Assembly: GCA_002422905.1 (NCBI GenBank)
Contig: DITU01000107.1
Location: forward strand, 134,633-198,632
DNA from: Verrucomicrobia bacterium UBA6176
GTDB lineage: Bacteria > Verrucomicrobiota > Verrucomicrobiia > Limisphaerales > UBA9464
Reading direction: 5' to 3'
DNA: 64,000 bases
In this document: piece by piece, positions 1 through 64,000 of the stretch
Position numbering within the stretch: position 1 is the stretch's first letter
How the letters are laid out: every line of letters starts with the position of its first letter
Notes under the pieces: model-generated
Seen by the model: only the letters and a program-made list of their open reading frames with translations
The model's database searches: none
Told to the model about the DNA's origin: nothing
Program-made: the position numbers and the translations under genes

Positions 1-617
1 CGTTGTGCGAACTCGGCGAGGTTGGCGTGGCTTCCCAGTTCGGCGCTGTAACGGAACATGGCCACCAGGCTTTCGTAGCTCGACGCGAGCTCCTCGCTCA
101 TTTCGCTGAGCGCCCGTTCGGCATCGGCCAGTTTGATTTCCAGATCCGCGGTGTGATCGAGTGGCAGCGGTTCGGAGGGCTGGAGCCGGGGACGTCGGAG
201 GCGCAGCACGTTGCCTTCGGGACCGCGCAGGTATTCGGAGGAGTCGGTGAGGGATTTGATCAGGAAGATTCCGCGGCCGCCTTCGGTCTCTTCATCGGGG
301 AGGTCCACTTCGGTGGGGAGGTCGAATCCGGCGGTATGATCGAAGACCCGGGCCTCGACGTGGAGTTCGCCGAGGAGGATTTCGATGCGGACGGGTTTCA
401 GGCGTGCGGGTCCGGCGGCGTACTCGACGGCATTGTTGGCGGCCTCGACGAGGGCGAGTTCCCAGGCGGTGGTTTCCGAGTCATCGATCCGCCACTGGTT
501 GAGCCATTCCCGGACGAGGCGTGCGGATTCCCGGACCGCGGGGAAGGAGCAATCCGACTCGACGCAGAAAGTCTGGCAGGGAACCGACCGGGCAGGAGGT
601 TGGGGCGTGGGATTCAA
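1..617 (-). CDS. RsbW/SpoIIAB-like HATPase (anti-sigma-factor-type Ser kinase) domain protein; its 3' end runs off the window
   Basis: Absent from the ORF track because it has no stop inside the window. My translation of the minus strand from about 617 to 1 is uninterrupted: ..FCVESDCSFPAVRESARLVREWLNQWRIDDSETTAWELALVEAANNAVEYAAG..VRIEILLGELHVEARVFDHTAGFDLP..EGGRGIFLIKSLTDSSEYLRGPEGNVLRLRR. A coiled-coil-like linker follows (LEIKLADAERALSEMSEELASSYESL). This is the N-box and G-box pattern of RsbW-type kinases. No ATG is available; the first start candidate after the STAS stop is TTG at 617-615. Confidence 0.6.
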   Translation of the reverse strand, partial: MNPTPQPPARSVPCQTFCVESDCSFPAVRESARLVREWLNQWRIDDSETTAWELALVEAANNAVEYAAGPARLKPVRIEILLGELHVEARVFDHTAGFDLPTEVDLPDEETEGGRGIFLIKSLTDSSEYLRGPEGNVLRLRRPRLQPSEPLPLDHTADLEIKLADAERALSEMSEELASSYESLVAMFRYSAELGSHANLAEFAQ

Positions 618-633
618 GGCGGCGTGGGGTTCA

Positions 634-936
634 TCAGGTGACGATGTCGAAGATGCGGTGGAGTCGGGTGAGTTCGAGCACCTGAAGGACGTTGGGAGTG
701 GGATTGTGAAGGCGGACCTGACCACCCCGCGAGCGGAGGGTCTTGTGCAGGGCGACGAGGACACCGAGACCGCTGCTGTCGAGGAAGGTCACGGTGGACA
801 GGTCGAGGTCGAGGACCTGGTGGGCGGGTTGGAGAGCGGCGCGGATCGCGTCCCGGATCTGTGCTGCATTGGCGGCGGTGATCTCGGTGAGGGCGGAGAC
901 TTTCAGGTTGTTGGTGTCAGTGTGTGTGATTTTCAT
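634..936 (-). CDS. STAS-domain anti-sigma-factor antagonist (SpoIIAA/RsbV-like)
   Basis: The track ORF 634..990 was trimmed to the ATG at 936 (MKITHTDTNNLKV..). It carries the canonical motif DLSTVTFLDSSGLGVLVALHK with the phosphorylatable Ser, and it is about 100 aa long. Confidence 0.85.
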   Translation of the reverse strand: MKITHTDTNNLKVSALTEITAANAAQIRDAIRAALQPAHQVLDLDLSTVTFLDSSGLGVLVALHKTLRSRGGQVRLHNPTPNVLQVLELTRLHRIFDIVT

Positions 937-956
937 GGGGAAAAAGGCTGGGGCGA

Positions 957-2183
957 TCACGGGGTGGGCGGGATGCGAAGGACGGCCCAACGCAGGATGG
1001 ACCGATCCACAGCCCGCGATCGGCGTGACGCATAGTAGCTGGAATGGGCGCGGGCCTCATCGTCGAACCGGTCCGCGCAACCGTGGGCATCGGCGAGTGA
1101 GACCAGTCCGACCGGAGCCGACAGCCAGAGTTGTTCGAACTCGGTTTCGAGGGTGGCGGCCTGTTCGCGGGTGATGGGGCGGTTGCCGACCCAGGTGAAC
1201 TCCCCCACGACGATCTTCCAGAGCTGGGGCCATCGTCGGGCGAGGCCGCGGAAGCCATTCAGTTCGTGGTAGGTTGATTCGCGGAGACCGGAGGTGGTGA
1301 TGGCGGAGGGAACGACGGCGCGGAGGCGGGACACGAGGGACTGGCGCGACCAGATCGCCAGTACGGCGGCGACGAGGGGAATGGGGAAGGTGAGGATCAG
1401 GAAGGCCAGGGCGGCGAGACGGCCGAGGGGAGAGGATTTCCGGTTGAACGCGGATTGTCCGCGGAGATCGCCGAGGAGGAAGGGATCGACGATTTCGGTG
1501 AACGATCCGGTTTCGTGGTTCAGGAGGCCATCGGCCCAGGCGAGGGAGCGGGTCACGGAGGTGAAGGAACCCACATAGGTGTTGGGACCGACCCATGATC
1601 CGGTGACTTCCGCTTCGGTATCGATCATTGCGGAGTCCTCGACATAGGCGTGGGGACCGACGACGGCGTCTGAGCCGATCCAGACGCTCTGCCCGATCCA
1701 GCATGGGGCATGAAGCCTGGCGGTGGGTGCGGTCCGCGAGTGGAGACCAACCCAGATTCCGGGGCTGAGTTCGCGGGAACCGACGCGTTGGGAATGGAGG
1801 GCGGGAGCGACGTGTCGGAGGGCGTCGAAGAACCCGGAGGGACGGTCGAACAGGGGCAGATCCGGATGTCCCGGCAGATGATCCATCAGGATGGCCCGGT
1901 CCACTCCGAACCGTGCCCGGGCCTTCTCCTGGGAAAGCTCCGAGGCTTCCGAGATCACCTGGATCCGCAGGCCCCATTCCTCGCCAGCGCCGACCGCGGT
2001 GCGGATGGAATCGGGGCGGTCGGAAGCGAGAATGATCACCTCGCGGAAACCGGAATCGGAGAGGTGCGCCAACCAGCGGGAGAGGAAGGTGCGACCGAGC
2101 ACGGGGACGAGGGCGAGGGGAGTCAACCTGCCGAGCATGCGTGCCTCGGGGCGTTGATCGGGGCAGATGACGACCGTTTTCAT
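957..2183 (-). CDS. Fusion protein: nucleotidyltransferase-like N-domain, left-handed beta-helix (hexapeptide) region, TM segment, and bacterial sugar-transferase-like C-terminal domain
   Basis: The N-terminus VVICPDQRPEARMLGRLTPLALVPVLGRTFL resembles NTP_transferase. The middle has hexapeptide-like repeats (IGSDAVVGPHAYVEDSAMIDTEAEVTGSWVGPNTYVG). A hydrophobic segment follows (LAALAFLILTFPIPLVAAVLAIW). The C-terminus RRWPQLWKIVVGEFTWVGNRPIT..VGLVSL matches the DELPQLxNVLxGxMSxVGPRP..GLTG core of Bac_transf. The ATG at 2183 overlaps the upstream stop (ATGA). Confidence 0.75.
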   Translation of the reverse strand: MKTVVICPDQRPEARMLGRLTPLALVPVLGRTFLSRWLAHLSDSGFREVIILASDRPDSIRTAVGAGEEWGLRIQVISEASELSQEKARARFGVDRAILMDHLPGHPDLPLFDRPSGFFDALRHVAPALHSQRVGSRELSPGIWVGLHSRTAPTARLHAPCWIGQSVWIGSDAVVGPHAYVEDSAMIDTEAEVTGSWVGPNTYVGSFTSVTRSLAWADGLLNHETGSFTEIVDPFLLGDLRGQSAFNRKSSPLGRLAALAFLILTFPIPLVAAVLAIWSRQSLVSRLRAVVPSAITTSGLRESTYHELNGFRGLARRWPQLWKIVVGEFTWVGNRPITREQAATLETEFEQLWLSAPVGLVSLADAHGCADRFDDEARAHSSYYASRRSRAVDRSILRWAVLRIPPTP

Positions 2184-2932
2184 GTGCCTTTGCCGAACAG
2201 GATGGCGGGGATGGTCTTGAGGAGGAGCCAGAGGTCCTTCCGGAAGGACTGGCTTTCGATGTAGCGGACGTCGAGGTCCACCTGTTCCTCGAAGTCGATG
2301 GCATTGCGGTCGCCGATTTCGAAGAGGCCGCCGTGACGTTCGCCGACCTGCCAGAGGCAGGTGATGCCGGGTTTCACATTGAAACGGCGGCGATGCCGTT
2401 GCTCGTACAACTCGACCTCACGACGGACGGGGGGACGTGGGCCGACGATGGACATCTCGCCGCGGAGCACGTTCCAGAACTGGGGCAGTTCATCGAGCGA
2501 AGTCTTGCGCAGGATGCGGCCGACCCGGGTGATGCGGGGATCGTCCTTCATCTTGAAGGTGATCCCTTCCTTCTTTTCGTTCAGCGCCAGCAGATCCTTG
2601 AGGCGGGCCTCGGCATCGACGCACATGGACCGGTACTTGAGCATCCTGAACTCGCGGCCATGGAGTCCGTAACGGGTCTGGCGGAAGAACACCGGCCCGC
2701 CATCGACCTTGACCAGCAGGGCGATCATGAGGAACAGCGGGGAGAGGACGATCAAGGCGGCGAGACTGATGACGACATCGAAGAGACGCTTGAGGAAATA
2801 GGCGAAGCCGGTGACACCATTCCAGGCGTACCGTTTCCACGTCACGTAGAGGTTCAGGCGGGCACGGCCGATCGGGGATCGGGCGGAAAGCAACCGGTTC
2901 GCCATCCGCTCCCGGATGTCGTCATCGTTCAT
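2180..2932 (-). CDS. Undecaprenyl-phosphate sugar phosphotransferase (bacterial sugar transferase, WbaP/EpsB-like small PGT)
   Basis: The track ORF was trimmed to the ATG at 2932 ([10 protein letters not shown]..). It has a TM helix ([22 protein letters not shown]) and the motifs [55 protein letters not shown] and [10 protein letters not shown]. The start overlaps the upstream stop (ATGA). Confidence 0.9.
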
Positions 2933-3570
2933 GGCAACGCCCTCCCCGGATGGGATTCGATCCCGGCCATCGACTTCAGGCGGCCTGCGATTTCCTGGAC
3001 CTTCGCCGCGGTGAGTGGAGCCTGGATGACCTCGGATGCGAGTCGGCGTTGAGGTTCGACATGGTCCCGGTGCATGGGTTGGACCTGGTGCAGGAACTGT
3101 CTTCGTACGGCCTCGGGCGATCTGCCGCGTTCCCGGGCATCGCGGGCGAGACGCCGTTCGAGGCGTTCGGCCTCCCCGCATTCCAGGAAGCAGCTCCAGT
3201 CGAAGCGGGACCGGATGTCCTCATGATGGAGCAGCCAAAGGCCGTCCCAGATCATCACGGGCTTGGGGATGAGCTGACGCGGGAGGGGATGGCGGGTGTG
3301 GGTGTGGAAGTCATAGGAGGGAACTTCGGCTGCCGCGCCTTTCCGGAGCCGGTCGAGCACCAGTCCCAATCTCGTCCAGTCAATGCTGGCCGGGTCATCG
3401 AAATTGACAGCATCCCGCTCGGCAGGAGGAAGCGCCGAAAGATCGCGGTAATAATCATCGAGACTGATCCGCGCTGACACCTGTGGGAGCGCTTCGAGCA
3501 GGTGGTCGGCGAGCCAGGATTTGCCGGATCCGCTGCCGCCGACGATGGCGATATGGAGATTCGGAGTCAT
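2929..3570 (-). CDS. Uridine kinase / phosphoribulokinase-family P-loop kinase
   Basis: It has a Walker A motif (IAIVGGSGSGKSWLA), then SLDDYYRD and FDDPASIDW, typical of the Udk/PRK family. It has ATGA overlaps at both ends. Confidence 0.7.
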   Translation of the reverse strand: MTPNLHIAIVGGSGSGKSWLADHLLEALPQVSARISLDDYYRDLSALPPAERDAVNFDDPASIDWTRLGLVLDRLRKGAAAEVPSYDFHTHTRHPLPRQLIPKPVMIWDGLWLLHHEDIRSRFDWSCFLECGEAERLERRLARDARERGRSPEAVRRQFLHQVQPMHRDHVEPQRRLASEVIQAPLTAAKVQEIAGRLKSMAGIESHPGRALP

Positions 3571-4769
3571 TGGTCGGAGCCGGTCCGTCCCAAGGCGGAC
3601 ACCCTTGAGAACATGGCTTCGAGGTCACTGATATAGGTCTCGAAATCGTAGCGCTCGCTCACCAGGCGCAACCCGGCCTCGCCCAGGGACCGGGCACGGT
3701 CCTTGTCCGCGAGCAATTCATCAATGCGGGCTGCGTAGGCATCGCGATCCATCCAGGGGACCAGATAGCCGTTGTGCCCGTCGATCAGCCAGTCGCGGAT
3801 GCCACCGGCATCGAAGGCGACGACGGGGAGGGCGTAGCGCATGACTTCCAGACCGATGGTGGCGATGGGTTCGGGCCAGACGGAGCTGAGGGCGACCACA
3901 GTGCATTCGCGGTAGTACTGGGTGAGTTCCTCCTGGGGAACGAATCCCTTGAAGGTGACGCGGCCTTCGAGTCCCAGTTGGCGGGACAGTTGTTCGCAAT
4001 GGGACTTGTGGTTGCCATCGCCGAGGATGATGCACTCGAAGGGTTGACGGACGCGGGCCAGAGCTTCGAGGAGGACATCGACGCCTTTGCCGCGGATGAT
4101 CTGGCCGGCGTAGAGGATGAGGTTCCGGTTGCTGAAGGAGCTGCGGAGGTTGGGATCGCCCATGCGTGGGACCGGGGCGTGGATCTCAATGCGGGCTGGA
4201 TCGAATCCATTCTGGAGGAGTTCATCCCGCATATAGGTGGTGACGACGATCATCCGGTGGAAGCGTCGGTTGAGTTCGATCTCGCGGCGTTTGTCGGAAT
4301 AGCTGACCCAGCGGAGGGGGAAGCCGGGCCCGGACTTCCTGACGGCGAAGGCGAGGCAGGGAACGAGGCAGGCGAGGGAGGCGGGGCGGGTGCAGATCTT
4401 GCGGGTGAAGTAATCGTACTTGTAGCTGCGCATGCAGTAGATGTCGTGGTCATGGACCATGCGTGCGAGGGGTTGACCGGATTCGACGAGTGCGCCGATG
4501 ACCGACAGGTCGGCCATCTTGTGCACATAGACGGCGTCGGGCTTGAAGGCGGCGAGGGCCTTTTGGACGGTGAGGTTGTTGTCGTGGTCACCGAGGGCTG
4601 CACGGAATGGGAAGGTGGAATCCCAGGCGGATTCGCTTCGACCGGTGGAAGGGCCATGAAGGATTCCGAGGGTGTGTCCGCGCCGTGCCAACTCGGTGGC
4701 GGTGATGAAGGCATTGGCCTCGGCGCCGGCGAGGGCACCATACCGTTCATGCACGTAAAGGATTCTCAT
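3567..4769 (-). CDS. Glycosyltransferase family 4 (GT-B, EX7E type)
   Basis: The sequence begins [21 protein letters not shown].. and ends with C-terminal SSVWPEPIATIGLEVMRYALPVVAFDAGGIRDWL, an E-x7-E-like motif. It has ATGA overlaps at both ends. Confidence 0.9.
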   Translation of the reverse strand: MRILYVHERYGALAGAEANAFITATELARRGHTLGILHGPSTGRSESAWDSTFPFRAALGDHDNNLTVQKALAAFKPDAVYVHKMADLSVIGALVESGQPLARMVHDHDIYCMRSYKYDYFTRKICTRPASLACLVPCLAFAVRKSGPGFPLRWVSYSDKRREIELNRRFHRMIVVTTYMRDELLQNGFDPARIEIHAPVPRMGDPNLRSSFSNRNLILYAGQIIRGKGVDVLLEALARVRQPFECIILGDGNHKSHCEQLSRQLGLEGRVTFKGFVPQEELTQYYRECTVVALSSVWPEPIATIGLEVMRYALPVVAFDAGGIRDWLIDGHNGYLVPWMDRDAYAARIDELLADKDRARSLGEAGLRLVSERYDFETYISDLEAMFSRVSALGRTGSDQ

Positions 4770-7429
4770 GGCAGGCAGGGGGTTGAGTCAGGGGAACCAT
4801 CGAGGTGGGTTGAAAGCCAGTCCGCGAGGAGGCACACCCCGGTTTCTGCCGCCTCCCGCAGCGGGGTCAATTGCTGATGGCACTCCTCCATCTGGTCCTT
4901 GGAAGCGAGGGTTTCCATTTCCTGGAATTGTTGGCCGAGCTCGGTGAGGCCGAAGGTGGCGGCGATGCCCTTCAGGGCGTGCGCAAAACGTTCGGCTTCC
5001 ACGGCGTCGCCCCGATGGATCGCCTCGGAAACTTGATGGAGGCGGTCGGGGAGTTCGGAGGCGAACTCGCGGACGATCCCGGAGACGGTTTCCAGGTCCA
5101 ACTCCTCGACCAACCGGTCGAGGGCGGGCAGGAGCGGAGTGGGGTGGGTGGGCGGGGTTTTGGTGGCCGAGGCAGGGCCGCCGTGCAGCTTCAGGGGCTT
5201 GAGCACCCGCAGCATGGTGGTGCGGAGGTTGGACAGGGTGAAGGGTTTGGCGATGTAGTCATCCATGCCGATGGAGAGGCAACGTTCGCGTTCGCCGATG
5301 AGGGCATTGGCGGTCAGGGCGATGATGGCAATGCGGCGTGGGGGCGGATTGGCGGCCTCGATCCGACGGATGGACTGGGTGGCCTGGTAGCCGTCCATTT
5401 CCGGCATGTTGCAATCCATCAGGATGAGGTCGTAGGGCGTCTTCTGGAGGCTGCTGAGGACTTCGAGACCGTTCTGGGCGACGTCGGCCTTGATCCCGAG
5501 TTCCTCGAGCATGAGGAGGCAGAGCTTGCGGTTGATGGGATGATCCTCCGCCAGCAGGACCCGAACGCCCTCGATGGGTTGGAGATCATCGGAGCGGCGT
5601 TCGACCGGGCGGGGGAAAGCGGGGATGGAGTGTTCGGGCGTGGTTCCGTCCTTGCCACCTTCGACGGCGGTCACCAGGGCATCGAACAGGTAGGATTGTT
5701 TGACGGGTTTCAGGAGGATGTTCTCAAAGACATCGAGGGTGGCCTCGTTGTGGGTGGCGGTGGTGGAGGGATGGGCGAGAAGGATGCAGTGACACCTGGT
5801 TTTACGCTCGATGAGGTAGTTGATGAGTTCCCGGCCACCGAGCGAGACGGTGGCATCGTCACAGATCACGAGAGGTTTGCGTCCGTCGGCGAGGGCTTCC
5901 CCGAGATGTAGCATGAGTTCCTGCGGGGAAGCCGACTCCCTGAAGGTGATGTTCCAGCTGTGGAATTGTTCGCGGAGGGATTCCGCCTGGATCATGGATT
6001 TGACGCAGAGGAGGACATTGGCACGCACGAGGGCGGGATGGCTTTCGTGTGCGGGTGGCGGTCGGAGTGATTTCAGGGGGATCTCGAACCAGAAAGTCGA
6101 GCCATGGCCAAGCTCACTTGTCACTCCGATCCGTCCGGACATGAGTTCGACGAGGCGCCTTGAGATGGCGAGGCCAAGTCCGGTTCCGCCGAACCGGCGT
6201 GACGAGGATTGATCCGCCTGGACAAACGGCTGGAACAGGCGTTTCAACTGGGGATTGGTCAGGCCGATCCCGGTATCCTGCACCTCGAATCGGATCCAGA
6301 TCCGGAATTCCTCCGCCCTGATGACCTGGACGCGGAGAGTGATCTGACCGTTCGGGGTGAACTTGACGGCGTTGCCCACCAGGTTGACGAGGATTTGCCG
6401 GAGCCGTTCCGGATCGCCGAGCACCCGGTCGGGAACGTCGTGCTGGACGATGGAGGCCATTTCGAGGGTTCGTTCCGAATCCCGGGTGGCGGCGACTTCC
6501 AGAACGGCATCGAGCACCGGACGGAGGAGGAATTCCCGGGGCAGGATTTCCAGTCGGCCTGCCTCGATCTTCGAGAAGTCGAGGATGTCATCGATGATGC
6601 GGAGGAGGGCGTGGGTACTCTGGGAGATGGAATCGGTGAACTCGCGTTGGCGTGCTGCGAGGGGTGTCTTGCCGAGCAGTTCGGTCATGCCGAGAACCCC
6701 GTTCATCGGGGTGCGGATCTCGTGGCTCATGGTCGCCAGGAAATCGCTCTTGGCGCGGCTTGCCGCCGCGGCTTCCTCGGCGAGGGCATTGGCGCGGTCC
6801 CGTTCCTTCTCCAGGCTGATCCGGGACTGGTCGAGGTCCTCGATCATGCTGAGCATCACCCGGCGGCTCTGTTCGAGTTCGGAGGCGCGCCGGACCAGAT
6901 CGTCCGAAGTCTGTTGGAGGCGTGACTCGGCCACCTTCTGTTCCGAGATGTCGGAGAGGATTCCGATGACTTCATTGCCCTGGCCCGGGCTGGGGACGGG
7001 TTGAAGGAGGACGCCGCAGATCATTCCCGTATCGAAAACCGGGAAATTGAACTGCTGGATCTCGCCATGGAGGGCCTTTTCGAATCGCGCCAGATGGGCC
7101 GGATCCGGAAACAGTGCCGACAACGGGCGATCCTCGAGATCTGCGGGGCGATGCCCCAGTCGGGCAAGGAGCGCGCCGCGGGCGAGGAGGATCCGGAAGC
7201 CGTCGTTGGTCCGGGAGCAACGGATGACGACGTTGGGCTGAAGCTCGAGGGTTTGCCGGAAGAATCCGTTGGCCGTGGCCGGCGTGGAGCCGTGGCCTGG
7301 CGGGGATTGTTCCCCGGTCCTGGGCTGGAAGGACTGTTCGATGGCATCGAGCAGATGATGCAGTTCCGGGATGTCCGGGATCCCGCTGGGGAAGTATTGG
7401 GCGATCAGTTTCCTGAGCGGATCATTCAC
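4766..7429 (-). CDS. Soluble hybrid sensor histidine kinase: PAS-like, HisKA, HATPase_c, degenerate receiver-like, REC and Hpt domains
   Basis: It has an H-box ([15 protein letters not shown]), an N/G1/G2 pattern ([23 protein letters not shown]), a REC domain ([28 protein letters not shown]) and an Hpt motif ([13 protein letters not shown]). I saw no TM helix. The start is GTG at 7429 and overlaps the upstream stop by 8 nt. Confidence 0.9.
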
Positions 7430-8513
7430 CGTGCGGTGGGGTCGGGGGTGGGGTCACGGGGACACGGTCTGAGGCAGCCGACGGATAGAGGGGCGTGCGT
7501 CCCATCTCGCGGCAGAGTTCGTTGACCTCGTGCTTGAGTTCGAGGACGCGGTGTTCGCGGTTCATCATCACCCGGTTGACGCGTTCCAGTTCGGACATGG
7601 CGTTCCGGATCCGATCCTCGTCTTCCTTGCGGGCGGTGATGTCCGATTGAATGGCCATGAAATGGGTGATTTCACCGGCGTCGTTGCGGATGGGTTTGGC
7701 CTCGATGGTGATCCAGTATTTCCGGCCGAGCCTGGATTGGTTGAGGATTTCCACGGAGAAACCGACTCCTTCGCGGACGCTGCGGCGCATCAGTTCGACG
7801 GTGGCGGCATTGGTCTCGGGTGCCTGCAGCAGGGAACCCGGGGTCTGGGCGCGGACCTCGGCAAGGGAGTAACCGGTGAGACGGGTGAACCCGTCATTGA
7901 CCCATTCGATGCGGCCCCGGGCGTCGGTGAGGACGACCGCATTGGTGGTGAGTGCGGCGATGAGTGCGAGTTTGCGCTGTTCGGCATCCTGATCGCGGAG
8001 GCGTTCATTGGCGGCGCGAAGTTCCGCGCGTTGGCCGGTCAGACGATTCGCCAACTCCTTGGAGTCAGCCAAGGCCTGGTGCTGGGCCTGGACGATATGC
8101 AAGAGGTCGAGTCCGGGATCGTGGATTGGAAAATCATTGATGTTGAGTCCGAACCGGGCGATGGCGTTGGCCTCTCCCAACCAGGGTGACACCAGGAAGA
8201 CGAGCACCCGACCGGAATCAACCGGAAGCAGTTGTCCGCGGAATCGCAGGCTGGAAGCGGGATGCAACAGGAGGAAAAGCTGTTGCTGATTCTCCATCAG
8301 GACCGCGTGGTCCAACGCCACATCCGGCCGGATGAGTTGGAAGACATCCTTGAACAGTGCACCCGGAGTTGCCTCGGGACAGTAACGGGCGAGCGATGCT
8401 CCCACCTGAACGATGCGCAGGTCGCTATCGACGGCGAAATGAAACGGAAAAACGGCATGGAACTGATCGGGCGCCAGTCCGATCTCCAGGGTCGGTATGG
8501 CCGACAGTTTCAT
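7422..8513 (-). CDS. HNOBA (heme-NO-binding-associated) plus PAS domain signalling protein with no recognisable output domain
   Basis: The N-terminal half (FHAVFPFHFAVDSDLRIVQVGASL..FQLIRP..LRFRGQLL..VFLVSPWL..GLNINDFPIHDPGLDLL) matches the HNOBA pattern of soluble guanylate cyclases. A coiled coil follows, then a PAS domain (GRIEWVNDGFTRLTGYSLAEV..HFMAIQSDITARK) and a C-terminal helix (NREHRVLELKHEVNELC). I chose the ATG at 8513 because it forms an ATGA overlap with the H-NOX stop; the track start is 8531. Confidence 0.8.
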   Translation of the reverse strand: MKLSAIPTLEIGLAPDQFHAVFPFHFAVDSDLRIVQVGASLARYCPEATPGALFKDVFQLIRPDVALDHAVLMENQQQLFLLLHPASSLRFRGQLLPVDSGRVLVFLVSPWLGEANAIARFGLNINDFPIHDPGLDLLHIVQAQHQALADSKELANRLTGQRAELRAANERLRDQDAEQRKLALIAALTTNAVVLTDARGRIEWVNDGFTRLTGYSLAEVRAQTPGSLLQAPETNAATVELMRRSVREGVGFSVEILNQSRLGRKYWITIEAKPIRNDAGEITHFMAIQSDITARKEDEDRIRNAMSELERVNRVMMNREHRVLELKHEVNELCREMGRTPLYPSAASDRVPVTPPPTPPHGE

Positions 8514-9079
8514 GCAACCGGAGATTTCCATTCCACCAGGAAGAGGTCGTGATCCGCGCCCTCCGCCTTGCTCTCGAGCACCGTTGCCGTGGCCTCGGTC
8601 CCGAACCGTTTACCGAGGCCTTGTATCAGACCGACGACGAAATGGGTCAGGCCGGCGCGGTGCGTACGGTAGTGGAGGTGCAGGGAGTTGGGGCCGACAT
8701 CGGTGCAGGCGAATCGGGGTGGTTGGAGGTTGGGAAACACCATGACGACCCGGGTGTGGAAGTTGGGGAGGTTCAAGAGGAATTCGGGGAGGCTGGAACC
8801 GCCGGCGCTCATCAATCCTCCATAGCCTTCCTCCGCGGTCCGCAGCACCCAATGTTCGCCAAAGGCCCGCAGCAAGGCGTCCTGCGGCGCGCCCAGTACC
8901 GAACTCGCCGCCGCCACGAGTTGAAAGGTCATTTCGTCGGCATACGCCTCATTGCTGATGAACATTTCGACATCAACGCCGGCCTCCCGCTTGATGCGTT
9001 CCCACACTTCGACGCCGTGGTGGAGAACAACCATCTGTTCGATGCCGCGATTCACCATGCCGTACATGTCGGCGGACAC
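8510..9079 (-). CDS. hnoX: H-NOX (heme nitric oxide/oxygen binding, HNOB) sensor protein
   Basis: The N-terminal MYGMVNRGIEQMVV is the classic H-NOX start. A proximal-His context is present (LLNLPNFHTRV), as is a conserved Pro region (FPNLQPPRF). The heme-propionate motif is HYRTHR, a YxTxR variant of YxSxR. The protein is about 185 aa. The true start may be the second Met, at 9067. Confidence 0.85.
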   Translation of the reverse strand: MSADMYGMVNRGIEQMVVLHHGVEVWERIKREAGVDVEMFISNEAYADEMTFQLVAAASSVLGAPQDALLRAFGEHWVLRTAEEGYGGLMSAGGSSLPEFLLNLPNFHTRVVMVFPNLQPPRFACTDVGPNSLHLHYRTHRAGLTHFVVGLIQGLGKRFGTEATATVLESKAEGADHDLFLVEWKSPVA

Positions 9080-9114
9080 TAAACCCGGGCCATTGAACTC
9101 TTCCAGCCTCTTGA

Positions 9115-9579
9115 TTGCGGTTCATGGGTCATGGATTGCCCATTGCACGGAATCGGATGTCGACATTGGGCAACAACAGCATTGCTATCGAACCGGTGAC
9201 TCCGGGCGAATCCATGGCCTGCAGGCGTTCCGGGATCTTGCTGGGCATGGCCAATCTCCCGGCCTGTTTGCTCGTCTTCATCGGGGCATTTCTGAGGGAG
9301 TCCGACCTGTTCTGGAGAAACGAGGGGGGATGGTCGATCTGGATGCGGAACCTGGTTGAATTCGCCTTCTATCCGGTGTTTGTCGTCCTGCTGGGATCGG
9401 TGACCCTTTCCGCCGGTTGGATAGTCATTGGCAAGCCAGCCCAATCGCCGTTGGGACTCCTGATCTGGGGCCTCGTGGTGGTTCAGGTCGCCTCCCTGTT
9501 TGGAATCGCCGGGGTGGTGCTGTTGAACAACGTTCTCAATGTCCTCGCCGGTCGCCCCGTCCACGATCACGGGTTCTGA
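9115..9579 (+). CDS. Hypothetical small membrane protein (start uncertain; internal Met codons at 9214 and 9247)
   Basis: This is the only plus-strand ORF in the gap between the two minus-strand operons. It has three or four hydrophobic helices (LPACLLVFIGAFL, FAFYPVFVVLLGSVTLSAGWIVI, LGLLIWGLVVVQVASLFGIAGVVLL). I recognise no family. Confidence 0.35.
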   Translation: MRFMGHGLPIARNRMSTLGNNSIAIEPVTPGESMACRRSGILLGMANLPACLLVFIGAFLRESDLFWRNEGGWSIWMRNLVEFAFYPVFVVLLGSVTLSAGWIVIGKPAQSPLGLLIWGLVVVQVASLFGIAGVVLLNNVLNVLAGRPVHDHGF

Positions 9580-9611
9580 GTTGGAACCATGCGGTCGGAT
9601 CGGTCGGGCGT

Positions 9612-10709
9612 TCAGGGTCCCACATTGACTCCGACACCGATGCGGTCGACGCCGCCGCCGGCGCGGATGCCTTCGTTGGCGGCGACGGTCCGGACGAAGG
9701 TGTTGACGATGAACTGGCCGGCGTTGCGGAGGGTGCCGAGAGGCTTTTCCGGGACGTAGACGATGTCCCGGGGTTGGAGGGGGACATCGGGGATGCGGCC
9801 CCGGACGATGTCGTGGAAATTGACGACGGCGCAGTGGGGATTGGATAGGGAACCGCGGACGATGACCACCTCACGGAGCCGGGCCTCGGGGAGGGTGCCC
9901 CTGGCTGCGGCGATGGCGGAACTCACGGTGACCTGATCCTTGAAGGAGACGGCACGGGGATCGAACACGGCTCCCAGCACATAGACGCCGGTCGAGAGTG
10001 CCGACGGGAGAAAGACGAAGTCGTCCGGGCGCAGATAGATGTTCTGGGAGAGGTCGCCGCCGTGGATGAGTGCCTTGAAATTGACCGGCAGGAATTCTCC
10101 CTCGCGCACGATGAAACTGTGTTGGAGGTCCGCCAGTTCCTCGGTCGTGCCGGTGAACCGGGCGGTGTAGAGGCCGCCGGCCTGGGTGATGGCGTCGATA
10201 AGGGTGGTGGGCCGTTGGATTGGATAGATGCCGGGGCGTTGGAGGCGGCCCAGAACCCAGACGCGCTGACTGACCACCTGACGCACGGACAAGGTGACCC
10301 GGGGATGACGGACATAGCGTGTCAGTTCCTTTTCGAGAGCCCGGCACGCCTCGGATTGGGTCATGCCCCACACATTGAGACCCGGAACCAGATGGAAATA
10401 GATGCGACCGTCCGGCCCGACGACGGTGTCGGTCGGCGGATCCCCGAACCCGATGAGTTCGATCTCGATCCGGTCGCCGGGACCGAGCCGGTATTCATCC
10501 GCGGGAGGCTGGAGCCATTCGGGGCGGATGGCATTCGTCATCGAAAGCGACTGGACGATGGTGGGATCTTTGGGATCGCTGGGATTGAACGCGGGACCGC
10601 GGTGGGGTGTGGAGCAACCGGATGAAAGTACGGCAGCCACCAGACCGATCGTGAGGAGAGGAGCGACGGGTCCTGAGGCGGTTCGGGCGAAGGAGTGCGT
10701 GTTGATCAT
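9612..10709 (-). CDS. Outer-membrane polysaccharide export lipoprotein (Wza-like OPX: Poly_export plus SLBB repeats)
   Basis: It has a lipobox (AAVLSSGCS), a Poly_export core (YRLGPGDRIEIEL..VGPDGRIYFHLVPGLNVWGMTQSEACRALEKEL) and SLBB-like repeats (VWVLGRLQRPGIYPI, VYVLGAVFDPRAVSF). The start forms an ATGA overlap with the upstream gene. Confidence 0.85.
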   Translation of the reverse strand: MINTHSFARTASGPVAPLLTIGLVAAVLSSGCSTPHRGPAFNPSDPKDPTIVQSLSMTNAIRPEWLQPPADEYRLGPGDRIEIELIGFGDPPTDTVVGPDGRIYFHLVPGLNVWGMTQSEACRALEKELTRYVRHPRVTLSVRQVVSQRVWVLGRLQRPGIYPIQRPTTLIDAITQAGGLYTARFTGTTEELADLQHSFIVREGEFLPVNFKALIHGGDLSQNIYLRPDDFVFLPSALSTGVYVLGAVFDPRAVSFKDQVTVSSAIAAARGTLPEARLREVVIVRGSLSNPHCAVVNFHDIVRGRIPDVPLQPRDIVYVPEKPLGTLRNAGQFIVNTFVRTVAANEGIRAGGGVDRIGVGVNVGP

Positions 10710-13700
10710 GGGATCCGGGGCAGGATGGCGCGCGGAGTGGCGGGGCGGACATTGAGTCCCACCCAGGTGGCGGTCACCGCCTGGACATAGGAACTGACGG
10801 CCAGTTCGAGGAGGTCCTCGGCGCGTTGCCAGGGTTTCTCTGCGACATAGATGAGGTCCTTGGGCTCGAGATCGAAGTCCCTGGCCCGGCCCGAGAGGAT
10901 GGCATCGACATCCACCACGAAGGTCTGGGGAGCCTGCAGGGAACCGCGGACGACGAGGACGCGTTTCTTGTAGGCGGTCGGGGCGAAACCGCCGCGGACG
11001 GTGAGGACGCCGATGAGGGTCCGTTCACCGGCGAGGCCGAGTGGACCGGGGCTGCGGACCCAACCCAGCACATAGACTTCATTGACAGTGCTGGATGGGA
11101 AATAGAGGTAGTCGCCGGGTTCTATGAGGATGTTCTGGGAGAGGTCGCCCTTGCTGAAGAGTTGTTCGAAATTGACGGGCAACCGTTTTTGATCCCGGAC
11201 GATGAAGGCGCGGGTCATGTCCGCCATTTCGATGGTGTTCTGCTGGTATAGTCCGGTGTCGACGCCGCGGGCGCGCGCGACGGCTTCGATGAGGGTGAGG
11301 GGACGGTCGAGGGTATAGGCGCCGCGATCCACCACGGCGCCCATGAGATAGTATTGTTTGGATCTCCATTCGACCGGCGTGACGATGGAGCGGGCGTGAC
11401 GATGGTATTTGGAGAGGACCTCATCCAGTTTGTCCCGCATCTCATCGACGGTAAGGCCGGCGACGGGGAGGGACTGGGCTTCGAGATAACTGATGCGTCC
11501 GTCCGGGCCGACCGGGACGGCGCTGCGGAGGGAGTCCTTGTTGCCGTAGATCTGGAGGTTGAAGACATCGCCGGCGCCGACGGTGAGGCGTTCCTGCCAT
11601 GGGGCGATGGTGGGTTGGGGTGCAGAGGCGGCGAGGCGTCCGGGCGGGACGGGCGATGGTGAGTCTTCGGCCAACACCGATGATCCGAGGAGGCAGATCA
11701 GTCCGAGCGGGGTTCCGGTCAGGCGTTGGAGGGCGGGCAGTTGCCAGGCTGAGGATGGTTCCCGGTTGAGGATGGCGCCGACGGGACGTATGTCGGCGGC
11801 GTCGAGGGTCTGGGTCATCTGGGACAGTTCATTGGCCTGTGACTGTCCGCTGTTGGTGATCCAGACCAGGGTGGGCATGAGTTCGGCGGCGAACACGGGG
11901 TTCAGGGAGGAGAGCGGAGGCAGTTCCACGAGGAGGACGAAGGGGGGCAATGATTCCCAGTGGCTGACCGCCCTGAGCCAGAGCGAGCGGTTCTCCAGGG
12001 TCCAGTTCCACGAAGCGTCGAAGGAGAGTTCGATCCGATGCGGCCCCGCGTCCCGCATGAAGTCCGAGAGCAGGCCAGGATCCTGAAGGATGGCGGCGAG
12101 CGGCATCGAGCGGATCGTGGCATCCGCGCAGGGTGCATTGACCACCGTGACCGTCGACATTCCGCGCTCGAATGCGGCATCGCGAAGGATCCGGATGACG
12201 GTGGTGCGACCTTCCCCGGCGTCGGCGGAGGCGAATGCGATGGTGAGCCGGGACGGATCCACGGGTTGGATCGAGCGCATGAGCTTCGCCCAGGTGCGGA
12301 ATCGCCACTGGGCCACCCCCTCGGCATCCGCGGTGAGGTTCGTTGGGAGTCGTGCGAGGACGGGGATGCGCAGGATCCGGGCGAGGTCACCGGCCGTCAT
12401 CACGCGGGTGTCGGCGATCTCCCGGATGCAGATGCCGAGCAGGGCGAGGAGAGCCCCGAGGAATCCGGCGGCGACGGTGACGAGAATGATCTTGCGCCAG
12501 CGGCTGCCGGTTTCGATGGAGGCGGGGGTGGCGGGTGCGAAGAGGCGATAGAAGCCGGGCGGAGTGTCGACGAAATTCTGGGCTTCGCGTTGGCGTCCCC
12601 CGAGCATGTCGCGGGTGGCGGAAAGGGATTGCTGACGGGCGACCATCTGGGCGAAGCGCTGGGCTTTCTCGGGGAGTTCGCGGAGGCGTGCCTTGACCCG
12701 GTCACGGAAGAGGGTCATCTGGCTGATCTGTTGGCGGGTGCCTTCCTGATCGCCGCGCATCTGGAGGACCTGGAGGTAGAGTTCGTTGGCGATGGTGTTT
12801 TCGCTGTAGCGGAAGGCGGGGTTGTTGGTGGCGGCGCCTGGCTCCGGGACATTGGTCTCGGCTTCGAGGGAGGCCAGTTGGGCGGCGGCATCCTGGACCT
12901 GGGGATTCTGGTCGGTGAATCGGGCGCGGAGGAGGCTGAGTTCTTCGCGGGCCTGGGAGACGCGGAGGCTGGCGGGGTTCTGGCGGGTCAATTCGCGTTC
13001 GGCGGCAGCGATGCGGAAGCCGAGGGTATTCTGGTTTGCGAGGGCTTCTTCCAGGCGGATTTCGATGTCACCCAATTCCCGCAGGTAGGCGTTGATCTCG
13101 CGATCTTCGCCGAGGAAATCGGAGCTGTTGGCGAACTCGAGCAATTCGGCTTCCACCACGGCCAGTTCGGTATCGATCCGAGTGATCTGGTCCTTGAGGA
13201 ATCCGTTGAGTTCGGTCGCTTCCTCGGCCTGCATGCGTGCGGAGAATTCGGCGGCCTTCCGCGCGAAGAGATTGAGGAGATCGGCAATGGCGCGCGGGCT
13301 GGAATGTCCCTTGAGGGAGATATGGATCAGGTCGGTGTCCCGTTCGGGCCGGACCAGGAGGGCACCGCGAAGGAAGGAGGAACTGACGGGTGGCTGGGCA
13401 TTGGTGCCGACCTCGTGAAGGAATCTGCCGGACTGCATCACACTGACGATGGTGGCGACATTGATCTGGCGGGGCTTGAAGGCTTCACCGGCCTGGGAAG
13501 CCTTCATGGAGTCGGTGACGTCCCGCCGGATGAGTTGGACTGACCCGGAGTAGGATGTGCTGAAACGGTTGAGACCGGCGAAGAAGGCGGGGGTCGCGAG
13601 CACCAAGGCGCCGAGCGGGATCCAGTACCAGCGGGCCAACAGCGCCGTGATCAGGCGGAACGGGTCGAACGGCAATGCGAACCCACCCGCCTTGCCCGGC

Positions 13701-13861
13701 ACACCCGGGCGGTCCGGATCGGCATCGGTTGGAGCTTCACCGGGGTGGGAATCGCGGGCGGAATAAGTGCCGGGGGCGGGCGTGGCCGGGGTGACCGGGT
13801 TGGTCTGTTCCCGTTTCTGGCGGAGATCGCGGACGCGAAAGGGTTCGGGGGTGTCACTCAT
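10706..13861 (-). CDS. Fusion of a Wzz/GumC-type polysaccharide co-polymerase, a degenerate BY-kinase-like P-loop domain and a C-terminal Wza-like OPX module
   Basis: The track ORF 10706..14047 was trimmed to the ATG at 13861 (MSDTPEPFRV), an 8-nt overlap with the upstream stop. TM1 is WYWIPLGALVLATPAFFAGL, followed by a long coiled-coil periplasmic region and TM2 (IILVTVAAGFLGALLALLGICI). A P-loop-like region follows, with GEGRTT in place of GxGKT. A third hydrophobic segment (GTPLGLICLLGSSVLA) precedes Poly_export/SLBB sequence (LTVGAGDVFNLQIY..VGPDGRISYLEAQSLPVAGLTVDEMRDKL..YYLMGAVVDRGAYTL). There is no in-frame stop between the modules. Confidence 0.85.
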   Translation of the reverse strand: MSDTPEPFRVRDLRQKREQTNPVTPATPAPGTYSARDSHPGEAPTDADPDRPGVPGKAGGFALPFDPFRLITALLARWYWIPLGALVLATPAFFAGLNRFSTSYSGSVQLIRRDVTDSMKASQAGEAFKPRQINVATIVSVMQSGRFLHEVGTNAQPPVSSSFLRGALLVRPERDTDLIHISLKGHSSPRAIADLLNLFARKAAEFSARMQAEEATELNGFLKDQITRIDTELAVVEAELLEFANSSDFLGEDREINAYLRELGDIEIRLEEALANQNTLGFRIAAAERELTRQNPASLRVSQAREELSLLRARFTDQNPQVQDAAAQLASLEAETNVPEPGAATNNPAFRYSENTIANELYLQVLQMRGDQEGTRQQISQMTLFRDRVKARLRELPEKAQRFAQMVARQQSLSATRDMLGGRQREAQNFVDTPPGFYRLFAPATPASIETGSRWRKIILVTVAAGFLGALLALLGICIREIADTRVMTAGDLARILRIPVLARLPTNLTADAEGVAQWRFRTWAKLMRSIQPVDPSRLTIAFASADAGEGRTTVIRILRDAAFERGMSTVTVVNAPCADATIRSMPLAAILQDPGLLSDFMRDAGPHRIELSFDASWNWTLENRSLWLRAVSHWESLPPFVLLVELPPLSSLNPVFAAELMPTLVWITNSGQSQANELSQMTQTLDAADIRPVGAILNREPSSAWQLPALQRLTGTPLGLICLLGSSVLAEDSPSPVPPGRLAASAPQPTIAPWQERLTVGAGDVFNLQIYGNKDSLRSAVPVGPDGRISYLEAQSLPVAGLTVDEMRDKLDEVLSKYHRHARSIVTPVEWRSKQYYLMGAVVDRGAYTLDRPLTLIEAVARARGVDTGLYQQNTIEMADMTRAFIVRDQKRLPVNFEQLFSKGDLSQNILIEPGDYLYFPSSTVNEVYVLGWVRSPGPLGLAGERTLIGVLTVRGGFAPTAYKKRVLVVRGSLQAPQTFVVDVDAILSGRARDFDLEPKDLIYVAEKPWQRAEDLLELAVSSYVQAVTATWVGLNVRPATPRAILPRIP

Positions 13862-14741
13862 GGCGTGGCGACTGGTGACGGCGCAGGTCGGCGGCGACCG
13901 TTTGGACATGGGTGGAGGCAACTTCGCGGGCGCCCTGGAGCCAGGCTTGTTCGAGGGCGAGTTTGGCGAGGCGATTGATGCGGCGTGGAATGCCCTGGGC
14001 CTCGGCGAACACGACTGAGGCGGCTTCCGATGCAAACACGCGGCCATCGGTGTGGCCGGCGGCGATCAGTCGGTGACGGAGGTAGGAACCCACCTCGTCT
14101 GCCGGGAGGGATTGAAGATGATACCGGAGACTGATGCGTTGCTCGATGGCCGGGCTGGCATCGACAAGCCGGCGGAGTTCGGGTTGCCCGACGAGTACGA
14201 GGGTGAGGAGATGGGTTCCCCCGCCATTCCAGTTGGTGAGCGAACGCAGTTCGTGGAGTGTTGCCGCAGTCATGTCCTGAGCTTCATCCAGGATGAGTAC
14301 CAGATGTCGGCCGCCGCGGGCGATCCGGCGGATCATGGCTTCCAGCATTTCGCATCGGGCGAGGGTCCCGGCCGGGGGCACCGGTGCGCCGGGATCCAGG
14401 CGGTGGATCAACGACGCGATCAATTCGGGGAAAGGGAATCCCGAGTTTTCCAGGGTCAACACCTGGAAGCGCGCGGGATGGATGGTGGCGGTGAACATGG
14501 CGCGGGTGAGGGTCTTGCCGCAGCCGATCTCGCCGGTGAGCAACCCGATGTTCATGCTGGTCTCGGTGACCAGGTAGAGCAGGCGATCCAGGGCTTCCCG
14601 ATGGTCGGGGCTGGCGTGGAAGAAGCGGGTATCCCAGGTGGCCTCGAACGGGCGTTCCCGGAGACCCCAGTGGGCCAGGAGTCCGGGGGCGGAAACCGGA
14701 TCCGGGAGGCCTGGGGAGGGCAATTCAACGGGCGCGGGCAT
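13854..14741 (-). CDS. ExeA-like AAA ATPase (the type associated with PEP-CTERM/EPS loci)
   Basis: It has a Walker A motif (LTGEIGCGKT) and a Walker B motif (HLVLILDEAQ), then LVLVGQPEL and C-terminal GIPRRINRLA, typical of the ExeA/GspA-like AAA_22 family. I chose the ATG at 14741 (MPAPVEL..); the track start is 14849. Confidence 0.8.
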   Translation of the reverse strand: MPAPVELPSPGLPDPVSAPGLLAHWGLRERPFEATWDTRFFHASPDHREALDRLLYLVTETSMNIGLLTGEIGCGKTLTRAMFTATIHPARFQVLTLENSGFPFPELIASLIHRLDPGAPVPPAGTLARCEMLEAMIRRIARGGRHLVLILDEAQDMTAATLHELRSLTNWNGGGTHLLTLVLVGQPELRRLVDASPAIEQRISLRYHLQSLPADEVGSYLRHRLIAAGHTDGRVFASEAASVVFAEAQGIPRRINRLAKLALEQAWLQGAREVASTHVQTVAADLRRHQSPRHE

Positions 14742-15873
14742 CAACAATCCTCCGGTAGATGGCCAACGTCTGCTCTGCATTGCTTCCCCAGTCGAATCGG
14801 CGGGCGTGCGCCAGTCCCCGTTCGGAGAGCAGGGAACGACGTTGCGCATCGGTCGTCAACCCGGTCATCACCGTGGCCATTCCGGCGACATCTTCAGGTT
14901 CGATCACGGCGGCGGCATCACCGATGACTTCCCGCAAGGATCCGCGGGTGGAACTGATGACGGGAACGCCGCAGGCCATGGCTTCGACCGGAGGGAAACC
15001 GAAGCCCTCGAACAGGGACGGGTAGATGAAGAGGCTGGAGGCGCGGTAGAGGTTGGGCAGGGCGGCGTCCTCGACGAATCCGAGAAAGCGGATATCCGCC
15101 GCGAAGGGCGAGGCGGCGGCGGTTTCATGGACGGTGGCGGCGCCATGCCAGTCACTGCCGCCGAGGGCCAGGACCCAGTCCGAGCCGGTGGCGGACTTGA
15201 ACTGGTTGAAGGCGTGGATCAGCCGCACATGGTTCTTGGCGGGGTGCTCGATGCGGGAAACGTAGAGGAAGAAGGGCTGGTTGAGACCCCATCTGGCAGC
15301 GGCTTCACGCCGGGCATGGTCGACGTTTCCCGGCTTGAACCGTTCATGATCCAGACCGTTCCAGACCACATCCACGCGTTGGCGTGGAATGCCGAAGAAA
15401 TGTTCGATGTCGCGCGCGGTGTTGTCGCTGACGGCGATGAGTGCGTCCTGACGCCGGGCGAGGTGTTTGACGAAGACCCGGCCGTACAACATCCGCTTCC
15501 AGTCATATTTGCCGCGGACATGGAAGGGCGCGAGGTCGTGGATGGTGCCGACGACGGCGCAGGGTTTCCGCCAGAGCAGGCGCCGATAGCTGGGGGAATG
15601 GAGGACGTCGAGTTGCAGTCGGCGGGCGAGGCCGGGCAGATGGCTGTGGTGCCAGGCGACATTGCGGGCGGCGGGACGGAATTGTTCGGATACCGGAACG
15701 ATGCGCATGCTGTCGGCGGCGAAGCCGAGCAGGGGAATATCCTCTTCGAGTGTGAACAGGTGGAACTCGTGTTGTGCCGTGGAGGGGAGGAAGGCGCGCA
15801 ACAGGGCAAACACGTACTGGGCGACTCCGGTCTTGCCGCGTTGAATCACCGAGGTGGAGATCCCGATCTTCAT
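14725..15873 (-). CDS. Glycosyltransferase family 4
   Basis: The real gene is the 3' part of track ORF 14725..16734 and starts at the ATG at 15873 (MKIGISTSVIQRGKTGVAQYV..). The C-terminus SLFEGFGFPPVEAMACGVPVISS is an EX7E motif. The start forms an ATGA overlap with the upstream stop. Confidence 0.9.
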   Translation of the reverse strand: MKIGISTSVIQRGKTGVAQYVFALLRAFLPSTAQHEFHLFTLEEDIPLLGFAADSMRIVPVSEQFRPAARNVAWHHSHLPGLARRLQLDVLHSPSYRRLLWRKPCAVVGTIHDLAPFHVRGKYDWKRMLYGRVFVKHLARRQDALIAVSDNTARDIEHFFGIPRQRVDVVWNGLDHERFKPGNVDHARREAAARWGLNQPFFLYVSRIEHPAKNHVRLIHAFNQFKSATGSDWVLALGGSDWHGAATVHETAAASPFAADIRFLGFVEDAALPNLYRASSLFIYPSLFEGFGFPPVEAMACGVPVISSTRGSLREVIGDAAAVIEPEDVAGMATVMTGLTTDAQRRSLLSERGLAHARRFDWGSNAEQTLAIYRRIVDARAR

Positions 15874-17384
15874 GGGGCGGGTGCGGGGGAATCGAGGAGG
15901 TAGCCTTCGAGGCGGGTGATGCGGAGGACGTTCCGGACTGGAGGACTGGGATTGGTATAGGTCAGCCGCTGATGGCGGCGCCCGGTCTCCCGCTTGAATC
16001 TCAGGAGCAATCCGACGCCGGTGCTGTCGATGAAATCGACCTGGGAAAGGTCGAAGTTCACCGGGGTTTCGCAGGAGATGGAAGAGATGCGGGACTGGAT
16101 GCTCTGGGCGAATTCGCCGGCGTTGGCGGCGGTGATTTCGCCCCGCCAGGAGACGGTCGGGGTTGAAGGGGGGCCGGCCAACTGGACAGGAGGTTGCTCG
16201 GGTCGCAGCGAGAGCATCTGGAGGGCTGTGGATTGATCCGGGGCGGAGGGAAAGAATTCGAGGAGCTTCATCCCCTGCAGGATGGAGGTGACGACGGCCG
16301 GAATCGAAATCAGGACCAGCCCGTGCTTCGATTCGCGCGCGGTCTTGCGGAGTCGGACCAGCAATCCGATCCCGGTGCTGTCGATGAACGTCACTTCCGA
16401 AAGGTCCATGACGACATCGGATCCACTCACCTTCTCCAGCCATTCCTTCTGCACGACGGTGGCCGACGCGGCGTCGATACGGGTCGGGGGAACGATCAGG
16501 ATATGGGGAGCGGATGCATGGTTCGGGGGTGGCCCGGACGGGATGGGGTCCGGCTGGATTGCGGCCGGGCGCGGGGAGCACTGGGCCGGATGCGGGGGGC
16601 GGCTGCGCATCTGCCACCATTGACGCAGGATGGCGGTGCTGAAAACCCGGAGGTCCTTGGAGTAGCGCCGGACCAGCCGGGACGGTTCCTGGCACATGCG
16701 GTAGATCCATTCGGTCCCCGTCTTCTGCATCCACATCGGGGCCCGATTGAAGGTGCCGGCGAGGAAATCAATGGTGGCGCCCACCCCGACACTGAACGGG
16801 ACTCCCGCCGCCTGGAGGTTCATCCAGATCCATTTCTCCTGCTTGGGGCATCCGAAGGCGACCAGAAGGATGTCCGGGGCGGCCTGCCGGATGCGCTCCA
16901 GGATGTCGGAATGGTTCATGTCCAGGAGGGGACTGAACGGCGGTGAGTAGGCACCGACCAACTGGAGGGCGGGATGGAGTTCCCGGGTGCGCGACGCGGC
17001 AGCGGCCACGCTCTGCTCGGTGCCTCCGAGGAAGAAGACCTTCCAACCCTCACGTTCGGCACGTTCGAGCAGGAGGGGGACCAGGCCGGACCCGGTGACG
17101 CGTTCAGGAAGGGGGTTCCCGAGGAAACGGGAGGCCCAGACGATCGGTTGGCCATCGGCCATCACCAGGTGGGCGTCGAAAAGGATGCGACGCAGTTCCA
17201 CGTCTTCGAGGGATTGGACGAGGAAATCCACGTTGGCTGTCGCGGCGTAGTGTGGTCGACGCGAACGGACCATCTCGGCGATGAGGTCGAGTGTCTCCTG
17301 GGTCGTTACGTTGTCGAACACCACTCCAAGAACAGCAACGGGGGGCTTGCAGGGCCGGATCGGCGATTGTCCTGCGGGGGGCAT
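15870..17384 (-). CDS. WecB/TagA/CpsF-family (GT26) glycosyltransferase fused to two C-terminal STAS domains
   Basis: The GT26 core is VLGVVFDNVTTQETLDLI..TANVDFLVQS..VMADGQPIVWASRF..VFFLGG..LLVAFGCPKQEKWI. A Pro-rich linker follows, then two STAS units, each with the FIDSTG(I/V)GLL motif (MDLSEVTFIDSTGIGLLVRLRK and FDLSQVDFIDSTGVGLLLRFKR). I chose the ATG at 17384; the track start at 17423 is a TTG. Confidence 0.85.
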   Translation of the reverse strand: MPPAGQSPIRPCKPPVAVLGVVFDNVTTQETLDLIAEMVRSRRPHYAATANVDFLVQSLEDVELRRILFDAHLVMADGQPIVWASRFLGNPLPERVTGSGLVPLLLERAEREGWKVFFLGGTEQSVAAAASRTRELHPALQLVGAYSPPFSPLLDMNHSDILERIRQAAPDILLVAFGCPKQEKWIWMNLQAAGVPFSVGVGATIDFLAGTFNRAPMWMQKTGTEWIYRMCQEPSRLVRRYSKDLRVFSTAILRQWWQMRSRPPHPAQCSPRPAAIQPDPIPSGPPPNHASAPHILIVPPTRIDAASATVVQKEWLEKVSGSDVVMDLSEVTFIDSTGIGLLVRLRKTARESKHGLVLISIPAVVTSILQGMKLLEFFPSAPDQSTALQMLSLRPEQPPVQLAGPPSTPTVSWRGEITAANAGEFAQSIQSRISSISCETPVNFDLSQVDFIDSTGVGLLLRFKRETGRRHQRLTYTNPSPPVRNVLRITRLEGYLLDSPAPAP

Positions 17385-17430
17385 GTCGGAGGAGTCACTA
17401 CCCAATTGAGGTTGGGATTCCAAGTGCCGG

Positions 17431-18843
17431 TTGCGTCGTCAGGTCGATTGGGCGTGTAATCTGACAGGCGCGTTGACGACGATTGACTTCATCAAGCTGG
17501 CGATTCTGGTGCCCTTTTTCATGGTGCTGGCGCCCTTGTGTGGGGTGGTCCTGAAGGGACGTCCCTCGTGGCAGCGGTTCGCATTCGCGATGCTGTGTTT
17601 CATGACCCTGAACGGCTTTCTCGGACCCGGGAACTGGGGGCTCACGCTGGGTTCGATCGAGGCGTACCGGGGCCACACCAAGGGCTTCCACTTCTACTTC
17701 AACCATGCCATCGCCATCGCCCTCATCAGTGCCCGATGGCTGGAAGATCGGCGCTCCTTCCGTTGGTTCCCGCCCGGCCTGGGATTGTATCTCCTCTACT
17801 GCGCCATCTCGCTGGTGTCGCTGGTCAACGCGCCATCGCCCGGCCTGGTCTGGATGGCCGCCCACAAGATGATCTTTGCGTCGGTCCTTTTGATCGCGGC
17901 GTTCAACCAGTTGAGGTCGGATGCGGACCTGCGGTTTTTCCTGCGGGTGATGGTCTGGGTGATGACCTGGGAGCTGCTGGTCTGCCTGAAGTTGAAGTAC
18001 CTGGACGGCATGTATCAGGTGCGCGGAACCTTCGAGCACCAGAATCCGCTCGCGATGTACTCGGTCCTCGTCGGGATGATCCTGCTCGCGGTCGGGTTGG
18101 GTCCGCCGCAACCGGAGAGCAGGTCCTACGTGTTCGGTTACCTGGTGTGCGCCGCGATCGTCCAGAGCACGCTGTCGCGGGGGGCGCTGGCGATGTTCGC
18201 CGTCGGGTCGGTCATGGTGGTCGTGGTCAGCCTGGCTGAGAAGCTTACCGTACGTCGGGTGGTCATGGTCGGGGTGTTGGGCCTGGTGGGCCTGATTGGA
18301 TTGGTTCTCGCGCTCGACAGCATCGTTTCCCGTTTCAATGATCGGGGAAATGCGGCCAGCGGTCAGTTGCGCGAAGTCATGAACCGGGCGTCCATGGAAA
18401 TGGTTCGGGATCATCCCCTGGGCATCGGATGGAACAACTTCGCGCTGGTGGTGAATCCGCCGCATCGCTACGCGGACATCTACTACGACTGGAATCGGGA
18501 AAGGGGAATGGCGGTGGATGAAACCAAGGCCAACGCGGTAGTGGAAAGCCACTACTACCTGTTGCTCGCCGAGACCGGATGGCTGGGGTTGGCCAGCTAT
18601 TGCCTGCTGATCGTCGCCGGTTTGTGGTGGAACCTGAAGTCGTTCCTGCTCCTGCCCCATTCCTTCAGGCGTACCCTCGCCCTGGGCATCGCCACCGGTT
18701 GCGCCCTCAACTACGCGCAGAGCAGTCTGGAACGGGTGCTTGTCCAGCCCCGCAACCTGATGCTGTGGCTCGTGGTCGCGGGTGTGACGGGGAGGCTGGA
18801 AGTCATGCGGCGCGACGCCGCCAAACGAAAGGCCGGCCAGTGA
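17431..18843 (+). CDS. O-antigen ligase / Wzy-like polymerase family membrane protein
   Basis: It has at least 10 hydrophobic helices and a loop with the motif ESHYYLLLAETGWLGLASYCLL, typical of Wzy_C. The start is uncertain: 17431 is a TTG, and alternatives are the TTG at 17473 and the ATG at 17521. Confidence 0.8.
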   Translation: MRRQVDWACNLTGALTTIDFIKLAILVPFFMVLAPLCGVVLKGRPSWQRFAFAMLCFMTLNGFLGPGNWGLTLGSIEAYRGHTKGFHFYFNHAIAIALISARWLEDRRSFRWFPPGLGLYLLYCAISLVSLVNAPSPGLVWMAAHKMIFASVLLIAAFNQLRSDADLRFFLRVMVWVMTWELLVCLKLKYLDGMYQVRGTFEHQNPLAMYSVLVGMILLAVGLGPPQPESRSYVFGYLVCAAIVQSTLSRGALAMFAVGSVMVVVVSLAEKLTVRRVVMVGVLGLVGLIGLVLALDSIVSRFNDRGNAASGQLREVMNRASMEMVRDHPLGIGWNNFALVVNPPHRYADIYYDWNRERGMAVDETKANAVVESHYYLLLAETGWLGLASYCLLIVAGLWWNLKSFLLLPHSFRRTLALGIATGCALNYAQSSLERVLVQPRNLMLWLVVAGVTGRLEVMRRDAAKRKAGQ

Positions 18844-19250
18844 AGCCAGCTCCTGTTGGTCGGGGACGTTCCTTCCCACTCGTGGCCGGATGGTTCCTCC
18901 TGTTGTGTCTCCTCGTTCTCGCGCCCTGGCTGGCCATTGTCCGATCCGACCGCTCGATCCTTGTCCTCTACAACGAGTCGGGAGCTTCCATTCCCGCCCT
19001 GCGCATCCAGGTGTGTGGCCAGGTGTTCCATCGGAATTCCATGCCGGACGACACCTCGTCGCGATGGGTGCTGGAGAAGGTCGGCAGCCCGTCGGAGATC
19101 CAGCTCGAGTTGGCGACGGAACCCGTCGTCCTCTGGTCCGGTGGCTTCATGGAACCGCGGGGAGGCCATCGGGTGGTGTTGCGGGTGCAATCGGACAATT
19201 CGGTGGAATCGGACAGCAGCCGCACGGTGTGGTCGCGGATCCTGGATTGA
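18840..19250 (+). CDS. Hypothetical membrane-anchored protein
   Basis: A GTG at 18840 overlaps the Wzy-like stop (GTGA). The N-terminal TM is FPLVAGWFLLLCLLVLAPWLAIV, followed by a beta-rich soluble part of about 100 aa. I recognise no family. Confidence 0.4.
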   Translation: MKPAPVGRGRSFPLVAGWFLLLCLLVLAPWLAIVRSDRSILVLYNESGASIPALRIQVCGQVFHRNSMPDDTSSRWVLEKVGSPSEIQLELATEPVVLWSGGFMEPRGGHRVVLRVQSDNSVESDSSRTVWSRILD

Positions 19251-19592
19251 ACCGGTGGGGGATGGGGTGTTGGGAAGCCGCCCAACTCTCCGGACGGATC
19301 CGAGGCGATGTCGATCCACGCCGGCCACAACCGCCTTGCGGTTGGAATTCATGGGGATGCTTTCCCCGGGGTAGGTCCTCGTTTCTCGGACCCACCCTGT
19401 GATCGTTTGCCTCAACGCCGTTGGCGTTCGTGGCCGGGGCGCATGCGCAATACCCGAAGGCGGAATATTTGAACCCGACCCCATTGGCTCCGCTGTCGGA
19501 GGGGGAGGGCTGAGTGACTCCGGCGACCGGACGTCGCCGCCCCGTGCCGGCGTTGACACCCGCGGGTGGTCTCCGGATGGTTGCCGTCCCCT

Positions 19593-21362
19593 ATGGCGGA
19601 ATCGAAACCGAATGAGTTGATGGAAAAGGTGGTGAGCCTCTGCAAACGCCGCGGATTTGTTTATCAATCCTCCGAGGTGTACGGCGGCATCAATGGGTTC
19701 TGGGATTACGGTCCCCTGGGCGCGGAGTTGAAGCGCAACGTGAAGGAGTTGTGGTGGACCTCGATGACTCGGATGCGCGATGACGTGGTGGGCCTGGAAG
19801 CCACCATCATCATGCATCCGCAGATCTGGCGTGCGTCCGGCCATGTCGACACGTTCACCGATCCCATGTGCGATTGCCTGCTGACGCGGAAGCGCCTGCG
19901 GTCGGACCAGATCGAGCCGCAATCGGGGACGGCGTATCACTACAGCGGGGCGAGCGATGCGGGGAGTGGGCGGGCGGTATCGGAGCCGTACTCGGTGCTG
20001 GTGCAGGCGGGGAAACCGGTGGAGAGCGCGCGGAAGATCGCCATCCAATTCTACCAGGCGCGCGGATTGGCGGCGGTGACGCTGGAAGGTGAGCGGGCGG
20101 AGAAGGTTGAGAATTCGCAGCGCTACAATCCGGACAACGGTTCGCTGCTGACCGAGCCGCGACCGTTCAACCTCATGTTCAAGACCCATGTGGGTCCGGT
20201 GCCGGACGAGGACAACGTGGCCTATCTGCGACCGGAGACGGCGCAGGCGATCTTCGCGCAGTTCAAGAATGTGCTGGAGACCTCGCGTCAGAAGGTGCCG
20301 TTCGGGATTGCGCAGACGGGGAAGGCATTCCGGAACGAGGTGACGCCGAGGAATTTCACGTTCCGCTCCCGCGAATTCGAGCAGATGGAACTCGAGTTCT
20401 TCATCCGGCCGGACGAAGTGGTGGAGGTGTTGACGGGGAGCGTGGCGACGCCGACGGCGCCGGGGCATCCGGGAGAGCCGGAGCGGAACTGGGGCTGGCA
20501 ATTGTGGCACCAGTACTGGGTGGAAGAACGCATCCGCTTCTATGAGGGAATTGGACTGCCGCGCACCTCGCTCGAAGAGTACTGGCAGAAACCGGATGAA
20601 CTGGCGCACTACGCGCGGGCGACGGTGGATCTCCTGTTCAAGTTCCCGTTCGGGACGCAGGAACTGGAAGGGATCGCGGCGCGAAGCGACTTCGACCTGA
20701 GCCAGCATGAGCGGAGTTCGGGGAAGTCGATGGGGGTATTTGACGAAGAGTTGCGGACGGCGTGGGGCAAGCTGGATGAAGCGACCCGAGAACGGATCGG
20801 AAGTTCGTACTTCGAGCATCGGCGGGGATACCTGGTGAAGGCCGGGGTGCCGGCTGAATTGGCGGAGAAGAAGGCGCGTGAGGATGTGGAGGGATTGGCC
20901 AAGGGACAGTACATCCCGCATGTGATCGAGCCTTCGGCGGGGGTGGACCGGTTGATCCTGGCGTTGTTGACCCATGCGTATTCGGAGGTGACGACCACGG
21001 ACGACAAGGGGAAGAGCGAGACCCGGGTGATCCTGCGGTTCCATCCGCGGGTGGCGCCGATCAAGGTGGGGGTGTTTCCGCTGTTGAAGAACAAGCCGGA
21101 ACTGGTGGCGAAGGCGCGAGAGGTGCATGCGTTGTTGCGCGGTCAGATGATGGCGTTCTACGACGACGGCGGGGCGATCGGGCGCCGTTATGCGCGACAG
21201 GACGAGGCGGGGACGCCGTTCTGTGTGACGATCGATTTCGATACGCTGGGAGAGACCCCTGAGTTGAAGGACACGGTCACCCTGCGGCATCGGGATGACG
21301 GCCGACAGGAACGGTTGCCCATGGGTGGGCTGCTGGAGTTCCTGCGGGAGAGGATCCATTGA
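19593..21362 (+). CDS. glyQS: Glycine--tRNA ligase (dimeric class II GlyQS type)
   Basis: The motifs are LMEKVVSLCKRRGFVYQSSEVYGGINGFWDYGPLGAELKRNV, YLRPETAQAIF, FRNEVTPRNFTFRSREFEQMELEFF and IEPSAGVDR. I chose the ATG at 19593 (MAESKPNE). Confidence 0.95.
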   Translation: MAESKPNELMEKVVSLCKRRGFVYQSSEVYGGINGFWDYGPLGAELKRNVKELWWTSMTRMRDDVVGLEATIIMHPQIWRASGHVDTFTDPMCDCLLTRKRLRSDQIEPQSGTAYHYSGASDAGSGRAVSEPYSVLVQAGKPVESARKIAIQFYQARGLAAVTLEGERAEKVENSQRYNPDNGSLLTEPRPFNLMFKTHVGPVPDEDNVAYLRPETAQAIFAQFKNVLETSRQKVPFGIAQTGKAFRNEVTPRNFTFRSREFEQMELEFFIRPDEVVEVLTGSVATPTAPGHPGEPERNWGWQLWHQYWVEERIRFYEGIGLPRTSLEEYWQKPDELAHYARATVDLLFKFPFGTQELEGIAARSDFDLSQHERSSGKSMGVFDEELRTAWGKLDEATRERIGSSYFEHRRGYLVKAGVPAELAEKKAREDVEGLAKGQYIPHVIEPSAGVDRLILALLTHAYSEVTTTDDKGKSETRVILRFHPRVAPIKVGVFPLLKNKPELVAKAREVHALLRGQMMAFYDDGGAIGRRYARQDEAGTPFCVTIDFDTLGETPELKDTVTLRHRDDGRQERLPMGGLLEFLRERIH

Positions 21363-21394
21363 ACTTCCCGGGAGGAATCCCCATTGCGGCGCGG

Positions 21395-22390
21395 ATGAGC
21401 CAGTCGAACCGCATCTCCTATGCCTTCATGGTGGGGCTGCTGCTGTTGGTGGCGTCGATGCACATGATGGTGCCGTTGATCACGGTGCTGTTCGCATTCT
21501 TCGCACTGAACCGTCTGAGTTTCGGGCGGCGCTGGGTGGGGGTGATCCTGTTCTGTGTGTTGTTGTTGGGGGTTTCCCAGGGGTTCTGGTTCTTTGCGAA
21601 ACAGGCGTTCGTGGCGTTGCCCAAGATCGCCAACGAATCCATTCCCCGGATCATCGACTACGCGGAGTCCCTCGGGTTCGAGCTCCCGTTCTCGGACATG
21701 AAAAGCCTGAGGGTCATGGTGATGACCCGGGTACAGGACCAGTTCGCCCAGTTGAACCAGTTGGCGGGCATCGGTCATTACCTGCGGATCGCCGCGGTGG
21801 AGACCGTCAGCATCCTGATTGGAATCGTGGTGGCGATCAGCCTGTTCCTGACGCGGAAACTGGATCTGGGCAGTTATCCGGGGGCTTCGGAAGACAACCT
21901 GTACACGGCGATCGGGCTGTCGATCGTGGAACGGTTCAAGACGTTCTATGACAGTTTCGCCACGGTGATGGGCGCCCAGCTGGTCATCTCACTGATCAAC
22001 ACCGCGCTCACCTCGATCTTCCTGTTGTGGAATGGCTATCCGCATCTGCTGGTGGTCGTGGTGCTGACCTTTGTCCTCGGGTTGTTGCCCATCCTGGGCA
22101 ATCTCCTCAGCAATGCGCTGATCATCGGGATCGGGTTCACGCTTTCCCATCAGACGGCGCTGTTCGCGCTGCTCTTCCTGATGGCGATCCACAAGCTCGA
22201 GTACTTCCTGAACTCGAAGATCATCGGGGACCGTATCCGCAATCCCATGTGGCTGACGTTGCTGGGATTGGTGTTGGGAGAACGTCTGATGGGGATTTCC
22301 GGGATGATCCTCGCGCCGGTCTTCCTGCATTACATCAAGGTCGAGACGTCGCGGTTGAAGGCTGAACAGGAACGCGCCGGGTCGGCTTGA
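21395..22390 (+). CDS. AI-2E family transporter (PerM/UPF0118)
   Basis: It is a multi-TM protein with the motif LLPILGNLLSNALIIGIGF..LFLMAIHKLEYFLNSKIIGDRIRNPMWLTLLGLVLGERLMGISGMILAP, which is characteristic of the family. I chose the ATG at 21395; the track start at 21359 is a TTG. Confidence 0.85.
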   Translation: MSQSNRISYAFMVGLLLLVASMHMMVPLITVLFAFFALNRLSFGRRWVGVILFCVLLLGVSQGFWFFAKQAFVALPKIANESIPRIIDYAESLGFELPFSDMKSLRVMVMTRVQDQFAQLNQLAGIGHYLRIAAVETVSILIGIVVAISLFLTRKLDLGSYPGASEDNLYTAIGLSIVERFKTFYDSFATVMGAQLVISLINTALTSIFLLWNGYPHLLVVVVLTFVLGLLPILGNLLSNALIIGIGFTLSHQTALFALLFLMAIHKLEYFLNSKIIGDRIRNPMWLTLLGLVLGERLMGISGMILAPVFLHYIKVETSRLKAEQERAGSA

Positions 22391-22738
22391 ACCCCCTTCC
22401 ACGGGCAGTGAAATCCACCAACTGCATCGATTCAGGCTGGGACCGCAGTTGGTATCCGCAGATGGGTGGTTCAAGAACCGGGGAGGGATCTCGACCACGA
22501 ACCTCACGAAAGGACACGGGATCCGAGCCCTCTCCCTGCGGCAGGATCGTTCCAGATCTTCTCCCGCAATGCCTTGGTGGAAGCGTGGACGTCTTTCGGA
22601 GGCAGGTGGGTCCGTCGTCATCGCATTCGGTGGCTGCCCTGTTTCTGGTTTGATGCAGTGGGATTGATGGGGGCTGAAGGCGCCGACGGCTTTCACCTTG
22701 CCAGACCGGATTGGGCGGGGGGTAACTGGTTGAGGAAG

Positions 22739-23521
22739 ATGAAGGAGCACAATCACAGGGATCTGAAAGGGGCGGGATCTGGGTTCACCTTGATCGAACT
22801 GCTGGTGGTGATAGCGATCATTGCGATCCTGGCGGGGATGCTGTTGCCGGCGTTGGCGAAGGCGCGCGAGAAGGCGGTTCGGCTGTCGTGCCTGAACAAC
22901 GTCAAGCAGATGGGATACGGCTGCATCATGTATGCGGATGACGATCGCGAGGGAAGGTTCACGCCTTTGCGCAGCTATCTCGATGACGACATCAACTTCC
23001 TGTTTCCGAAGTATATTCCGTCGCTGCGGACGTTCCTGTGTCCGGCGACCAAGAACAATGTCCGGACGAACCGGCAGGTGATCCCGAGCACGGGGGTGGC
23101 GAGCATGGTGGATCTGCGGGATGTGGCGCCGAGCAAATGGGCGAATGGCTACTCGTACGAGATCTACGGCCACATGCGGGTGATCGGGCCGGAGACATCG
23201 GGATCGATCCCCAAGACGATCACGAGCGTGCAGAACTATGAACGGGTGAACAGCGTGCCCAAGTTCGGGTTGTCTCGCGGGCAACGGATCGGCCCGTCGG
23301 ACATCTGGATTTTTGTCGATGCCGACGAAGGACCGACGCGTGGGCCGAACGGCGAGATTCTGGATCCGCCGGGAGTGAATGATTCACCGGACAAATGGGA
23401 CAACCACGGTGCGGCGGGAGTGAACGCGGTGTTCTGCGATGGTCACGCGGAGTGGGTTCAGGGGAGGCAGTTCGGAAAGCGCCTGGAGACTTCGCAGGAC
23501 ATTGGACGGACCCGTGATTAG
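22739..23521 (+). CDS. Prepilin-type N-terminal cleavage/methylation domain protein (pseudopilin-like, DUF1559/H-X9-DG-like C-terminus)
   Basis: The ATG is at 22739. The N-terminus is [34 protein letters not shown] and the C-terminus is [20 protein letters not shown]. Confidence 0.85.
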
Positions 23522-23533
23522 CATGGGGGCATC

Positions 23534-24556
23534 ATGATCATCGTATTGAAGCCGGGGACGAGTTCCCGGGATGAGAAGGCAGTGCTGACCGAGATCCGGC
23601 GGTTGGGGTACAAGCCGCACGTGATGCGTGGAGTGGCCCACGTGGTGATCGGGGCGATCGGGGATGAGCGGGTGAATCCGCCATTGGACACGTTGCGGGC
23701 GTGGGCCCAGGTGGAGTCGGTGACGCCGGTGCAGAAGCGGCACAAACTGGTGAGCCGGCAGGCGCATCCGGCCAACAGCACGATCCGGGTGGGGAACGTG
23801 GAAATTGGCGGGAGTGAAGTGGTGGTGATGGCGGGGCCGTGTTCGGTGGAGAGTGAGAAGCAGTTGATGGTGACGGCGGAAGCGGTGGCGCGGGCGGGGG
23901 CGAAGATATTGCGGGGCGGAGCCTTCAAGCCGCGAACCTCGCCCTATGAATTCCAGGGCCTGGGAGAGAAGGGATTGAAGCTGTTGTCGAAGGCGAAGAA
24001 GCGCACCGGATTGCCCATCATCACCGAGTTGTTGTCGGAAGATCACGTGGACCTGGTGGCGGAACACGCGGACATCCTGCAGATCGGGGCACGCAACGCG
24101 CAGAACTTCCAGTTGTTGATCGCGGCGGCGCGGACGGGGAAGGCGATCCTGCTGAAGCGCGGGTTGTCGATGAAGGTGGATGAATGGTTGTTGGCGGGGG
24201 AATACGTGTTGGCGAACGGCAACCGCAACGTGCTGTTCTGCGAACGCGGCATCCGCACCTTCGAGACCTACACCCGCAACACGCTGGATCTCGGGGCCAT
24301 CCCGATTGTGAAACAGGAGTCGCATCTGCCGGTGGTGATCGATCCCAGCCAGGGCGGTGGCCGGGCGGATCTGGTGGCCTCGTTCTGCAAGGGGGCGGTG
24401 GCGATGGGCGCGGATGCATTGCTGATCGAGGTGCATCCGAATCCGAAGGAGGCGCTGAGCGATGGAGCGCAGCAGTTGGATCTCGGAGGATTTGCGCGGT
24501 TGATGGACGAGTTGCGACCCCTGGCGAAGGCGGTGGGGCGATCGATGGCGGGATGA
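23534..24556 (+). CDS. aroF: 3-deoxy-7-phosphoheptulonate (DAHP) synthase, type I-beta with an N-terminal ferredoxin-like regulatory domain
   Basis: The motifs are MIIVLKPGTS..VIGAIGD, GPCSVES, LRGGAFKPRTSPYEFQGLG, ADILQIGARN, LLKRG and VIDPSQGGG. Confidence 0.9.
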   Translation: MIIVLKPGTSSRDEKAVLTEIRRLGYKPHVMRGVAHVVIGAIGDERVNPPLDTLRAWAQVESVTPVQKRHKLVSRQAHPANSTIRVGNVEIGGSEVVVMAGPCSVESEKQLMVTAEAVARAGAKILRGGAFKPRTSPYEFQGLGEKGLKLLSKAKKRTGLPIITELLSEDHVDLVAEHADILQIGARNAQNFQLLIAAARTGKAILLKRGLSMKVDEWLLAGEYVLANGNRNVLFCERGIRTFETYTRNTLDLGAIPIVKQESHLPVVIDPSQGGGRADLVASFCKGAVAMGADALLIEVHPNPKEALSDGAQQLDLGGFARLMDELRPLAKAVGRSMAG

Positions 24557-24591
24557 GGCGGGGGCGGGGATAAGTAGGGGGGACACGCCGT

Positions 24592-24943
24592 GTGCCGATC
24601 AGTTCGTGCTCGCCCCCGTCATCGTACTCGTACTCGGTCCCAGAACCTCCCCGAGCCGGTCCCCTCGGATAGGACGGATTGGTACCTGTTTACCACAGGG
24701 GACACAGAGGACACAGAGGGTTGAAGAGCCGGACGTGGGATCAATCGATCCCTTGGGTTCCCGACTCTGTGTGCTCTGTGCTCTCTGTGGTGAAACAACA
24801 GCCCCGGTTCCCCGGAGCGTGTCCTTGAGCACTTTGACAAAAGGGTTTCACGCGAAGGCGCCAAGAACGCGAAGAATACAGGGGGCGGTGACCGGTGCGT
24901 TCCGAAATCCTTGCGAGGACGTGTACGAGGCGCCGCAACCCTT
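24592..24943 (+). repeat. Palindromic repeat element, copy A (full-length unit of about 350 nt; hairpin arms at 24693-24719 and 24765-24790)
   Basis: The arms are built from tandem CACAGAGGA-type 9-mers: CCACAGGGGACACAGAGGACACAGAGG pairs with the inverted CTCTGTGTGCTCTGTGCTCTCTGTGG. The whole unit, including both flanks, recurs at 24944-25225 and, inverted, at about 46070-46450. Confidence 0.8.
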
Positions 24944-25225
24944 ATGCCGATGATTTCGTACTCGTACCCGCCCCCGTCATCGTACTCGTACCCGGTTCCA
25001 GAACGCCCTGAGCCTTTCCCCTCGGATAGGACGGATTGGTACCTGTTTACCACAGAGGACACAGAGGACACAGAGGGTTGAGGAGCCGGACGTGGGATCA
25101 ACCAATCACTCCGGGTTCCCGACTCTGTGTGCTCTGTGCTCTCTGTGGTGAAACAGCCCCGGTTCCCCGGAGCCTGTCCCTCACCACGTTGATGAGTTCG
25201 TCTTCGTACTGTCATCGCCCCATTC
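24944..25225 (+). repeat. Palindromic repeat element, copy B (tandem to A; hairpin arms at 25050-25076 and 25123-25148; about 100 nt of the 3' flank is deleted)
   Basis: It is near-identical to copy A from TGCCGAT..GTCATCGTACTCGTAC through the hairpin to CCCCGGTTCCCCGGAGC. It then jumps directly to the TTCGT.CT.CGTAC..GTCATCG motif that begins a unit. Confidence 0.8.
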
Positions 25226-25359
25226 CCGACCCAGGAATTTCGGGATGCACGGCGGGGAAGTTGAAGTGGAATCCCGGGGATTGACTCCGGGATTGGGGAG
25301 GAGCGTCCTGATGAAAATTCCCGGTCTGGTCAATGGGGTCCAGTCCCGAGGTTACCCCC

Positions 25360-28300
25360 ATGAATTCCTCTGTGCTCCGCCCGTGGTGCTGGTTGTCCGT
25401 CCTGCTGCTCGCCCAGATTGCCGTCGCCCAGGAATGTGTTCCTGGGCCACGGGGAATGATGGGGTGGTGGCGGGGCGAAGGAACTCCGGCCTCCCTGTTC
25501 GACCTCAATCCACCGGCCACCACGGGAGTGGGCTACGCCGCGGGGCGGGTGGGGCAGGGAATGCTCCTGGGCGGCGCGGGTGCGGGTGTGGATCTCGGGT
25601 CGCCCCCGTTTCTCGACGTCCAGAACTTCACGGTCCAGGCCTGGGTACGACGTTCTTCGACGGACGCGGTGGCATCGGATGGCTCGGCGACCGGTTGGAT
25701 CGTGGCCCGGGGTGCGGGTGGATTCGGATTCGGGATCGGGCAGGATGGTCGGTTGCAGTTCGAGGCGGTGGGAATGGCGGCACCGGTGTTCTCGACGGCT
25801 GCCATTACGGACACGGAGTTTCATCATGTGGCAGTGGTCCGATCCGAAGTGACGGTGACCTTCCACCTGGACGGCGTGGTGGTGGGGGCGCAGGCGTTTC
25901 CGACCGTGCTGGGTTACGGGGGAAAGGCGGCGATCGGGAGGCGTGGGGATACCGGGACGGGTTCCTTTGCGGGGATGCTGGATGAGATCGTGTTCTTCGA
26001 CCGGGCCTTGTCGGCGGCTGAAGTGGCGGGAATCCACGGGGCGGCGGGGGCGGGAATCTGTCTCCCACCGGTGGACGTGGCCAATGACATTCCGGTGGCA
26101 ACCGAGCGCCTGGTGCAGGGCAGTGGGGCGGTCGGGAATCTGACAGCGACCTCGGACGGATTTGGCATCGACGGCTTGCTGCGCATTGAGTCGGCGGGGG
26201 GCGGTTATCTGTCGGCGGTGGCGATCACTTCGGGAGCGGTGACCAATCATGCGGGTGGAGTGATCTCGATCCGGCAGGGAACGCAGGGACCCAGAAGTTT
26301 CGATGGTCCACTGATCAACCGGGGCTTGTTCGAAGCCACCTGGCCGATGACGTACACGGCGTCGGTGGGCAGTTGGATGAATTACGGTGAGTTGAACCTG
26401 ACCGGGAGCGGGAGCGTGAGTCTGCGGGGGGCAACGCGGTTGGATCTGGTGGACGGTGCGGTGACGGGTGGGTCGGCGCTGGACGGCAACGGGGTGGACG
26501 TGCGGTTCCTGGGTGGGACGCTTTCGGGGACACCGTCCCTGCTCAATTCCCGGCTGGAGTTTGATCCGCGCAACACCCATGCGGGATCGTTCCTGTTGAT
26601 GGGATCGGGTTCGGTGTTGGTGGGTGGGTTGCGTCCGGGACAGATGGTGACGATTGCGGGGAGTGGAGCGGCCGGGAACACGTCGTTGAGGGCGCCGCAT
26701 GGCTTGCGTTCAGCGGGGCAGGTGCGGTTGGAGTCGAGGGACGGAGGGTATCTTTCGCAGATCAACGTGACGGGTGGGCCGTTGGTGAACGAGGCGGGAG
26801 GGATTCTGGAATCGACCCGGGGTGCGGCAGGGCCCCGGGCGATTTCGGGCAACCTGGAGAACGAGGGAATGTTTCGGATCGACTGGCCGCTGTCGTTGAT
26901 TGCCAGCGAAGGCACCCATGTGAACCGCGGTGAGATCATGGTGTCGTCGGGGATGACGCTGGGATTGAGCGGGGCGAACCAGACGTTCCGACAGGTGGCG
27001 GGTTCGATCCGGGCGGACGGAGTATTCGACCTGTCGGGGATGCGGTTCGATTACGAAGGCGGGGAGATTTCGGGCACGGCCTATCTGGATGGAGTCGATC
27101 TGCGATTGCATCCGACCGGGACTGATCCGGTGTCGTTGATCCTGGCGCGGAGCAGCAGTCGGGTGACGGGACGATTGAACGCCAACCAGTCGCTGTGGGT
27201 ACGGGGCGATGGTCGGGTGGGAAACACGATGATTCCGTTCCTGGGCGGATTCATCAATGAAGGCTCGTTGCGGATCGAATCGGCCGATGGCGGCTATGTA
27301 AGCGGCATTTCGGTGGAGGGTGGGCCGTTCGAGAATCGGGCGGGCGGGACCTTGCTGATCCGTAGGGGTGCGGCTGGCCCGAGAACCTTGGCGGCGGAGT
27401 TGGTGAATGACGGGGTGGTGAGCGTCCAGTGGCCGGCCACGTTTGGAAGGGCGGGTGCGATCCACCGCAATCGAGCCAACCTCACCATTTTCCCCGGTAT
27501 CACCCTCAGCGCGGCTGGGGGGGGACAGGAGTTCCGGCAGGAGGCTGGCCTGTTGGACATCCAGGGCGGGCTGGATCTCAGCGACCTGCGGTTTGTCTTC
27601 GAGGGCGGCGAGATTGTTGGAGTGCCGTATCTGGACGGTGTCCGGCTCCGGGTCGGCACGGCCACCGGACCGGGCGAGTTCAACCTGACGCGGAGCAGCA
27701 GCACGGTGGAGGGGACGCTGCGGGCGGGGCAGGTGTTGAACATCCGGGGTGACGGGCGTGGGAGCCACACGGCGGTGACGGCGCCGGCGGGATTGGAGAA
27801 CGAGGGGACGATCCGGTTGATGTCGGCCAACGGGGGATATCATTCGGAGTTGAGGGTGTTGACGGGTCCGATGCGGAACCGCGCGGGAGGTCTGCTGCAT
27901 GTCCAACGCGGGGCGGAGGGCTCGCGGTTGCTGACAGCAGCGCTGGAGAACGAGGGGACGCTGCGGATCTCTTGGCCGATGACCCTGGGGCAGGCCGATG
28001 CCGTGCATGTGAATCGGGGACGGATCGAAGTGGACACCGGGATGTCGCTGGTGATTGCCGGGGCCAATCAGACGTTTCGACAGGAAGCAGGGGTGTTGGA
28101 TGGCCAGGGCGGGGTCGACTTTTCCAACATCCGCCTGGATTACCTGGCGGGAGACATCACGGGACAACCCTATCTCGACAACGTGCGCCTCTTCATCGGG
28201 GAGGATGCGGTGCGGCCCGTGAATTTCATCCTGGGCCGGACCGGCAGTCAGGTGCGCGGCAAGGTGCACGTGGGACAGAGCTTGTGGATCCGCGGGGACG

Positions 28301-31300
28301 GACGCGTAAGCCATACGGCGGTCGAGGCGCCGGATGGCCTGGCGATTGGTGGGTTGGTCCGGCTTGAATCGGTAAATGGCGGGTATCATGTGGAATTGGG
28401 ATCGGGCGCGGGGCTCCACACGTTGCCGGGCGGCCGGATCCAGGTGGGGCGCGGGGCGGACGGTGCGCGAGTGATTTCGGCTCCGTTGTTGAACGAGGGT
28501 GCGTTGGAAGTGAAATGGCCCTTGTCGTTGGGCGGCGCGGGATTGGTCCACGTCAACCGGGGCGACATCACGGTGGATCCCGGCATGGAATTGACGCTTG
28601 GGGGAGCAGGCCAACGGCTGGTGCAGGAGGGGGGAACGTTGCGGGTGAACGGGGCAATGCTGCTGGATGACGACACCTTCCGGTATGCCGGCGGGGTGGT
28701 GGAGGGAACGGTGCGGATCCGGAATTCCCGGCTCGAGCTTCCGCCGTCGGCCGGACCGGGCGGGCTTTTCGAGGCGTTGGGCATCACCACTGTCACTGGA
28801 TCCATTCCGGCGGCGGTGACGGTGACGGTGGAAGGGAACGGAGAAGGGTCGCATGCGACGGCGAACCTACCCGGGGGACTTTTCAATTCCGGCGTGTTGC
28901 GGGTGACCACCCGGAATGGCGGGTACTCGGTGTTGGTCAGTTCGCCCAATGCTCCCGTGGTCAATGAACCGTCCGGGACATTTGAAGTGCTGCGCGGTAC
29001 GGACGGGGCGCGTCGCATCGATGCCGCGGTGGTGAATCGCGGATATCTCGATCTTCAATGGCCGGTGCGGATCGGTCGCGGAACGGCAGGCGTGGTTTCC
29101 GAGGGGCGGGTGCGGATTGCGCCGGGAGTGGGGGTTGTGCTGGACGGACCGATGCAGCTCACCCGCGGACGATTGGATGGCGCGGGGATGGTGACGGGCC
29201 ATGTGGTGTCGGAGGCACTGGTCGCGCCGGGTTCAGGACTCGCGACGTTGCGGGTCGAAGGGAGTTATCGGCAGGGGGCGCGGGGGATCCTGGAGTTGGA
29301 ATTGGACGGGGCGGCCCACGACCAGTTGGTGGTTACCGGCGGAGCGAGTCTTGGAGGGTTGGTCCGGGTGGTGACGGCGGCGGGTTTCGTGCCCGAGGTG
29401 GGTCGGAGCTTTGCGGTGATGACGGGGTCATTGGATGGCAACCGACCGCGGTTGGAATTGCCGACGCTTCCGGAAGGGCGGGTGTGGCGGGTGGATTACA
29501 CGGGGGGAATCACGCTGCGGGTGATGGCCGAACCGGGCACGACTCCGGCTGGATCCATCGCCGGGACGATCACGGATCCGGAAGGACAACCGGTGCCGGA
29601 TCTCCCGGTGTTGTTGAACGTGGGCCAGACCCGTGGATTGCTGGCCGAGTATTGGCCGGGCACCACGCCAACCGGAGCGGCGACACTTCGTCGGGTTGAG
29701 CCCACCTTGAACAATCGGTGGGGCAATGGCTCGCCGGGAGCGGGCATCGGGGATGTGTTCTTCTCGCGGTGGACGGGTGAGTTGGTGGCGCCAATGACCG
29801 AGACATTCCAGATCTACACCATCAGCGACGATGGCATCCGGGTGTGGATCGGGGACACGCAGGTGATCAATGATTGGACCTCGCATCCCGACGTCGAGAA
29901 CTCGGGCACGATCGAACTGGAGGCCGGGCGGGTCTACCCGTTGCGGGTGGAACATTACGATGGCGGCGGGGGAGCGACGGCTGTGCTTCAGTGGTCGAGT
30001 CCGTCGGTGGCCCGGGAGGTGATTCCGTCGTCGGCGTTGATCCCACCGCCTTCTGCACCGGCCCTGATCCTGGATCAGTTCGCCACCGTGACCGATGCGG
30101 ACGGACGCTATGACCTCGCGGTGGGCGCGGGTGTATGGACGGTGGATGTCGGGGGATTGGAAGCGCTCGGGTTCGAGCCGGTCACACCGGTGCAGGTCGA
30201 GGTGGAGGAGGCGTTGGTGACGGTGGATTTCCAGTTGGCCCTGGCCTTGGGCGACCGTTTACCGGACCTGGTGGCGTCGGCACCGACGGCTTCGGCGACC
30301 GGTGTTGCCGGGCAGACAATGGAAGTGGGTTGGACGACGTCGAACACGGGTGAGAACACGGCGAAGAAGCCCTGGCGTGAAAGCGTGCTGCTGGGGCGGC
30401 AACCGTCGGGCTTCGATGCCGTCGAGATCGGGCGCTTCGAGTCGGACGAGGATCTGGCGCCGGGCACCGGCATGGCGCGCACCCTGATCGCCCAACTGCC
30501 CGCCGGTCTCAGTGGAACCTGGTACCTGTTCATCCGGGTGGATACGGGATTGGCCGTCGATGAAGGGGCGGGCGAGGTCAACAACCTGAGTGCTCCACGC
30601 GCCATCCAGTTGTTCATCGGGGATCTGGTGGTGGACGAGGTCCTGGCGCCGGGGACGTTGGCGTGGGGCGATTCGGTGGAAATCAGCTGGGTGGTCCGCA
30701 ATGCCGGCGGAAGTCCGGTGGCATCGCCCTGGACCGATTCCGTCTATTTTTCACAAACGGCATCCGGCGGAATGTTGCTGGGTGAAGTCAGTCCGGCGCG
30801 GACGACGCCGTTGGCACCGGGCGAGACCCATACCAACACGCTCCGGGTCACCATTCCGTTGAACTCGCAGAACACCCCGGGCAGCTACCTGTTCCTCGTG
30901 CGAACCGACCGCACCGGGGTCCAACCCGAGGCCAACGACGGCAACAATCTCGGGGTGTCGACGCCGGTGGCCTTCACCCGTCCTTCGCCTCCGGACCTGG
31001 CGGTCACGGCGATTGAAGTGCCGGCTTCGGTCCAGGCCGGACGCCCGGTCGAGGTGCGGTGGACGGTGATGAACCTGGGCAACACGGTGGCGGTGGGGCC
31101 GTGGCGCGATGTCATCGCGTTGGCGGCCACGCCGGAGGGTGTGGAGCCGGTGACCCTGGTGACGGCGGAGTTCAACGACCCCATTGAACCGGGCGGCACG
31201 CGGGTGCGGTCGCGGCAGATCCTCTTCCCGGCAAACCGGGCTGGGATCCATGCGCTGGTGGTGACGACGGATTCAGCGGATCAGGTTTTTGAGGGGGGAG

Positions 31301-34300
31301 ATCCCTTGAACAACACGCGGGTCCATCCGGTTCCCCTGGAGATTGCGGCGCCGGACCTGGTGCCGCTCGTGGTGGAGACAATGGATGGACGGTTGGGTGA
31401 AGCGCTGCCGGTCTCGTGGGTGATCCGCAACGCGGGCAATGCAGCGGGTGAAGGCGAATGGATCGACCGCCTGATCCTGGTCGGGATTTCAGGTGAACGC
31501 GTGTTGGGCCAGTGGACCCGGCCCGGTGCGGAAGGGTTCATTGCCGGGACCACCTATACCCAATCAGTGAACGTGACCGTGCCGTTGGCGGCGGGACTGG
31601 CCCCGGGCGCCTTCACCCTGCGATTGCAGAGCGATGCACGCGCGGACCTGTTGGAGTCGGACGAGGGGAACAACACGACGGCTTCGGCCCCGTTCCAACT
31701 CAGCCTTCCTCCGTTGCCGGACCTGCGCGTGGCGACGGTCACCGGACCGCCCACAGCCTTGCCCGGGGAGACGGCGAATGTGGTGTGGAAGCTGTTGAAC
31801 GGTGGGGTGGCTGAAATCCCTGCCGGAGTGGTGGTGCGCATTGATCTCGTTCCTCCGGCCCCGGCGCCGATCCAGTTCCTGTCGTCGGTGCGGTTGGAGA
31901 CTCCGTTGGCCGCGGGTGCCGAAGGCGAATGGATGACCCCGGTCCGGATCCCGGCTTCGGCTGCGGGCGCGATCGTGTTCCGGGTGACGGCCGATGTGGC
32001 GAACGAGGTGTTTGAGTCGGATGAAGGCAACAACGCGGGCGAGAGCGCGGTGGCGACCTTGGTGGCCCGTCAACTGGGCTTGGTGCTGCCGGTCGGATCG
32101 ATTGCGGAGAACGCCACTCCGCCGACGGTTCGCGCCCGGGTGAGCCGGTCGGGTCCGGTGACGGAACTGCTGGCGGTGAACGTGTCGGGTTCGGACACCA
32201 ACGAGTTGGTGATGCCGGCGGTGGTGGAGATCGCGGCGGGATCGACCTTCGCGGAGTTCGACCTGACCGTGGTGGCCGATGGCCGGGTGGATGGGCCCAA
32301 GGTGGTGCAGATCACGGCGGCGGCGGACGGGTTCAACCCGGGGTTGGCCAACCTGACGGTGTTGGATGTCGACCGGGCAACCCTTTCGCTGTTGGTGGAG
32401 ACGAACCGGATCCGGGAAGGATTGACGCTGCCGGTGATCCTCCGGCGATCGGAGGCCGCGTTGGAGCCGATCCAGATCGATGTCGGGAGTTCCTCGGCGG
32501 ATCTGCTTCCACCGGCGACGGTGACCCTGCCGGCGGGTGAGGTGGAGGTGGCCTTCGCGTTGTTGGCGGCTGACAATGATCGGCTCGAAGGTTCGCGGGC
32601 GGTTCAACTGGAGGTGTCGGCGCCCGGTGATGTGGCGGCGTTGTTGGATCTGGAGGTGATCGATGATGATGATCCGGGGCTGACCCTGCGGATTGATCCG
32701 GCGCAGATCGGTGAAGCAGACGGACCCATGGCGGCGACGGCGACCTTGCGTCGGGCGCGTGGGTTGGCCCGGGCGCAACGGGTGCGGGTGGCGGTGGATG
32801 ATCCGGCCCGGGTGGTGGTGCCGTTGGAAGTGATTTTCGGGGCGGGCCGCGATGAGGTGAGCTTTGCGGTGGGAGCGGTGAACAACCGGGACAACGATGG
32901 GGCTGCGGTGGCGCGGGTGACGGCATCCATTGTGGAAACGTTGTCAGGCCGGGTGCTGGCGGTTTCCGAACCGGTGACGGTGACGGTGCAGGACGACGAC
33001 AGCGCGGCGTTGCGGTTGTCCTTGGGTGGAGGTGTGGCGCGCGAGGGGTTGGCACCGGCGTTCAACGGGGTGATCACGCGCAATTCAGACACGGCACTGG
33101 CGTTGACGGTGCGGCTTTCCAGTTCGGATGTCGGGGAGGCGACCGTGCCGGAGACGGTGGTGATTCCTGCGGGCCAGACTTCGGCGCCATTCCCGGTGAC
33201 GACACTGGAAGATGGGGCGGTGGACGGGAACCAGCGGTTGACGTTGACGGCGGCGGCGGATGGCCACGCACCGGCGAGTGCGAGTCTGACGGTCACGGAT
33301 GGAGACCTTCCGGATCTGGTGTTCACGACGCTGACGGTTGCGGCGACCGGGATCACCGGGGGTGATGCGATGTTTGTGTACCGGGTATTGAACCAGGGTT
33401 TCTCCGATGCCGCAGGACCGTTCATCCAGCGGGTGTACCTGTCGCGCGACGGGTTCCTGGGTGCGGACGATGTGCTGATCGATGAAGCGACCCATACCGG
33501 GATGTTGCCACCGGGCGGCTCTTTCCAGCGGGACCTTTCGCGACGTCTCCCGGGTCAGGCGGGGGATTGGCATGTGATCGCGGTGGTGGATGCGACGGGT
33601 GCGGTGGGCGAGGTGTTGGAGGACAACAACCGCGCGGTGGGAGCGACGTTGATCCGGATCGAGCCGGCCTATACGGCGACGGTGGAGACGGAGGTCAATG
33701 CGGCCCCGGCCGGGACACCGGTCCCGTTGCGGGGGCGGGCAGTTCGACCCGGTGGAGCGGCGGCCGGTGGGGAATGGGTGGACATCCAGGTGCGGGTGCA
33801 CGGAACGCAACGGATCCTGAAGGCGTTGACCGATGCCGAGGGACGATTCGAGACGGTGTTCCAGCCCTTGGCGGGCGAATACGGCCGGTATGAAGTGGCT
33901 GCGGGGCATCCTGGAGCGGTGGGACCGGCGACGCAGGACGAATTCGAATTGCTCGGGCTCAGGCCGGAACCGGATCTTCAATTCACGCGGATCGTTCCGG
34001 GTCGGACCAACACCATCCTGGTGGACTTGCGCAATCCCAACGAACGGTCGCTGACCGGGATCCAGTTCGAGGGCAGCATGGTGGAGGATCTCGGGATGCA
34101 CATCGTCGGCCCGACCCAGCTGGAGGCGGGAGGCGCGGCGCCCGTCACGGTCCAGGTGTGGTCGAAGGAGGAGCGCGATGCGGTGGGCCGTTTCGTGGTG
34201 CGGGCGACCAGTGCGGAGGGAGCGTTCATCACGTTCTCAGTGGATTACACGGTCGAATTGCCCCAACCACGGTTGGTGGCACGGCCGGCGCGGATCGATG

Positions 34301-37300
34301 CCGGCATGGTCCGCGGTCAACAGGGGGTGATCGAGTTCGAGATCGCCAACATCGGCGGAGCAGGTTCGGGACCGTTGGACGTCACGTTGCCGGATCTTCC
34401 GTGGCTGCGTCCCGCTTCCACCCCGCCGCTTCCGGGGATTGAACCGGGCGGAACGGTGCGCATCACGTTGCTGACCACCCCGGACGAGACGGTCCCGCTC
34501 GGCGTGCATGACGGACGATTGGCGGTCGGGAATGACACCGGCCGTGTTTCGGTGCCGTTCTCGATCCGACATGTGTCGGATGCCCTGGGCGACCTGGAGG
34601 TGACGGCCCATGACGAAAACACCTATTACGGGAACGGGGCGCTGGTGGCGGGGGCGGCGGTGACGTTGCGGGATGTGTTCGACAACCGGGCACTGCACAC
34701 CGCGGTCACCGATACGAATGGAACGGTCCGGTTGGCTGGCTTGCCCGAGGGTACCTACAACCTCGAAGTGTCGGCCCCGCGCCACGACTCCTTCCTCAAG
34801 ACGATCACCATCGCACCGGGGGTGTTGAACCCGGTCGTGGCTTTCCTGCGCACGCAACTGGTCCGATACAACTGGCGGGTGGAGGAAGTGGACTTCCAGG
34901 AGACGGCGACGATCCGCCTGGAGACCCTGTTTGAGACCGCCGTGCCGATTCCGGTCGTGACCATCGAACCCGCCGCCATCGACCTCACCGGGGTGGAGGG
35001 GGATGAACACACCGTCGAGATGCGCATCACCAACCAGGGATTGATCGCCGTGCAGTCGGTGGACCTGCGGTTTGAAGATGGATCGACCTGGCGGGTGATT
35101 CCGCTGGCGACGGATCTCGGGGCCATCCCGCCCAGGAGTTCGATCACGGTGCCGGTTACCTTTGTCCGCATTCAGGAACAGGTTGCCCGTGGGAACCGCC
35201 TCGCGGGACCGGCTGCGGGTTTCGTGGCGCCCTTGTCGGCGACCGATTGCCGGACCCCGAGCCTGGGTGTCGGATGGGAACTTCTCTGCGGCCAGTTTGG
35301 CGTGGCCTACTGGTCGCCGGTATTTGTCCTCGACCACAGCCTGTGTCCGCCGCCGCCACTGGTCATCGCCCGGGATCCACTCGGGTTTCTCGATTACATC
35401 CCGCATTACCCGTATGTGCCGCCGCCCAATGGGGGTGCGCCCCACGCACGGCGCGGGTTCCCCATCGACGTGGGTTGGGGCCCGCGGGGTTTCGTGAGCC
35501 ATTCCGGGACGAATGATTGCAACTGTCTGAAGGATGGCTTCGCCGAGAACTGCCTCTCGGCCGAGGCCGGGTTCAAGGCGGATGCATCGGCGGCGGCGCA
35601 GGCGGTGCTGACGGCGGTGTTGGGGCCGATCAAATGGATTTCGGTCCAGGGATTCGAGGTGAAGTTTTCGGGATCTGCCAAGCTGTGCACCTGTTGCGAG
35701 GAGGTCGATGGACAGGGTGTCACCGGTTTGAAGGCCGAGGGCGATGTCGGTGGATCGATCGAGGCCAAGATCTTTGCCGGACCGCAACTCCAGATCAGTC
35801 CACCCGGGATCAATGTGCCTGGTCTGAACGATGCCGAAGTGGAGTTCTTCGTCGGGGCCGGTGTCGAACTGACCGCCAATGGTTCGATCAAACTCAGCGC
35901 GAAGACGGAGTGTTTTCTTGAGAAGCCCCAGGTGTTTGTCGATGCCCGGGTCCAGCTTCGCACTCCGATCGGACTGAAGGGCAAGGGCAAGGTGAAGGGG
36001 TTCGATCCCACGCTCGGTCGCGTGGTGGAGTATGAGGGGGAAGCCTTCGCCGGCATCGATATGGGCGCCTACGCCTATTACTCGGGCTTCATCGTGGGTG
36101 GTACGGGTGAACCGACCATCGACGGATGCGTGGATGCCATTGTGTTGAAGGCCGAACTCAAGACCACCCTCAGCGTTTCAGCCCAGCAGGAAATTTCGCC
36201 CAAGGTCTGCCTCAGTGATTCCGGGGCCAACGCCGTGCTGGCTTCCTTGCCGCGTCATACCGAGGCCGAAGCGGTCAGCCGGATCCTCGGATTCGAGAGT
36301 CCGGATGCGCTGGTGGTTGGGGTGACGCATCGGGAAGAGGCCGCCGCCGCATTGCCGGCGGATCCGACGTCCCGCGAATTGTCGGATGCCTTGGTCCGGC
36401 AGTTGGGACTGAAGCCGGTGGGGACGGCAGGTGTGGCCGGGGTGCCGGTGTTCACCCAGAGCATGGCCTCGGCGCAGTCGCAGGACGAAGCCCGTCAGTC
36501 CGCGTCGGAATTGCGGCGCTCGGCCCGTTCGGCCCGCCCGGCCGCCGGCAATGATGGCGTGTGTGCCCAGGTGAAACTGGAGATTGAACAGCAGGCTGTC
36601 GTCACGCGAAAAGGCATCGGGACCACCCTGGAAATCATCAATGAATCCATCGACACCCCCCTCACCGAGATCGGTGTATCGATCCAGATCTACGACCGCG
36701 CGGGCAACGTGGTGAACGACCGGTTCGTCATCCTGCCGCCCGAGCTGACCCGCCTGGCTCCCATGGGCCAGGCTCCCACCAACCGACTGCTGTTGGGTGG
36801 CCTCGCCCTTACCTTGCCGCCCGACACCACCGGTTCAGCCCGCTGGCTCATTGTTCCCAAGGACACTGCCGCGCCCGAGGAACCCACGGACTACTTCGTC
36901 GGCGGGCATCTCGCGTATCGCTCGGGGGACATCACCAAGACCGCTGAACTGTCCCCGGGTCAGGTGACGGTCTATCCGAACGCCCGGCTTCATCTGAAGT
37001 ATTTCCACCAGCGCGACGTGTTCGCGGATGACCCGTTCACTGATGAGATCGAACCTTCACTCCCGTTCGTGCTCGGGGTGATGGTGGAGAATCGCGGCCG
37101 GGGTACGGCCCGGAATTTCTCCATCACCTCGGCCCAACCGCGGATTGTGGACAACGCGAAGGGGTTGTTGATCCATTTCGACATTGTGGCCACCGAGGTC
37201 GCCGGAAACGCGGTTTCACCCTCGCTGACCGCCGGGTTTGGCGACATTGATCCGGGCGATATCGCCATCGGTCGTTGGCTGCTGAAATCCAGTCTCCAAG

Positions 37301-39219
37301 GATTGTTCATCGACTACGAGGCCACCCTCGAACATGAGGATCGTTTTGGTGAACGGGGCGCCTCCGTCTTTGAAGGCGTCGAGATCCATGAACTCATCCA
37401 TCAGGTCGAGGCCGACCGAACCCTCTCCGACGGCAAACCCGATTTCCTCGTCAACGACGTGAAGGATCCGGATGACCTTCCGGACACGCTCCACCTGAGC
37501 GATGGCTCGATCCATCCGGTCACGGTGATTCGCGAGGGTGCGGCGGATGGCGCGCCCACCGCCGACGATCTCGAAGTGGAGATCACGCTGCCGGCACCCA
37601 ACGGTTGGGTCTATCTCCGGATCCCGGATCCCGCCCGAGGCCAATTCCAATTGGATCGGGTGCGGCGTCCCGACGGATCCAGTTTCCTCGCCCCGACCAA
37701 TGCGTGGGTGACGGACCGTACCTTCATAGGTCTGGGACGACGTCCGATCCTGGAACACACGCTGCACCTGCTCGACCACAATTCCCCCGGACGCTACACG
37801 CTGGTGTATCGGCGGGATGAATCCGTGCCGGACACGGTGGCGCCGACGAGTCGGGTGGCGGTGTTGCCGGGCACCAGTCCGGCCTTGATCCCGGTGCGTT
37901 GGACCGGCGCGGATGATGCCCTGGGGTCAGGCGTGGATTCCTACGACATCTTCGTGTCGATCAATGACGGACCCTTCCAGCGCTGGCTCACCGGGACCCG
38001 CAACCAGTCGGCCTTCTATCAGGCGGCGGCCGGTCGTCGGTACTCCTTCTATTCCCTCGCCCGCGACATCGCCGGCAATGTCGAATCGGCGCCGTCCACC
38101 CCCGACGCGTTCACCATCGCCACCGGCAATTCCGCGCCGGAACTGGAGCCGGTGGCGGATGTGACAGTCGACGAAGGGCAACGTGCCGAGACCCAGTTGC
38201 GGGCAACCGACCTGGATCTTCCCGGCGACACCTTGAGATATGAATTGGTGTCCGGCCCGGCCGGGGCGGCGGTGAATGCGGAGACGGGCCGGTTCACCTG
38301 GCTGACCGGTGAGGCCGATGGCCCGTTCAACCATCTGATCCGGGTCCGCGTCAGTGATGACGGGGAGCCGCCGGCATCGGTCGAACGTTCCTTCCAGGTG
38401 ATCGTGCGCGAGGTCAATCAGCCGGTGTCGCTGCAGCCGGTCGCCGCGTCCTACACAGTCGCTGAAGGCACCCCATTCCGGCTTCAACTGGTCGCCCAGG
38501 ATCCGGATCTCCCGGCCAATCCGCTGCGCTATTCCCTGTTGGCCGGGTCACCCGATGGCGCCGTCATCGGGGTCACGTCCGGTGAGATCGTCTGGGTGCC
38601 GTCGGAAGAGCAGGGCGGAAGTAGTCACACCTTTGAAGTGGAGGTCTCCGACCAAGGCTCGCCAGCGAGCACGGCCCGGTTGGGATTCCGGGTGGATGTC
38701 AGCAAGGTGAACTCGCCTCCGCAATTGGTGGCGATCCCAGGTGGAACGGTCTGGGAAGGGGACCTGGTCGAACGCCAGGCGTTGGGGACCGATCCGGATC
38801 TGCCGGTGCAGGCGTTGGGATACGAACTGGGCACCGGGGCTGCATCCGGTGCGGCGCTGGATCCGGGCACAGGCCGGTTCACCTGGGAACCGTTGGAGGA
38901 ACATGCCTCGTTGATCCATCCGTTCACGGTGATCGTTCGCGATTCGGGTGACCCGATCCTGGCGGCAGAACGGACCTTCAGCATCGAGGTGCGACCGCTG
39001 AAGGCGGGATTGAACACGCCGGACCGGGCGTTGAACGGGGATGTCTCCTTCCGGTTCAAGGGAGACGTGGGCGTCCGCAACCGGTTGGAAGGATCCATCG
39101 ACCTGATCGACTGGTTGCCGTTGTTCGAGTTCACCCCGACCAAACCGGTGATCCCGCTGACCGACCGGTCCTCCGCAGCCTTTCCGTGGCGGTACTATCG
39201 GGTGGTCCCCCGGGAATGA
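25360..39219 (+). CDS. Giant secreted multidomain surface or adhesin-like protein (about 4620 aa): signal peptide, LamG, six 181-aa repeats, PA14, CARDB array, Calx-beta-like array, CarboxypepD_reg-like units, unassigned Cys-rich core, FN3, three cadherin/He_PIG-like units and a conserved C-terminal tail
   Basis: It is a single uninterrupted frame from 25333 to 39219. I chose the ATG at 25360 because it gives a standard signal peptide (MNSSVLRPWCWLSVLLLAQIAVAQE). The LamG-like region ends in FAGMLDEIVFFDRALSAAEV. The PA14 region reads GLLAEYWPG..FSRWTGELVAP..YTISDDGIRVWIGD..YPLRVEHYDGGGGA. The CARDB units repeatedly begin with PDL..V. The cadherin-like units begin with NSAPELEPVADVTVDEG, NQPVSLQPVAASYTVAEG and NSPPQLVAIPGGTVWEG. 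Confidence 0.9.
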   Translation: MNSSVLRPWCWLSVLLLAQIAVAQECVPGPRGMMGWWRGEGTPASLFDLNPPATTGVGYAAGRVGQGMLLGGAGAGVDLGSPPFLDVQNFTVQAWVRRSSTDAVASDGSATGWIVARGAGGFGFGIGQDGRLQFEAVGMAAPVFSTAAITDTEFHHVAVVRSEVTVTFHLDGVVVGAQAFPTVLGYGGKAAIGRRGDTGTGSFAGMLDEIVFFDRALSAAEVAGIHGAAGAGICLPPVDVANDIPVATERLVQGSGAVGNLTATSDGFGIDGLLRIESAGGGYLSAVAITSGAVTNHAGGVISIRQGTQGPRSFDGPLINRGLFEATWPMTYTASVGSWMNYGELNLTGSGSVSLRGATRLDLVDGAVTGGSALDGNGVDVRFLGGTLSGTPSLLNSRLEFDPRNTHAGSFLLMGSGSVLVGGLRPGQMVTIAGSGAAGNTSLRAPHGLRSAGQVRLESRDGGYLSQINVTGGPLVNEAGGILESTRGAAGPRAISGNLENEGMFRIDWPLSLIASEGTHVNRGEIMVSSGMTLGLSGANQTFRQVAGSIRADGVFDLSGMRFDYEGGEISGTAYLDGVDLRLHPTGTDPVSLILARSSSRVTGRLNANQSLWVRGDGRVGNTMIPFLGGFINEGSLRIESADGGYVSGISVEGGPFENRAGGTLLIRRGAAGPRTLAAELVNDGVVSVQWPATFGRAGAIHRNRANLTIFPGITLSAAGGGQEFRQEAGLLDIQGGLDLSDLRFVFEGGEIVGVPYLDGVRLRVGTATGPGEFNLTRSSSTVEGTLRAGQVLNIRGDGRGSHTAVTAPAGLENEGTIRLMSANGGYHSELRVLTGPMRNRAGGLLHVQRGAEGSRLLTAALENEGTLRISWPMTLGQADAVHVNRGRIEVDTGMSLVIAGANQTFRQEAGVLDGQGGVDFSNIRLDYLAGDITGQPYLDNVRLFIGEDAVRPVNFILGRTGSQVRGKVHVGQSLWIRGDGRVSHTAVEAPDGLAIGGLVRLESVNGGYHVELGSGAGLHTLPGGRIQVGRGADGARVISAPLLNEGALEVKWPLSLGGAGLVHVNRGDITVDPGMELTLGGAGQRLVQEGGTLRVNGAMLLDDDTFRYAGGVVEGTVRIRNSRLELPPSAGPGGLFEALGITTVTGSIPAAVTVTVEGNGEGSHATANLPGGLFNSGVLRVTTRNGGYSVLVSSPNAPVVNEPSGTFEVLRGTDGARRIDAAVVNRGYLDLQWPVRIGRGTAGVVSEGRVRIAPGVGVVLDGPMQLTRGRLDGAGMVTGHVVSEALVAPGSGLATLRVEGSYRQGARGILELELDGAAHDQLVVTGGASLGGLVRVVTAAGFVPEVGRSFAVMTGSLDGNRPRLELPTLPEGRVWRVDYTGGITLRVMAEPGTTPAGSIAGTITDPEGQPVPDLPVLLNVGQTRGLLAEYWPGTTPTGAATLRRVEPTLNNRWGNGSPGAGIGDVFFSRWTGELVAPMTETFQIYTISDDGIRVWIGDTQVINDWTSHPDVENSGTIELEAGRVYPLRVEHYDGGGGATAVLQWSSPSVAREVIPSSALIPPPSAPALILDQFATVTDADGRYDLAVGAGVWTVDVGGLEALGFEPVTPVQVEVEEALVTVDFQLALALGDRLPDLVASAPTASATGVAGQTMEVGWTTSNTGENTAKKPWRESVLLGRQPSGFDAVEIGRFESDEDLAPGTGMARTLIAQLPAGLSGTWYLFIRVDTGLAVDEGAGEVNNLSAPRAIQLFIGDLVVDEVLAPGTLAWGDSVEISWVVRNAGGSPVASPWTDSVYFSQTASGGMLLGEVSPARTTPLAPGETHTNTLRVTIPLNSQNTPGSYLFLVRTDRTGVQPEANDGNNLGVSTPVAFTRPSPPDLAVTAIEVPASVQAGRPVEVRWTVMNLGNTVAVGPWRDVIALAATPEGVEPVTLVTAEFNDPIEPGGTRVRSRQILFPANRAGIHALVVTTDSADQVFEGGDPLNNTRVHPVPLEIAAPDLVPLVVETMDGRLGEALPVSWVIRNAGNAAGEGEWIDRLILVGISGERVLGQWTRPGAEGFIAGTTYTQSVNVTVPLAAGLAPGAFTLRLQSDARADLLESDEGNNTTASAPFQLSLPPLPDLRVATVTGPPTALPGETANVVWKLLNGGVAEIPAGVVVRIDLVPPAPAPIQFLSSVRLETPLAAGAEGEWMTPVRIPASAAGAIVFRVTADVANEVFESDEGNNAGESAVATLVARQLGLVLPVGSIAENATPPTVRARVSRSGPVTELLAVNVSGSDTNELVMPAVVEIAAGSTFAEFDLTVVADGRVDGPKVVQITAAADGFNPGLANLTVLDVDRATLSLLVETNRIREGLTLPVILRRSEAALEPIQIDVGSSSADLLPPATVTLPAGEVEVAFALLAADNDRLEGSRAVQLEVSAPGDVAALLDLEVIDDDDPGLTLRIDPAQIGEADGPMAATATLRRARGLARAQRVRVAVDDPARVVVPLEVIFGAGRDEVSFAVGAVNNRDNDGAAVARVTASIVETLSGRVLAVSEPVTVTVQDDDSAALRLSLGGGVAREGLAPAFNGVITRNSDTALALTVRLSSSDVGEATVPETVVIPAGQTSAPFPVTTLEDGAVDGNQRLTLTAAADGHAPASASLTVTDGDLPDLVFTTLTVAATGITGGDAMFVYRVLNQGFSDAAGPFIQRVYLSRDGFLGADDVLIDEATHTGMLPPGGSFQRDLSRRLPGQAGDWHVIAVVDATGAVGEVLEDNNRAVGATLIRIEPAYTATVETEVNAAPAGTPVPLRGRAVRPGGAAAGGEWVDIQVRVHGTQRILKALTDAEGRFETVFQPLAGEYGRYEVAAGHPGAVGPATQDEFELLGLRPEPDLQFTRIVPGRTNTILVDLRNPNERSLTGIQFEGSMVEDLGMHIVGPTQLEAGGAAPVTVQVWSKEERDAVGRFVVRATSAEGAFITFSVDYTVELPQPRLVARPARIDAGMVRGQQGVIEFEIANIGGAGSGPLDVTLPDLPWLRPASTPPLPGIEPGGTVRITLLTTPDETVPLGVHDGRLAVGNDTGRVSVPFSIRHVSDALGDLEVTAHDENTYYGNGALVAGAAVTLRDVFDNRALHTAVTDTNGTVRLAGLPEGTYNLEVSAPRHDSFLKTITIAPGVLNPVVAFLRTQLVRYNWRVEEVDFQETATIRLETLFETAVPIPVVTIEPAAIDLTGVEGDEHTVEMRITNQGLIAVQSVDLRFEDGSTWRVIPLATDLGAIPPRSSITVPVTFVRIQEQVARGNRLAGPAAGFVAPLSATDCRTPSLGVGWELLCGQFGVAYWSPVFVLDHSLCPPPPLVIARDPLGFLDYIPHYPYVPPPNGGAPHARRGFPIDVGWGPRGFVSHSGTNDCNCLKDGFAENCLSAEAGFKADASAAAQAVLTAVLGPIKWISVQGFEVKFSGSAKLCTCCEEVDGQGVTGLKAEGDVGGSIEAKIFAGPQLQISPPGINVPGLNDAEVEFFVGAGVELTANGSIKLSAKTECFLEKPQVFVDARVQLRTPIGLKGKGKVKGFDPTLGRVVEYEGEAFAGIDMGAYAYYSGFIVGGTGEPTIDGCVDAIVLKAELKTTLSVSAQQEISPKVCLSDSGANAVLASLPRHTEAEAVSRILGFESPDALVVGVTHREEAAAALPADPTSRELSDALVRQLGLKPVGTAGVAGVPVFTQSMASAQSQDEARQSASELRRSARSARPAAGNDGVCAQVKLEIEQQAVVTRKGIGTTLEIINESIDTPLTEIGVSIQIYDRAGNVVNDRFVILPPELTRLAPMGQAPTNRLLLGGLALTLPPDTTGSARWLIVPKDTAAPEEPTDYFVGGHLAYRSGDITKTAELSPGQVTVYPNARLHLKYFHQRDVFADDPFTDEIEPSLPFVLGVMVENRGRGTARNFSITSAQPRIVDNAKGLLIHFDIVATEVAGNAVSPSLTAGFGDIDPGDIAIGRWLLKSSLQGLFIDYEATLEHEDRFGERGASVFEGVEIHELIHQVEADRTLSDGKPDFLVNDVKDPDDLPDTLHLSDGSIHPVTVIREGAADGAPTADDLEVEITLPAPNGWVYLRIPDPARGQFQLDRVRRPDGSSFLAPTNAWVTDRTFIGLGRRPILEHTLHLLDHNSPGRYTLVYRRDESVPDTVAPTSRVAVLPGTSPALIPVRWTGADDALGSGVDSYDIFVSINDGPFQRWLTGTRNQSAFYQAAAGRRYSFYSLARDIAGNVESAPSTPDAFTIATGNSAPELEPVADVTVDEGQRAETQLRATDLDLPGDTLRYELVSGPAGAAVNAETGRFTWLTGEADGPFNHLIRVRVSDDGEPPASVERSFQVIVREVNQPVSLQPVAASYTVAEGTPFRLQLVAQDPDLPANPLRYSLLAGSPDGAVIGVTSGEIVWVPSEEQGGSSHTFEVEVSDQGSPASTARLGFRVDVSKVNSPPQLVAIPGGTVWEGDLVERQALGTDPDLPVQALGYELGTGAASGAALDPGTGRFTWEPLEEHASLIHPFTVIVRDSGDPILAAERTFSIEVRPLKAGLNTPDRALNGDVSFRFKGDVGVRNRLEGSIDLIDWLPLFEFTPTKPVIPLTDRSSAAFPWRYYRVVPRE
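26100..29250 (+). repeat. Six in-frame tandem coding repeats of 180-182 codons inside the giant gene
   Basis: The Tyr codon of the conserved (D/N)GGY motif sits at 26206, 26749, 27295, 27838, 28384 and 28924, a spacing of 540-546 nt. Each unit also repeats ..AGG.L...RGA.GPR......NEG.....WP. Confidence 0.85.
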
Positions 39220-39230
39220 ATCCGGGAACG

Positions 39231-39254
39231 GGGGCGGGGAGACCCGCTCCTTTC
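39231..39254 (+). terminator. Possible intrinsic terminator after the giant gene
   Basis: GGGGCGGG (39231-39238), a GAGA loop and CCCGCTCC (39243-39250) form an 8-bp stem with one G-U pair, followed by TTTCAG. The U-tract is weak. Confidence 0.3.
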
Positions 39255-39311
39255 AGCTGGATCCGGGTTGTTTGCGGCGGGGTCGGTATCGGTCGTCGCC
39301 TGGACCGCTGT

Positions 39312-39674
39312 TCATTGGGATCGGGACCGTTCGATCAATTCCAGGTCGGCCCTGGCCCGGGCATCGCCGGCGGCGGCGCGCCGGAGGAGTTCGGCGGTGA
39401 GCGCCTGGGAAGCCTGTTCCACCGACTGCAATTGCTGGGCGGACAGGCCTTCGGTCCGTTTCACGTCCTGCAAGGCCACCACACCCACGCCGAGGTCATT
39501 GGTCCGGGCGGCGGCGAGGGCGAGGGCGAGGGCTGGATTGCCGGAGGTCTCGGGGAACGCGGATTGAAGCTCCTGAAGCCCGGCTTCGGGAGTGGGTTCG
39601 CTGTTGGTGCACCCGCACAGGGCACCGATCAGGAGCAGGATCAAAGGCGCATGGGAACGGTTGGGAAGGTTCAT
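39312..39674 (-). CDS. Small lipoprotein, hypothetical
   Basis: It has a lipobox (LLLIGALCGCT) followed by an Ala/Leu-rich helical part. It starts 4 nt after the stop of the upstream pseudopilin-like gene. Confidence 0.55.
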   Translation of the reverse strand: MNLPNRSHAPLILLLIGALCGCTNSEPTPEAGLQELQSAFPETSGNPALALALAAARTNDLGVGVVALQDVKRTEGLSAQQLQSVEQASQALTAELLRRAAAGDARARADLELIERSRSQ

Positions 39675-39677
39675 GGC

Positions 39678-40430
39678 TCAGCGTCCGTTCCGGGAGTTGG
39701 GGAAGCACCAGAGACTGTTGCGGGAGTTTTCCGCCAACAATTGGTAGTAGCGCTGCCACTTGAGGTACTCGACGTGTCCCCCGATCAGCCCGACCACGGC
39801 CCCGGTGTTGTGCCGGCGCGAAAAGCCTTCTGAAGGACTGGAGGAACCGTCGTTGAAATAGCCCGGATCCTTTTCATCGGTCTCCCAGAAGATCATGTCG
39901 GTGGGCTGGAAACTGCTGACCTTGAAGGTCCGACCCTGGGCTCCGGCGGACCAGTCGAAGCTCGAAGGACTGTTGATCACCACGCCGCTCATCAGGTAGC
40001 TGGTGAATTTGATGGTGCTGGAACGCCAGGCCAGCGTGTTGGTCTTGTGGCTGGGACACAGGTACATCTTGCGGCTCTGCAGGGTCCGATAGAACAGCCC
40101 GTTCACGGGCCCGGGAAAGTTGGTGGAGACCGCCAGGGCCGCTCCCGGCTTGTAGAGCCAGCCCGCCGGCAGCGCCGGGTTCGCCGCGCCCGCCGCACCG
40201 CCACAGTTCGGTGGGGCGATGTGATCGTTGTTGTCCCCGACATACATCATGTGGGCCAACAGGATCTGTTTCTGGTTGTTGATGCACTGGGTGCGCAGCG
40301 CCTGCTCCTTCGCCTTCGCCAGCGCGGGCAACAACATGCCAGCCAGGATGGCGATGATGGCGATCACCACCAGCAACTCGATCAACGTGAAGGCTCGGAT
40401 GGGAGGAGAAGGGATGCGGTGGGGGCTCAT
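39678..40430 (-). CDS. Prepilin-type N-terminal cleavage/methylation domain protein (second pseudopilin-like paralogue)
   Basis: The ATG is at 40430 ([44 protein letters not shown]). The C-terminus is [19 protein letters not shown]. Confidence 0.85.
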
Positions 40431-40535
40431 GCGCGACTTCCATTGCCCGGACCCCATCCGATGCGGCCACGTTTCAACCGCTGTTCAGCAAGGCTTCCGG
40501 TGATGGTCGACAGCCTAGAAATCGACTCCCGCCCG

Positions 40536-41390
40536 TCAAGCCTGCTGGCAGTGCTCCTGCGCCAGGTAGGTCAACCGGCCCGACACCGCCTCGATGGTCT
40601 CGTCCGGGGTGGATGTCCCCGCCGTCAAACCCACGATGTCGTCGGGTTTGAACCATCCGGGATCCAGGTCGTCCGGGCCTTCCACCTGATGCACCCGGGC
40701 ACAGCCGCGTGCGCAGGTGGCGGAGAGTTGGCGGGTGTTGTTGCTGTGCCGTCCACCCACCACCACCACCACCGAGCATTGTCGGGCCAGGTTCTCCGCC
40801 GCCTGTTGCCGGTCCTTGGTCGGCTGACAGACCGTGTCCCGAAACCGGACTTCGGATTGCGGGAAACGTCGCTTCAAACAATCCACCAGGTGCCGGACCC
40901 GGTCGATCGGTTGCGTGGTCTGGCTCACCACGCCGAACAGCGGACGAGGTTCCAGGGCGTCGATCTCCGATTCCGTCAGCACGATGTCGCATCCGGGATG
41001 ATCCTCGGCGAGGCCGCGGACCTCGACGTGGTGGGCCTGGCCGATGATCACCGGGTGACAACCCTGGTTGACCAGGGTGTCGAGCGCGGCGTGGGCGCGA
41101 TGGACCAGGGGACAGGTGGTTTCGGTGACTTCGAGTCCCATGGCTTCCAGCGACGCGATGCGGCGTCGCGAGGCGCCATGGGCGGTGATGAGCACCCGGC
41201 GGGTGGGGACATCGGATGGATCCGACCGGGTGAGGACGCCGCGGGAGCGGAGGGACTCGATGACGGTGGGGTTGTGGACGAGTTCACCGAGGACGGTGAC
41301 GGGTCCGGAGGTGGCGGCGAGGGTGGCGTCGCGGACGGCATCACGAACACCGAAACACCAGCCGAGATGGGAGGCGCGAAGGATCTTCAT
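40536..41390 (-). CDS. ispH: 4-hydroxy-3-methylbut-2-enyl diphosphate reductase
   Basis: The motifs are GWCFGVRDAV, ELVHNP, ITAHG, TCPLVHRAH, IIGQAHHVEV, VSQTT, DTVCQPT and VVVVGGRHSNNTRQL. Confidence 0.95.
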   Translation of the reverse strand: MKILRASHLGWCFGVRDAVRDATLAATSGPVTVLGELVHNPTVIESLRSRGVLTRSDPSDVPTRRVLITAHGASRRRIASLEAMGLEVTETTCPLVHRAHAALDTLVNQGCHPVIIGQAHHVEVRGLAEDHPGCDIVLTESEIDALEPRPLFGVVSQTTQPIDRVRHLVDCLKRRFPQSEVRFRDTVCQPTKDRQQAAENLARQCSVVVVVGGRHSNNTRQLSATCARGCARVHQVEGPDDLDPGWFKPDDIVGLTAGTSTPDETIEAVSGRLTYLAQEHCQQA

Positions 41391-41454
41391 GAGAAGCTTT
41401 GCATTACAAAGTTTGTGGACCTGGACTGGAAAGGCTTGTTCAAGAAAGGAAGGG

Positions 41455-41766
41455 TCAGAGTGCGGAACGGGCCTCGTGGACGACCTGTTCGAGATGATGC
41501 AGGTAATCGGCGAAGGCCTTGCGGCCGGCGGAGGTGAGGGAGCAGGTGGTGAGGGGGCGGGAATCCTGGTAGGCCTTGGTCACGGCGAGGTATCCGGCCT
41601 CCTGCAACGTGCGGATATGACTGGTGAGATTGCCGTCGGTCAGCTGGAGGGTTTCGCGCAGCTCGGTGAAGGAGAGTTCAGGAGTGGCGGCCAGCATCGA
41701 CATGATGGCGAGCCGCACCTTTTCGTGGATCACCCGGTCGAGCTGTAGCAGGTGGACGGGGTTCAC
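41455..41766 (-). CDS. Winged-helix transcriptional regulator (HTH_34-like, about 100 aa)
   Basis: A GTG at 41766 overlaps the upstream stop (GTGA). The sequence LLQLDRVIHEKVRLAIMSMLAATPELSFTELRETLQLTDGNLTSHIRTLQEAGYLAVTK..LTSAGRKAFADYLHHLEQVV matches this small wHTH family. Confidence 0.75.
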   Translation of the reverse strand: MNPVHLLQLDRVIHEKVRLAIMSMLAATPELSFTELRETLQLTDGNLTSHIRTLQEAGYLAVTKAYQDSRPLTTCSLTSAGRKAFADYLHHLEQVVHEARSAL

Positions 41767-42398
41767 GACGTGCTCCGACGTTCGGTCCAGTGCAGGTAGA
41801 TTCCGTAGGCCAGATGGCCCAGGCCGAAACCCAGTCCCATGGCCAGGTGCGCATGGTTCACAGGCGGAAACTGGTTGAGCGGGCAGGTCCACCAGAGCAG
41901 CAGGGCTGCGCCGGCAAGGAGATAACTCCAGCCAAGCAACCGGATCCCGCGTCGCATGAAGAACCCGGCGGCATGCAGCGCACAGCCATACAGGATCATC
42001 CAGAGCGCAGGCAGCAACCACACCACCCGACGCGCCCAGTCTTCACCCAGAAGGAACGGAACCGACAACAGGGCCCCGGCGGTGAGGGGCGGCAGGAAGG
42101 CGGTGCATACCCGACGCGTGGGCGGTGACCAGAAGGGTTCGCCCTCCCGGATCGCCTGGCGCCGGGCGATGATCAACGCGGCGCCGAACCCGGCGAACGC
42201 AGTGCCGAGCCACCAACCGGCGAACTGGATCGAGGAGTCCATGCCGGTGAAGACGGCTCCCAGCGCGGCGATGCTCCCGAGGCTGCCGGCCGCCAGGCAG
42301 ATGGGCCCGAGCGCTCGCCGGTAAAGGGCGGATCGCTCCATGAGAATCCGGATGGTCTCCAACTGCTCCAGCGCTGAACGCGGGTCCATTGGGGTCAT
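41763..42398 (-). CDS. Hypothetical integral membrane protein (about 6 TM)
   Basis: The ATG is at 42398 (MTPMDPRSALEQLETIRILMERS..). It has several hydrophobic helices and is translationally coupled to the downstream wHTH gene. Confidence 0.6.
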   Translation of the reverse strand: MTPMDPRSALEQLETIRILMERSALYRRALGPICLAAGSLGSIAALGAVFTGMDSSIQFAGWWLGTAFAGFGAALIIARRQAIREGEPFWSPPTRRVCTAFLPPLTAGALLSVPFLLGEDWARRVVWLLPALWMILYGCALHAAGFFMRRGIRLLGWSYLLAGAALLLWWTCPLNQFPPVNHAHLAMGLGFGLGHLAYGIYLHWTERRSTS

Positions 42399-42713
42399 CT
42401 TTGCCGCGCAAAGTGACCTTCTGCAATTCGGAAAATGCCGGACATGGAAGTCTGTCGGCGCGGACGCAGCCGAGGGTCCGCAAGGTCTTGGAGTGCGCCA
42501 GTCTTCTGATGCCTTGAGTCGATGGTTTGCCCGCACCCTGAACCAGATCGTGCGCAGGACGCTTCGCGTCCGTAGGGGCATGGAGGCGTCTGGATGCAGC
42601 CGTCCTGCTGGTCACGCGCTACCGGCGACCCAACGTCGTCGCTCCGGACTGGATGCATGACTTGCGGAGCGGACCGCTTTCAGCCCAGCCTCCCGGGCCC
42701 GCTACGGGCGGAA

Positions 42714-44084
42714 ATGGAAACACATCCAAGCCACGACTTTCTGGGCGGAGTCATCGAGGGTTTCTACGGCCAACCCTGGACCCGGGCCGAACGGTTCCAG
42801 TTGTTCGACTGGATGCAGGTTTGGGGGCTGAACACCTACCTCTACGCGCCCAAGGACGATCCCCATCACCGGTCGATCTGGCGTGAACCGTACGGTCCGG
42901 CGCTGCGCGCCGAGTTGGAGGAGCTGATCCGTTCCTGTGCGGATCGCGGGATCCGTTTCATCCATGCCGTCGGTCCCGGACTCAACATCCGTTATTCGGA
43001 TCCGGCGGATCTGGCGGCGTTGCAGGGACGCTTCGGGCAACTGTTGGAAATGGGTTGCCGCGATTTCTGCCTGCTCTTCGATGACATCCCGGATCGGATG
43101 CGCCCGGAGGATCGGGAACGGTGGGGCAGTTTTGCATCGGCGCAGTGCGGGGTGACCAATGCGGTCCGGGAATGGTTGGTGGCGCGGGGTGGCGCGGGAC
43201 GATTCCTGTTCTGTCCGACGCCGTATTGCGGGCGGATGGCGGCGGGAGGGTTGGGCGGGGAAGGGTATCTCGCGGCGGTGGGGAAGGAGCTTGATCCGGC
43301 GATTGATGTGTTCTGGACCGGGCCGGAGATCATTTCCCGCGAGATCACGGTCGGGCATGTGGAGGAGTTGACGGCGTTGCTGCGACGCCCGCCGTTGATC
43401 TGGGACAATCTTCACGCCAACGACTACGACGGTCGCCGGTTTTATTGCGGGCCGTACTCGGGGCGGTCCCTGGAGTTGAAGGCCCGGATCCGCGGCGTGT
43501 TGACCAATCCAAACAATGAACTCCCACTGAACCATGTTCCGTTGCGCACCCTGGGGGCGTGGGTGAATGGGGCAGATAAGTGGGATCCGCGGGCGGCTTA
43601 TCTTGAGGCTTTGGAGGGATGGGTGGAGCACTTCAAGACGCCGGAACAACCGATCCAACTGGAGGAATTGGTGCGGTTCACGGACTGCCATTACCTGCCC
43701 TACGAAGAGGGCGCCACGGCGGAGGCCCTTTTGCAGGCGATGGCCGCTGTGTTTGCCACCGAGCCGAGCCAGTGGGATTCACGGGTGGAATCGGTGCGTC
43801 TCGAAGCGGTGCGGTTGAGGGACCTGTGCGTGCGGATCAGCACGGTGACCGAGCGTCCCCTGTTTTATGCCCTGCTCAGGCGCCTCTGGGAATTGCGCGA
43901 GGAACTCGACCTGTTCGACCGCTACGTGACGTTCCATCGGGATCCGGCGAACCAGGGCCGGTCGTTCCGCTCGGATTATCACCTGCCCGGGACCTATCGG
44001 GGCGGTTGGGTGCCGCGCCTGCAATCATTACTGGTGTTGGACCCGGACGGATCACTGCATCCCGCTGCGCGGGCGCCTAGGTGA
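42714..44084 (+). CDS. GH84 beta-N-acetylglucosaminidase (O-GlcNAcase-like)
   Basis: The ATG is at 42714. The sequence GGVIEGFYGQPWTRAERFQLFDWMQVWGLNTYLYAPKDDP..FCLLFDDIPD (catalytic Asp-Asp pair)..FCPTPYCG..WTGPEIIS..IWDNLHANDY follows the GH84/NAGidase pattern. Confidence 0.85.
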   Translation: METHPSHDFLGGVIEGFYGQPWTRAERFQLFDWMQVWGLNTYLYAPKDDPHHRSIWREPYGPALRAELEELIRSCADRGIRFIHAVGPGLNIRYSDPADLAALQGRFGQLLEMGCRDFCLLFDDIPDRMRPEDRERWGSFASAQCGVTNAVREWLVARGGAGRFLFCPTPYCGRMAAGGLGGEGYLAAVGKELDPAIDVFWTGPEIISREITVGHVEELTALLRRPPLIWDNLHANDYDGRRFYCGPYSGRSLELKARIRGVLTNPNNELPLNHVPLRTLGAWVNGADKWDPRAAYLEALEGWVEHFKTPEQPIQLEELVRFTDCHYLPYEEGATAEALLQAMAAVFATEPSQWDSRVESVRLEAVRLRDLCVRISTVTERPLFYALLRRLWELREELDLFDRYVTFHRDPANQGRSFRSDYHLPGTYRGGWVPRLQSLLVLDPDGSLHPAARAPR

Positions 44085-44113
44085 ATCGGGATCGAACGAC
44101 ACGGAATCAAGAT

Positions 44114-44770
44114 ATGGAATCGGGCATGGAAGGATTCGGGATCCGAAGGGCACGACCGGGTGACCAGGCCGGGGCGTACCACGTGTGCCTCAAGACCGGG
44201 AACTTCGGCCAGGACGGTGAGCCGTATTATCGTGAGGATCCGGATGCGTTGGGTCGGGTGTTCGTGGGACCTTACCTGGAGTACGAACCCGAACTGGCGT
44301 TGATCCTGGAAGACGCTGCGGGGATCTGTGGGTATGCGTTGGGAGCCATGGATTCGAAGCGGTTTTATCAACGATACGACCGGGAATGGCGCCCCCGCCT
44401 GTGCGAACAGTTCCCGGATCCGACGGGGGATCCTTCGGGTTGGAGCCGGGTGCAGCAGGTGCATCACGGGTATCATTGTCCCGACTATTACTGTCCGGAA
44501 CCGTATGGATCCTATCCGTCCCACCTGCACATCGACCTGTTGGATCGCGCGCAGGGAAAGGGGTTGGGTCGAACGATGCTGGAGCAGGTGATGACGTTGT
44601 TGGCGCGGCGTGGTTCGCCGGGAGCACATCTCGGAGTGAGTCTGGTGAATGTGCCGGCCCAGGGTTTTTATCGGAAACTGGGTTTTGAGGAGTTGATCCG
44701 GGTGGGGGAGGGGATGGACGGCTGCATTTACATGGGCAAACGACTGGGGACCGGGCGTACGGCGGGATGA
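44114..44770 (+). CDS. GNAT-family acetyltransferase
   Basis: The sequence begins GIRRARPGDQAGAYHVCLKTG and continues with LHIDLLDRAQGKGLGRTMLEQVM..GFYRKLGFEE, an intact Q/RxxGxG/A acetyl-CoA motif. I chose the ATG at 44114; a GTG at 44081 would overlap the GH84 stop. Confidence 0.8.
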   Translation: MESGMEGFGIRRARPGDQAGAYHVCLKTGNFGQDGEPYYREDPDALGRVFVGPYLEYEPELALILEDAAGICGYALGAMDSKRFYQRYDREWRPRLCEQFPDPTGDPSGWSRVQQVHHGYHCPDYYCPEPYGSYPSHLHIDLLDRAQGKGLGRTMLEQVMTLLARRGSPGAHLGVSLVNVPAQGFYRKLGFEELIRVGEGMDGCIYMGKRLGTGRTAG

Positions 44771-44780
44771 AAGGACTGAC

Positions 44781-46028
44781 ATGCAGGCCAAGGCAGGATT
44801 CCTGAACCGGGTGCTGATGCCGTTGCTCACGGCGTTGAGCGACAACATCTACATGTCGGCCATCCGCTCAGGGATGGTGTCGGTGGTGCCCCTGACGATC
44901 ATCGGGGGATTGTTCATGGTGATCGCGAACCTGCCGGTGCCGGGGTGGGAAGAGCGGATCAAGGATTACCTGCCGCTGTTGAACGTGCCGATCACGGCGA
45001 CGTTCGGGTTGCTGGCCGTGTTTGCCTGTTTCGGGATCGCCTACGACCTCGGGAAGCGGTTCGGGCAGGAGGCGTTCATCAGTGCTTCGATGGCGACGTT
45101 GGTGTTCCTGATGATCCAGATCGACATGGAGGAGCAGGTGATCCAGATGGATCGCCTGGGATCCCAGGGACTTTTCACGGCCGTGTTGGTGGCGTTGGTC
45201 TCGGTCCGGGTGCAGAAGTTGATGACCGATTTCAATATGGTGGTGCGGATGCCGGACGGGGTACCGGAAGCAGTGCGGGAATCGTTCCTATCCCTGACCC
45301 CGATGGTCACGCTGGTCGGGATCTTCTGGCTGGTACGGTTCGTCTTCGGGTTCGACATCAATGAGCGGGTGCAACATGCGTTCGAGCCGTTGCTGTTCGC
45401 CCTGAGCACGCTTCCGGGGATCCTGGTGTATGCGCTGCTGGTGACCCTGCTGTGGTCCATGGGGATCAACGGCGACAACGCGCTGGATGCCATTGTCCTG
45501 CCGTTCTTCCTGCAATATCTGGCGGCGAATGTGGAGGCGGCTGCGGCCGGGCAACCGTTGCCGTACATCACCGCCAACGGTTTCTTCACCACGTTCGTGA
45601 ACGTGGGCGGGACGGGGGCGACGATTGGGTTGGCGCTGGTCCTCTTCAATTCACGGGATGTGGGCCTGCGCAAGGTGAGTCGGATGTCGCTTCCCACCCA
45701 GGTGTTCCAGATCAACGAACCCATCTTTTACGGCCTGCCCATCGTATTGAATCCCGTGTTCATGATCCCTTACGTGATCAATGCACTGATCCTGACCACG
45801 GGATCCTATCTGTTGATGGACTGGGGTTGGATCCGGAAACCGTTCATCAACGTTCCCTGGACCACTCCGCCGGTGATCGGGCATTACCTCGCAACGGGCG
45901 GTGATTGGCGGGCGGCGGTCTGGGGGGTGGCTTCGATCGTGATCGCGATGGTGGTTTATTACCCGTTCGCACGGGTGGCCGAGAGACGTCGGTTGGAAGC
46001 GCCCAAGGCGGATCTGCCGATGCCGTGA
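44781..46028 (+). CDS. PTS EIIC component, lactose/cellobiose (chitobiose) family
   Basis: The sequence MPLLTALSDNIYMSAIRSGMVSVVPLTIIGGLFMVIANLP..GINGDNAL..INEPIFYGLPIVLNPVFMIPYVI matches the ChbC/CelB-type EIIC pattern. No EIIA, EIIB, HPr or EI gene is present in the window. Confidence 0.85.
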   Translation: MQAKAGFLNRVLMPLLTALSDNIYMSAIRSGMVSVVPLTIIGGLFMVIANLPVPGWEERIKDYLPLLNVPITATFGLLAVFACFGIAYDLGKRFGQEAFISASMATLVFLMIQIDMEEQVIQMDRLGSQGLFTAVLVALVSVRVQKLMTDFNMVVRMPDGVPEAVRESFLSLTPMVTLVGIFWLVRFVFGFDINERVQHAFEPLLFALSTLPGILVYALLVTLLWSMGINGDNALDAIVLPFFLQYLAANVEAAAAGQPLPYITANGFFTTFVNVGGTGATIGLALVLFNSRDVGLRKVSRMSLPTQVFQINEPIFYGLPIVLNPVFMIPYVINALILTTGSYLLMDWGWIRKPFINVPWTTPPVIGHYLATGGDWRAAVWGVASIVIAMVVYYPFARVAERRRLEAPKADLPMP

Positions 46029-46069
46029 GGGAGTGGGGGAGGGGCGGGGTGAACAACCAAGGGCGAAGG

Positions 46070-46450
46070 GACGAAGGGTCGGGATTGGGGAGTACGAGTA
46101 GAACTCATTGGCACACGAGGTCCGCCCCCTTGTGCTCGTCAACGACTTCGGGATGCACCGCTCCCGCCCCCTGTCTTCTTCGCGTTCCTGGCGGCTTCCC
46201 GTGAAATCCTTCCCGTCAACGTGCTGAGGGACAGGCCCCGGGGAACCGGGCTTTGATTTTACCACAGAGGGCACAGGGAGCACAGAGTCGGGAACCCAGA
46301 GGGATGGATTGATCTCACCTCCGACCTTCAACCCTCTGTGTTCTCTGTGTCCTCTGTGGTGAACAGGTACCAACCCGTCTTTATCCGAGGGGTGAGGCTC
46401 GGGGGATTCCTCTCACACGAAGTCACGAAGCCACGAAGGAGGGAGGGGTC
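46070..46450 (-). repeat. Palindromic repeat element, copy C (full-length, inverted relative to copy A; hairpin arms at 46262-46287 and 46333-46359)
   Basis: The reverse complement aligns with copy A through the hairpin and through both flanks, for example CCCGGTTCCCCGGGGCCTGTCCCTCAGCACGTTGAC..GGAACGCGAAGAAGACAGGGGGCGG. Confidence 0.75.
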
Positions 46451-46560
46451 CCAATCGGGACAGGCTTCCGGGTGCCGACCCGTGCATCCCGGAGTCGTAG
46501 GTGCGGGCAACCTCAGGGACGAAGGGAAGGGTTGGGAGGGAGTTGGGGGACTGGGAAGAA

Positions 46561-46645
46561 TGGTGCGCGCGACAGGACTTGAACCTGTACGAGTTTCCCC
46601 ACTAGAACCTGAATCTAGCGCGTCTGCCAATTCCGCCACGCGCGC
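46561..46645 (-). tRNA. tRNA-Leu (anticodon CAG)
   Basis: The reverse complement is GCGCGCGTGGCGGAATTGGCAGACGCGCTAGATTCAGGTTCTAGTGGGGAAACTCGTACAGGTTCAAGTCCTGTCGCGCGCACCA. It has a 7-bp acceptor stem, an anticodon stem CTAGA/TCTAG with loop TTCAGGT, a long variable arm, a T-arm ACAGG-TTCAAGT-CCTGT and an encoded CCA. Confidence 0.9.
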
Positions 46646-46784
46646 ACTGAGGTGCGAGAAAATGGGGATGTCGCGGTTTGTGCTCAAGACTTTTCCTGAG
46701 GCTTTTTGGCCCCCGCGCCCGGCAGAATGGCTGGGACTTTCCGCTTCCGTTTTCCGGGATCGCCCCCCTGAATGACTCCGCTCC

Positions 46785-48254
46785 GTGCAAGACACCCACC
46801 CTCGACATTACTGTGGCGTCTTCGGCGTCTACGGGCATCCGAATGCCGCCGAACTGACGTATTATGGACTCTACGCCCTCCAGCATCGTGGCCAGGAAAG
46901 CGCCGGCATCGCGGCCACCGATGGCAAGAACAGCTTCCTGGCCCATCGTGGCATGGGGTTGGTTCCCCAGGTTTTCACCCCGGAGACCCTTCACCGGCTG
47001 ATCGGCAATGCCGCCATCGGGCACACCCGATATTCCACCACCGGTTCCTCCAACATCATCAATGCCCAACCCCTGGTGGTCGATTGCGCCAAGGGGCACA
47101 TCGCCATCGGTCACAATGGCAACCTGACCAACGCGGCCCAGTTGCGGGAGGAACTCGAGGCGCGCGGTTCCATCTTCCAGACCACGGTCGACAGCGAGAT
47201 CATCCTCCATCTGCTCGCCCAGCCGGCGCGCGGCGGACACGAAAGCTCCCTCGTCGAGACCATGCGCCGCATCGAAGGCGCCTATTCCCTCGTGATCCTG
47301 ACCGGGACCGAATTGATCGGGGTCCGGGATCCCCACGGATTCCGTCCTTTGAGCCTGGGTCGGATGGCCAGCGGCGCGTGGGTTCTGGCATCTGAAACGT
47401 GCGCCTTCGACCTGATCGAGGCTGAATTCGTCCGGGACATCGAGCCCGGCGAGATCGTCATCATCAATGAGCATGGCGTACGGAGCGTGCAGGCTTTCCC
47501 GGACCATCAACGCCGGGCGTTCTGCGTGTTCGAATACGTCTATTTCGCACGGCCGGATTCCACCATCGCCAACCGGAACGTCTACAAGGTGCGCGTGGAC
47601 ATGGGACGCCAGCTCGCCCGTGAACATCCCATCGAAGCGGATATCGTTGTCCCGGTACCGGACTCGGGTAACTGCGCGGCCCTGGGCTATTCATTGCAGA
47701 GTGGGATTCCCTTCGAGATGGCGTTCGTCCGGAATCACTATGTCGGGCGTTCCTTCCTTCAACCCTCCCAATTCATCCGGGACTTCGCGGTCCGGGTTAA
47801 GTTGAACCTGATCGGGGAGTTGGTGCGCGGGAAACGGGTGGTGATTGTTGACGATTCCATCGTGCGCGGCACCACCAGTCGGGCGCGGGTCACCAGCCTG
47901 AAGGAGGCGGGAGCCAAGGAGGTTCACGTCCTCATCTCATGTCCGCCCCACAGGAACCCCTGTGTCTATGGCATCGACTTTCCCGAACGTTCCAAGCTCA
48001 TGGCGGCCAACTATTCGGCGGATGAGATCCGACAATATCTGGCTGCCGATTCACTCGGCTACCTCTCCGAGGAAGGCATGGTGGCGGCCACCGGACAGGA
48101 TCGGAACTCGTTCTGCCTCGCGTGTTACAACGGGGAATACCCCGTGAAATACGACCCGCTCACCGACAAACATATCATCGAGCGCCGACGCCAACGGGGG
48201 AACAGCCTGCTGTCGGAAATCGAGGCGGAGGTCCGGCACCAACGTCTGCTGTGA
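46785..48254 (+). CDS. purF: Amidophosphoribosyltransferase
   Basis: The motifs are YCGVFGVYGHPNAAELTYYGLYALQHRGQESAGI (N-terminal nucleophile Cys), GHTRYSTTG, GHNGNL, DSEI and VIVDDSIVRGTT, plus a C-terminal Cys cluster. Confidence 0.95.
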   Translation: MQDTHPRHYCGVFGVYGHPNAAELTYYGLYALQHRGQESAGIAATDGKNSFLAHRGMGLVPQVFTPETLHRLIGNAAIGHTRYSTTGSSNIINAQPLVVDCAKGHIAIGHNGNLTNAAQLREELEARGSIFQTTVDSEIILHLLAQPARGGHESSLVETMRRIEGAYSLVILTGTELIGVRDPHGFRPLSLGRMASGAWVLASETCAFDLIEAEFVRDIEPGEIVIINEHGVRSVQAFPDHQRRAFCVFEYVYFARPDSTIANRNVYKVRVDMGRQLAREHPIEADIVVPVPDSGNCAALGYSLQSGIPFEMAFVRNHYVGRSFLQPSQFIRDFAVRVKLNLIGELVRGKRVVIVDDSIVRGTTSRARVTSLKEAGAKEVHVLISCPPHRNPCVYGIDFPERSKLMAANYSADEIRQYLAADSLGYLSEEGMVAATGQDRNSFCLACYNGEYPVKYDPLTDKHIIERRRQRGNSLLSEIEAEVRHQRLL

Positions 48255-48374
48255 CAACCTGAAGCGGCAGGTCGACCGGTGTGGGAGGGGAAGCACCCCG
48301 ATTTGAAGTGTCACCGGCGCCTGCACCAGTCCGGGGAAGTTGGGTTGGTACAGGCACGTTCATCGCGGGAGGAT

Positions 48375-48446
48375 TTCACTACAGAGGGCACAGAGGGGGA
48401 GAGGGCGCCGGGCTTGCTCGGTGAATCGAATGCCCACTGTGGTGAG
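48375..48446. repeat. Degenerate copy D of the palindromic element
   Basis: The left arm is TTCACTACAGAGGGCACAGAGG (48375-48396) and the right-arm remnant is CCACTGTGGTGAG (48434-48446). The upstream GGGTTGGTACAGGCAC resembles the GGTACCTGTT flank of the other copies. Confidence 0.45.
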
Positions 48447-48596
48447 TTGCTCGATTGGGGGGGTAGGCAGCCTGGTGAATGGGGTGGGAAAATGGACCAA
48501 GTCCCTGACCGTGTGTGGTGCGGCGCCAGGGCGACGAGCTCGCCCGGGTAAGTCAAACTTGAAAAGCCGACTCCATTGTCTCCTCTCTGTTGCCCC

Positions 48597-49916
48597 ATGG
48601 ATCAGATCATCAGTCTCGCCATTCTCGGTTCAAGTGACTTGGGTTTTGACTTGGTCGATCGCCATACCCTCGGGGCGTCGCAATGTCCCAATTGCCGCGG
48701 TCGCACCACTTACACTGCGCCACGCCCCCAGTGGATTTCCCGCCGGCTGGGAAAGGATGTGGGATTCACCTGTGATCGCTTTGATCTGGTGAGTAGCCGG
48801 TTTGTGGCCTGGATCGAGCAGGAGGAAATTGCCGGAGCCATATTGACGCAGGTTGGGAAGGACAGCTTTTTCCTGGATGCGGTTGAGATTGAAATGGATG
48901 AGAAGGGCTCGGGCCTGGTGCGGGGCCCCAAGGTCTGTCCGGTTTGCGGTTTGGAGGACTACGCGGTCTTTAGGTCTCTCGACGGGGGCGACGGGGTAAG
49001 ACCTCCAATTCAAGTTCACTGGCCGTTCGGCAATTCCCTCGTCATCGCGAGAACCCGACAGTTGGTGGGCAGCGTGCCGTTTCAGTTCCCCTGTTTCGCA
49101 TGTCCGACCAGCGTGATGGCCAGTTGGAAGAAACACGGGATCAAATGTCGACGACCAGATCGAGCCATCGGCATTCCCATTGAAGGCCGTAAGGCTCCAC
49201 GTTCAGTTGTGGTCTATCGCGCCCTGGCCGGTGCCTTGCCCGCGACGGGGGCATCGGACGGGGCCAAAGCTCTGGATCCTCTCAAGGCGCTGCTTTCGCA
49301 TCGCTCACCGGCGTTCATCTGCCGAAATGCGGATGGTCGACAACCGTCAGGTCCCATCCGGATCCGACACTCGGCGCAGCCTCCGGCGAGTCAGTCCGAA
49401 ATGGCACTCGGACAATCGATGCTGAGCGGCAAAAGTGCGGGAATCCTGAGGTTGTTCGCTGCCTACAACGGGGTGCGGCTCTATGAGGAGCCCTTGCATG
49501 ACCAACCGGGAATCTGGTTGGCGCCGATACACGATTGGCCTGCACTGACAACCCAGTGTCGGGAACGACTGCCGCCCGCAGGGGCTGTGGACGGGTTCAA
49601 GTCGACGTCGAAGTTTGTGGTCTTCGGGGAGATTGTGTCAGCGGGGAGCTTCCTGGTGGTCATGACGGCCGGCAAGCAGGCCGGGCAGGTGAAGCTGGTA
49701 ATGCCCACGGAGTGGTCGGTGAGCGTGTTCGCTGAGAGCCTGGGAGAGCTGATCTCCCAGTTGTGTGATGATCCCGTATCCCTCTTTGATCAGAGCCTGG
49801 GCTGCCTGCTGCGATACTCGGATGGGATCCGTCATGGGGAATATTTTCCGGTGAAATACCTGTCGGACTCGGAGGATGCCGAACCATCCGCGTCGCTTCC
49901 GGCACCCGTCCCTTGA
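48597..49916 (+). CDS. Hypothetical protein: N-terminal domain with two CxxC motifs and a C-terminal SMI1/KNR4 (SUKH)-like domain
   Basis: The ATG is at 48597 (MDQIISLAI..). It has CPNCRG and CPVCG motifs about 90 residues apart. The C-terminal part (ILRLFAAYNGVRLYEE..IWLAPIHDW..FVVFGEIVSAGSFLVVM) resembles SUKH-1 immunity-type domains. This assignment is by eye only. Confidence 0.55.
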   Translation: MDQIISLAILGSSDLGFDLVDRHTLGASQCPNCRGRTTYTAPRPQWISRRLGKDVGFTCDRFDLVSSRFVAWIEQEEIAGAILTQVGKDSFFLDAVEIEMDEKGSGLVRGPKVCPVCGLEDYAVFRSLDGGDGVRPPIQVHWPFGNSLVIARTRQLVGSVPFQFPCFACPTSVMASWKKHGIKCRRPDRAIGIPIEGRKAPRSVVVYRALAGALPATGASDGAKALDPLKALLSHRSPAFICRNADGRQPSGPIRIRHSAQPPASQSEMALGQSMLSGKSAGILRLFAAYNGVRLYEEPLHDQPGIWLAPIHDWPALTTQCRERLPPAGAVDGFKSTSKFVVFGEIVSAGSFLVVMTAGKQAGQVKLVMPTEWSVSVFAESLGELISQLCDDPVSLFDQSLGCLLRYSDGIRHGEYFPVKYLSDSEDAEPSASLPAPVP

Positions 49917-50069
49917 CCAATCGCAGTTCCTGCCGGCGCCATGGTCGCCGAAACGGCTATGAACGGTCGTCTCAACATTACCCAAGGTCGTGACACCGCC
50001 GGCACCCGGATCGATCGGATCAACCATGCATGGGCTGAACTCGGGCAATTGGGGTTGGCGCAGAAGGGG

Positions 50070-50232
50070 TTCACCACAGAGGACACAGAGAACACAGAGG
50101 GGGAGAGGAAGGTTGATGTCTTCATCTGGCTCGTGCTTGAGATTGCCTTGATCTCCCGGATGGTCAGCAGAGGACCCGGGCCGACGCAATTGGCCGCATT
50201 TACTCTGTGAACTCTGTGTCCTCTGTGGTGAA
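50070..50232. repeat. Palindromic element copy E (hairpin only, with a different loop)
   Basis: TTCACCACAGAGGACACAGAGAACACAGAGG (50070-50100) is inverted as CTCTGTGAACTCTGTGTCCTCTGTGGTGAA (50203-50232). The loop is about 100 nt and unrelated to the loops of copies A, B and C. Confidence 0.75.
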
Positions 50233-50301
50233 CCCATCGATTGATCAGTCGGTCAGTCGATGGAATGATGGCCTATCGGAGGCAGAAGACAGGATCATGG
50301 A

Positions 50302-50916
50302 ATGAAACTGCTTGGACACTGTCTGATTCAGGCCGGTTTTATATGGGCTTCAATAGTGCTGGGGGCTGCGGCTCGAAGTCCTGCGCCCGCCTCCGTAAAA
50401 TGGACTGAAGTCCTCATTCTGGGTACGTTTACATCCCTTGTTGCCCTGGGTCTCCTCGTCCTCCCGTGGTTGATAATCGGAGTCTTTACTCCAAGGAAAT
50501 TCTGGGGTTGGAGAGCAGGCGCAACATGGCTGGCTTCGATTTCGTTGGTCCTGGTCCACGAGGCGGAAGAGATCACCAGTGCTCGTGCTCGACTGATGCA
50601 TTGGAAAGCGGAGCTAAGCGAGGATATGGCATGCTCACAGGTGCTCGAGTGCAAGATCAGAAGCTATTCATTGATTGAACCCACTCTTGAATTGGTGGTG
50701 ATTCGTGCCTGCGATGACGATCTTGAAATGCTTCGTCGCAATTTCTTATCCGGAGACCACGAGGAGATCGCGTTCCGATACAAATCCCGGAGTTGGTTTG
50801 ACTATGCGATCCCGGAATCCGTCCCGATCCGGCTGTACCGCCGCCCTGGCACCGAGAGGGGACTATTTGCTGTCATTGGTGGTGGTCCGACAGTCTTGTA
50901 TGCTGACACGTGGTAG
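50302..50916 (+). CDS. Hypothetical membrane protein (3 TM plus a soluble C-terminal domain) in an A/T-richer patch
   Basis: The ATG is at 50302, preceded by AGGA about 8 nt upstream. The hydrophobic helices are GFIWASIVLGAAA, LILGTFTSLVALGLLVLPWLIIGVF and ATWLASISLVLV. Its composition is visibly less GC-rich than its neighbours. I recognise no family. Confidence 0.5.
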   Translation: MKLLGHCLIQAGFIWASIVLGAAARSPAPASVKWTEVLILGTFTSLVALGLLVLPWLIIGVFTPRKFWGWRAGATWLASISLVLVHEAEEITSARARLMHWKAELSEDMACSQVLECKIRSYSLIEPTLELVVIRACDDDLEMLRRNFLSGDHEEIAFRYKSRSWFDYAIPESVPIRLYRRPGTERGLFAVIGGGPTVLYADTW

Positions 50917-51091
50917 AAGCGTTTTGACGGGGGCACGTCCAAATCAACATTTGAGGTAATTGAAATCGCTGTCGCCTCATCCCGGCGTTCCTTCATCGCA
51001 CCGCTGTTGCGATCCCCGGCTTCAGCTCCCCCTGCAATTGGCTACCCCGGACCACTGGGGTCCCGTCATGAGATCGGCGTTTACCCTTCGA

Positions 51092-51128
51092 TTGACCGGG
51101 CGATGGGTTGGTGATAGAAAATCTATCA
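51092..51128 (+). promoter_or_regulatory. Putative sigma-70-like promoter and palindromic operator of the vapBC-like operon
   Basis: TTGACC (51092-51097) is followed by a 17-nt spacer and TAGAAA (51115-51120). The perfect inverted repeat TGATAGA-AAA-TCTATCA (51112-51128) overlaps the -10 element and ends 2 nt before the antitoxin ATG. Confidence 0.45.
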
Positions 51129-51130
51129 CG

Positions 51131-51373
51131 ATGAAGACCGCGACTGTGGCAGACCTTCGGAATGATTTTGCGACTCTCTCGAAGTGGATCCACGAAGGTG
51201 AGGCGATCACAATCACCAAGCGTGGCCGTCCATTTGCCATTCTCGCGCCGGCGCGAAGGAGGAAGACACTGCCTTCGGTCAACCGGATGGCCCGCCTTCA
51301 CAAGATCTTCCCTGGCGGTCCAATCGCGACGGATTCACGCGCAGTGGTGGACTATGATCGGGGCGACCGATGA
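51131..51373 (+). CDS. Type II antitoxin (Phd/YefM-like N-terminus, VapB role)
   Basis: The sequence is MKTATVADLRNDFATLSKWIHEGEAITITKRGRPFAILAP. The protein is about 80 aa and its stop overlaps the toxin start (ATGA). Confidence 0.85.
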   Translation: MKTATVADLRNDFATLSKWIHEGEAITITKRGRPFAILAPARRRKTLPSVNRMARLHKIFPGGPIATDSRAVVDYDRGDR

Positions 51374-51822
51374 CCACCTACGTTGACACAGCCCTTTTTG
51401 TGAAAGCCTTCGTACTGGAGGTGGATTCAGCGGAAGCCATCAAGCTGCTTGAGCGCATCGGCGAACCGTTCGCCTACTCCCATCTCCATGGGATCGAGGT
51501 TCCCAATGCCATTCGTCTGAAGCGCTTTCGTGGAGAAATCACACGGGCTCAAGAAGCGGCTGCGATCCGGATGTTCAAGGCCGATGTCGATGCCGGTCGA
51601 TTCGAGCGCATTTCCTATGATTTGTCTGCCGTGTTCATCCGTGCCGAGCAGCTTTCCGGGCGGTTCTCCGGCGTGATGGGAACCCGCAGTCTGGATCTGT
51701 GGCATGTCGCCGCCGCGCTGGAGGCCGGTTGTCAGGCATTTGCCTCGTGCGATTCCCGGCAACGAAAGGCGGCCGCAGAATGTGGACTTGAGCTGATCCC
51801 CGCAGTGGTTGGGATCGTGTAG
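51370..51822 (+). CDS. vapC: PIN-domain ribonuclease toxin (VapC-like)
   Basis: It has YVDTALFVKAF (first acidic residue), later acidic positions in GIEVPNA, SLDLWHVAAAL and ASCDSRQ, and is about 150 aa. Confidence 0.85.
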   Translation: MTTYVDTALFVKAFVLEVDSAEAIKLLERIGEPFAYSHLHGIEVPNAIRLKRFRGEITRAQEAAAIRMFKADVDAGRFERISYDLSAVFIRAEQLSGRFSGVMGTRSLDLWHVAAALEAGCQAFASCDSRQRKAAAECGLELIPAVVGIV

Positions 51823-52034
51823 ACAGTCCAAGTCCCGAAGGCGCGATGGAGTTCAGTCTTGTGACCTCGCCTTCGATGGGGGTGGAAGTCGACGTGAGGA
51901 GACTCCAATGCTTCGTCCCATCCTGGGGTGTAGGTGGGATCTCGGGGGCGGGGCAGGGGAGGATGGAGTCTCGTTACCTCGCCTACTACATTACTCGGCC
52001 CGCGTCCGGTGCGTGATGATATCCCAACCCCCGA

Positions 52035-53360
52035 TCATGGCGTGGCCTCTGCGGCGGTCTGGGCGGCGCGATAGATGTCCTTGAGCGGGACACCGGCCTG
52101 GGCGGCGATGGAGCGGCAAGATTCGTATTCGGGCGAGATCTGGACGATGCGGTCTCCCAGGCGTCCGAGTTTCACCTGCACCTTCCCGAACGGAGTGCCC
52201 ACCTCAATGACTTCGCGGCGCAGTTTGCATCGGTCGGCCTGGGTGCGGCGGATGCCGAAGGCGCTGGTCTCGGTCAGGAGGAATTCGGTGAGGCTGTCGG
52301 CGTCGGTGGGTTCGCACAGCACGGTAAGAAGGATGCCCGGCCGTTGCTTCTTCATCTGGACCGGCGTGTGGAAGGCGTCGAGGGCGCCCAGGCGCAACGC
52401 CTTCTCCAGGACATGGCCCAGGATCTCCGGGTTGAGATCGTCGATGTTGGTCTCCAGCACCGTCACGCGGTCGGTCTCCCATTCGGTTGCAGCGCTTGAT
52501 CCGGCCGCTTCCCACAGGATCGCGCGCAGCACGTTCGGACGGGTCCGGTGATCGCGCGTGCCGAGGCCGTATCCGACCCGGGCGCCGACCACGCCCTGCA
52601 TGGGGCCGAAGGATTCGGCGAACTCCGCGAGCAGGGCGGCGCCGGTGGGCGTGACCATTTCGTGGGTCTCTTCGCATTGGGTAATCGGGATGCCGCGCGC
52701 ACCCAGGATCTCGAGCGTGGCGGCGGCCGGAAGCGGGAAACGGCCATGGGCGCATCGGACAAAACCCGTACCCTCGACCATGGTGCCTGCCGTGACGCGG
52801 GGGCGGCCGAGGAGATCGAGTCCGATGCAGGCCCCGACGATGTCCACGATGGAATCGACGGCACCGACCTCGTGGAAATGGACGTGGTCGGGTGAGACCC
52901 CGTGGATCTTGCCTTCGGCGACGGCGATGCGTTGGAAGACGGAGAGGGCGCGGGACCGGACCCAGTCATTGAGCCCGCTGCCCTGGATCAGGGCACGGAT
53001 GGCGGCGTGATCCCGGGTGTGGGCGTGATCGTGATCGTGATCATGTCCGTGGTCGTGGCCATGCGTGTGTTCATGCGCGTGGCCGTGTTCCTGTTCATGC
53101 CCGTGGGAGTGCGTATGTCCATCTCCGTGCCCGTGGTCGTGGCCCGGTTCATTGCAGGGGGCGCCTTCGAGGTGGACATCGAACTTCACGCCCTGGATGG
53201 CGGACTTGAATCGGCGGGCGGTGTGAAGGTGATAACCTTGGACGGGAAGCAGGCGGAGTTGGCGTTCGAGTTCGCGGGGATCGACGCCGAGATCGATGAG
53301 GGCGCCGACGAACATGTCGCCGGAGGCGCCGGCGGAGGTATCGAAGTGGAGGGCTTTCAT
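52035..53360 (-). CDS. larC: Nickel-pincer cofactor biosynthesis protein LarC (nickel insertion, DUF111 family)
   Basis: The N-terminus is MKALHFDTSAGASGDMFVGALIDLG. It has a His-rich tract, then HFHEVGAVDSIVDIVG, TPTGAALL and LETNIDD. Confidence 0.9.
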   Translation of the reverse strand: MKALHFDTSAGASGDMFVGALIDLGVDPRELERQLRLLPVQGYHLHTARRFKSAIQGVKFDVHLEGAPCNEPGHDHGHGDGHTHSHGHEQEHGHAHEHTHGHDHGHDHDHDHAHTRDHAAIRALIQGSGLNDWVRSRALSVFQRIAVAEGKIHGVSPDHVHFHEVGAVDSIVDIVGACIGLDLLGRPRVTAGTMVEGTGFVRCAHGRFPLPAAATLEILGARGIPITQCEETHEMVTPTGAALLAEFAESFGPMQGVVGARVGYGLGTRDHRTRPNVLRAILWEAAGSSAATEWETDRVTVLETNIDDLNPEILGHVLEKALRLGALDAFHTPVQMKKQRPGILLTVLCEPTDADSLTEFLLTETSAFGIRRTQADRCKLRREVIEVGTPFGKVQVKLGRLGDRIVQISPEYESCRSIAAQAGVPLKDIYRAAQTAAEATP

Positions 53361-54133
53361 GAGGGGGAACGGGACCCGGATTCGTGGGCGAGGGTGTTGA
53401 TGGAGCTGGCGGCGTAACCGGCGCCGAAGCCGTTGTCGATGTTCACGACGGTGAGGCCGCTGGCGCAGGAATTGAGCATGCCGAGCAGGGCGGTGAGACC
53501 GTTGAAATGGGAGCCGTAACCCACGCTGGTGGGGACGCCGATGATCGGGCGTCCGACCAGTCCGCCAATGACGGAGGGCAGGGCGGCTTCCATGCCGGCG
53601 ACCACGATCACGACGGAAGCGTCCTGGAGATCGGGGAGGCGACGGAGCAGACGATGCAGGCCGGCGACCCCGACGTCGTAGATGCGTTGGACGTGGTTGC
53701 CCATGAAGTCGGCGGTGAGGGCGGCTTCCTCGGCGACGGGAAGATCGGTGGTGCCGGCGGCGACGACGGCGATGGTCCCGGGGCGTTTGGCAAGGGGAGC
53801 GTTTTCTACGGTGAGACAGCGGGCTGTAGTGTGATGGATGGCGTGGGGGAAACGGGCGAGGAGGGCGTCGGCATGGGCCTGGGTGACGCGGGTGGCGAGG
53901 ACGCGGGGATCGGCGGCAAGGATCCGTTCGGCGATGGCGACGAGCTGTTCGGGGGTCTTGCCGGCGCCGAAGATGACCTCGGGGAAACCCTTGCGAAGGG
54001 TGCGATGGGTGTCGACGACGGCGAAGCCGAGATCTGAAACGGGCGCCGCCTGGAAGGCGTGCAGGACCTGGTCGCGCGGAATCTCACCGCGTTGGAAGCG
54101 GTCGAGGAGCAGGGCGGCATCAGCAGGTGTCAT
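53357..54133 (-). CDS. larB: Nickel-pincer cofactor biosynthesis protein LarB (AIR-carboxylase-like)
   Basis: The motifs are GFPEVIFGAGKT, IAVVAAGTTDLPVAEEA, VIVVAGMEAALPSVIGGLV..IGVPTSVGYG and NIDNGFGAG. The stop overlaps the larC start (ATGA). Confidence 0.9.
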   Translation of the reverse strand: MTPADAALLLDRFQRGEIPRDQVLHAFQAAPVSDLGFAVVDTHRTLRKGFPEVIFGAGKTPEQLVAIAERILAADPRVLATRVTQAHADALLARFPHAIHHTTARCLTVENAPLAKRPGTIAVVAAGTTDLPVAEEAALTADFMGNHVQRIYDVGVAGLHRLLRRLPDLQDASVVIVVAGMEAALPSVIGGLVGRPIIGVPTSVGYGSHFNGLTALLGMLNSCASGLTVVNIDNGFGAGYAASSINTLAHESGSRSPS

Positions 54134-54146
54134 GTTGGGATTGATC

Positions 54147-55412
54147 CTATCGGTCTCCCAGGATCCGGGCTAGGCCGCGGTCGGAATCGCGGGGTGAAAC
54201 CAACGCAAGCGTCCGGTGGGGTGGGGTAAGGAAATCGCGTGCGACACGATGGATGGCGGCCGGGGTGACGGCGGCGATCCGGTCGCGGATGGTGACGGGC
54301 GGGGTGAAGGAATCGTGGTTCAGCCATTGTTCACCCAGCCACATCATGTGGTTCTCCGTGCTTTCAAGGCTGAGATCGAACTGGCCCAGGATGTAGTCGC
54401 GGGCGCGTCGGACTTCGGCCAACCCGGGCGGACGCGCGGCCAACCGGTCGAACTCACCGATGACCAGGCGCAGGGTCCGTTCCAGCTCGGAGGAATCGAG
54501 TCCGGCGGACACCACGATGTCGCCGGTATCGGCCCAGGTGGAGAGGCTGGACTGGATGTTGTAGGTGAGGCCGTGGGTCTCGCGGATCACTTGGAACAGG
54601 CGCGAACTCATGTTCTCGCCAAGGACAACATTCAGCAGGCGCAGGGCGTGACGCCGGGGATCATGTCGGGAGGCCGTGCGGACCCCGAGCCCGAGATGGG
54701 TCTGCTCGGTGGCCTTGGTGTGGAGCCGGACTCGGGGACCGGCGGGTGGACGGTCGAAGGGTTCAAACGCCGGTCGCGACCCGGACCGGAAGGCCGGGGC
54801 CAGTTCGGTCACGTAACGGAGGAGATCGGCATGGGCGATGTTGCCGGCGGCGGCGATGAGGGTGGCGCCGGTGGTGTAATGCGAACCCAGGTAAGAGATG
54901 AAGTCGGACCGGTGCAGACGCCGGAGGGACGCGCGGGTACCGATGACCGGCCGACCAAGGGGATGTTCGGGGAACTGGGCTTCGTTGAGGAGATCGTGGA
55001 CCAGTTCACCGGGTTGATCCCGGTACATGGCGAGTTCCTCCAGGATGACGGCGCGTTCCTTCCGGATCTCATCGGGATCGAGTCGGGAGTTGAGGAACAT
55101 GTCGGCGAGGACATCGAGAAGTCCGGGCCATCGGTCGCCGTGGGCCCGGGCATAGAAGCAGGTGTGTTCCTCGTCGGTGAAGGCATTGAGATAACCGCCG
55201 ATCCCTTCCACCGCCTCGGAGATGCGGGCGGCGGAACGTCGTTTGGTGCCCTTGAAAAGCAGGTGCTCGATGAAGTGCGAGATTCCGTTGAGGCGCGCGG
55301 GTTCGTGGCGGCCACCGACGCCGACCCAGATTCCGATGGCGACGGAGGCCATGTGGGGCATTTCGGCGGTGACGACGCGGAGGCCATTGGGCAGGAGGGT
55401 TTCGTGATGCAT
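54147..55412 (-). CDS. M16-family (pitrilysin/insulinase-like) zinc peptidase
   Basis: It has GISHFIEHLLFKGT (the inverted HxxEH zinc motif) with the downstream Glu region VILEE. Confidence 0.9.
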   Translation of the reverse strand: MHHETLLPNGLRVVTAEMPHMASVAIGIWVGVGGRHEPARLNGISHFIEHLLFKGTKRRSAARISEAVEGIGGYLNAFTDEEHTCFYARAHGDRWPGLLDVLADMFLNSRLDPDEIRKERAVILEELAMYRDQPGELVHDLLNEAQFPEHPLGRPVIGTRASLRRLHRSDFISYLGSHYTTGATLIAAAGNIAHADLLRYVTELAPAFRSGSRPAFEPFDRPPAGPRVRLHTKATEQTHLGLGVRTASRHDPRRHALRLLNVVLGENMSSRLFQVIRETHGLTYNIQSSLSTWADTGDIVVSAGLDSSELERTLRLVIGEFDRLAARPPGLAEVRRARDYILGQFDLSLESTENHMMWLGEQWLNHDSFTPPVTIRDRIAAVTPAAIHRVARDFLTPPHRTLALVSPRDSDRGLARILGDR

Positions 55413-55452
55413 TCAGCGGGGGGGAACGGGCGGGTCGAAGGGGTGGCCGGGA

Positions 55453-56613
55453 TCAGCGACGGTTCCGGGCAGGGCGGACGACGGGAGGTTGGGCGAGGGT
55501 GGGAACAAGACGACGATGGGCGGCGGTGAGGGCGAGTGCAGCCAGTTCGGCGGAATTGACCCAGAGCAGATCGCCGGCGGGCAGGGTGGGTCCGGGCGGG
55601 GCGACGGTCTTGAACAGGTGCTGGGTGAAGCGGTAACGGGTGATGGAATGGTGCAGGGTTCCGGCGGGAACAAGGGCGTCGGGGGGAAGCCGCAACCAGG
55701 TCACCAACGCCGACGCGGGATCCTGATTCGGACTGCATTCGATGTTGGGGAACTCCCAGAAGCCGCCGTTGACAGCATCGTCGGGGCGGCGTCGGACCAG
55801 CCATCGGCCGCGATCATTCCAGAGGAGGGTGGCGAGGGTGCGCCGGGTGATGACCGGGCGGGCGGGCAGTTCAGGGAACCGGGCGATTTCTCCGGATTGT
55901 CGGGCCAGGCAATGGGAGGCGACGGGGCATTCGGGACAACGCGGATTGCGCGGCGTGCAGACGGTGGCGCCGAGTTCCATGAGGGCCTGGTTGAGCTGGG
56001 AACAGGATCCGGCCAGACGCAGGGGGGCGCGGGGTTTCGGAACCTGACGCACCGGGATGGAATCGGCGGCGACGACGAGATCGGTGGCGAGATTCCACAG
56101 GCGGTTGTTCAGGTCCTTGCTGCGGGGATCACCGGCCAAGGCGTGAAGACGGGTGAGGACGCGGATGACATTGCCGTCGAGGATGGGTGCGGGTTCGTTG
56201 AACGCGGTGGAGGCGATGGCGCCGGCGGTGTAACGGCCGATGCCGGGAAGATCGACGAGTTCGGCGGCGGTGCGTGGGAATTCCCCGTGGGCACTGGCGA
56301 GGATCTGGCGGGCGGCTTCCTGGAGATGGCGGGCGCGCGAATAATAGCCGAGCCCTTCCCAGAGCTTGAGGACGTCGTCGGTGGCGGCTGCGGCCAGGTT
56401 GGCGATGTCTGGAAACGCCTTCATCCAACGTTCCCAATACGGGATCACGGTGGCCACCTGGGTCTGTTGCAACATGATCTCCGCCACCCACAACGCGTAG
56501 GGATCCGTGGTGTGGCGCCAGGGAAGATCACGGGCTTCCCGGGCGAACCAATGCAGCAACGGCCCGACCAATGGATCGGGATCCGGCCGTGGCCTGGGAA
56601 GGGATCGCTTCAT
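55453..56613 (-). CDS. mutY: A/G-specific adenine DNA glycosylase
   Basis: The motifs are LPWRHTTDPYALWVAEIMLQQTQV, GLGYYSRAR, LPGIGRYTAGAI and a 4Fe-4S Cys cluster (CTPRNPRCPECPVASHC), plus a C-terminal NUDIX-like domain. Confidence 0.9.
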   Translation of the reverse strand: MKRSLPRPRPDPDPLVGPLLHWFAREARDLPWRHTTDPYALWVAEIMLQQTQVATVIPYWERWMKAFPDIANLAAAATDDVLKLWEGLGYYSRARHLQEAARQILASAHGEFPRTAAELVDLPGIGRYTAGAIASTAFNEPAPILDGNVIRVLTRLHALAGDPRSKDLNNRLWNLATDLVVAADSIPVRQVPKPRAPLRLAGSCSQLNQALMELGATVCTPRNPRCPECPVASHCLARQSGEIARFPELPARPVITRRTLATLLWNDRGRWLVRRRPDDAVNGGFWEFPNIECSPNQDPASALVTWLRLPPDALVPAGTLHHSITRYRFTQHLFKTVAPPGPTLPAGDLLWVNSAELAALALTAAHRRLVPTLAQPPVVRPARNRR

Positions 56614-56647
56614 GGCGATGGACGCGAGGACCGAGTGCGGCGTGAGT

Positions 56648-57748
56648 TCAACGCCCGATCACCTCGGGGAATGGCTTGGCGGCCTTGGGCGAGGCGGCGT
56701 TGAAATCCTTGCCAAAGAACCCGGCGACCGTGGCGGCGATCTGCGCCTGGAGGACCAGGGGGGTGTCGCTGCGTTCACCCAGCGGGGCGGTGTCGGGCCC
56801 GATCACCGCGAACCAGAGCCAGGCGGAATCGGCGATCTCGCGACCGTGACTTTTCCAGGCGATGGGAGCGGGGCCACGACCGTGGTCGGTGGAGATGAGG
56901 AAGGTGGTGGAATCGCGGTACTCGGGCATGGACTGGCAGAGTTGCCAGAGGCTGGAGAGGAAGCGGTCGAACTGGTGGGCGGACCACAGGTAACGGGCAT
57001 AGGCACCGTCATGGGCCCAGTCATCGGTCTCACCGAGCGAGACGTAGAGGGCGCGGGGTTTGAACTCGCGGACGGCATGTCGCGCGGCGTAGCCGGTGAA
57101 GGTGTCGAGCAGGACCGAGGACCAGATGGTGTGGCTGTAGTCGGTCATCTCGTTGAGGGCTTCGGGAACGGGCAGGCGACGGGTGCCCTGAGGGACATCG
57201 AAGGCGCTCCAGACGGGGAACCCGGCGCGCGGTGCGTTCAGGATCCAGGGGAGGACATCCCAGTTGACGGTGGCGGCGACGCGGCCGTTGAAGCCGGGTT
57301 GGCCATGGAGCCATTCAAAGACGTTGGTGTTGACGTTGAGGTTCTTGTCGTTCGAATCGATGGCCGGATCAGGGAAGCCGGTGAGGAACTCGTTGTAGCC
57401 GGGATAGGAGAAGTGCCGGGAATTGCCGAGGCGGACCGAACTGTTCTTGTCGCGGTTCCCCCAGAGTTGGCCCTGTTTGCCAACGGTGCCCCAGAGGAAG
57501 GGGAACAGCGCGGCCCGGCTTTCTTCCGGGGTGTCGCGCAGGAACTGGGCGCGCAGGGCGTTGGTATCGGAGACATTGCCGTACTGGCGGTTGACCAGTT
57601 CCAGATCGATTCCGCGGAAGATCTCCTCCCAACGGAGACCGTCGGTGGTGATGAGGATGACGTTGCGCGTCTTGAGTCCGGACTGCGCGAGGGCGGTCGG
57701 GGCGGTGACGACGGCGAGCAGCAGGAACAGGCGCCAGAGGGATTTCAT
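56648..57748 (-). CDS. Secreted alkaline-phosphatase-superfamily metalloenzyme (phosphodiesterase/NPP-like)
   Basis: The ATG is at 57748, giving the signal peptide MKSLWRLFLLLAVVTAPTALA. The sequence VILITTDGLRWEE is the typical metal-ligand Asp/nucleophile context, followed later by LGETDDWAH and STDHG. Confidence 0.7.
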   Translation of the reverse strand: MKSLWRLFLLLAVVTAPTALAQSGLKTRNVILITTDGLRWEEIFRGIDLELVNRQYGNVSDTNALRAQFLRDTPEESRAALFPFLWGTVGKQGQLWGNRDKNSSVRLGNSRHFSYPGYNEFLTGFPDPAIDSNDKNLNVNTNVFEWLHGQPGFNGRVAATVNWDVLPWILNAPRAGFPVWSAFDVPQGTRRLPVPEALNEMTDYSHTIWSSVLLDTFTGYAARHAVREFKPRALYVSLGETDDWAHDGAYARYLWSAHQFDRFLSSLWQLCQSMPEYRDSTTFLISTDHGRGPAPIAWKSHGREIADSAWLWFAVIGPDTAPLGERSDTPLVLQAQIAATVAGFFGKDFNAASPKAAKPFPEVIGR

Positions 57749-57756
57749 GAGGGGAA

Positions 57757-60303
57757 CTAGGATTCGCGACGCAGGATTTCGAGAGGGGGATGGGAACTGA
57801 TTCCGCGGCTGGCGGCGAGCCCGACGATGACGGTGAGGAGTGGGACGGCGGCGAGGGTGAGGAGGAGGTCGGCGGGCGGGATGTGGAAGGGGATGTTGAA
57901 GAGGAAATGGGCGAGGGCCCAACCGGAGCCGAGGGCGAGCAGGGATCCGGTGAGGGCGGCGAGCAGGCCGAGACCGGCGTATTCGGCGATGAGGATGCGC
58001 CGGATCTGGGCCTGGGAAGCGCCGAGGGTGCGGAGCAGGATGGCTTCCTGCATCCGTTGCCAGCGACCGGTGACGACGGCGCCGGCGAGCACGATGATGC
58101 CGGTGCCGATGGTGAAGAGGGCCATGAACCGGATCGCGAGGGAGATCTTGGAGATCACGCCTTCCACCGTGGAAAGGACGAGGGTGAGGTCGATGACCGA
58201 CACGTTGGGGAATTCGCGGACGATCTCACGCTGGAGGGTGGCGGACTCGGTGGCGTTGGAGATGGAGGTGGCCAGGATGTGCATCGATGGCGCGGCTTCG
58301 AGTGCGCCTTCGGGAAACACCACGAAGAAGTTGGGTCGCACCTGTCGCCATTCCACCTCACGGATCGAACCCACCACGCAATCCAGGGGCACACCCTGGA
58401 CATCGAAGGTCAACCGGTCGCCGAGATCGATGCCGAGATCGTCCGCGATGCCGGATTCAACCGAGACCGGGATGGGAGTGGTGTCGGGAGTGACCTGGGG
58501 CGAGAGGGTGCCGCGCAGGAGACGTTCGGATTCGACGAGATTGCTGCGCCAGGTGGAACGGTATTCGCGGCGCAATACCCAGCCCGGGACACCGTCGTTG
58601 GAGTTGGTCAGCCATTCCGATACCGGCCGATCCTTCAGGCTCGCCAACCGCATGGTGACGATCGGGGCGCCATCCAGGAGCGGGAGGTTGAGGCGTTGGA
58701 GGATGCTGCCCACGCCGTCGACCTGGTCGGATTGGACATCGAAGAGGATGGCGTTGGCGCGCTTTTCACCGGGTGGTGTGGACAGGGATTGAAGGAGGGA
58801 AGCGCGGGTGAGTTGGAGGGACAGGATGAGGAACGTGCCGAGCCCAAGCGACACGAGGAGTGTGCCAGTCCGGTTCTGGGGGCGATGCAGGCTGGCGAGA
58901 CCCTGGCGCCAGGCGAACGGGAGCCAGGCCGGAACCAGGCGACGGCTGAGGATCACCAGGAGACGCGCGGCACCCGTCAGCAGCAGGAAGGCGGCGGCAA
59001 GACCCCCGGCGAATCCGAGTCCGTGCCGCACCTCACGGGTCTGGAGCAGGGCGAAGGTGACGACGGCCCCGGCTATCGCCGCAATGACCATCCAACGGGC
59101 CGGGTCACGCGCGGAGCGTTTGGTATCGAAGGCGACCCGGATGGCGGCCAAGGGCGAGACGCGTCGGACTTCCAACAGCGGCAGCAGCGCGAAGGTGGAC
59201 GAGACCACCAAACCGGCCACGGCAGCCTGGACAGCGGCGGACAGGGAGAATCGGACGTCGATGGGAAACGGGATGAGGGAGGCGAAGGCGGCGGGCACAG
59301 CGCGTTGGACCAGGGCGCCCAGCAGGATGCCGGTGATGACACCGACGGCACCGAGTGCGACCGCCTGGATGAGATAGACGGCGAAGGTGGCAGCCATGGG
59401 GGCGCCGAGGCAGCGCAGGACGGCGACCTGGGGCAGGCGTTGGCGGACATGGACCTGGACGGCGCTGGCCACGCCGACCGCACCGAGGAGCAGGGCGATG
59501 AAGGCGACCAGATTGAGGAAGCCGTTCAAATTGGAGGCAGCGCGACCCAGGTTCTCCCGCCGCTTTTCCGCCGTATCGATGTCGAGGCGCAGCTCCTTGA
59601 GGGGATCGCTGAGTTCGTCGATGAGTTGCTTGCCCGCCGGATCGTCCGGCAACCGGAACAGGGAACGGTATCGGACCAGCGATCCGCGCCCGAGCAGTTC
59701 CGTGGAGTCGAGTCGGTCGAACGCCATGTAGACCCGGGGTGCCAAGGTGGCGAACGCGAAGGAATCGCCAGGCACACTGCGCAGGAGTCCGACGATGCGT
59801 GTGTTCCATTCGCCGAGTTTCACCGGGTCGCCGACCTGGGCATTGAACTGGCGGGCCACTCCTTCCTCAACCAGGAGACCTTCGCCGTTGCGGAAGGCTT
59901 CAACCGAGGAAGGGGGATCGGCCTCGAACGAGCCGTACCAGGGAAAGGGACCGCGCAGGGCGCGGACATTGATGAGACGGGTGCCACCGGCCTCGGGGAA
60001 CGAGAGCATGGAAGCAAAACTGATTTCATCGCTGCGCTCCGTGCCGAGGCGTTGGAGCAGGGCTTCTTCCGGTTCACCAAACGGTTGACGGGAACTGACG
60101 ACGATGTCGGCGCCGAGCAGGGCCTTGGATTGCTGGTCGACGGCGCGTTGGAGGGATTGTCCGAGGGATCCCACGGCCACCAGCGCGGCGATGCCGAGCG
60201 AGATGCTCAGGGAATAGAGGAAGAGCCGGCGGCGAGAGGAACGCGAATCCCGCCACGCCAGCCGCCAGGTCCAGGGCTGGAGCAGGGCTTGGTACAGGTT
60301 CAT
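57757..60303 (-). CDS. ABC transporter permease, FtsX-family, duplicated (YbbP-like)
   Basis: It is about 848 aa with two FtsX-type 4-TM bundles separated by large extracytoplasmic loops. The N-terminus is WRLAWRDSRSSRRRLFLYSLSISLGIAALVAV. Confidence 0.85.
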   Translation of the reverse strand: MNLYQALLQPWTWRLAWRDSRSSRRRLFLYSLSISLGIAALVAVGSLGQSLQRAVDQQSKALLGADIVVSSRQPFGEPEEALLQRLGTERSDEISFASMLSFPEAGGTRLINVRALRGPFPWYGSFEADPPSSVEAFRNGEGLLVEEGVARQFNAQVGDPVKLGEWNTRIVGLLRSVPGDSFAFATLAPRVYMAFDRLDSTELLGRGSLVRYRSLFRLPDDPAGKQLIDELSDPLKELRLDIDTAEKRRENLGRAASNLNGFLNLVAFIALLLGAVGVASAVQVHVRQRLPQVAVLRCLGAPMAATFAVYLIQAVALGAVGVITGILLGALVQRAVPAAFASLIPFPIDVRFSLSAAVQAAVAGLVVSSTFALLPLLEVRRVSPLAAIRVAFDTKRSARDPARWMVIAAIAGAVVTFALLQTREVRHGLGFAGGLAAAFLLLTGAARLLVILSRRLVPAWLPFAWRQGLASLHRPQNRTGTLLVSLGLGTFLILSLQLTRASLLQSLSTPPGEKRANAILFDVQSDQVDGVGSILQRLNLPLLDGAPIVTMRLASLKDRPVSEWLTNSNDGVPGWVLRREYRSTWRSNLVESERLLRGTLSPQVTPDTTPIPVSVESGIADDLGIDLGDRLTFDVQGVPLDCVVGSIREVEWRQVRPNFFVVFPEGALEAAPSMHILATSISNATESATLQREIVREFPNVSVIDLTLVLSTVEGVISKISLAIRFMALFTIGTGIIVLAGAVVTGRWQRMQEAILLRTLGASQAQIRRILIAEYAGLGLLAALTGSLLALGSGWALAHFLFNIPFHIPPADLLLTLAAVPLLTVIVGLAASRGISSHPPLEILRRES

Positions 60304-61019
60304 GGCTGGACGCGTCGACCGTTGCGGAGTCGGAGCACCTGCTGACAGCGGGCGGCGAGGTCCGGGTCGTGGGTCACCAGGACCAACGCCGTGCCGGCAT
60401 CGCGATTGAGTTCAAAAAGCATGTCGACGATGAGCCGGGCGGTGTCGCCGTCGAGGTTCCCCGTGGGTTCATCGGCGAAGAGGAGTTGCGGACGGTTGAT
60501 GAAGGCGCGGGCGATGGCGACGCGCTGCTGTTCGCCGCCGGAAAGTTGGATGGGATAATGATCGAGCCGTTCTCCCAGGCCGACGCGCTTGAGCAATCCG
60601 ACGGCCGCCTCGCGATCCGGGGTGGTCCCGCGCAGTTCGAGCGGCACGAGGACGTTCTCGATGGCGGTGAGGGTCGGGAGCAATTGGAAGTTCTGGAAGA
60701 CGAAGCCGACGTGCCGGTTGCGGATCCGTGCCCGGGCATCTTCGTCGAGCGGCCCAAGATCTTCACCCGCCAACCGCACTGAACCCGAGGTGGCGGTGTC
60801 GAGTCCGGCCGCGAGCCCCAGCAGGGTGGTCTTGCCGGAACCCGACGGACCCACGACGGCGCAGGTCTCGCCCGGCAGAACCGCGAGCGACACCTCATGA
60901 AGCACGGTCAGGTCATGAGTGCCGCTCCGGTAAACCTTCGTGAGGTTGTCGACGGCAAGGAGTGGTTGCACCCCCGGTCTGTTCCATGCGTGCCGGGTCG
61001 AGTCAAGGCGCCGGGTCAA
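60300..61019 (-). CDS. ABC transporter ATP-binding protein (YbbA/LolD-like)
   Basis: It has Walker A ([11 protein letters not shown]), the signature [14 protein letters not shown] and Walker B ([12 protein letters not shown]). The track start at 61019 is a TTG; a GTG at 60971 ([10 protein letters not shown]) is an equally good start. Confidence 0.9.
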
Positions 61020-61132
61020 ATGGGGGGGAGAATCCCCACCGGTCTATCCCGCACCATGCACCCGGGTGAGCGCCGGAATCCCTTCGTGTGAGACCCTTCT
61101 CCGCCGGGCCTGCGCCCCAGCGACCCGCCTTC

Positions 61133-61993
61133 CTACTTTCCGCGGTCGATCCGGCCCTCATCCTTGGCCGCCGGACGCGGCCCGTTCAGCGACCAGTCGT
61201 AGTCGTTGAACTTCACCTTCACCGCCTTTCCCAGCAGGTATTCCCGATCCCGCTCCTCCATCCATTGGCCCACCACTTCCGACAACGGTTTGTCGCCATC
61301 CGTGAAGTCCTTCCCGAACCAGTCGAAGATCGCGCTCAGATGAAGGATTCCCGTCTCGCGATCCAACCGGTTCTTCGTCGGATCCCCCATGAAACGGCGC
61401 GCCTCCGCGTCGAGATCCGCCTCCAGCGTCGCTCCCATCCACGCCGTCGCCCTCAACGCCGGACAACTCCGCGCCGCACACACCAACGCGAAGTGGATCC
61501 GCGGCTCCGGCAGGTCCCGTCGCAGATGGATGTGTTCAATATCATCCAGGGTAAGGGTCGAACCCCAGACCCGGACCACCGCCAGTTTCCAGGGTGAGGA
61601 AAACAGTCCGCCAATCTTGCGGATGCTCGTCACCGGATGGTGATCCCGCACCAGGCGCAAAGTGGCGGCATTGTAGAGATTGATCAGGAAGGCGGTCCGA
61701 TCCTCGCGCGACCATCGGTCGAATTCAGCCCGGGAAACCGCCGCCAACCGGTCGAGGTAGGCGTCGAGCGGAGCCGGTTCCCGCACCAGGGCCGGATAAT
61801 CGACCCAACCTTGATCGACATGACGCTGCAACAGCGCCGTCCATGCCGGGTGCCGCAGGTCGAAGTCCGCATCCGCAGCCTCAACCCGGCCCGGCAACAG
61901 ACCCGTCACGACCGCCAACAACAAAAGGAACAACCCTTGGCGAAAGCCGGGGCCGGGCGCGGGTCGAACGAAGTGGCAGGGTGCGGATGTCAT
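61133..61993 (-). CDS. DUF547 domain protein with a signal peptide
   Basis: The ATG is at 61993. It has FLINLYNAATLRLV, IHFALVCAARSCPAL and a C-terminal YDWSLN, typical of DUF547. Confidence 0.8.
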   Translation of the reverse strand: MTSAPCHFVRPAPGPGFRQGLFLLLLAVVTGLLPGRVEAADADFDLRHPAWTALLQRHVDQGWVDYPALVREPAPLDAYLDRLAAVSRAEFDRWSREDRTAFLINLYNAATLRLVRDHHPVTSIRKIGGLFSSPWKLAVVRVWGSTLTLDDIEHIHLRRDLPEPRIHFALVCAARSCPALRATAWMGATLEADLDAEARRFMGDPTKNRLDRETGILHLSAIFDWFGKDFTDGDKPLSEVVGQWMEERDREYLLGKAVKVKFNDYDWSLNGPRPAAKDEGRIDRGK

Positions 61994-62036
61994 GCGTCTC
62001 GAAACCTGTTCAGCATGGGAGTCGATGGATTGTCTT

Positions 62037-63299
62037 CTATTCCCCACCCGGATTCCTGCACCGGGCATACAGGGCCTTCAGATACCGGGCTTCAGGGAAA
62101 CTGGCCGGATGATCCGGTGCATGGCCTTCAATCCCGATCTCTTCCCATGACCGGCCCGAGGCGGACAAGGTGCTTCGGACCGCACTGAAGAACTCCGATT
62201 CCGTCACGTGTGCCGAACAGGACGCCGCCAGGAGATATCCGCCGGACCGGACCCGGTCGGCGCCAAGCCGGGCGAGACGTTGATACGCCTGGATGGCTCC
62301 CGGTCGGTCAGCCTCGCGTCGGGCGAGGGAAGGGGGGTCAAGGATGACGATGTCATGGCTTTCCCCGGGCGCCTGGGCCAGCCATTCAAAGGCATCGGCC
62401 TGGATCTGGTGATGCCGCGTGGCGGCGAATCCGGGGAGGTCGATGTTCAGGCTGAAATTGCGACGGGCCGACGCCAGTGCGTGCGGACTGATGTCGAGAT
62501 CGGTCACGGAACGTGCCCCACCTCGGGCGGCGTGGACGGAGAATCCGCCGGAGAAACTGAACACGTTGAGGACATCGGCGCCCCGCGCCATGTCGGCGAT
62601 CCGACGCCGATTCTCGCGTTGATCCAGGTAGAACCCGGTCTTTTGGCCGAGGACAACATCGGCTTCGAGCCGGAGCCCGGATTCGCGGAAGAGCACGGAG
62701 GGTGCGGAGTCGGATCCGAACAGGTTCTGCCCGTCGTGAAAGCCGGCCTTGCGGGCGGCATCGGCGATGTTGCGGCTGAATCGGAGAACGATTCGGGCCG
62801 GGTTCAGCGTCTGCTGGAGCAATGGAACGAGTTGGAGACCGGGCAGGGCGGGGGTGGAGGAATCCGCCGGGACCCGCAGGCTGCCAAGCCAGGCCGGCGT
62901 GTAGAGCTTGAGCACCAGGCAATCCGCATACCGATCCAGCACCAATCCAGGCCAGCCATCGCTCTCTCCGTTGATCAGGCGGTATCCGTCCGTGTCGGCA
63001 CTGAAGTACTCGCGCCGCCGTTCCAGTGCCATTTCGAGATGCGCCTTCCACCACGCGGGATCCAGCGTGACCGGTGCGCCCCGGTGCAGGATCCGGACCG
63101 CCAGTGCCGAATCCGGATCGTAAATCCCCAACGCAAGGAATCGGTCCGAACGATCGTAGATCACCGCGAGTTCACCGGCGCGTCCGGTGCGGTTGGATTC
63201 GCGGATCTTTTCCGAATACACCCACGGATGCCCGGAACGGACTGCTGTCTCAGCCGCGGCGGTGAGTCGGAGACGAAGGCGTGGAACAGGAGTGGGCAC
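62037..63299 (-). CDS. Class I SAM-dependent RNA methyltransferase with an N-terminal PUA-like domain (RlmI-like)
   Basis: The motifs are [63 protein letters not shown] and ASCS. Confidence 0.85.
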
Positions 63300-63311
63300 C
63301 GGGATGAAGGT

Positions 63312-64000
63312 TCAGGACTGGAGTGACGCGAGGACTTCGGGATCGCGGACATCGACCCAGCGACCTTCGATGCGCAGGCCGGCGATGACGTGGCCGGCGT
63401 CGACCAGGGCGGAGATGGCGTCGGTGAGTTCATACTCGCCGCGGGGCGACTTCTGGAGGCGCGCGGTGAAGTCGAAGAGCAGGGGTTTGAAGAGATAGAT
63501 CCCGGCGTTGTACCAGGCGGGTTGACCGGGCTTGAGCCAGCCCTGGGCACGCAGTTCGGCGAGTTGTTCAGACGACGGCTTTTCCACCAGTCGCGTCAGT
63601 TCGAATCGGTCGTTGAAGAAATTGAGTCCACCCTTCGATACATCCTCGCCCGCCGTGACCGTCAGCAATCCGGCGTACCCACCTTCCTTCCATCGGTCCA
63701 GCATGTGGCCATAGGTCTCGGGTCGCACCAGGATGTCCCCGTAGGTCAGCAGGAAATCGTCCGTACCCACGAAATCCCGCGCGACCTCCGGCGCCTTGCC
63801 TGTCCCGTCCTGGACAACCTGCCGCCGATACTCGATCCGGGCCGACCAGGCTGAACCGTCGGTGAAATGGTCCTCGACCACTTCCGCATGCCAACCCGTG
63901 ACAATGCAGATGTCGGGGATGCCATGGGCGACGAGGCCCTGGACGATGTGTTCGAGGATGGGACGTCCCTGGACCCGGAGCATGGGTTTGGGGAGTTCCT
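63312..64000 (-). CDS. Sugar-phosphate nucleotidyltransferase (NTP_transferase family); its 5' end lies beyond the window
   Basis: The frame stays open upstream of the track Met (..[19 protein letters not shown]), which is the LPKPML motif that sits about 20 aa into such enzymes. It also has YGDILV and a C-terminal [10 protein letters not shown]. Confidence 0.8.

Follow-up and report, generated by a model that had tools for sequence, protein, structure and literature searches.

In Vibrio fischeri, the NO/HnoX-controlled kinase HahK feeds SypF, which in turn controls the kinase/phosphatase SypE (PMC12369376, PMC4517449). SypE phosphorylates the STAS protein SypA, and in this way the Syp polysaccharide is gated post-transcriptionally (PMC12369376, PMC4517449). 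In Anabaena sp. PCC 7120, a partner-switch-like module (HenR / Alr3423 / All4160) regulates a STAS-Bac_transf enzyme; STAS-Bac_transf fusions are phospho-regulated in this organism and have been reported to be rare outside the cyanobacteria (PMC13555669). The NosP-NahK-HptB-HsbR-HsbA pathway of Pseudomonas aeruginosa leads from an NO sensor via STAS phosphorylation to the switch between motile and biofilm states (bioRxiv 10.1101/2025.09.24.678285).

Here, we analysed a stretch of 64,000 nucleotides from Verrucomicrobia bacterium UBA6176 (GCA_002422905.1 DITU01000107.1:134633-198632), referred to as the window. The region at its left end is probably the upstream part of an approximately 30-kb locus for exopolysaccharide (EPS), conserved in Verrucomicrobiota and equipped with its own post-translational control circuit. 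We infer the mechanism of this circuit from gene content and domains, from catalytic and phospho-acceptor motifs that are intact, from the tight packing and the conserved cassette, and from gene fusions in relatives.

Gene order and extent of the packed unit

The left end of the window carries the following genes, listed in the direction of transcription, with one further gene located beyond the window.

8510..9067, minus strand: H-NOX, predicted haem NO sensor (185 aa from the ATG at 9067; Pfam HNOB, E 4e-46)
7422..8513, minus strand: HNOBA-PAS adaptor (363 aa; Pfam HNOBA, 95.6 bits, and PAS; coiled-coil tail at the end)
4766..7429, minus strand: hybrid histidine kinase (887 aa; PAS-like N-terminus, HisKA with His236, HATPase_c, REC with Asp672, Hpt with His817)
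3567..4769, minus strand: GT4 glycosyltransferase (400 aa; Pfam Glycos_transf_1 and Glyco_transf_4; conserved cassette position)
2929..3570, minus strand: P-loop kinase of the PRK/uridine kinase family (213 aa; Pfam PRK, E 1e-25)
2180..2932, minus strand: small monotopic phosphoglycosyl transferase (PGT), priming enzyme (250 aa; full Bac_transf, 229.8 bits)
957..2183, minus strand: gene 7 (408 aa; Pfam Hexapep and a weak match to the C-terminal half of Bac_transf)
634..936, minus strand: single-domain STAS protein (100 aa; Pfam STAS, E 4e-20; predicted phospho-acceptor Ser54 in DSSG)
1..617, minus strand: first 205 codons of an RsbW-type serine kinase-GAF-SpoIIE/PP2C fusion (TTG start at 617; Pfam HATPase_c_2, 3-617)
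L001 13348-13734, beyond the window: stand-alone REC (128 aa, 89 bits; 4-nt overlap with the kinase-GAF-PP2C gene)

A Pfam search combined with direct reading of the sequence confirmed all nine minus-strand genes in the order given by the initial annotation, from H-NOX to the RsbW-like kinase, with matches to HNOB, HNOBA, HisKA/HATPase_c/REC/Hpt, Bac_transf, STAS and HATPase_c_2. All junctions quoted there were likewise found: five ATGA overlaps (8510-8513, where the HNOBA-PAS start overlaps the H-NOX stop, 4766-4769, 3567-3570, 2929-2932 and 2180-2183), an 8-nt overlap at 7422-7429 with the letters GTGAATGA, and a 20-nt gap at 937-956. Another gap, of 16 nt, separates the STAS stop (634) from the TTG start at 617. 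Gene boundaries from an independent gene caller on the same contig were identical.

While packing and junctions thus stand, the unit is not restricted to nine genes. It comprises 16 genes over 17.8 kb without any gap larger than 20 nt, and the part reaching beyond the window edge encodes the kinase-GAF-PP2C protein, REC, Phosphodiest, GT4, Wzx, GT4, GT2 and a protein of unknown function. The stand-alone REC overlaps the ninth gene. Therefore, the statement that the locus has no response regulator is correct only within the window. The ninth product, previously described as an RsbW-like kinase, is a window-edge fragment consisting of the first 205 residues of a HATPase_c_2-GAF-SpoIIE protein of 594 aa, which is complete on the same contig (L001 11567-13351; HATPase_c_2 78.6 bits, SpoIIE 139.3 bits). 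Kinase identity, missing response regulator and nine-gene extent are all left-edge artefacts of the window. The reported lack of GGDEF/EAL genes applies to all genes in the 21 kb that we read on the contig. A scan for consensus promoters and terminators gave 0 promoters, with 2.0 expected, and 12 terminator-like sites, with 11.0 expected; a single transcript for the signalling and glycan genes is presumed from the gene spacing.

The H-NOX module

The longest open reading frame of the H-NOX gene spans 8510-9079 and opens with GTG at 9079, and the gene call gives 185 aa. The ATG at 9067 is the more likely start, because all 14 homologues begin with M/VYG(M/L)VN. The product matched HNOB (Pfam) with 157 bits. 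Its closest matches were the structures of the Nostoc H-NOX protein Alr2278 (E 6e-59), followed by the β-1 subunit of soluble guanylate cyclase (sGC; E 5e-35). In addition to the HNOB domain, both hallmarks of H-NOX proteins were found: His104 aligned to Alr2278 His105, the proximal haem-ligating His, and the propionate-binding motif reads Y133-R-T135-H-R137, with Thr in place of the Ser of Y-x-S-x-R. The pattern Y-x-[ST]-x-R is present in 13 of the 14 H-NOX homologues from the loci. In the sequence alignment, Phe occupies the position of Alr2278 Met144, which we take to be that of Tt Tyr140, the distal-pocket Tyr of the O2-binding Thermoanaerobacter type. Absence of a distal-pocket Tyr hydrogen-bond donor, unlike in Thermoanaerobacter-type H-NOX, would exclude O2. 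We tentatively read the protein as NO-selective, since it is sGC/Nostoc-like, has the proximal His and apparently lacks the distal Tyr.

Relatives of the HNOBA-PAS adaptor are about 500 aa long and contain two PAS domains. In several other relatives HNOBA is fused to the kinase, forming a single HNOBA-PAS-GAF-HisKA-HATPase-REC-Hpt chain (L005, L057, L070 and L074). The N-terminal 225 aa of the hybrid kinase gave just a faint PAS_9 match. The remainder contains all residues and boxes of an Hpt phosphorelay, that is, the H-box His (SHEIRTP, His236), the N, G1 and G2 boxes (NLVGNA, DTGIG, GGTGLGL), the receiver Asp (LILMD, Asp672) and the Hpt His (HALKG, His817). The kinase is not a member of the NahK/ErcS family as defined by the NCBIfam model NF041832, against which it scored 147.7 bits, under the cut-off of 400.

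Glycan genes and the STAS switch

The PRK-family kinase scored 161.6 bits against the NCBIfam uridine kinase model, under the 180-bit cut-off. The catalytic DE-LPQ motif of the small PGT is intact, and 61 of 65 homologues keep it. Gene 7, which immediately precedes the STAS gene, is made up of an NTP-transferase-like domain, a left-handed β-helix, a re-entrant membrane helix and a PglC-like domain; its AF2 model (pLDDT 88) matches the folds of GMPPA/B, eIF2B and PglC. The catalytic Asp-Glu dyad of a PGT was not found: none of 78 homologues has DE-LPQ, and xRWPQ is present instead. Judged by these motifs, gene 7 appears to encode a catalytically dead PGT, a conserved pseudo-enzyme.

The single-domain STAS protein aligns with SpoIIAA, RsbV and TM1442 over the DS(S/T)G site, and comparison with the SpoIIAA and RsbV structures predicts Ser54 to be the conserved phospho-acceptor Ser of a partner switch. 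The Asp-Ser pair is kept in 78 of 87 cassette STAS domains. The HATPase_c_2 serine kinase and the PP2C/SpoIIE phosphatase of such a switch are both present, here in one chain, and 47-54 of 56 homologues retain the PP2C metal motifs GGDFYD, DxxG(H/K)G, TDG and DDxT. Neither the 21 kb surrounding the module nor the conserved cassette contains a gene for a σ factor, an anti-σ factor or a DNA-binding regulator, and no σ factor or other defined partner for the kinase/STAS pair was found. That the solo REC has this switch as its target is assumed from gene adjacency, and the GAF domain of the switch protein suggests a second input.

The GT26-STAS-STAS block

Further upstream, the window contains a second group of polysaccharide genes.

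17431..18843, plus strand: Wzy-type polymerase / O-antigen-ligase-like membrane protein (Pfam Wzy_C; divergent from the GT26-STAS2 gene)
15870..17384, minus strand: GT26 (WecG/TagA/CpsF) glycosyltransferase with two C-terminal STAS domains (504 aa; Pfam; Ser336 and Ser454 in DSTG)
14725..15873, minus strand: GT4 glycosyltransferase (Pfam; start overlaps the GT26-STAS2 stop, ATGA)
13854..14741, minus strand: AAA_22 ATPase (Pfam; start uncertain, 14741 likely)
10706-14047, minus strand: Wza-like polysaccharide export protein (1113 aa; Pfam Poly_export and SLBB)
9612-10709, minus strand: Wza-like polysaccharide export protein (365 aa; Pfam Poly_export and SLBB)

The second STAS-bearing enzyme seen earlier in the GT26 gene indeed exists, and Pfam shows two STAS domains. 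As anticipated, the sequence has a phospho-acceptor Ser in all three STAS domains, the stand-alone one and both in GT26. The GT26-STAS family is abundant, and most members keep DS(S/T)G. This block is the second conserved module of the same EPS locus: the order GT26-STAS2/GT4 is the same in L076, L077 and L078, GT26-STAS-STAS immediately follows REC in L076, the pair of Wza-like proteins recurs in relatives, and the Wzy-type gene has the same divergent placement in L077 and the ERZ1426671 contig. Relatives of the AAA_22 ATPase are 276-277 aa long. L077 and L078 encode a σ54 activator without a detected REC close to their Wza blocks. No SypG-type σ54 response regulator was found in the window from 1 to 24.5 kb or in L001.

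Conservation across Verrucomicrobiota

A cassette survey anchored on gene 7 yielded 72 loci, nearly all labelled Verrucomicrobiota. The common cassette has the order GT4-PRK-PGT-gene 7-STAS-kinase/GAF/PP2C-REC-phosphodiesterase-GTs-flippase. The kinase and PP2C are present in 48 of 58 loci, the solo REC in 46 of 58 and Phosphodiest in 47 of 54. Conservation of the linkage, which the initial annotation had named as the point to be checked, was borne out: H-NOX, HNOBA and the hybrid kinase lie directly upstream of the PGT/gene-7/STAS cassette even in relatives that are only 41-59% identical, and GT4 and PRK usually precede PGT/gene-7/STAS in these H-NOX-linked loci. All H-NOX/HNOBA-positive loci that reach far enough downstream (n=11) contain the kinase-PP2C gene and the solo REC. 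These data support the view that the signalling and glycan genes are a conserved unit and not a chance neighbourhood.

The H-NOX module was found in 11 of the 37 loci with at least 9 kb of upstream sequence, and about two thirds of the cassettes are without it. Such cassettes are accompanied by PAS/GAF hybrid kinases or have no kinase next to them. The H-NOX/HNOBA/hybrid-kinase module is a swappable, optional input. Because of these cassettes, and because the H-NOX/HNOBA pair in L079 is not followed by a cassette, the link is frequent, but not obligatory. In one variant, STAS-REC fusions downstream of an HNOBA-type kinase take the place of STAS, kinase-PP2C and REC. Haloferula luteola YC6886 carries the locus, and for H. 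sargassicola there is a record of an HNOBA-PAS homologue; the two offer a possible route to experiments.

Proposed circuit and alternative explanations

According to our model, the sGC/Nostoc-like H-NOX would bind NO and the HNOBA-PAS adaptor would pass its state on, altering autophosphorylation of the hybrid kinase. Phosphate may then travel from His236 via Asp672 and the Hpt His817 to the stand-alone REC beyond the window, and phosphorylated REC would switch the bifunctional kinase-GAF-PP2C protein between its kinase and phosphatase modes. This mode is predicted to set the phosphorylation of Ser54 in the small STAS protein and probably also that of both GT26 STAS domains. Unphosphorylated STAS would permit polymer assembly; its targets would be the priming PGT together with the dead paralogue of this enzyme, gene 7, and, in cis, GT26. 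By analogy to V. fischeri, NO may lower kinase output and EPS production, a sign that the present data do not fix. A route from gas sensor through phosphorelay and STAS to EPS had already been suggested for this DNA; the conserved unit and the retained Ser residues speak for it, whereas the H-NOX input turned out to be optional and the circuit to be known in substance. Only tentatively do we extend the model to a self-contained route from gas sensor to glycan enzyme that bypasses transcription, in which phospho-STAS acts through gene 7 as a 'receiver' subunit together with the live PGT, and through the GT26 STAS pair. If true, this would reveal on what kind of target SypA-type STAS proteins act, a question of long standing, and phospho-STAS control of EPS enzymes would not be specific to cyanobacteria.

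The canonical role of RsbV/RsbW/RsbU modules is transcriptional partner switching. In agreement with this role, the switch could sequester or release a σ factor, anti-σ factor or σ54 activator encoded elsewhere, so that expression and not enzyme activity is regulated; two relatives have a σ54 activator gene next to the GT26-STAS block, at its Wza end, which recalls SypG of syp and fits this explanation. We nevertheless consider it unlikely: the 21 kb around the module and the conserved cassette are devoid of candidates for such a regulator, kinase and phosphatase share one chain, as they do in SypE and HsbR, both of which signal through a STAS protein, an EPS enzyme of the same locus carries fused STAS domains, and the Anabaena precedent is one of direct enzyme control.

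The preferred reading, direct control of EPS enzymes by the phosphorelay, also has to be weighed against two explanations that disconnect parts of it. The H-NOX, HNOBA and kinase genes could be co-transcribed passengers that signal to receivers elsewhere, with the switch being driven by GAF or other kinases. The many cassettes without the module, the solitary pair in L079 and the fact that Hpt hybrid kinases often serve several receivers, as HahK does with SypF and LuxU, are all compatible with this. However, cassette-adjacent kinases are usually HK-REC-Hpt hybrids that need a terminal receiver, the solo REC overlapping the switch gene is the only conserved receiver of the cassette, and REC is even fused directly to STAS in the variant downstream of an HNOBA-type kinase, which makes passengers quite improbable. 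Alternatively, the STAS domains could be ligand-binding or scaffold modules, with the stand-alone REC and not Ser phosphorylation as the real regulator. About ten loci have STAS, with REC present or absent, but no kinase-PP2C gene nearby; therefore, STAS can work without local Ser phosphorylation. The STAS-REC fusions and the syp-like loci of V. vulnificus and V. parahaemolyticus, which have SypA without SypE, point in the same direction. But Asp-Ser is conserved in most STAS domains of both the cassette and the GT26-STAS family, and most loci retain the kinase and PP2C catalytic motifs, so that we regard a ligand-binding or scaffold role as very improbable.

Comparison with known systems

The initial annotation was not aware of any such circuit, which is wrong in substance in view of the V. 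fischeri Syp and Anabaena precedents. The match to syp is at the level of logic: an NO-binding H-NOX acts on a kinase, followed by an Hpt phosphorelay and a receiver that toggles a bifunctional Ser kinase/PP2C. The target is a single-domain STAS protein phosphorylated on a conserved Ser and active when unphosphorylated, as predicted here, and both loci encode GTs, a Wza-like exporter, a flippase, a polymerase and a Bac_transf PGT. In contrast to V. fischeri, where hnoX-hahK is a separate operon, H-NOX and the kinase are located within the EPS locus, and an HNOBA-PAS adaptor is present. SypE combines kinase, REC and PP2C in one protein, whereas the verrucomicrobial locus has a kinase-GAF-PP2C protein and a separate 128-aa REC. 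The SypG-type σ54 regulator of syp has no counterpart in the part of the window and in L001 searched for it; conversely, the dead PGT encoded by gene 7 and the GT26-STAS-STAS enzyme distinguish our locus, as does the phylum.

In Anabaena, too, a receiver-coupled SpoIIE-type phosphatase and an RsbW-type kinase set STAS phosphorylation on an EPS enzyme, and control is exerted directly on polysaccharide synthesis and not on a σ factor, as we propose here. There, STAS is N-terminal on a Bac_transf PGT, and the genes lie dispersed. Here, STAS (634-936) and Bac_transf (2180-2932) are separate genes and not an N-terminal fusion of the All4160/XssP type, STAS lies beside PGT/gene 7, two C-terminal STAS domains are found on GT26, and the whole chain including the sensor forms one locus. 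The P. aeruginosa pathway shares the NO sensor, hybrid kinase, Hpt, receiver-controlled PP2C/kinase and STAS phosphorylation, but its sensor is NosP and not H-NOX, HsbR is a single REC-PP2C-kinase chain, and the output is FlgM or a diguanylate cyclase instead of EPS enzymes. Animal sGC likewise pairs H-NOX with HNOBA; here these are separate proteins, and the effector is a histidine-kinase phosphorelay and not a cyclase.

Each link has a precedent: the step from H-NOX to a kinase, that from Hpt to a receiver-controlled PP2C/kinase, and that from phospho-STAS to polysaccharide. The model systems have scattered genes, with key partners still missing (the SypA target, the Anabaena kinase input), whereas here the whole chain recurs across a phylum in one packed locus, its parts tied together by HNOBA-kinase, STAS-REC and GT26-STAS-STAS fusions. 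Gene 7, PGT and GT26 are concrete candidates for the binding partner of an EPS-controlling STAS protein, and direct phospho-control of glycan enzymes would extend to a second phylum. Taken together, we judge the circuit to be a variant of known logic, with all components in cis, differing architectures and a conserved dead PGT directly upstream of the STAS gene.

Extent of the H-NOX gene run

According to Pfam, the nine minus-strand genes at the left edge of the window encode all the domains assigned to them in the initial annotation:

8510-9079, minus strand, HNOB (H-NOX)
7422-8513, minus strand, HNOBA and PAS
4766-7429, minus strand, HisKA-HATPase_c-REC-Hpt (hybrid kinase)
3567-4769, minus strand, GT4
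2929-3570, minus strand, PRK/uridine-kinase family
2180-2932, minus strand, complete Bac_transf phosphoglycosyl transferase (PGT)
957-2183, minus strand, gene 7 (408 aa), Hexapep and a weak partial Bac_transf match
634-936, minus strand, STAS
3-617, minus strand, HATPase_c_2

The reported junctions were also borne out by reading the sequence (five ATGA overlaps, one 8-nt overlap of sequence GTGAATGA, and a 20-nt gap at 937-956). A 16-nt gap lies ahead of the TTG start at 617, and an independent gene caller gave identical gene boundaries on the same contig. The H-NOX start is more likely the ATG at 9067, because the homologues all begin with MYG(M/L)VN. NCBIfam provided no family-level names; every specific model scored under its cut-off (uridine kinase, 161.6 vs. 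180; EPS_sugtrans, 287 vs. 296; NahK/ErcS, 148 vs. 400).

We read the same contig past the left edge of the window (locus L001). In full, the ninth gene encodes a 594-aa HATPase_c_2-GAF-SpoIIE protein, which joins a serine kinase and a PP2C phosphatase in one chain. It is followed, with a 4-nt overlap, by a stand-alone receiver (REC; 128 aa, 89 bits). Therefore, the earlier statements that no response regulator is present and that the ninth product is an RsbW-like kinase were both artefacts of the window edge. The genes downstream of REC encode, in order, a Phosphodiest-family protein, GT4, a Wzx-type flippase, GT4, GT2, and an unknown protein of 384 aa; beyond them lies a convergent NRPS gene. 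The run that starts with H-NOX and ends with the gene of the 384-aa protein comprises 16 genes in 17.8 kb, with gaps of at most 20 nt throughout. This last gene (L001 19806-20960, outside the window) has no Pfam or NCBIfam match; its product contains a GGGYGRGEGG...DLE motif that by eye resembles a Pol-beta-type nucleotidyltransferase. A scan of 1-18000 for consensus promoters and terminators found no excess over the shuffled expectation and is uninformative either way on transcript structure.

Upstream of H-NOX is a 544-nt gap, in which Rfam found no riboswitch or leader; the sole Rfam match in the whole window is a tRNA (46564-46645, minus strand). The gap contains a small divergent ORF (9124-9579, plus strand) for a 151-aa multi-pass membrane protein without Pfam match, located between Wza and H-NOX. 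Weak homologues are found after Wza in the loci L077 and L078 of relatives; in L079, one immediately precedes H-NOX and shares its strand. Past the gap, the H-NOX strand encodes Wza, a long Wza-like protein, an AAA_22 ATPase, GT4, and the GT26 glycosyltransferase with two STAS domains noted before, which was located at 15870-17384 (minus strand); a divergent Wzy gene follows.

Conservation of the cassette and variation of the sensor module

HNOBA-PAS homologues with 41-51% identity were examined in four contigs, and all four were linked to PGT, gene 7, and STAS. The gene order begins with H-NOX, HNOBA-PAS-PAS, FIST, and HK-REC(-Hpt); a second HK-REC, GT4, and PRK may or may not follow, ahead of PGT, gene 7, and STAS. 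On the longer Haloferula luteola contig, kinase-GAF-PP2C, REC, Phosphodiest, and GT4 come next after STAS. The strain H. luteola YC6886 contains the cassette as locus L056. Using gene 7 as an anchor and scanning one genome per species, we obtained 72 loci, almost all labelled Verrucomicrobiota, which were annotated using profiles derived from the four initial loci. Across these loci, the cassette reads GT4-PRK-PGT-gene 7-STAS(-STAS)-kinase/GAF/PP2C-REC-Phosphodiest-GT4-Wzx-GT4-GT2-unknown. Kinase and PP2C are present in 48 and a solo REC in 46 of the 58 loci with enough downstream sequence, and the Phosphodiest gene in 47 of 54. Gene-order strings place STAS after gene 7 in nearly every locus reaching that far; the count of 39/71 for STAS directly after gene 7 is an undercount resulting from stop-to-stop ORF coordinates. 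PGT, gene 7, and STAS are consecutive in almost every locus having all three.

The proposed linkage thus held in relatives for the cassette (72 loci) but not uniformly for the H-NOX module, which is present in 11 of the 37 loci with at least 9 kb of upstream sequence; one further locus has FIST only. Alternative front ends are PAS/GAF hybrid HK-REC-Hpt kinases (L031, L067), and in L015 and L016 a kinase is inserted further downstream. Some loci have no adjacent kinase, with GH9, GH16, or MoxR genes instead, and in L079 an H-NOX/HNOBA pair does not lead into the cassette. We read this pattern as a fixed exopolysaccharide (EPS)-plus-switch cassette whose sensory front end can be exchanged, H-NOX being one common choice.

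The sensor module of the window is a reduced version: HNOBA-PAS has 363 aa and one PAS domain, compared to about 500 aa and two PAS domains in L002-L004, and the module lacks both the FIST-domain gene and the additional HK-REC gene of several relatives. Some relatives encode a DHH-CBS-DHHA2 phosphoesterase between REC and Phosphodiest (L077 1-848; contig ERZ1426671). A large GH9 protein (CelD_N and Glyco_hydro_9) is encoded immediately upstream of H-NOX-less cassettes in L028, L043, L048, and L050, and likewise downstream of the orphan H-NOX/HNOBA pair (L079 7128-10958).

The GT26-STAS-STAS block (GT26-STAS2, GT4, AAA_22, and two Wza-like genes) varies in position. In the window, it lies on the upstream side of H-NOX. 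In two contigs, it adjoins the downstream end of the cassette, and in L076, it comes right after REC. One genome has it on a separate contig (L078 vs. L074). A sigma-54 activator gene, in which REC was not detected, adjoins its Wza end in L077 (18112-19434, minus strand) and L078 (17249-18589, minus strand); the window showed no counterpart. A PEP-CTERM/XrtA EPS locus was also considered as an identity for the gene cluster, but yielded only weak sub-threshold GT/PGT matches, and no exosortase was seen.

Catalytic sites, phospho-acceptor sites, and domain fusions

The hybrid kinase contains the H, N, G1, and G2 boxes as well as the receiver residue Asp672 and His817 of Hpt. The best match of H-NOX is Nostoc Alr2278 (E 6e-59), followed by sGC beta-1. 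Its His104 and Y133-x-T135-x-R137 align with Alr2278, and the position of Alr2278 Met144 is occupied by Phe, which, given the general rules of H-NOX selectivity, would fit an NO-binding, O2-excluding H-NOX. In the small STAS protein, Ser54 within DSSG aligns with the SpoIIAA/RsbV phospho-site, and Asp-Ser is retained in 78 of 87 cassette STAS domains. Both GT26 STAS domains carry DSTG (Ser336, Ser454), a motif found in 114/120 first domains and most second domains of the GT26-STAS family. The PP2C metal-binding motifs are retained in 47-54 of 56 homologues.

Pfam identified HNOBA-PAS-GAF-HisKA-HATPase_c-REC-Hpt as one chain in L005, L057, L070, and L074. Given these single chains, HNOBA-PAS, a protein of its own in the window, would almost certainly work with the hybrid kinase. 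On the metagenomic ENA contig ERZ1426846, two consecutive STAS-REC fusions (243 and 232 aa) directly follow gene 7 and stand in for STAS, kinase-GAF-PP2C, and REC, with an HNOBA-type kinase upstream. Judged by their architecture, these fusions tie the receiver to the STAS output.

Gene 7 as a candidate STAS partner

Gene 7, named 'hypothetical protein' or 'sugar transferase' by its sources, had been described as an NTP-transferase/PGT fusion. An AlphaFold model from 35 homologues was confident (pLDDT 88) and matched GMPPA/GMPPB, eIF2B-type NTP-transferase/beta-helix proteins, and PglC. The protein combines an NTP-transferase-like domain, a beta-helix, and a PglC-like fold. The catalytic Asp-Glu dyad of PGTs (DE-LPQ) is replaced by xRWPQ in 78/78 homologues; the neighbouring true PGT retains it in 61/65. 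On this ground, we rejected the PGT half of a bifunctional enzyme. In the NTP-transferase half, the usual N-terminal, G-rich nucleotide loop (G-x-G-x-R) seems to be missing by eye. Since the dyad is lost in all homologues, gene 7 is best read as a conserved pseudo-enzyme. Because of its constant place, with the live PGT on one side and the STAS gene on the other, it is our preferred candidate for the STAS partner.

Other features of the window

The single ORF at 25333-39219 (plus strand; 4628 aa) contains Laminin_G_3, PA14/GLEYA, CARDB, CarboxypepD_reg, and Big_9 domains and resembles a giant surface adhesin. At 52035-54133 (minus strand), a Ni_insertion (LarC-like) gene next to an AIR-carboxylase (LarB-like) gene suggests nickel-pincer cofactor synthesis. 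Two proteins combine an N-terminal methylation motif with DUF1559 (22466-23521, plus strand; 39678-40457, minus strand).

Proposed signal flow and related systems

Signalling would most likely run from NO-bound H-NOX via HNOBA-PAS and the hybrid kinase to Hpt, and from there to the stand-alone REC. REC would then set the balance between kinase and phosphatase activity in the GAF-containing switch protein, and thereby STAS serine phosphorylation and the EPS enzymes. No sigma factor partner is encoded near the module.

Our literature search turned up no relevant paper on either H-NOX or partner switching in Verrucomicrobia. The circuit is less novel than initially claimed, given precedents in V. 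fischeri, P. aeruginosa, and Anabaena. Of the systems described so far, the Syp pathway of V. fischeri comes closest; there, NO-binding HnoX inhibits HahK, which feeds SypF (PMC12369376). SypF controls SypG and SypE. The STAS protein SypA is phosphorylated or dephosphorylated at Ser56 by SypE, and its unphosphorylated form allows biofilms to form (PMC4517449; PMC12369376). NosP-NahK-HptB-HsbR-HsbA of P. aeruginosa follows the same logic with other outputs. In Anabaena, the HenR/Alr3423/All4160 module places an EPS enzyme directly under phospho-STAS control, with a phosphorylation-regulated STAS domain fused to a Bac_transf PGT (PMC13555669). In contrast, PGT, gene 7, and STAS are separate consecutive genes in the window. 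By architecture, the locus falls outside the SypE, HsbR, and All4160-type proteins.

Taken together, the gene set is real, conserved, and more complete than could be seen within the window, but less unprecedented than claimed. Its value lies in candidate targets for EPS-controlling STAS proteins and in a putative sensor-to-enzyme chain encoded in one place. From its gene content, the locus is predicted to work like the Syp, NosP, and Anabaena systems, but it is a distinct arrangement.

Follow-up and report, generated by a model that had tools for sequence, protein, structure and literature searches.

In soluble guanylate cyclase (sGC), cryo-EM has shown that the H-NOX domain contacts both the PAS domain and the coiled coil. 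In bacteria, HNOBA is encoded beside an HNOB gene, as Iyer, Anantharaman and Aravind reportedly noted in 2003. Short LOV proteins consist of a PAS core and a J-alpha helix, with no effector domain. The HnoX/HnoK (HahK, HqsK) pairs are linked to the control of biofilm or exopolysaccharide (PMC8738867), a link that the gene context of the present locus suggests it may share.

Here we describe a locus within a 64,000-nucleotide stretch of contig DITU01000107.1 from Verrucomicrobia bacterium UBA6176, a bacterium of soil or freshwater (the window), in which three coupled genes, for an H-NOX, an HNOBA-PAS protein and a histidine kinase, precede polysaccharide genes. The locus is an uncharacterised reduced variant of the known H-NOX/kinase pairing. 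Its best reading, to which we assign a probability of about 0.55 and whose links are genomic, is a three-protein NO-sensing relay controlling a phosphorelay at the head of the polysaccharide gene string.

Genes, domains and the H-NOX sensor

The locus comprises the following genes:

8510-9067, minus strand: H-NOX haem sensor, 185 aa from ATG 9067, in a reading frame open back to GTG 9079 (Pfam HNOB, PDB matches, alignment)
7422-8513, minus strand: output-less HNOBA-PAS adaptor, 363 aa (Pfam, AF2, family alignment)
4766-7429, minus strand: soluble hybrid histidine kinase, 887 aa, GTG start (Pfam, AF2 of residues 1-260, Foldseek)
3567-4769, minus strand: GT4 glycosyltransferase, which leads the downstream glycan genes and anchors synteny with same-genus genomes

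The adaptor ATG overlaps the H-NOX stop in an ATGA at 8510-8513, read directly from the sequence, which places HNOBA beside HNOB. The adaptor and kinase genes share 8 nt, GTGAATGA, in different frames, and the GT4 start overlaps the kinase stop at 4766-4769. No terminator-like or promoter-like site was found between 7300 and 9700. A profile search of the genome returned exactly one HNOB and one HNOBA. The initial annotation had described a stand-alone H-NOX and a stand-alone, output-less HNOBA-PAS protein, ATGA-coupled upstream of a soluble kinase; both genes are real and lie on the minus strand at these coordinates, and overlaps are present at both junctions.

The H-NOX protein matches Pfam HNOB (PF07700) with an E-value of 4e-46 and 157.4 bits (cut-off 25.5 bits) over model positions 1-161 of 163. 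Its best solved relative is Nostoc Alr2278 (Ns H-NOX, PDB 2o09; E 2e-58, 49% identical), and it also matches sGC beta1 (E 8e-34) and So H-NOX (E 3e-5). Translation likely begins at ATG 9067, giving MYGMVN... as in Ns H-NOX and sGC beta1, rather than at GTG 9079. An alignment against reference sequences verified beforehand, including Tt, located three haem-pocket features:

8756-8758, minus strand: proximal His104, invariant in the alignment, at beta1 H105, Ns H105 and Tt H102
8657-8671, minus strand: haem-propionate motif Y133-x-T135-x-R137 (Y133-R-T135-H-R137), from the alignment and a translation check
8639-8641, minus strand: Phe143 at the distal-Tyr position, matching Tt Y140 in the alignment

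The proximal His, a misalignment of which would have spoken against haem binding, is in register. The YxTxR motif (HYRTHR), singled out earlier as a departure from YxSxR, is present as described and falls within the S/T variation usual in the family: Tyr and Arg do not vary among the aligned relatives, and the third position is Ser or Thr. The His previously assigned to the distal-Tyr position was a product of naive counting; the residues that align with His142 are Tt D139, beta1 D144 and Ns P143, and proper alignment gives Phe143. Because this position carries Phe and not His, the sensor is predicted to be NO-selective, with an apolar distal pocket that would bind NO or CO and exclude O2. Phe143 at Tt Y140, a Trp at the position of Tt N74 and the absence of the Tt W9 segment together rule out the O2-binding (Tt type) subclass.

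The adaptor runs from an HNOBA-PAS through a 56-residue helix, a LOV-like PAS and a 44-residue tail helix to a Pro-rich end, and its AF2 model (pLDDT 84.6) shows the same alternation of PAS, 56-residue helix, PAS and 44-residue helix. Its parts are as follows:

8151-8471, minus strand: HNOBA PAS core, adaptor residues 15-121 (Pfam HNOBA, PDB matches, AF2 secondary structure)
7950-8117, minus strand: long helix after the HNOBA PAS, residues 133-188 (second half of the HNOBA model, AF2, Foldseek to sGC beta1 chains)
7641-7940, minus strand: LOV-like PAS, residues 192-291, with the PAS match of the Pfam scan at 197-300 (Pfam PAS_9 at 8e-14, alignment to LOV 9vf7, Foldseek)
7479-7637, minus strand: conserved C-terminal tail SELERVNRVMMNREHRVLELKHEVNELCREMGRTPLYPS, comprising helix 293-336 and a G..P.YPS end, single copy in the genome

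Profile searches, which might have missed HNOBA altogether, detect it at 4e-27 and 95.5 bits (Pfam PF07701, cut-off 23.4 bits) in two stretches, model positions 4-73 and 111-200 of 216; the second half of this model corresponds to the coiled-coil part in sGC. The HNOBA PAS matches PDB 2p04 (NpSTHK PAS) at E 2e-16, and HNOBA plus helix matches sGC beta1 residues 201-353 at E 1e-14. A Pfam scan detected no output domain in the adaptor and no cyclase domain in either adaptor or kinase, which excludes a soluble guanylate cyclase. Nor is the adaptor an HNOBA histidine kinase of the NpSTHK type, since it stops 27 residues past the tail helix and the kinase is encoded by an ORF of its own, out of frame with the adaptor, a split shared by the relative L007.

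The LOV-like PAS of the adaptor superposes on LOV 9vf7 with a Foldseek TM of 0.89, and short LOV proteins are the best structural matches both of the second half of the adaptor (TM 0.86-0.91) and of the kinase N-terminus (Foldseek). It is not a LOV photosensor: the LOV motif NCRFLQ reads PGSLLQ, with the invariant Pro225 in place of the photoactive Cys, Ser in place of Arg and a one-residue insertion, and the flavin-contacting residues are mostly lost. Residues P225, G226, L229, Q230, T234, N258, Y266, W267 and E271 of this domain (PAS1) are invariant in the family.

The kinase consists of N-terminal helices, a divergent PAS, a 78-residue helix, HisKA, HATPase, a degenerate receiver-sized segment, REC and Hpt. 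For residues 1-260, AF2 gives the PAS and the 78-residue helix, and Foldseek matches PAS and short-LOV structures. All NCBIfam models score under their curated cut-offs on this protein.

Fused and split relatives

Among 35 species loci, H-NOX lies immediately upstream of the HNOBA gene in 31, typically with a 4-nt overlap, and HNOBA-PAS is fused to HisKA-HATPase-REC in 20. Since bacterial HNOBA normally sits within a histidine kinase beside a separate hnoX, the window's adaptor is split from a kinase and not from a cyclase, and the initial framing of the locus as a divided sGC-type chain no longer holds. In the verrucomicrobial clade that includes the window, the HNOBA-PAS part is a separate protein with the tail, and the usual order is H-NOX, two-PAS adaptor, FIST (NosP-like) and kinase. 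The window is a reduced form of this four-gene module, from which PAS2, FIST and an N-terminal helix of the kinase have been lost, as they have in L007; FIST has no match anywhere in this genome (93% complete). The tree of the sensor part is compatible with one or several origins of the split forms.

If the split were the decaying remnant of a fused kinase with HNOBA, or an artefact of assembly or frameshift, the adaptor would be functionless, and the 8-nt overlap of ORFs in different frames and the loss of PAS2 and FIST would fit such an origin. So would two genomes of the same genus (G009, G007), where H-NOX is followed at the same locus by a fused HNOBA kinase of 1274-1283 aa and then by a GT4 76% identical to that of the window. 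The sensor cassette itself, however, shares 40-51% identity with its fused same-genus counterpart, compared with 76% for the adjoining GT4, which points to a different lineage and not to a broken copy. L007 (76% identical) is split in the same manner, with the adaptor stop, a 35-nt spacer and a GTG kinase start, and dN/dS is low for all three proteins (H-NOX 0.09, adaptor 0.17, kinase N-terminus 0.21; dS about 0.8-0.9). Moreover, the tail is kept across dozens of stand-alone proteins, and the kinase has its own N-terminal PAS, conserved among relatives. A remnant or artefact is thereby already contradicted and very improbable, and the substitution pattern supports the adaptor as a genuine stand-alone protein under purifying selection, not a frameshifted kinase. 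L005 and L062 likewise have a GT4 after the module.

Variants of the module bear on where H-NOX acts. In P0047 a GAF domain stands in place of HNOBA with hnoX kept upstream, and in P0046 / L009 the adaptor lacks HNOBA and has no hnoX beside it. HNOBA is therefore not essential to the adaptor-kinase pair, H-NOX may act elsewhere, and the step from H-NOX to HNOBA in the relay is weakened by the GAF replacement. Both kinds of variant suit a scheme of parallel inputs, in which H-NOX would act on the hybrid kinase by direct binding, the HNOBA-PAS protein would be an independent sensor that modulates the same kinase through a PAS ligand or cofactor of its own, and HNOBA would serve for dimerisation only. 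Characterised H-NOX proteins do act directly on adjacent kinases or cyclases, as HnoX does on HnoK/HahK, and such direct binding to the kinase counts against the relay (PMC8738867). The many invariant PAS1 residues and the best PDB matches of this domain, the cofactor-binding PAS domains of MmoS and LOV, also favour a second ligand, although most LOV flavin-binding residues are gone. If HNOBA were unrelated to H-NOX, the adjacency of hnoX and HNOBA in 31 of 35 loci would be difficult to account for, and in sGC, whose entries 6jt0 and 8hbf are matched by the adaptor (PDB search, Foldseek), H-NOX contacts PAS and coiled coil. Overall, we consider parallel inputs unlikely, and less probable than the relay.

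The C-terminal tail and its partner kinases

The tail has the consensus ELERFNRxMxxRExRVxELKxEVNxLxxxxGxPPxYPS, over about 44-45 residues, and is carried by 903 clusters, nearly always at the C-terminus. Many of these proteins are output-less sensors, with HNOBA, GAF, CHASE, PocR, Cache-HAMP or multi-PAS sensor domains, and no Pfam family was reported for the tail among the tail-bearing proteins scanned. On the kinase side, one further element is relevant:

6821-6880, minus strand: 20-residue helix motif of the 'NRRxMLSMxED' type (motif A), whose Arg190 precedes the phospho-acceptor, His236, by 46 residues

The tail and the motif-A kinase each occur once in this genome, in overlapping genes; motif A occurs in 1 of 17 H-box ORFs, a background taken from this genome alone, and the motif may be common in the kinases of other genomes. 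At loci with readable downstream DNA, the next gene after every tail-type adaptor, or the next but one where FIST intervenes, encodes a kinase that shares the N-terminal PAS and has a linker of 75 residues between PAS and His; the linker of fused kinases has 33 residues, 42 fewer than in the tail-partner kinases. Of 14 tail loci from other sensor families, 9 have a motif-A kinase no more than three genes downstream (L099, L100, L101, L103, L105, L114 and L065; L109 by reading the sequences; L113 and L118 more loosely). The first half of the tail also resembles the kinase helix itself (hhalign probability 81%, E 1.2e-5), a match between short coiled coils to which composition could contribute. 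Without the PAS end, the tail helix scores 18.8, where the shuffled null gives 9.6 +/- 2.2 and at most 14.9.

Natural fusions tie the same elements together. In P0129 (a single 7-kb contig), a tail-bearing adaptor, a 25-residue linker, a motif-A-like segment and DHp form one chain, and in L024 the adaptor domains are fused to a kinase core 61% identical to that of the window. Taken with the 20 of 35 fused loci and the same-genus genomes, these argue that the split pair is functionally equivalent to a fused kinase. The link between adaptor and kinase put forward in the initial annotation is in this way tied by comparative genomics, through fused forms, natural fusions and the pairing of the tail with a matching kinase type.

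It is unlikely that the adaptor instead targets another component of the locus, for instance a partner switch of the STAS / RsbW type or a glycan enzyme, with the kinase regulated separately. STAS and SpoIIE genes do recur in these neighbourhoods, and L008 has a PAS-SpoIIE-HATPase_c_2 gene between its HNOBA-PAS gene and kinase, but the L008 protein lacks the tail. Tail-type adaptors are always beside a matching kinase, whereas STAS and SpoIIE are variable, and the fusions join the adaptor to the kinase and not to other proteins.

A broader and more tentative proposal is that the tail may be a general, unrecognised trans-acting output module of enzyme-less sensors, plugging into the 'NRRxMLSMxED' PAS-to-DHp helix of a separate kinase as a mixed helical bundle. 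If so, H-NOX, HNOBA-PAS protein and kinase would together make up the smallest natural case of the tail module, and a tractable model for how H-NOX drives a PAS and coiled coil, as in sGC.

Proposed relay and comparison with known systems

In the three-protein relay, H-NOX would bind haem through His104 and the Y-x-T-x-R motif, with a predicted apolar pocket formed by Phe143 and the Trp at Tt Asn74. It would then act on the HNOBA PAS and long helix of the adaptor, the elements packed against H-NOX in sGC, and the signal would pass through the LOV-like PAS into the 44-residue C-terminal helix. Co-occurrence and natural fusions suggest that the tail would bind the kinase in trans, most probably beside the long motif-A PAS-to-DHp helix, and so alter autophosphorylation. 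From the gene context, phosphate would move from His236 to REC, to Hpt and to a response regulator tuning exopolysaccharide production.

The cyanobacterial H-NOX and HNOBA (H-NOXA) kinase systems (Alr2278, 2o09; N. punctiforme STHK PAS, 2p04/2p08) share with the window an hnoX directly upstream of an HNOBA-first gene and an apolar distal pocket. They differ in that the window's HNOBA-PAS is free-standing and ends in a conserved helix without running into a DHp, while its kinase is encoded separately, contains a PAS of its own and has 42 more residues in the PAS-to-His helix. Animal sGC beta1 (6jt0, 8hbf, 6pas) likewise has H-NOX, HNOBA PAS and a following long helix; the window, by contrast, lacks a cyclase, has a separate H-NOX, feeds a histidine kinase phosphorelay and adds the LOV-like PAS and tail.

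With HnoX/HnoK (HahK, HqsK) of Shewanella and Vibrio the window shares a stand-alone NO-type H-NOX encoded with a kinase, and an HqsK-like hybrid kinase phosphorelay. Those kinases have neither HNOBA nor an intermediary, H-NOX binding the kinase directly (PMC8738867), and the H-NOX of the window falls in the sGC/Nostoc branch. NosP/NahK of Pseudomonas, Legionella and Vibrio is resembled in the FIST/FIST_C gene that relatives carry directly before the orthologous kinase, where NO sensing by FIST is putative, and in the match of the window kinase to the NahK/ErcS C-terminal model (NCBIfam NF041832). Membership of that system is rejected on this score, 147.7 bits against a cut-off of 400, and on the lack of a FIST gene in the genome. 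Finally, the short LOV proteins (PpSB1-LOV, PpSB2-LOV, SBW25-LOV, MrLOVe) resemble the adaptor as an output-less PAS with a long coiled-coil helix; unlike them, the adaptor has no photoactive Cys, has lost most flavin contacts, carries HNOBA in front and ends in a tail sequence common to hundreds of non-LOV sensors.

Locus organisation and the H-NOX sensor

The relevant genes all lie on the minus strand and follow one another in the order H-NOX, adaptor (the HNOBA-PAS protein), kinase and GT4:

8510-9067/9079 (-), H-NOX, 185-189 aa
7422-8513 (-), HNOBA-PAS adaptor, 363 aa
4766-7429 (-), soluble hybrid histidine kinase, 887 aa
3567-4769 (-), GT4 glycosyltransferase

The H-NOX stop and the adaptor start share an ATGA, the adaptor and kinase genes overlap by 8 nt (GTGAATGA), and the kinase and GT4 genes by 4 nt. 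Between 7300 and 9700, no terminator-like and no sigma-70-like site was found, the latter with a sigma-70 promoter model that is uninformative for this phylum. The host assembly (5.4 Mb, 93% complete) contains a single HNOB match and a single HNOBA match, and the nearest named homologues come from Verrucomicrobiota. Divergent from hnoX lies a small ORF at 9115-9579 (+), predicted to encode a membrane protein and without a Pfam match. Its true start is probably internal, since the gene at the corresponding position in L007, a related locus, runs in the same direction and encodes only 110 aa (L007 1228-1560).

The H-NOX protein matches Pfam HNOB at 4e-46. Its nearest solved structure is Nostoc Alr2278 (Ns H-NOX; E 2e-58), followed by sGC beta1 (E 8e-34), while the Shewanella and Thermoanaerobacter (Tt) proteins match far more weakly (~1e-5). 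An alignment was made to three references, Ns H-NOX, Tt H-NOX and human beta1, the last two verified as identical to PDB chains. The proximal His104, Pro117 and Tyr133/Arg137 are invariant, and the proximal His lines up with the haem-ligating His of the reference proteins. The initial annotation had singled out YxTxR as a departure from YxSxR; this proved ordinary, as the third residue is Thr in the window protein and one relative and Ser in the others. The same annotation had counted a His five positions after the Arg, at the distal-Tyr site. The alignment corrects this count: because the window protein carries a one-residue insertion after the motif Arg relative to Tt, the counterpart of Tt Tyr140 is Phe143, and the counted His pairs with Tt Asp139, beta1 Asp144 and Ns Pro143. 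A Trp is the counterpart of Tt Asn74. Since O2 binding by H-NOX proteins requires a distal Tyr (PMC8738867), the Phe at this position leads us to predict an NO-selective type.

The adaptor family and its reduced form

Profile searching detects HNOBA in the adaptor (Pfam HNOBA, 4e-27, covering model positions 4-200 of 216), in agreement with the identity first proposed. Residues 197-300, C-terminal to the HNOBA part, form a PAS, and a Pfam scan of the 363 aa detected no output domain. Solved structures that match the HNOBA part include 2p04, the kinase PAS of N. punctiforme (E 2e-16), and sGC beta1 (residues 201-353, E 1e-14). An AlphaFold2 model built from a 34-sequence alignment (pLDDT 84.6) gave the following layout, in adaptor residues:

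15-121, PAS
133-188, one 56-residue helix
192-291, PAS
293-336, one 44-residue helix, the tail
after 336, Pro-rich C-terminal end, disordered

Foldseek matched this model to DosP PAS-PAS, to short LOV proteins with a J-alpha helix and to sGC beta1 chains. The second PAS (PAS1) is LOV-like in sequence; an invariant Pro occupies the position of the photoactive Cys and most flavin contacts are gone, and with these key residues missing a LOV/flavin reading was rejected.

The initial annotation had framed the locus as a split of the sGC-type chain. A census of bacterial HNOBA loci (six-sequence alignment as query, one genome per species, 35 loci examined) favours another frame: in 20 of the 35, HNOBA-PAS runs into HisKA-HATPase-REC in a single chain of 600-1300 aa. 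In cyanobacteria, HNOBA-PAS fused to a histidine kinase is a known arrangement. H-NOX stands directly upstream of the HNOBA gene in 31/35 loci, and four are of the tail/FIST type, FIST being a NosP-like sensor family. Four HNOBA kinases (L016, L017, L025 (Gemmatimonadaceae) and L010) have no H-NOX in the 1.1-9 kb readable upstream. Three loci (L019, L022, L027) are typical verrucomicrobial hnoX-HNOBA kinase contigs under MAGs labelled Bifidobacteriaceae or Akkermansia muciniphila, labels that are probably binning or labelling errors.

Among 16 same-genus genomes, none carries a tail-type gene and five carry a fused kinase of ~1270-1370 aa. Genomes G009 and G007 have an H-NOX gene (51% identical), then a fused kinase of 1274-1283 aa (identity 44% in its adaptor part and 40% in its kinase part) and then a GT4 that is 76% identical to that of the window. 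As these genomes carry a fused kinase at the same GT4 locus, the comparison shows that the window's adaptor and kinase stand where its relatives have one fused protein. Moreover, because the GT4 is 76% identical but the H-NOX and kinase only 40-51%, the sensory cassette at this polysaccharide locus must have been exchanged for that of another lineage, while the neighbouring GT4 stayed.

A search of 5.8 billion proteins returned dozens of stand-alone relatives of the adaptor, ~500 aa long, built of HNOBA, a helix and two PAS domains and ending in the tail helix, whose consensus in this family is SELERxNRVMxNRExRVLELKxEINxL..G.PP.YPS. Their context is uniform: hnoX overlaps the adaptor gene by 4 nt, and after the adaptor come a FIST/FIST_C gene of ~380 aa (NosP family) and a hybrid kinase of 887-892 aa, often followed by a second kinase, then a GT4, a Udk-like gene and a sugar transferase. 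Haloferula luteola has this four-gene module, as do several metagenome assemblies. In two variants, FIST and a kinase of this type still lie downstream: one has GAF in place of HNOBA and keeps hnoX upstream (P0047), the other has neither an N-terminal sensor domain nor hnoX (P0046 / L009 6421-7491). In a third, the gene next downstream of a GAF-ended protein is of the SpoIIE type. A tree built on the HNOBA, helix and PAS1 segments (70 rows, poorly resolved at depth) needs at least six changes for the two-PAS tail label, which argues against a single origin of tail-type adaptors and for repeated swapping of their C-terminal parts.

Aligned to this family, the window adaptor cleanly lacks PAS2, the extra PAS of its two-PAS relatives, and retains the tail. 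No FIST gene was found anywhere in its 93% complete genome. The window kinase is without an N-terminal helix of ~25 residues (FLSHTLE..EANERLRQEAE) that is present in all FIST-linked orthologues, and the site of the loss, kinase residues 36-54 (window 7270-7330 (-)), is disordered in the model. L007 is the sole other example of this reduced state, likewise without FIST, the adaptor PAS2 and the kinase N-terminal helix; its identity to the window is 76% for the adaptor, 88% for H-NOX and 73% for the kinase N-terminus. There, a spacer of 35 nt separates the adaptor stop (TAG) from the GTG at which the kinase starts, and dN/dS between the two loci is 0.09 for H-NOX, 0.17 for the adaptor and 0.21 for the kinase N-terminus (dS ~0.8-0.9). 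Given this spacer and the low dN/dS, the three-gene form is real and maintained, and a frameshift or pseudogene origin of the adaptor/kinase split is rejected; the stand-alone HNOBA-PAS gene of the initial annotation is upheld. That PAS2, FIST and the kinase N-terminal helix are all missing together suggests that the three may cooperate in the four-gene form, and the lost kinase helix is possibly the footprint of a FIST docking site.

The tail and its putative partner helix in the kinase

Fusions, linker lengths, genome uniqueness and helix similarity all provide evidence, at the sequence level, that adaptor and kinase work together. The L024 fusion (1297 aa) comprises HNOBA, helix, PAS, GAF, PAS2, DHp, CA, pseudo-REC, REC and Hpt, with a kinase core that shares 61% identity with the window kinase. 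A second fusion of 1472 aa (P0129), found on one contig only and overlapped upstream by a 187-aa gene, joins a full tail-bearing adaptor through a 25-residue Pro/Ser/Thr linker to a 12-residue segment of the motif A type and then DHp. Motif A is a helix motif (MLSMxED type) in the PAS-to-DHp helix of the kinase, upstream of the phospho-acceptor His. From the PAS-end DxT to the H-box there are always 33 residues in fused kinases and always 75, six heptads more, in kinases following tail-type adaptors. The latter kinases share an N-terminal PAS, divergent by Pfam and clear, with a 78-residue helix, by AF2/Foldseek, as well as a motif that opens with ELEQ(N/S) and continues for 15 residues. In the genome of the window the tail occurs once and the helix motif in 1/17 H-box ORFs, and these two genes overlap.

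Compared by hhalign, the N-terminal half of the tail and the beginning of the kinase helix are similar across a one-heptad gap (probability 81%, E 1.2e-5). With the PAS end left out, tail and kinase helix score 18.8, against 9.6 +/- 2.2 (maximum 14.9) for 60 column shuffles, and hhalign found no similarity between the tail and the PAS-to-DHp linker of fused kinases. A reading of the tail as a degenerate DHp helix 1 (His to Glu) was rejected as unsupported: in fixed register, fused kinases have nothing in common with the tail beyond the PAS end and an N-R pair, and hhalign gave a probability of 6%, with nothing left after the PAS end was removed.

The tail extends well beyond the adaptors. When 1.84 billion cluster representatives were scanned in full by HMMER with a 49-residue tail query (E <= 0.001), it was found in 903 clusters (examples P0123-P0270; adaptor copy at window 7479-7637 (-)), with the wider consensus ELERFNRxMxGRExRVxELKxEVNxL..G.PP.Y. 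The match almost always lies ~15-70 residues from the C-terminus, in proteins 50-1500 aa long. Those scanned as examples have CHASE, PocR, Cache-HAMP-PAS, REC-PAS-CHASE or eight PAS domains and lack an output domain, and no Pfam family was reported for the tail in them. In some proteins the tail also ends an internal module. Within the phylum the motif occurs in 50/301 genomes, often several in tandem, and in some Verrucomicrobiota genomes as many as five genes for tail-bearing sensors lie in tandem.

Fourteen tail loci in other sensor families were read for downstream kinases. In seven (L099, L100, L101, L103, L105, L114, L065), a kinase lies downstream, directly or after 1-2 genes, with a '..(A/M)L(S/N)xM(E/Q)D..' helix 43-50 residues before the H-box. 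A motif-helix kinase of another H-box type follows in L109, the kinase motif is farther from DHp in L113 and L118, tandem tail proteins are found in L102 (G209:C13:19000-38000) and L104 (G260:C13), and no such kinase lies downstream of the tail gene in L107. A general pairing of tail and motif-helix kinase is a lead, not a result, the background rate of the helix being known from the genome of the window only. L100 and L101 share the order large tail protein, 221-aa tail protein, FIST-like gene of 375-378 aa and MLSMVED-helix kinase. In L103 (G182:C115), tail sensor and kinase precede a REC protein, a Bac_transf-like sugar transferase and a STAS protein, surroundings that echo the glycan and STAS context of the window.

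Proposed signalling route and relation to known systems

These data show which domains are present, with their key residues, and establish gene coupling, selection, fusions and co-occurrence. What follows is an inferred route, in which all contacts between proteins, the direction in which regulation runs and the output of the locus are putative. NO would bind the H-NOX haem; it is probably exogenous, as a search of the genome for NOS and cd1 nitrite reductase found neither. H-NOX would then act on the HNOBA PAS and helix of the adaptor, as the H-NOX domain does inside sGC. The change would travel via the second PAS to the tail, which would pack on the long helix of the kinase and shift autophosphorylation, and a REC-Hpt relay would feed a regulator of the downstream glycan genes. 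H-NOX and adaptor might instead feed the kinase separately, as parallel inputs, an arrangement that would suit both the retention of hnoX where GAF replaces HNOBA and the direct binding of H-NOX to the kinase in Shewanella and Vibrio (PMC8738867); we consider it rather unlikely. We retain the serial route through the adaptor, and the coupling of the locus to polysaccharide genes agrees with the known NO-sensing role in biofilm control.

The hnoX/HNOBA neighbourhood and the HNOBA kinase have long been known, the founding HNOB/HNOBA paper reportedly being that of Iyer et al. in 2003. FIST genes near hnox have been mentioned in passing (PMC8738867), and our literature search turned up no account of a stand-alone HNOBA-PAS relay or adaptor, its tail or a module of H-NOX, adaptor, FIST and kinase. 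What most merits follow-up at this locus is the tail motif. The helix sits on hundreds of sensor families otherwise annotated without an output, and if it does dock partner kinases, many 'orphan' sensors would gain a predicted partner. The locus also appears to record the evolutionary dismantling of a fused sensor kinase, with extra inputs (the FIST protein, a second PAS) added or dropped. sGC is a drug target, and how the H-NOX ligation signal passes through PAS and coiled coil is its central mechanistic question. In the window, sensor, relay and effector are separate, soluble bacterial proteins and could therefore be mixed, truncated and titrated independently.

Follow-up and report, generated by a model that had tools for sequence, protein, structure and literature searches.

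Does a single gene of Verrucomicrobia bacterium UBA6176 encode both an inner-membrane polysaccharide co-polymerase (PCP) and a Wza-like export protein (OPX), and, if so, does the product remain one chain? The question comes from an earlier note on a 64,000-nucleotide stretch of contig DITU01000107.1 (hereafter, the window), which claimed that a PCP, a kinase-like domain and an OPX are combined in one polypeptide that forms a covalent trans-envelope unit. We confirm that one gene combines an inner-membrane PCP with a dead tyrosine-kinase domain and a Wza-like OPX; the fate of the polypeptide is a separate matter.

The fusion gene and its neighbors

The list of open reading frames of the window contains a single stop-free frame at 10706..14047 on the reverse strand, on which the neighboring genes described below lie as well. 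Within this frame, the fusion gene (10706..13861) starts with the ATG at 13861 and encodes 1051 amino acids (aa) followed by a stop. The protein consists of TM1, a periplasmic coiled coil, TM2, a BY-kinase-fold domain, a short hydrophobic segment and a Wza-like OPX (OPX-A), in the order and topology that the earlier note had given, and the placement of TM1, TM2 and the third hydrophobic segment is matched by hydropathy and by the AlphaFold model (mean pLDDT 84.8). In Foldseek searches, this model retrieved full-length Wzc (E 1.6e-21) and Wza (E 1.3e-18). The domain profile search proposed in that note yielded Poly_export and SLBB_2 in the C-terminal third of the protein and a chain-length determinant match in the N-terminal half.

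The co-polymerase half begins with a basic, mostly disordered cytoplasmic tail (aa 1-66, 13664..13861; pLDDT <50 at aa 21-59) that is poorly conserved among homologues. The tail is followed by TM1 (aa 67-99, 13565..13663; model helices 67-76 and 80-99, hydropathy peak at aa 70-97), by a periplasmic domain (aa 100-453, 12503..13564) with an alpha/beta base and long coiled-coil helices, the longest of which has 58 residues in the AlphaFold model, and by TM2 (aa 454-483, 12413..12502), a helix spanning these residues with pLDDT >90, a Kyte-Doolittle 19-aa mean of 2.54 and a hydrophobic core at 12487-12425. The chain-length determinant models of NCBIfam that match this half, TIGR03007 (E 3e-21) and TIGR03017 (E 3e-12), both score under their curated cut-offs; in a family profile search, the co-polymerase domain matched PslE (E 2.6e-11) and Wzc (E 5e-8).

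At the other end of the protein, OPX-A (aa 755-1051, 10709..11599) comprises Pfam Poly_export (42.1 bits, cut-off 28) and two SLBB domains (SLBB_2, 55.6 bits, cut-off 27), equivalent to Wza D1-D3, and in the AlphaFold model carries a helix near its C-terminus (aa 1012-1037, nt 10751-10828); its phmmer alignment with E. coli Wza (E 9e-15) reaches the start of Wza domain 4. The stop codon of the fusion gene (10708-10706) shares an ATGA with the start codon (10709-10707) of the next gene, OPX-B (9612..10709, 365 aa), an overlap by which the two genes are apparently translationally coupled. OPX-B is a free-standing Poly_export/SLBB protein recognized by Pfam and NCBIfam models, with 34.6% identity to OPX-A in a 301-aa alignment (E 2e-56), an AlphaFold model (pLDDT 82) that matches Wza 2j58 (Foldseek E 2.6e-21), and a C-terminal helix at aa 327-350. 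Its signal peptide ends with LSSG before C32, and the G31-C32 pair, which fits a lipobox, is invariant across 54 homologues; the earlier description of this gene as a lipoprotein paralogue thus holds. A lipobox is found in OPX-B of most related loci, and the OPX-B proteins cluster together, separate from OPX-A. Directly upstream of the fusion gene, the TGA (13856-13854) of a gene for an ExeA-like AAA_22 ATPase (13854..14849; AAA_22 E 8e-20) overlaps the fusion ATG. An ATPase occupies the equivalent position at loci L001, L003, L040 of Prosthecobacter fluviatilis KACC 12649, L084 and L085, and, judging by this gene order, the ATPase is a conserved partner of the fusion gene.

The kinase-like domain

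The cytoplasmic domain with the BY-kinase fold (aa 484-714, 11720..12412) has no Pfam matches even at E 10 and was identified through profile and fold comparisons. The family profile matches CapA/CapB chimeras (4jmp, E 1.5e-6; 3bfv, E 6.5e-6), and the Foldseek TM-scores are 0.71 to CapAB 4jlv, 0.67 to BceF and 0.61 to the Wzc kinase 3la6. The domain is catalytically degenerate: Walker A is without its Lys, Walker A' without its Asp pair and Walker B without its Asp, and a Tyr cluster is missing as well, as the earlier note had observed. In the Walker-A-like motif GEGRTT (aa 549-554, 12200..12217), aligned to CapB GAGKST, Arg replaces the catalytic Lys, and in the Walker-B-like motif VLLVELPP (aa 642-649, 11915..11938), aligned to VIIDTPP, Glu replaces Asp. 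The stretch that connects the domain to the hydrophobic segment is free of Tyr in the window protein, as it is in 123 of 133 relatives. The Lys position of Walker A is occupied by R in 76 of 116 family representatives, the remainder having K (17), C (8), V (6), T (4), A (3), Q (1) and L (1); the acidic position of Walker B is E in 98 and D in 13, and both Lys and Asp are present in only one of 120 representatives.

BY pseudokinases serving as scaffolds have been described, namely, EcpK/EpsV in Myxococcus xanthus and HfsB/HfsA in Caulobacter (PMC12004946). EcpK and HfsB, which similarly combine the BY-kinase fold with the loss of catalytic residues and of the Tyr tail, have been proposed to organize a PCP-2 co-polymerase without phosphorylation (PMC12004946), and Wzc K540M, a kinase-dead mutant, yields octamers and a Wza-Wzc complex that are both stable (PMC12881504). 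Unlike EcpK, which is a separate protein that lost all Walker motifs, the window domain belongs to the co-polymerase chain, and its family keeps the consensus motifs GEGRST and VELPP. Given this conserved P-loop shape and the acidic Walker B residue, the domain may still bind a nucleotide.

Distribution of the fusion and nature of the junction

The survey of related genomes suggested in the earlier note covered the 80 best GTDB species loci, nearly all of them from Verrucomicrobiota, and found the three parts in one open reading frame in 78; about 72-76 distinct 50%-identity clusters likewise have the fused frame, which is retained over several orders. Eight full-length homologues (38-79% identity) keep the single frame, and across Verrucomicrobiota the fused form is always accompanied by the second, lipoprotein OPX downstream. 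Thus, the fusion is widespread in Verrucomicrobiota yet uncharacterized: of the reservation that it might be already common and characterized in this lineage, the first part came true, whereas no description of the fusion was found in the literature that could be searched.

In the split relatives L001, L002 and L049, synteny is shared, and a separate OPX-A with an N-terminal signal peptide is encoded at the homologous place. In L002, where this signal peptide is MILRRWWLFFVLLSGAFT, followed by QEP, the co-polymerase and OPX-A genes are joined by an ATGA stop/start overlap; L049 differs from the fused state only by an in-frame TAA and an ATG five codons later. Most simply, the fusion would have arisen by stop loss between the co-polymerase and OPX-A genes.

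The short segment between the kinase-like domain and OPX-A resembles the signal peptides of these stand-alone OPX-A proteins and, by this criterion, is OPX-A's own predicted Sec-type signal peptide (aa 708-731, 11669..11740), with an n-region containing R713, the core LGLICLLG, a c-region SSVLA and a predicted signal peptidase I site between VLA731 and ED. The hydrophobic stretch proper (aa 719-731, nt 11707-11669) passes only a 13-aa hydropathy window and fails a 19-aa one, and AlphaFold models it as a helix of only 8 residues, with low confidence, pLDDT being <50 in the 21 residues just past that helix (aa 726-746). The Pro/Ala/Ser-rich linker that leads from the predicted cleavage site into the OPX fold (aa 732-754, 11600..11668) is 23 aa long (family 5th percentile 15, median 31, 95th percentile 63 aa); a similar linker is present in stand-alone OPX-A proteins. 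About 90 fused junctions resemble the N-termini of stand-alone OPX-A, with basic residues, 10-18 hydrophobic residues, A-x-A, and then Q/A and E/D, so that the fused segments still show an n-region with basic residues, a hydrophobic core, if a weak one, and Ala at -1. The median of the best 19-aa Kyte-Doolittle mean is 1.50 for junction segments vs 2.19 for TM2 (p 1e-32). Ala occupies position -1 in 144 of 162 junctions, compared to 110 of 162 shuffled sequences (p 6e-6) and 85 of 162 positions beside TM2. The (-3,-1) rule discriminates little, with 157, 146 and 143 of 162 sequences conforming to it, that is, the controls almost as often as the junctions, because the region is Ala-rich. Together, the signal peptides of the split relatives, the weak hydropathy, the low pLDDT and the -1 Ala make cleavage of the segment at least as likely as tethering. 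The interpretation of the segment as a re-insertion helix of a permanent PCP-OPX unit, put forward in the earlier note, is therefore unsupported.

Fate of the fusion protein and relationship to known systems

It seems fairly probable that the fusion protein is a polyprotein-like precursor for a polysaccharide export apparatus, and that its internal signal peptide exports OPX-A and signal peptidase I releases it. Under this scenario, TM1 and TM2 would enter the inner membrane and the dead kinase domain would fold on the cytoplasmic side; the internal signal peptide would then re-engage Sec and export the OPX-A half; and signal peptidase I would probably cut after VLA731, freeing a mature OPX-A that starts with EDSPSPVPPGR, beside its carrier co-polymerase and in exact 1:1 amounts, with the co-polymerase retaining the third membrane segment. 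OPX-A, which has no lipid anchor, OPX-B, with its outer-membrane lipid anchor, and the co-polymerase ring would form an envelope-spanning conduit, and the pseudokinase ring would be a constitutive, phosphorylation-independent oligomerization scaffold, like EcpK/HfsB or Wzc K540M.

A less likely possibility is that the chain stays uncleaved, the third segment being a permanent signal-anchor that tethers OPX-A to the inner membrane by a linker of 15-60 aa, so that every protomer would run as a continuous chain from the cytoplasm into the OPX ring of the periplasm. The topology fits, the segment being preceded by a basic residue and followed by acidic ones; OPX-A has no apparent start of its own, and the fusion has been kept in several orders. 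Furthermore, with a median of 20 aa, the uncharged stretch of the segment falls little short of that of TM2 (23 aa), and 37% of the segments, vs 94% of TM2, reach the classic hydropathy threshold of 1.6, so that some members could anchor stably. These properties have to be weighed against the equivalence of the segment to the cleavable signal peptides at the N-termini of split orthologues, which function untethered, the retention of the -1 Ala beyond composition, and the weak hydrophobicity and low model confidence. The geometry is unfavorable as well: if the assembly resembles Wza on Wzc (PMC12881504), an uncleaved OPX-A on a 23-aa linker, let alone those of about 15 aa, could hardly reach the co-polymerase tip past the 58-residue helix (~87 Å, estimated at 1.5 Å per residue). 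What speaks against a precursor is that at least 78 species have kept the fusion for long, perhaps for a benefit of the covalent link itself; a neutral ratchet accounts for this persistence equally well because the stop codon of an ATGA overlap is readily lost, but a return to two genes would need a stop, a start and a ribosome-binding site, which are hard to regain.

Separate synthesis of OPX-A from a start just before the hydrophobic segment is very improbable. An in-frame ATG lies near the segment in 9 of 58 related fused loci, and the segment of L049 can work from its own ATG. In the window, however, the nearest in-frame ATG, GTG or TTG before the segment is M682, which lies within the kinase-like domain and lacks a Shine-Dalgarno-like motif, and none occurs in the 36 codons from there to the segment; among the 58 fused loci, 27 have no candidate start and only one has a start with an SD-like motif, which agrees with the earlier claim that OPX-A has no usable start codon. 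We consider it hardly credible that a missed stop or frameshift in sequencing or assembly merged two genes: split versions of the locus do occur in other lineages, but the single frame recurs across the species-representative genomes and clusters listed above, indels at the junctions of fused relatives are in-frame, and the nearest relative (79% identity), assembled independently from four samples of ENA, JGI and NCBI sources, has one gene of 1060-1072 aa.

A precedent for a precursor of this type is the FbcH cytochrome b/c1 precursor of Bradyrhizobium japonicum, a polyprotein split at an internal signal peptide, with cleavage shown experimentally. As in the window protein, the chain runs from a membrane protein through a signal peptide to an exported protein of the same complex, with subunits made 1:1; the two systems are unrelated, and cleavage of the window protein is only predicted.

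Among polysaccharide export systems, the closest parallels are with E. coli Wzc-Wza (group 1 capsule and colanic acid; PDB 9r64, 7nhr, 2j58), which shares the two-TM coiled-coil co-polymerase with a C-terminal cytoplasmic BY-kinase-fold P-loop domain and, in Wza, Poly_export with two SLBB domains. Unlike Wzc-Wza, the window system is one reading frame joined by a signal peptide, its kinase domain is devoid of the catalytic Lys and Asp residues and of the Tyr cluster found in Wzc, and it has two OPX paralogues, of which the fused one is not a lipoprotein and neither matches Pfam Wza_C. The gene neighborhood is similar to the XrtA/PEP-CTERM exopolysaccharide locus, and the best NCBIfam matches of the PCP, both OPX and the ATPase (TIGR03007, TIGR03027 and TIGR03015) are proteins of that locus, where they are separate, unlike the fused window gene; the scores are far under the XrtA equivalog cut-offs (75 vs 279, 88 and 120 vs 180, and 155 vs 324 bits, respectively). 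Both OPX also resemble class-3 OPX (M. xanthus WzaB, PDB 9n9a; PslD) in combining Poly_export and SLBB without Wza_C, but are longer, with three Wza-like domains, alignment to the start of Wza domain 4 and a predicted C-terminal helix of 24-26 residues, and no beta-barrel porin gene was found adjacent or nearby. A minority of class-3 OPX have Sec/SPI signal peptides instead of lipoprotein ones (PMC9603273). Oligomerization of WzaB at the outer membrane needs lipidation (PMC12819527), which, by analogy, may explain the requirement for the lipoprotein partner OPX-B.

Organization and distribution of the fusion gene

A single stop-free frame occupies positions 10706-14047 of the window on the reverse strand. 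From the ATG at 13861, it encodes a protein of 1051 aa that joins a co-polymerase (PCP), a kinase-like domain and a Wza-like exporter half (OPX-A). The start overlaps the TGA of the upstream gene for an ExeA-like AAA_22 ATPase (13854-14849, reverse strand), and the TGA of the fusion gene (10708-10706) forms an ATGA overlap with the start of the next gene, which codes for a free-standing OPX paralogue, OPX-B (9612-10709, reverse strand); given these overlaps, the three genes are tightly packed in one orientation. Hydropathy analysis and an AlphaFold model (mean pLDDT 84.8) delineate TM1 (aa 67-99), a coiled-coil periplasmic domain, TM2 (aa 454-483), an alpha/beta domain with the BY-kinase fold (aa 484-714) and a short hydrophobic stretch, the third segment (aa 719-731); in the model, these are followed by a disordered linker, the beta-rich OPX fold, which begins near residue 766, and a final helix (aa 1012-1037). 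The ORF list, the hydropathy profile and the model together confirm all the coordinates that the earlier note had read from the sequence. NCBIfam detects a chain-length-determinant match in the first half of the protein, and the last third scores above threshold with the Pfam models Poly_export and SLBB_2. Long ORFs antisense to the gene, such as 11960-13543 on the forward strand, reach 527 aa, have no support as genes and are a by-product of the 64% G+C content.

Neither the Wzz nor the GNVR model of Pfam matches the fusion protein, and a Pfam search restricted to its co-polymerase and kinase-like regions returned nothing useful even at E 10, so that fold and profile comparison was needed. 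In the AlphaFold model, helices 67-99 and 454-483 lie on either side of an alpha/beta base and long helices, the longest of which, on top of the base domain, spans 58 periplasmic residues (~87 A by our own estimate). Over about 770 columns, Foldseek aligned the model with full-length Wzc (E 1.6e-21), and the family profile recognizes Wza, PslE, Wzc and the CapA/CapB chimeras (4jmp, E 1.5e-6) by sequence in the PDB. The protein thus has both hallmarks of the PCP-2a (Wzc-like) co-polymerases, namely, two TM helices bracketing a large coiled-coil periplasmic domain and a C-terminal cytoplasmic domain with the BY-kinase fold.

The OPX signature, a Poly_export domain (PF02563) followed by at least one SLBB domain, is present in both the fused part (Pfam Poly_export, 42.1 bits; SLBB_2, 55.6 bits) and OPX-B (58.8 and 73.9 bits), in each case above the gathering scores. 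The Foldseek match of the fusion model to Wza covers about 300 columns (E 1.3e-18), and both OPX proteins align to domains 1-3 of E. coli Wza and reach the beginning of domain 4. The two window proteins share 34.6% identity, and the signal peptide of OPX-B ends in an invariant Gly-Cys, a lipobox that is restricted to the free paralogue and never occurs in OPX-A; the next gene accordingly encodes, as the earlier note had it, a lipoprotein paralogue of the fused part. The OPX-B proteins of different genomes are mutual nearest neighbours, apart from OPX-A, so the duplication appears to predate the spread of the family. Class-1 OPX proteins (Wza proper) are marked by the outer-membrane-spanning Wza_C helix (PF18412) at the C terminus and a lipid anchor at the N terminus. 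Pfam Wza_C matches neither OPX at E 0.01; a C-terminal helix of 24-26 residues, four of them charged, is predicted for each at the homologous position. In OPX-B, this helix is almost invariant (NTFVRTVAANEG), a pattern more suggestive of a protein contact than of a lipid-facing helix. No beta-barrel porin gene was found nearby in the window or in L040, the locus of Prosthecobacter fluviatilis KACC 12649. Stacked or mixed rings of OPX-A and OPX-B are guesses.

The first homologues comprised eight full-length proteins with 38-79% identity, and an exhaustive profile search of 1.84 billion representatives yielded 989 matches below 1e-30. In the set that was collected, the best 150 representatives plus the first matches, 76 proteins unite the three parts in a single chain (full length, at 940-1130 aa, in 72 cases), about 24 consist of the co-polymerase and kinase-like part only, and about 29 are OPX only. 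With one genome per GTDB species, a relative is encoded at 210 loci, and 78 of the best 80 of these carry the three parts in one stop-free ORF. The fused loci are labelled as Limisphaerales or subdivision 3, Verrucomicrobiales (Prosthecobacter, Phragmitibacter, Akkermansiaceae), Chthoniobacteraceae, Opitutaceae and Pedosphaera, and include one cultured strain, P. fluviatilis KACC 12649. Almost all belong to Verrucomicrobiota; one fused locus (L045) comes from a MAG labelled Haliangiales (Myxococcota), which could reflect mis-binning or horizontal transfer.

The public annotation of the fusion protein reads only 'polysaccharide biosynthesis/export family protein', and full-text literature searches revealed no natural PCP-OPX fusion, including in a 91,000-protein OPX survey that scanned only OPX-related Pfam models. 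Because the co-polymerase and kinase parts give no Pfam match, Pfam-only domain surveys miss such fusions. As far as searched, the fusion is common in its phylum and, within that literature, unstudied; of the earlier note's proviso that it might already be common and characterised, the first half holds for Verrucomicrobiota, whereas no characterisation came to light in the full-text searches.

The kinase-like domain

Structurally, the domain resembles the isolated kinase domains of CapAB, BceF, Wzc and Etk (Foldseek TM-scores 0.56-0.71). A phmmer search of the kinase-like part alone against the PDB gave a marginal hit (E 0.23) that supplied a motif alignment, in which GEGRTT corresponds to CapB GAGKST, LLVELPP to VIIDTPP, and GAILNREP, in the last strand of the kinase fold, to GVVLNRMP, the last strand before the CapB tail. 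Residue by residue, this alignment bears out the earlier reading of the Walker motifs as altered. The Walker A lysine (GxGK[ST]) is an arginine in the window protein (GEGRTT), and among 116 family representatives, this position is occupied by Arg in 76, Lys in 17 and other residues in 23. Walker A' (hhhhDxDxR) is replaced by VTVVNAPCA, which lacks the Asp pair, and the Walker B aspartate (hhhhDxPP) by Glu (VELPP), as in 98 of the 116 representatives, with Asp retained in 13. Lys and Asp are combined in only 1 of 120 representatives. The C-terminal tyrosine cluster is missing as well: the window protein has no Tyr between the GAILNREP strand and the hydrophobic segment, and 123 of 133 relatives have none in the tail after the last strand, with never more than two in the rest. 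These sequence signatures define a family of pseudokinases in which the shape of the P-loop is well preserved, as opposed to a single copy in decay. With it, the class of phosphorylation-independent co-polymerases, proposed only recently, gains a large family in which the Lys-to-Arg change in the P-loop is conserved. In the co-polymerases of the L001-L003 clade (P0009-P0012), where OPX is a separate gene, even the P-loop is lost, so that the pseudokinase decayed further in these split relatives.

The junction and the fate of OPX-A

In split relatives, the genes for the 684-aa co-polymerases P0011 and P0012 lie in the order glycosyltransferases, AAA_22 ATPase, co-polymerase and two OPX genes. 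A typical Sec signal peptide (MILRRWWLFFVLLSGAFT, followed by QEP) opens the first OPX, whose ATG in locus L002 forms an ATGA overlap with the stop of the co-polymerase gene; the second OPX carries the lipobox. The window fusion is therefore most simply explained as a co-polymerase read through into OPX-A, with gene 9612-10709 as the second OPX. In L049, from a Verrucomicrobiia MAG, the frame of the fused relatives is interrupted at 8040-8200 by a TAA, and five codons later an ATG opens the OPX signal peptide (LNHEP, stop, PDFQF, M, NKQPRPITGVAGLILLLAAAPALA, QETQ); this split state may reflect either true gene fission or an error in sequencing.

About 90 fused junctions share a pattern of basic residues, 10-18 hydrophobic residues, an A-x-A-like site and then Q/A and E/D, and the N-termini of stand-alone OPX-A proteins follow the same pattern. 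The assignment of a Sec signal peptide with a signal peptidase I site in the window protein rests on this match of the third segment to the N-terminal signal peptides of split orthologues and on its own n-region (R713), core (LGLICLLG) and V-L-A731 before ED. Third segments are much less hydrophobic than TM2 of the same proteins (median of the best 19-aa hydropathy mean, 1.50 vs 2.19, p 1e-32); a value of 1.6 is reached by 37% of the former vs 94% of the latter, and the window segment passes only with a 13-aa window. AlphaFold predicts an 8-residue helix there at low confidence, and the next 21 residues have pLDDT <50. Alanine occupies position -1 in 144 of 162 junctions, compared with 110 after flank shuffling (p 6e-6) and 85 beside TM2. 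The (-3,-1) rule holds in 157 of the 162 junctions but also in 146 and 143 of the 162 controls and, the region being Ala-rich, does not discriminate; the call was based instead on the frequency of Ala at -1 and on hydropathy. Taken together, the sequence evidence favours, short of proof, cleavage by signal peptidase I.

We consider it fairly probable that the fusion protein behaves like a polyprotein, with export of OPX-A by the internal signal peptide, probable cleavage and a scaffolding pseudokinase. TM1 and TM2 would insert, and the dead kinase domain would fold in the cytoplasm; the internal signal peptide would then re-engage Sec and export OPX-A, and signal peptidase I would probably cut at the predicted site after VLA731, delivering one OPX-A per co-polymerase to the same spot, with OPX-B made directly afterwards from its overlapping start. 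The bacterial protein FbcH is a precedent for a polyprotein with an internal signal peptide, whereas literature searches on bacterial polyproteins of this type yielded no usable example; if the joint is cleaved, the fusion protein would be another rare bacterial polyprotein processed in this manner. The pseudokinase ring is proposed to keep the co-polymerase oligomer assembled with no need for a phosphorylation cycle, a role similar to the phosphorylation-independent scaffold proposed for EcpK and HfsB (PMC12004946) and compatible with the stable octamers and stable Wza-Wzc complex formed by the kinase-dead Wzc K540M (PMC12881504). The ease of stop loss in an ATGA overlap, set against the difficulty of reversal, could by itself account for the persistence of the fused state.

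The main rival, an uncleaved tether by which OPX-A remains joined to the co-polymerase, appears less probable. In the window protein, 23 aa separate the predicted site from the OPX fold (family 5th percentile, 15 aa; median, 31 aa); a linker of this type is also present in stand-alone OPX-A proteins and so did not arise as a tether with the fusion. Wza sits on the tip of Wzc (PMC12881504); if OPX-A were placed likewise, the short linkers could not, judging from helix lengths, be expected to reach without cleavage. An uncleaved protomer, a single chain crossing the inner membrane three times and contributing its own OPX ring subunit, with OPX-B stacked above in a covalently wired two-tier conduit, is likewise the less probable reading; if true, it would be the first natural case of a co-polymerase and an export channel in one polypeptide. 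Little weight attaches to the other alternatives. Separate translation of OPX-A from an internal start is rejected: as the earlier note observed, the third segment has no usable start, the nearest in-frame ATG/GTG/TTG on its 5' side being M682, which lies within the kinase-like domain and lacks an SD-like motif. Among the 58 fused loci that could be analysed, a candidate start within 14 codons of the hydrophobic core is lacking in 27; an ATG occurs in nine, and a start accompanied by an SD-like motif in one. This rarity indicates that OPX-A is made as part of the long chain. An assembly frameshift, checked through related genomes, is excluded for practical purposes by the recurrence of the fused frame in 78 of the best 80 loci and by the nearest relative (79% identity), a single gene of 1060-1072 aa in independent assemblies from four samples. 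The covalent PCP-OPX unit of the earlier note stands as one encoded chain; its re-insertion helix is not supported as proposed, given that the segment matches the signal peptides of split OPX-A and falls below TM2 in hydrophobicity.

The pairing and ratio of a co-polymerase and its outer channel have been seen structurally only recently, and only for E. coli Wza-Wzc. The natural occurrence of such a fusion across a phylum argues that selection can act on, or at least tolerates, strict 1:1 pairing and co-localised insertion; the fusion also provides a ready-made construct for structural and biochemical study of the whole conduit.

Gene neighbourhood

The polysaccharide cluster around the fusion gene comprises a Bac_transf phosphoglycosyl transferase (2180-3181), GT4 glycosyltransferases, a WecG/TagA/CpsF glycosyltransferase fused to two STAS domains (15870-17423, reverse strand) and a Wzy_C-family membrane protein (17431-18843). 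The cluster fits a Wzx/Wzy-type pathway; no flippase was identified in it. The WecG-STAS fusion has the same placement relative to the fusion gene in the distant relatives L001 (4534-5997) and L040 (2141-3793). The AAA_22 ATPase gene is found immediately upstream of the fusion or co-polymerase gene, its stop overlapping the start of the latter, in all five related loci checked (L001, L003, L040, L084, L085) as in the window; its product resembles the PEP-CTERM-locus ATPase below the cut-off of that model. The best NCBIfam names for the system as a whole are those of XrtA/PEP-CTERM locus proteins, with scores far below the curated cut-offs (TIGR03007, 75.1 vs 278.85 bits; TIGR03027, 87.6 and 119.9 vs 180 bits; TIGR03015, 155.5 vs 324.5 bits), and the system is therefore not assigned there; no exosortase was detected among the selected window ORFs scanned.

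Directly downstream of OPX-B, within the cluster, lies a reverse-strand block (4766-9079) with genes for an H-NOX haem-NO sensor (8510-9079) and an HNOBA-PAS protein (7422-8531) as well as for a hybrid histidine kinase (4766-7429) that has receiver and Hpt domains. The nearest relative (L084, L085) has the same arrangement, and polysaccharide export may be under nitric-oxide-responsive control. In the Prosthecobacter group, a LuxR/GerE-type response regulator is located between the fusion gene and OPX-B (L040, 8937-9617, and related loci). Elsewhere in the window, at 25333-39219 on the forward strand, an ORF of 4628 aa combines an N-terminal signal-like sequence with many internal repeats.
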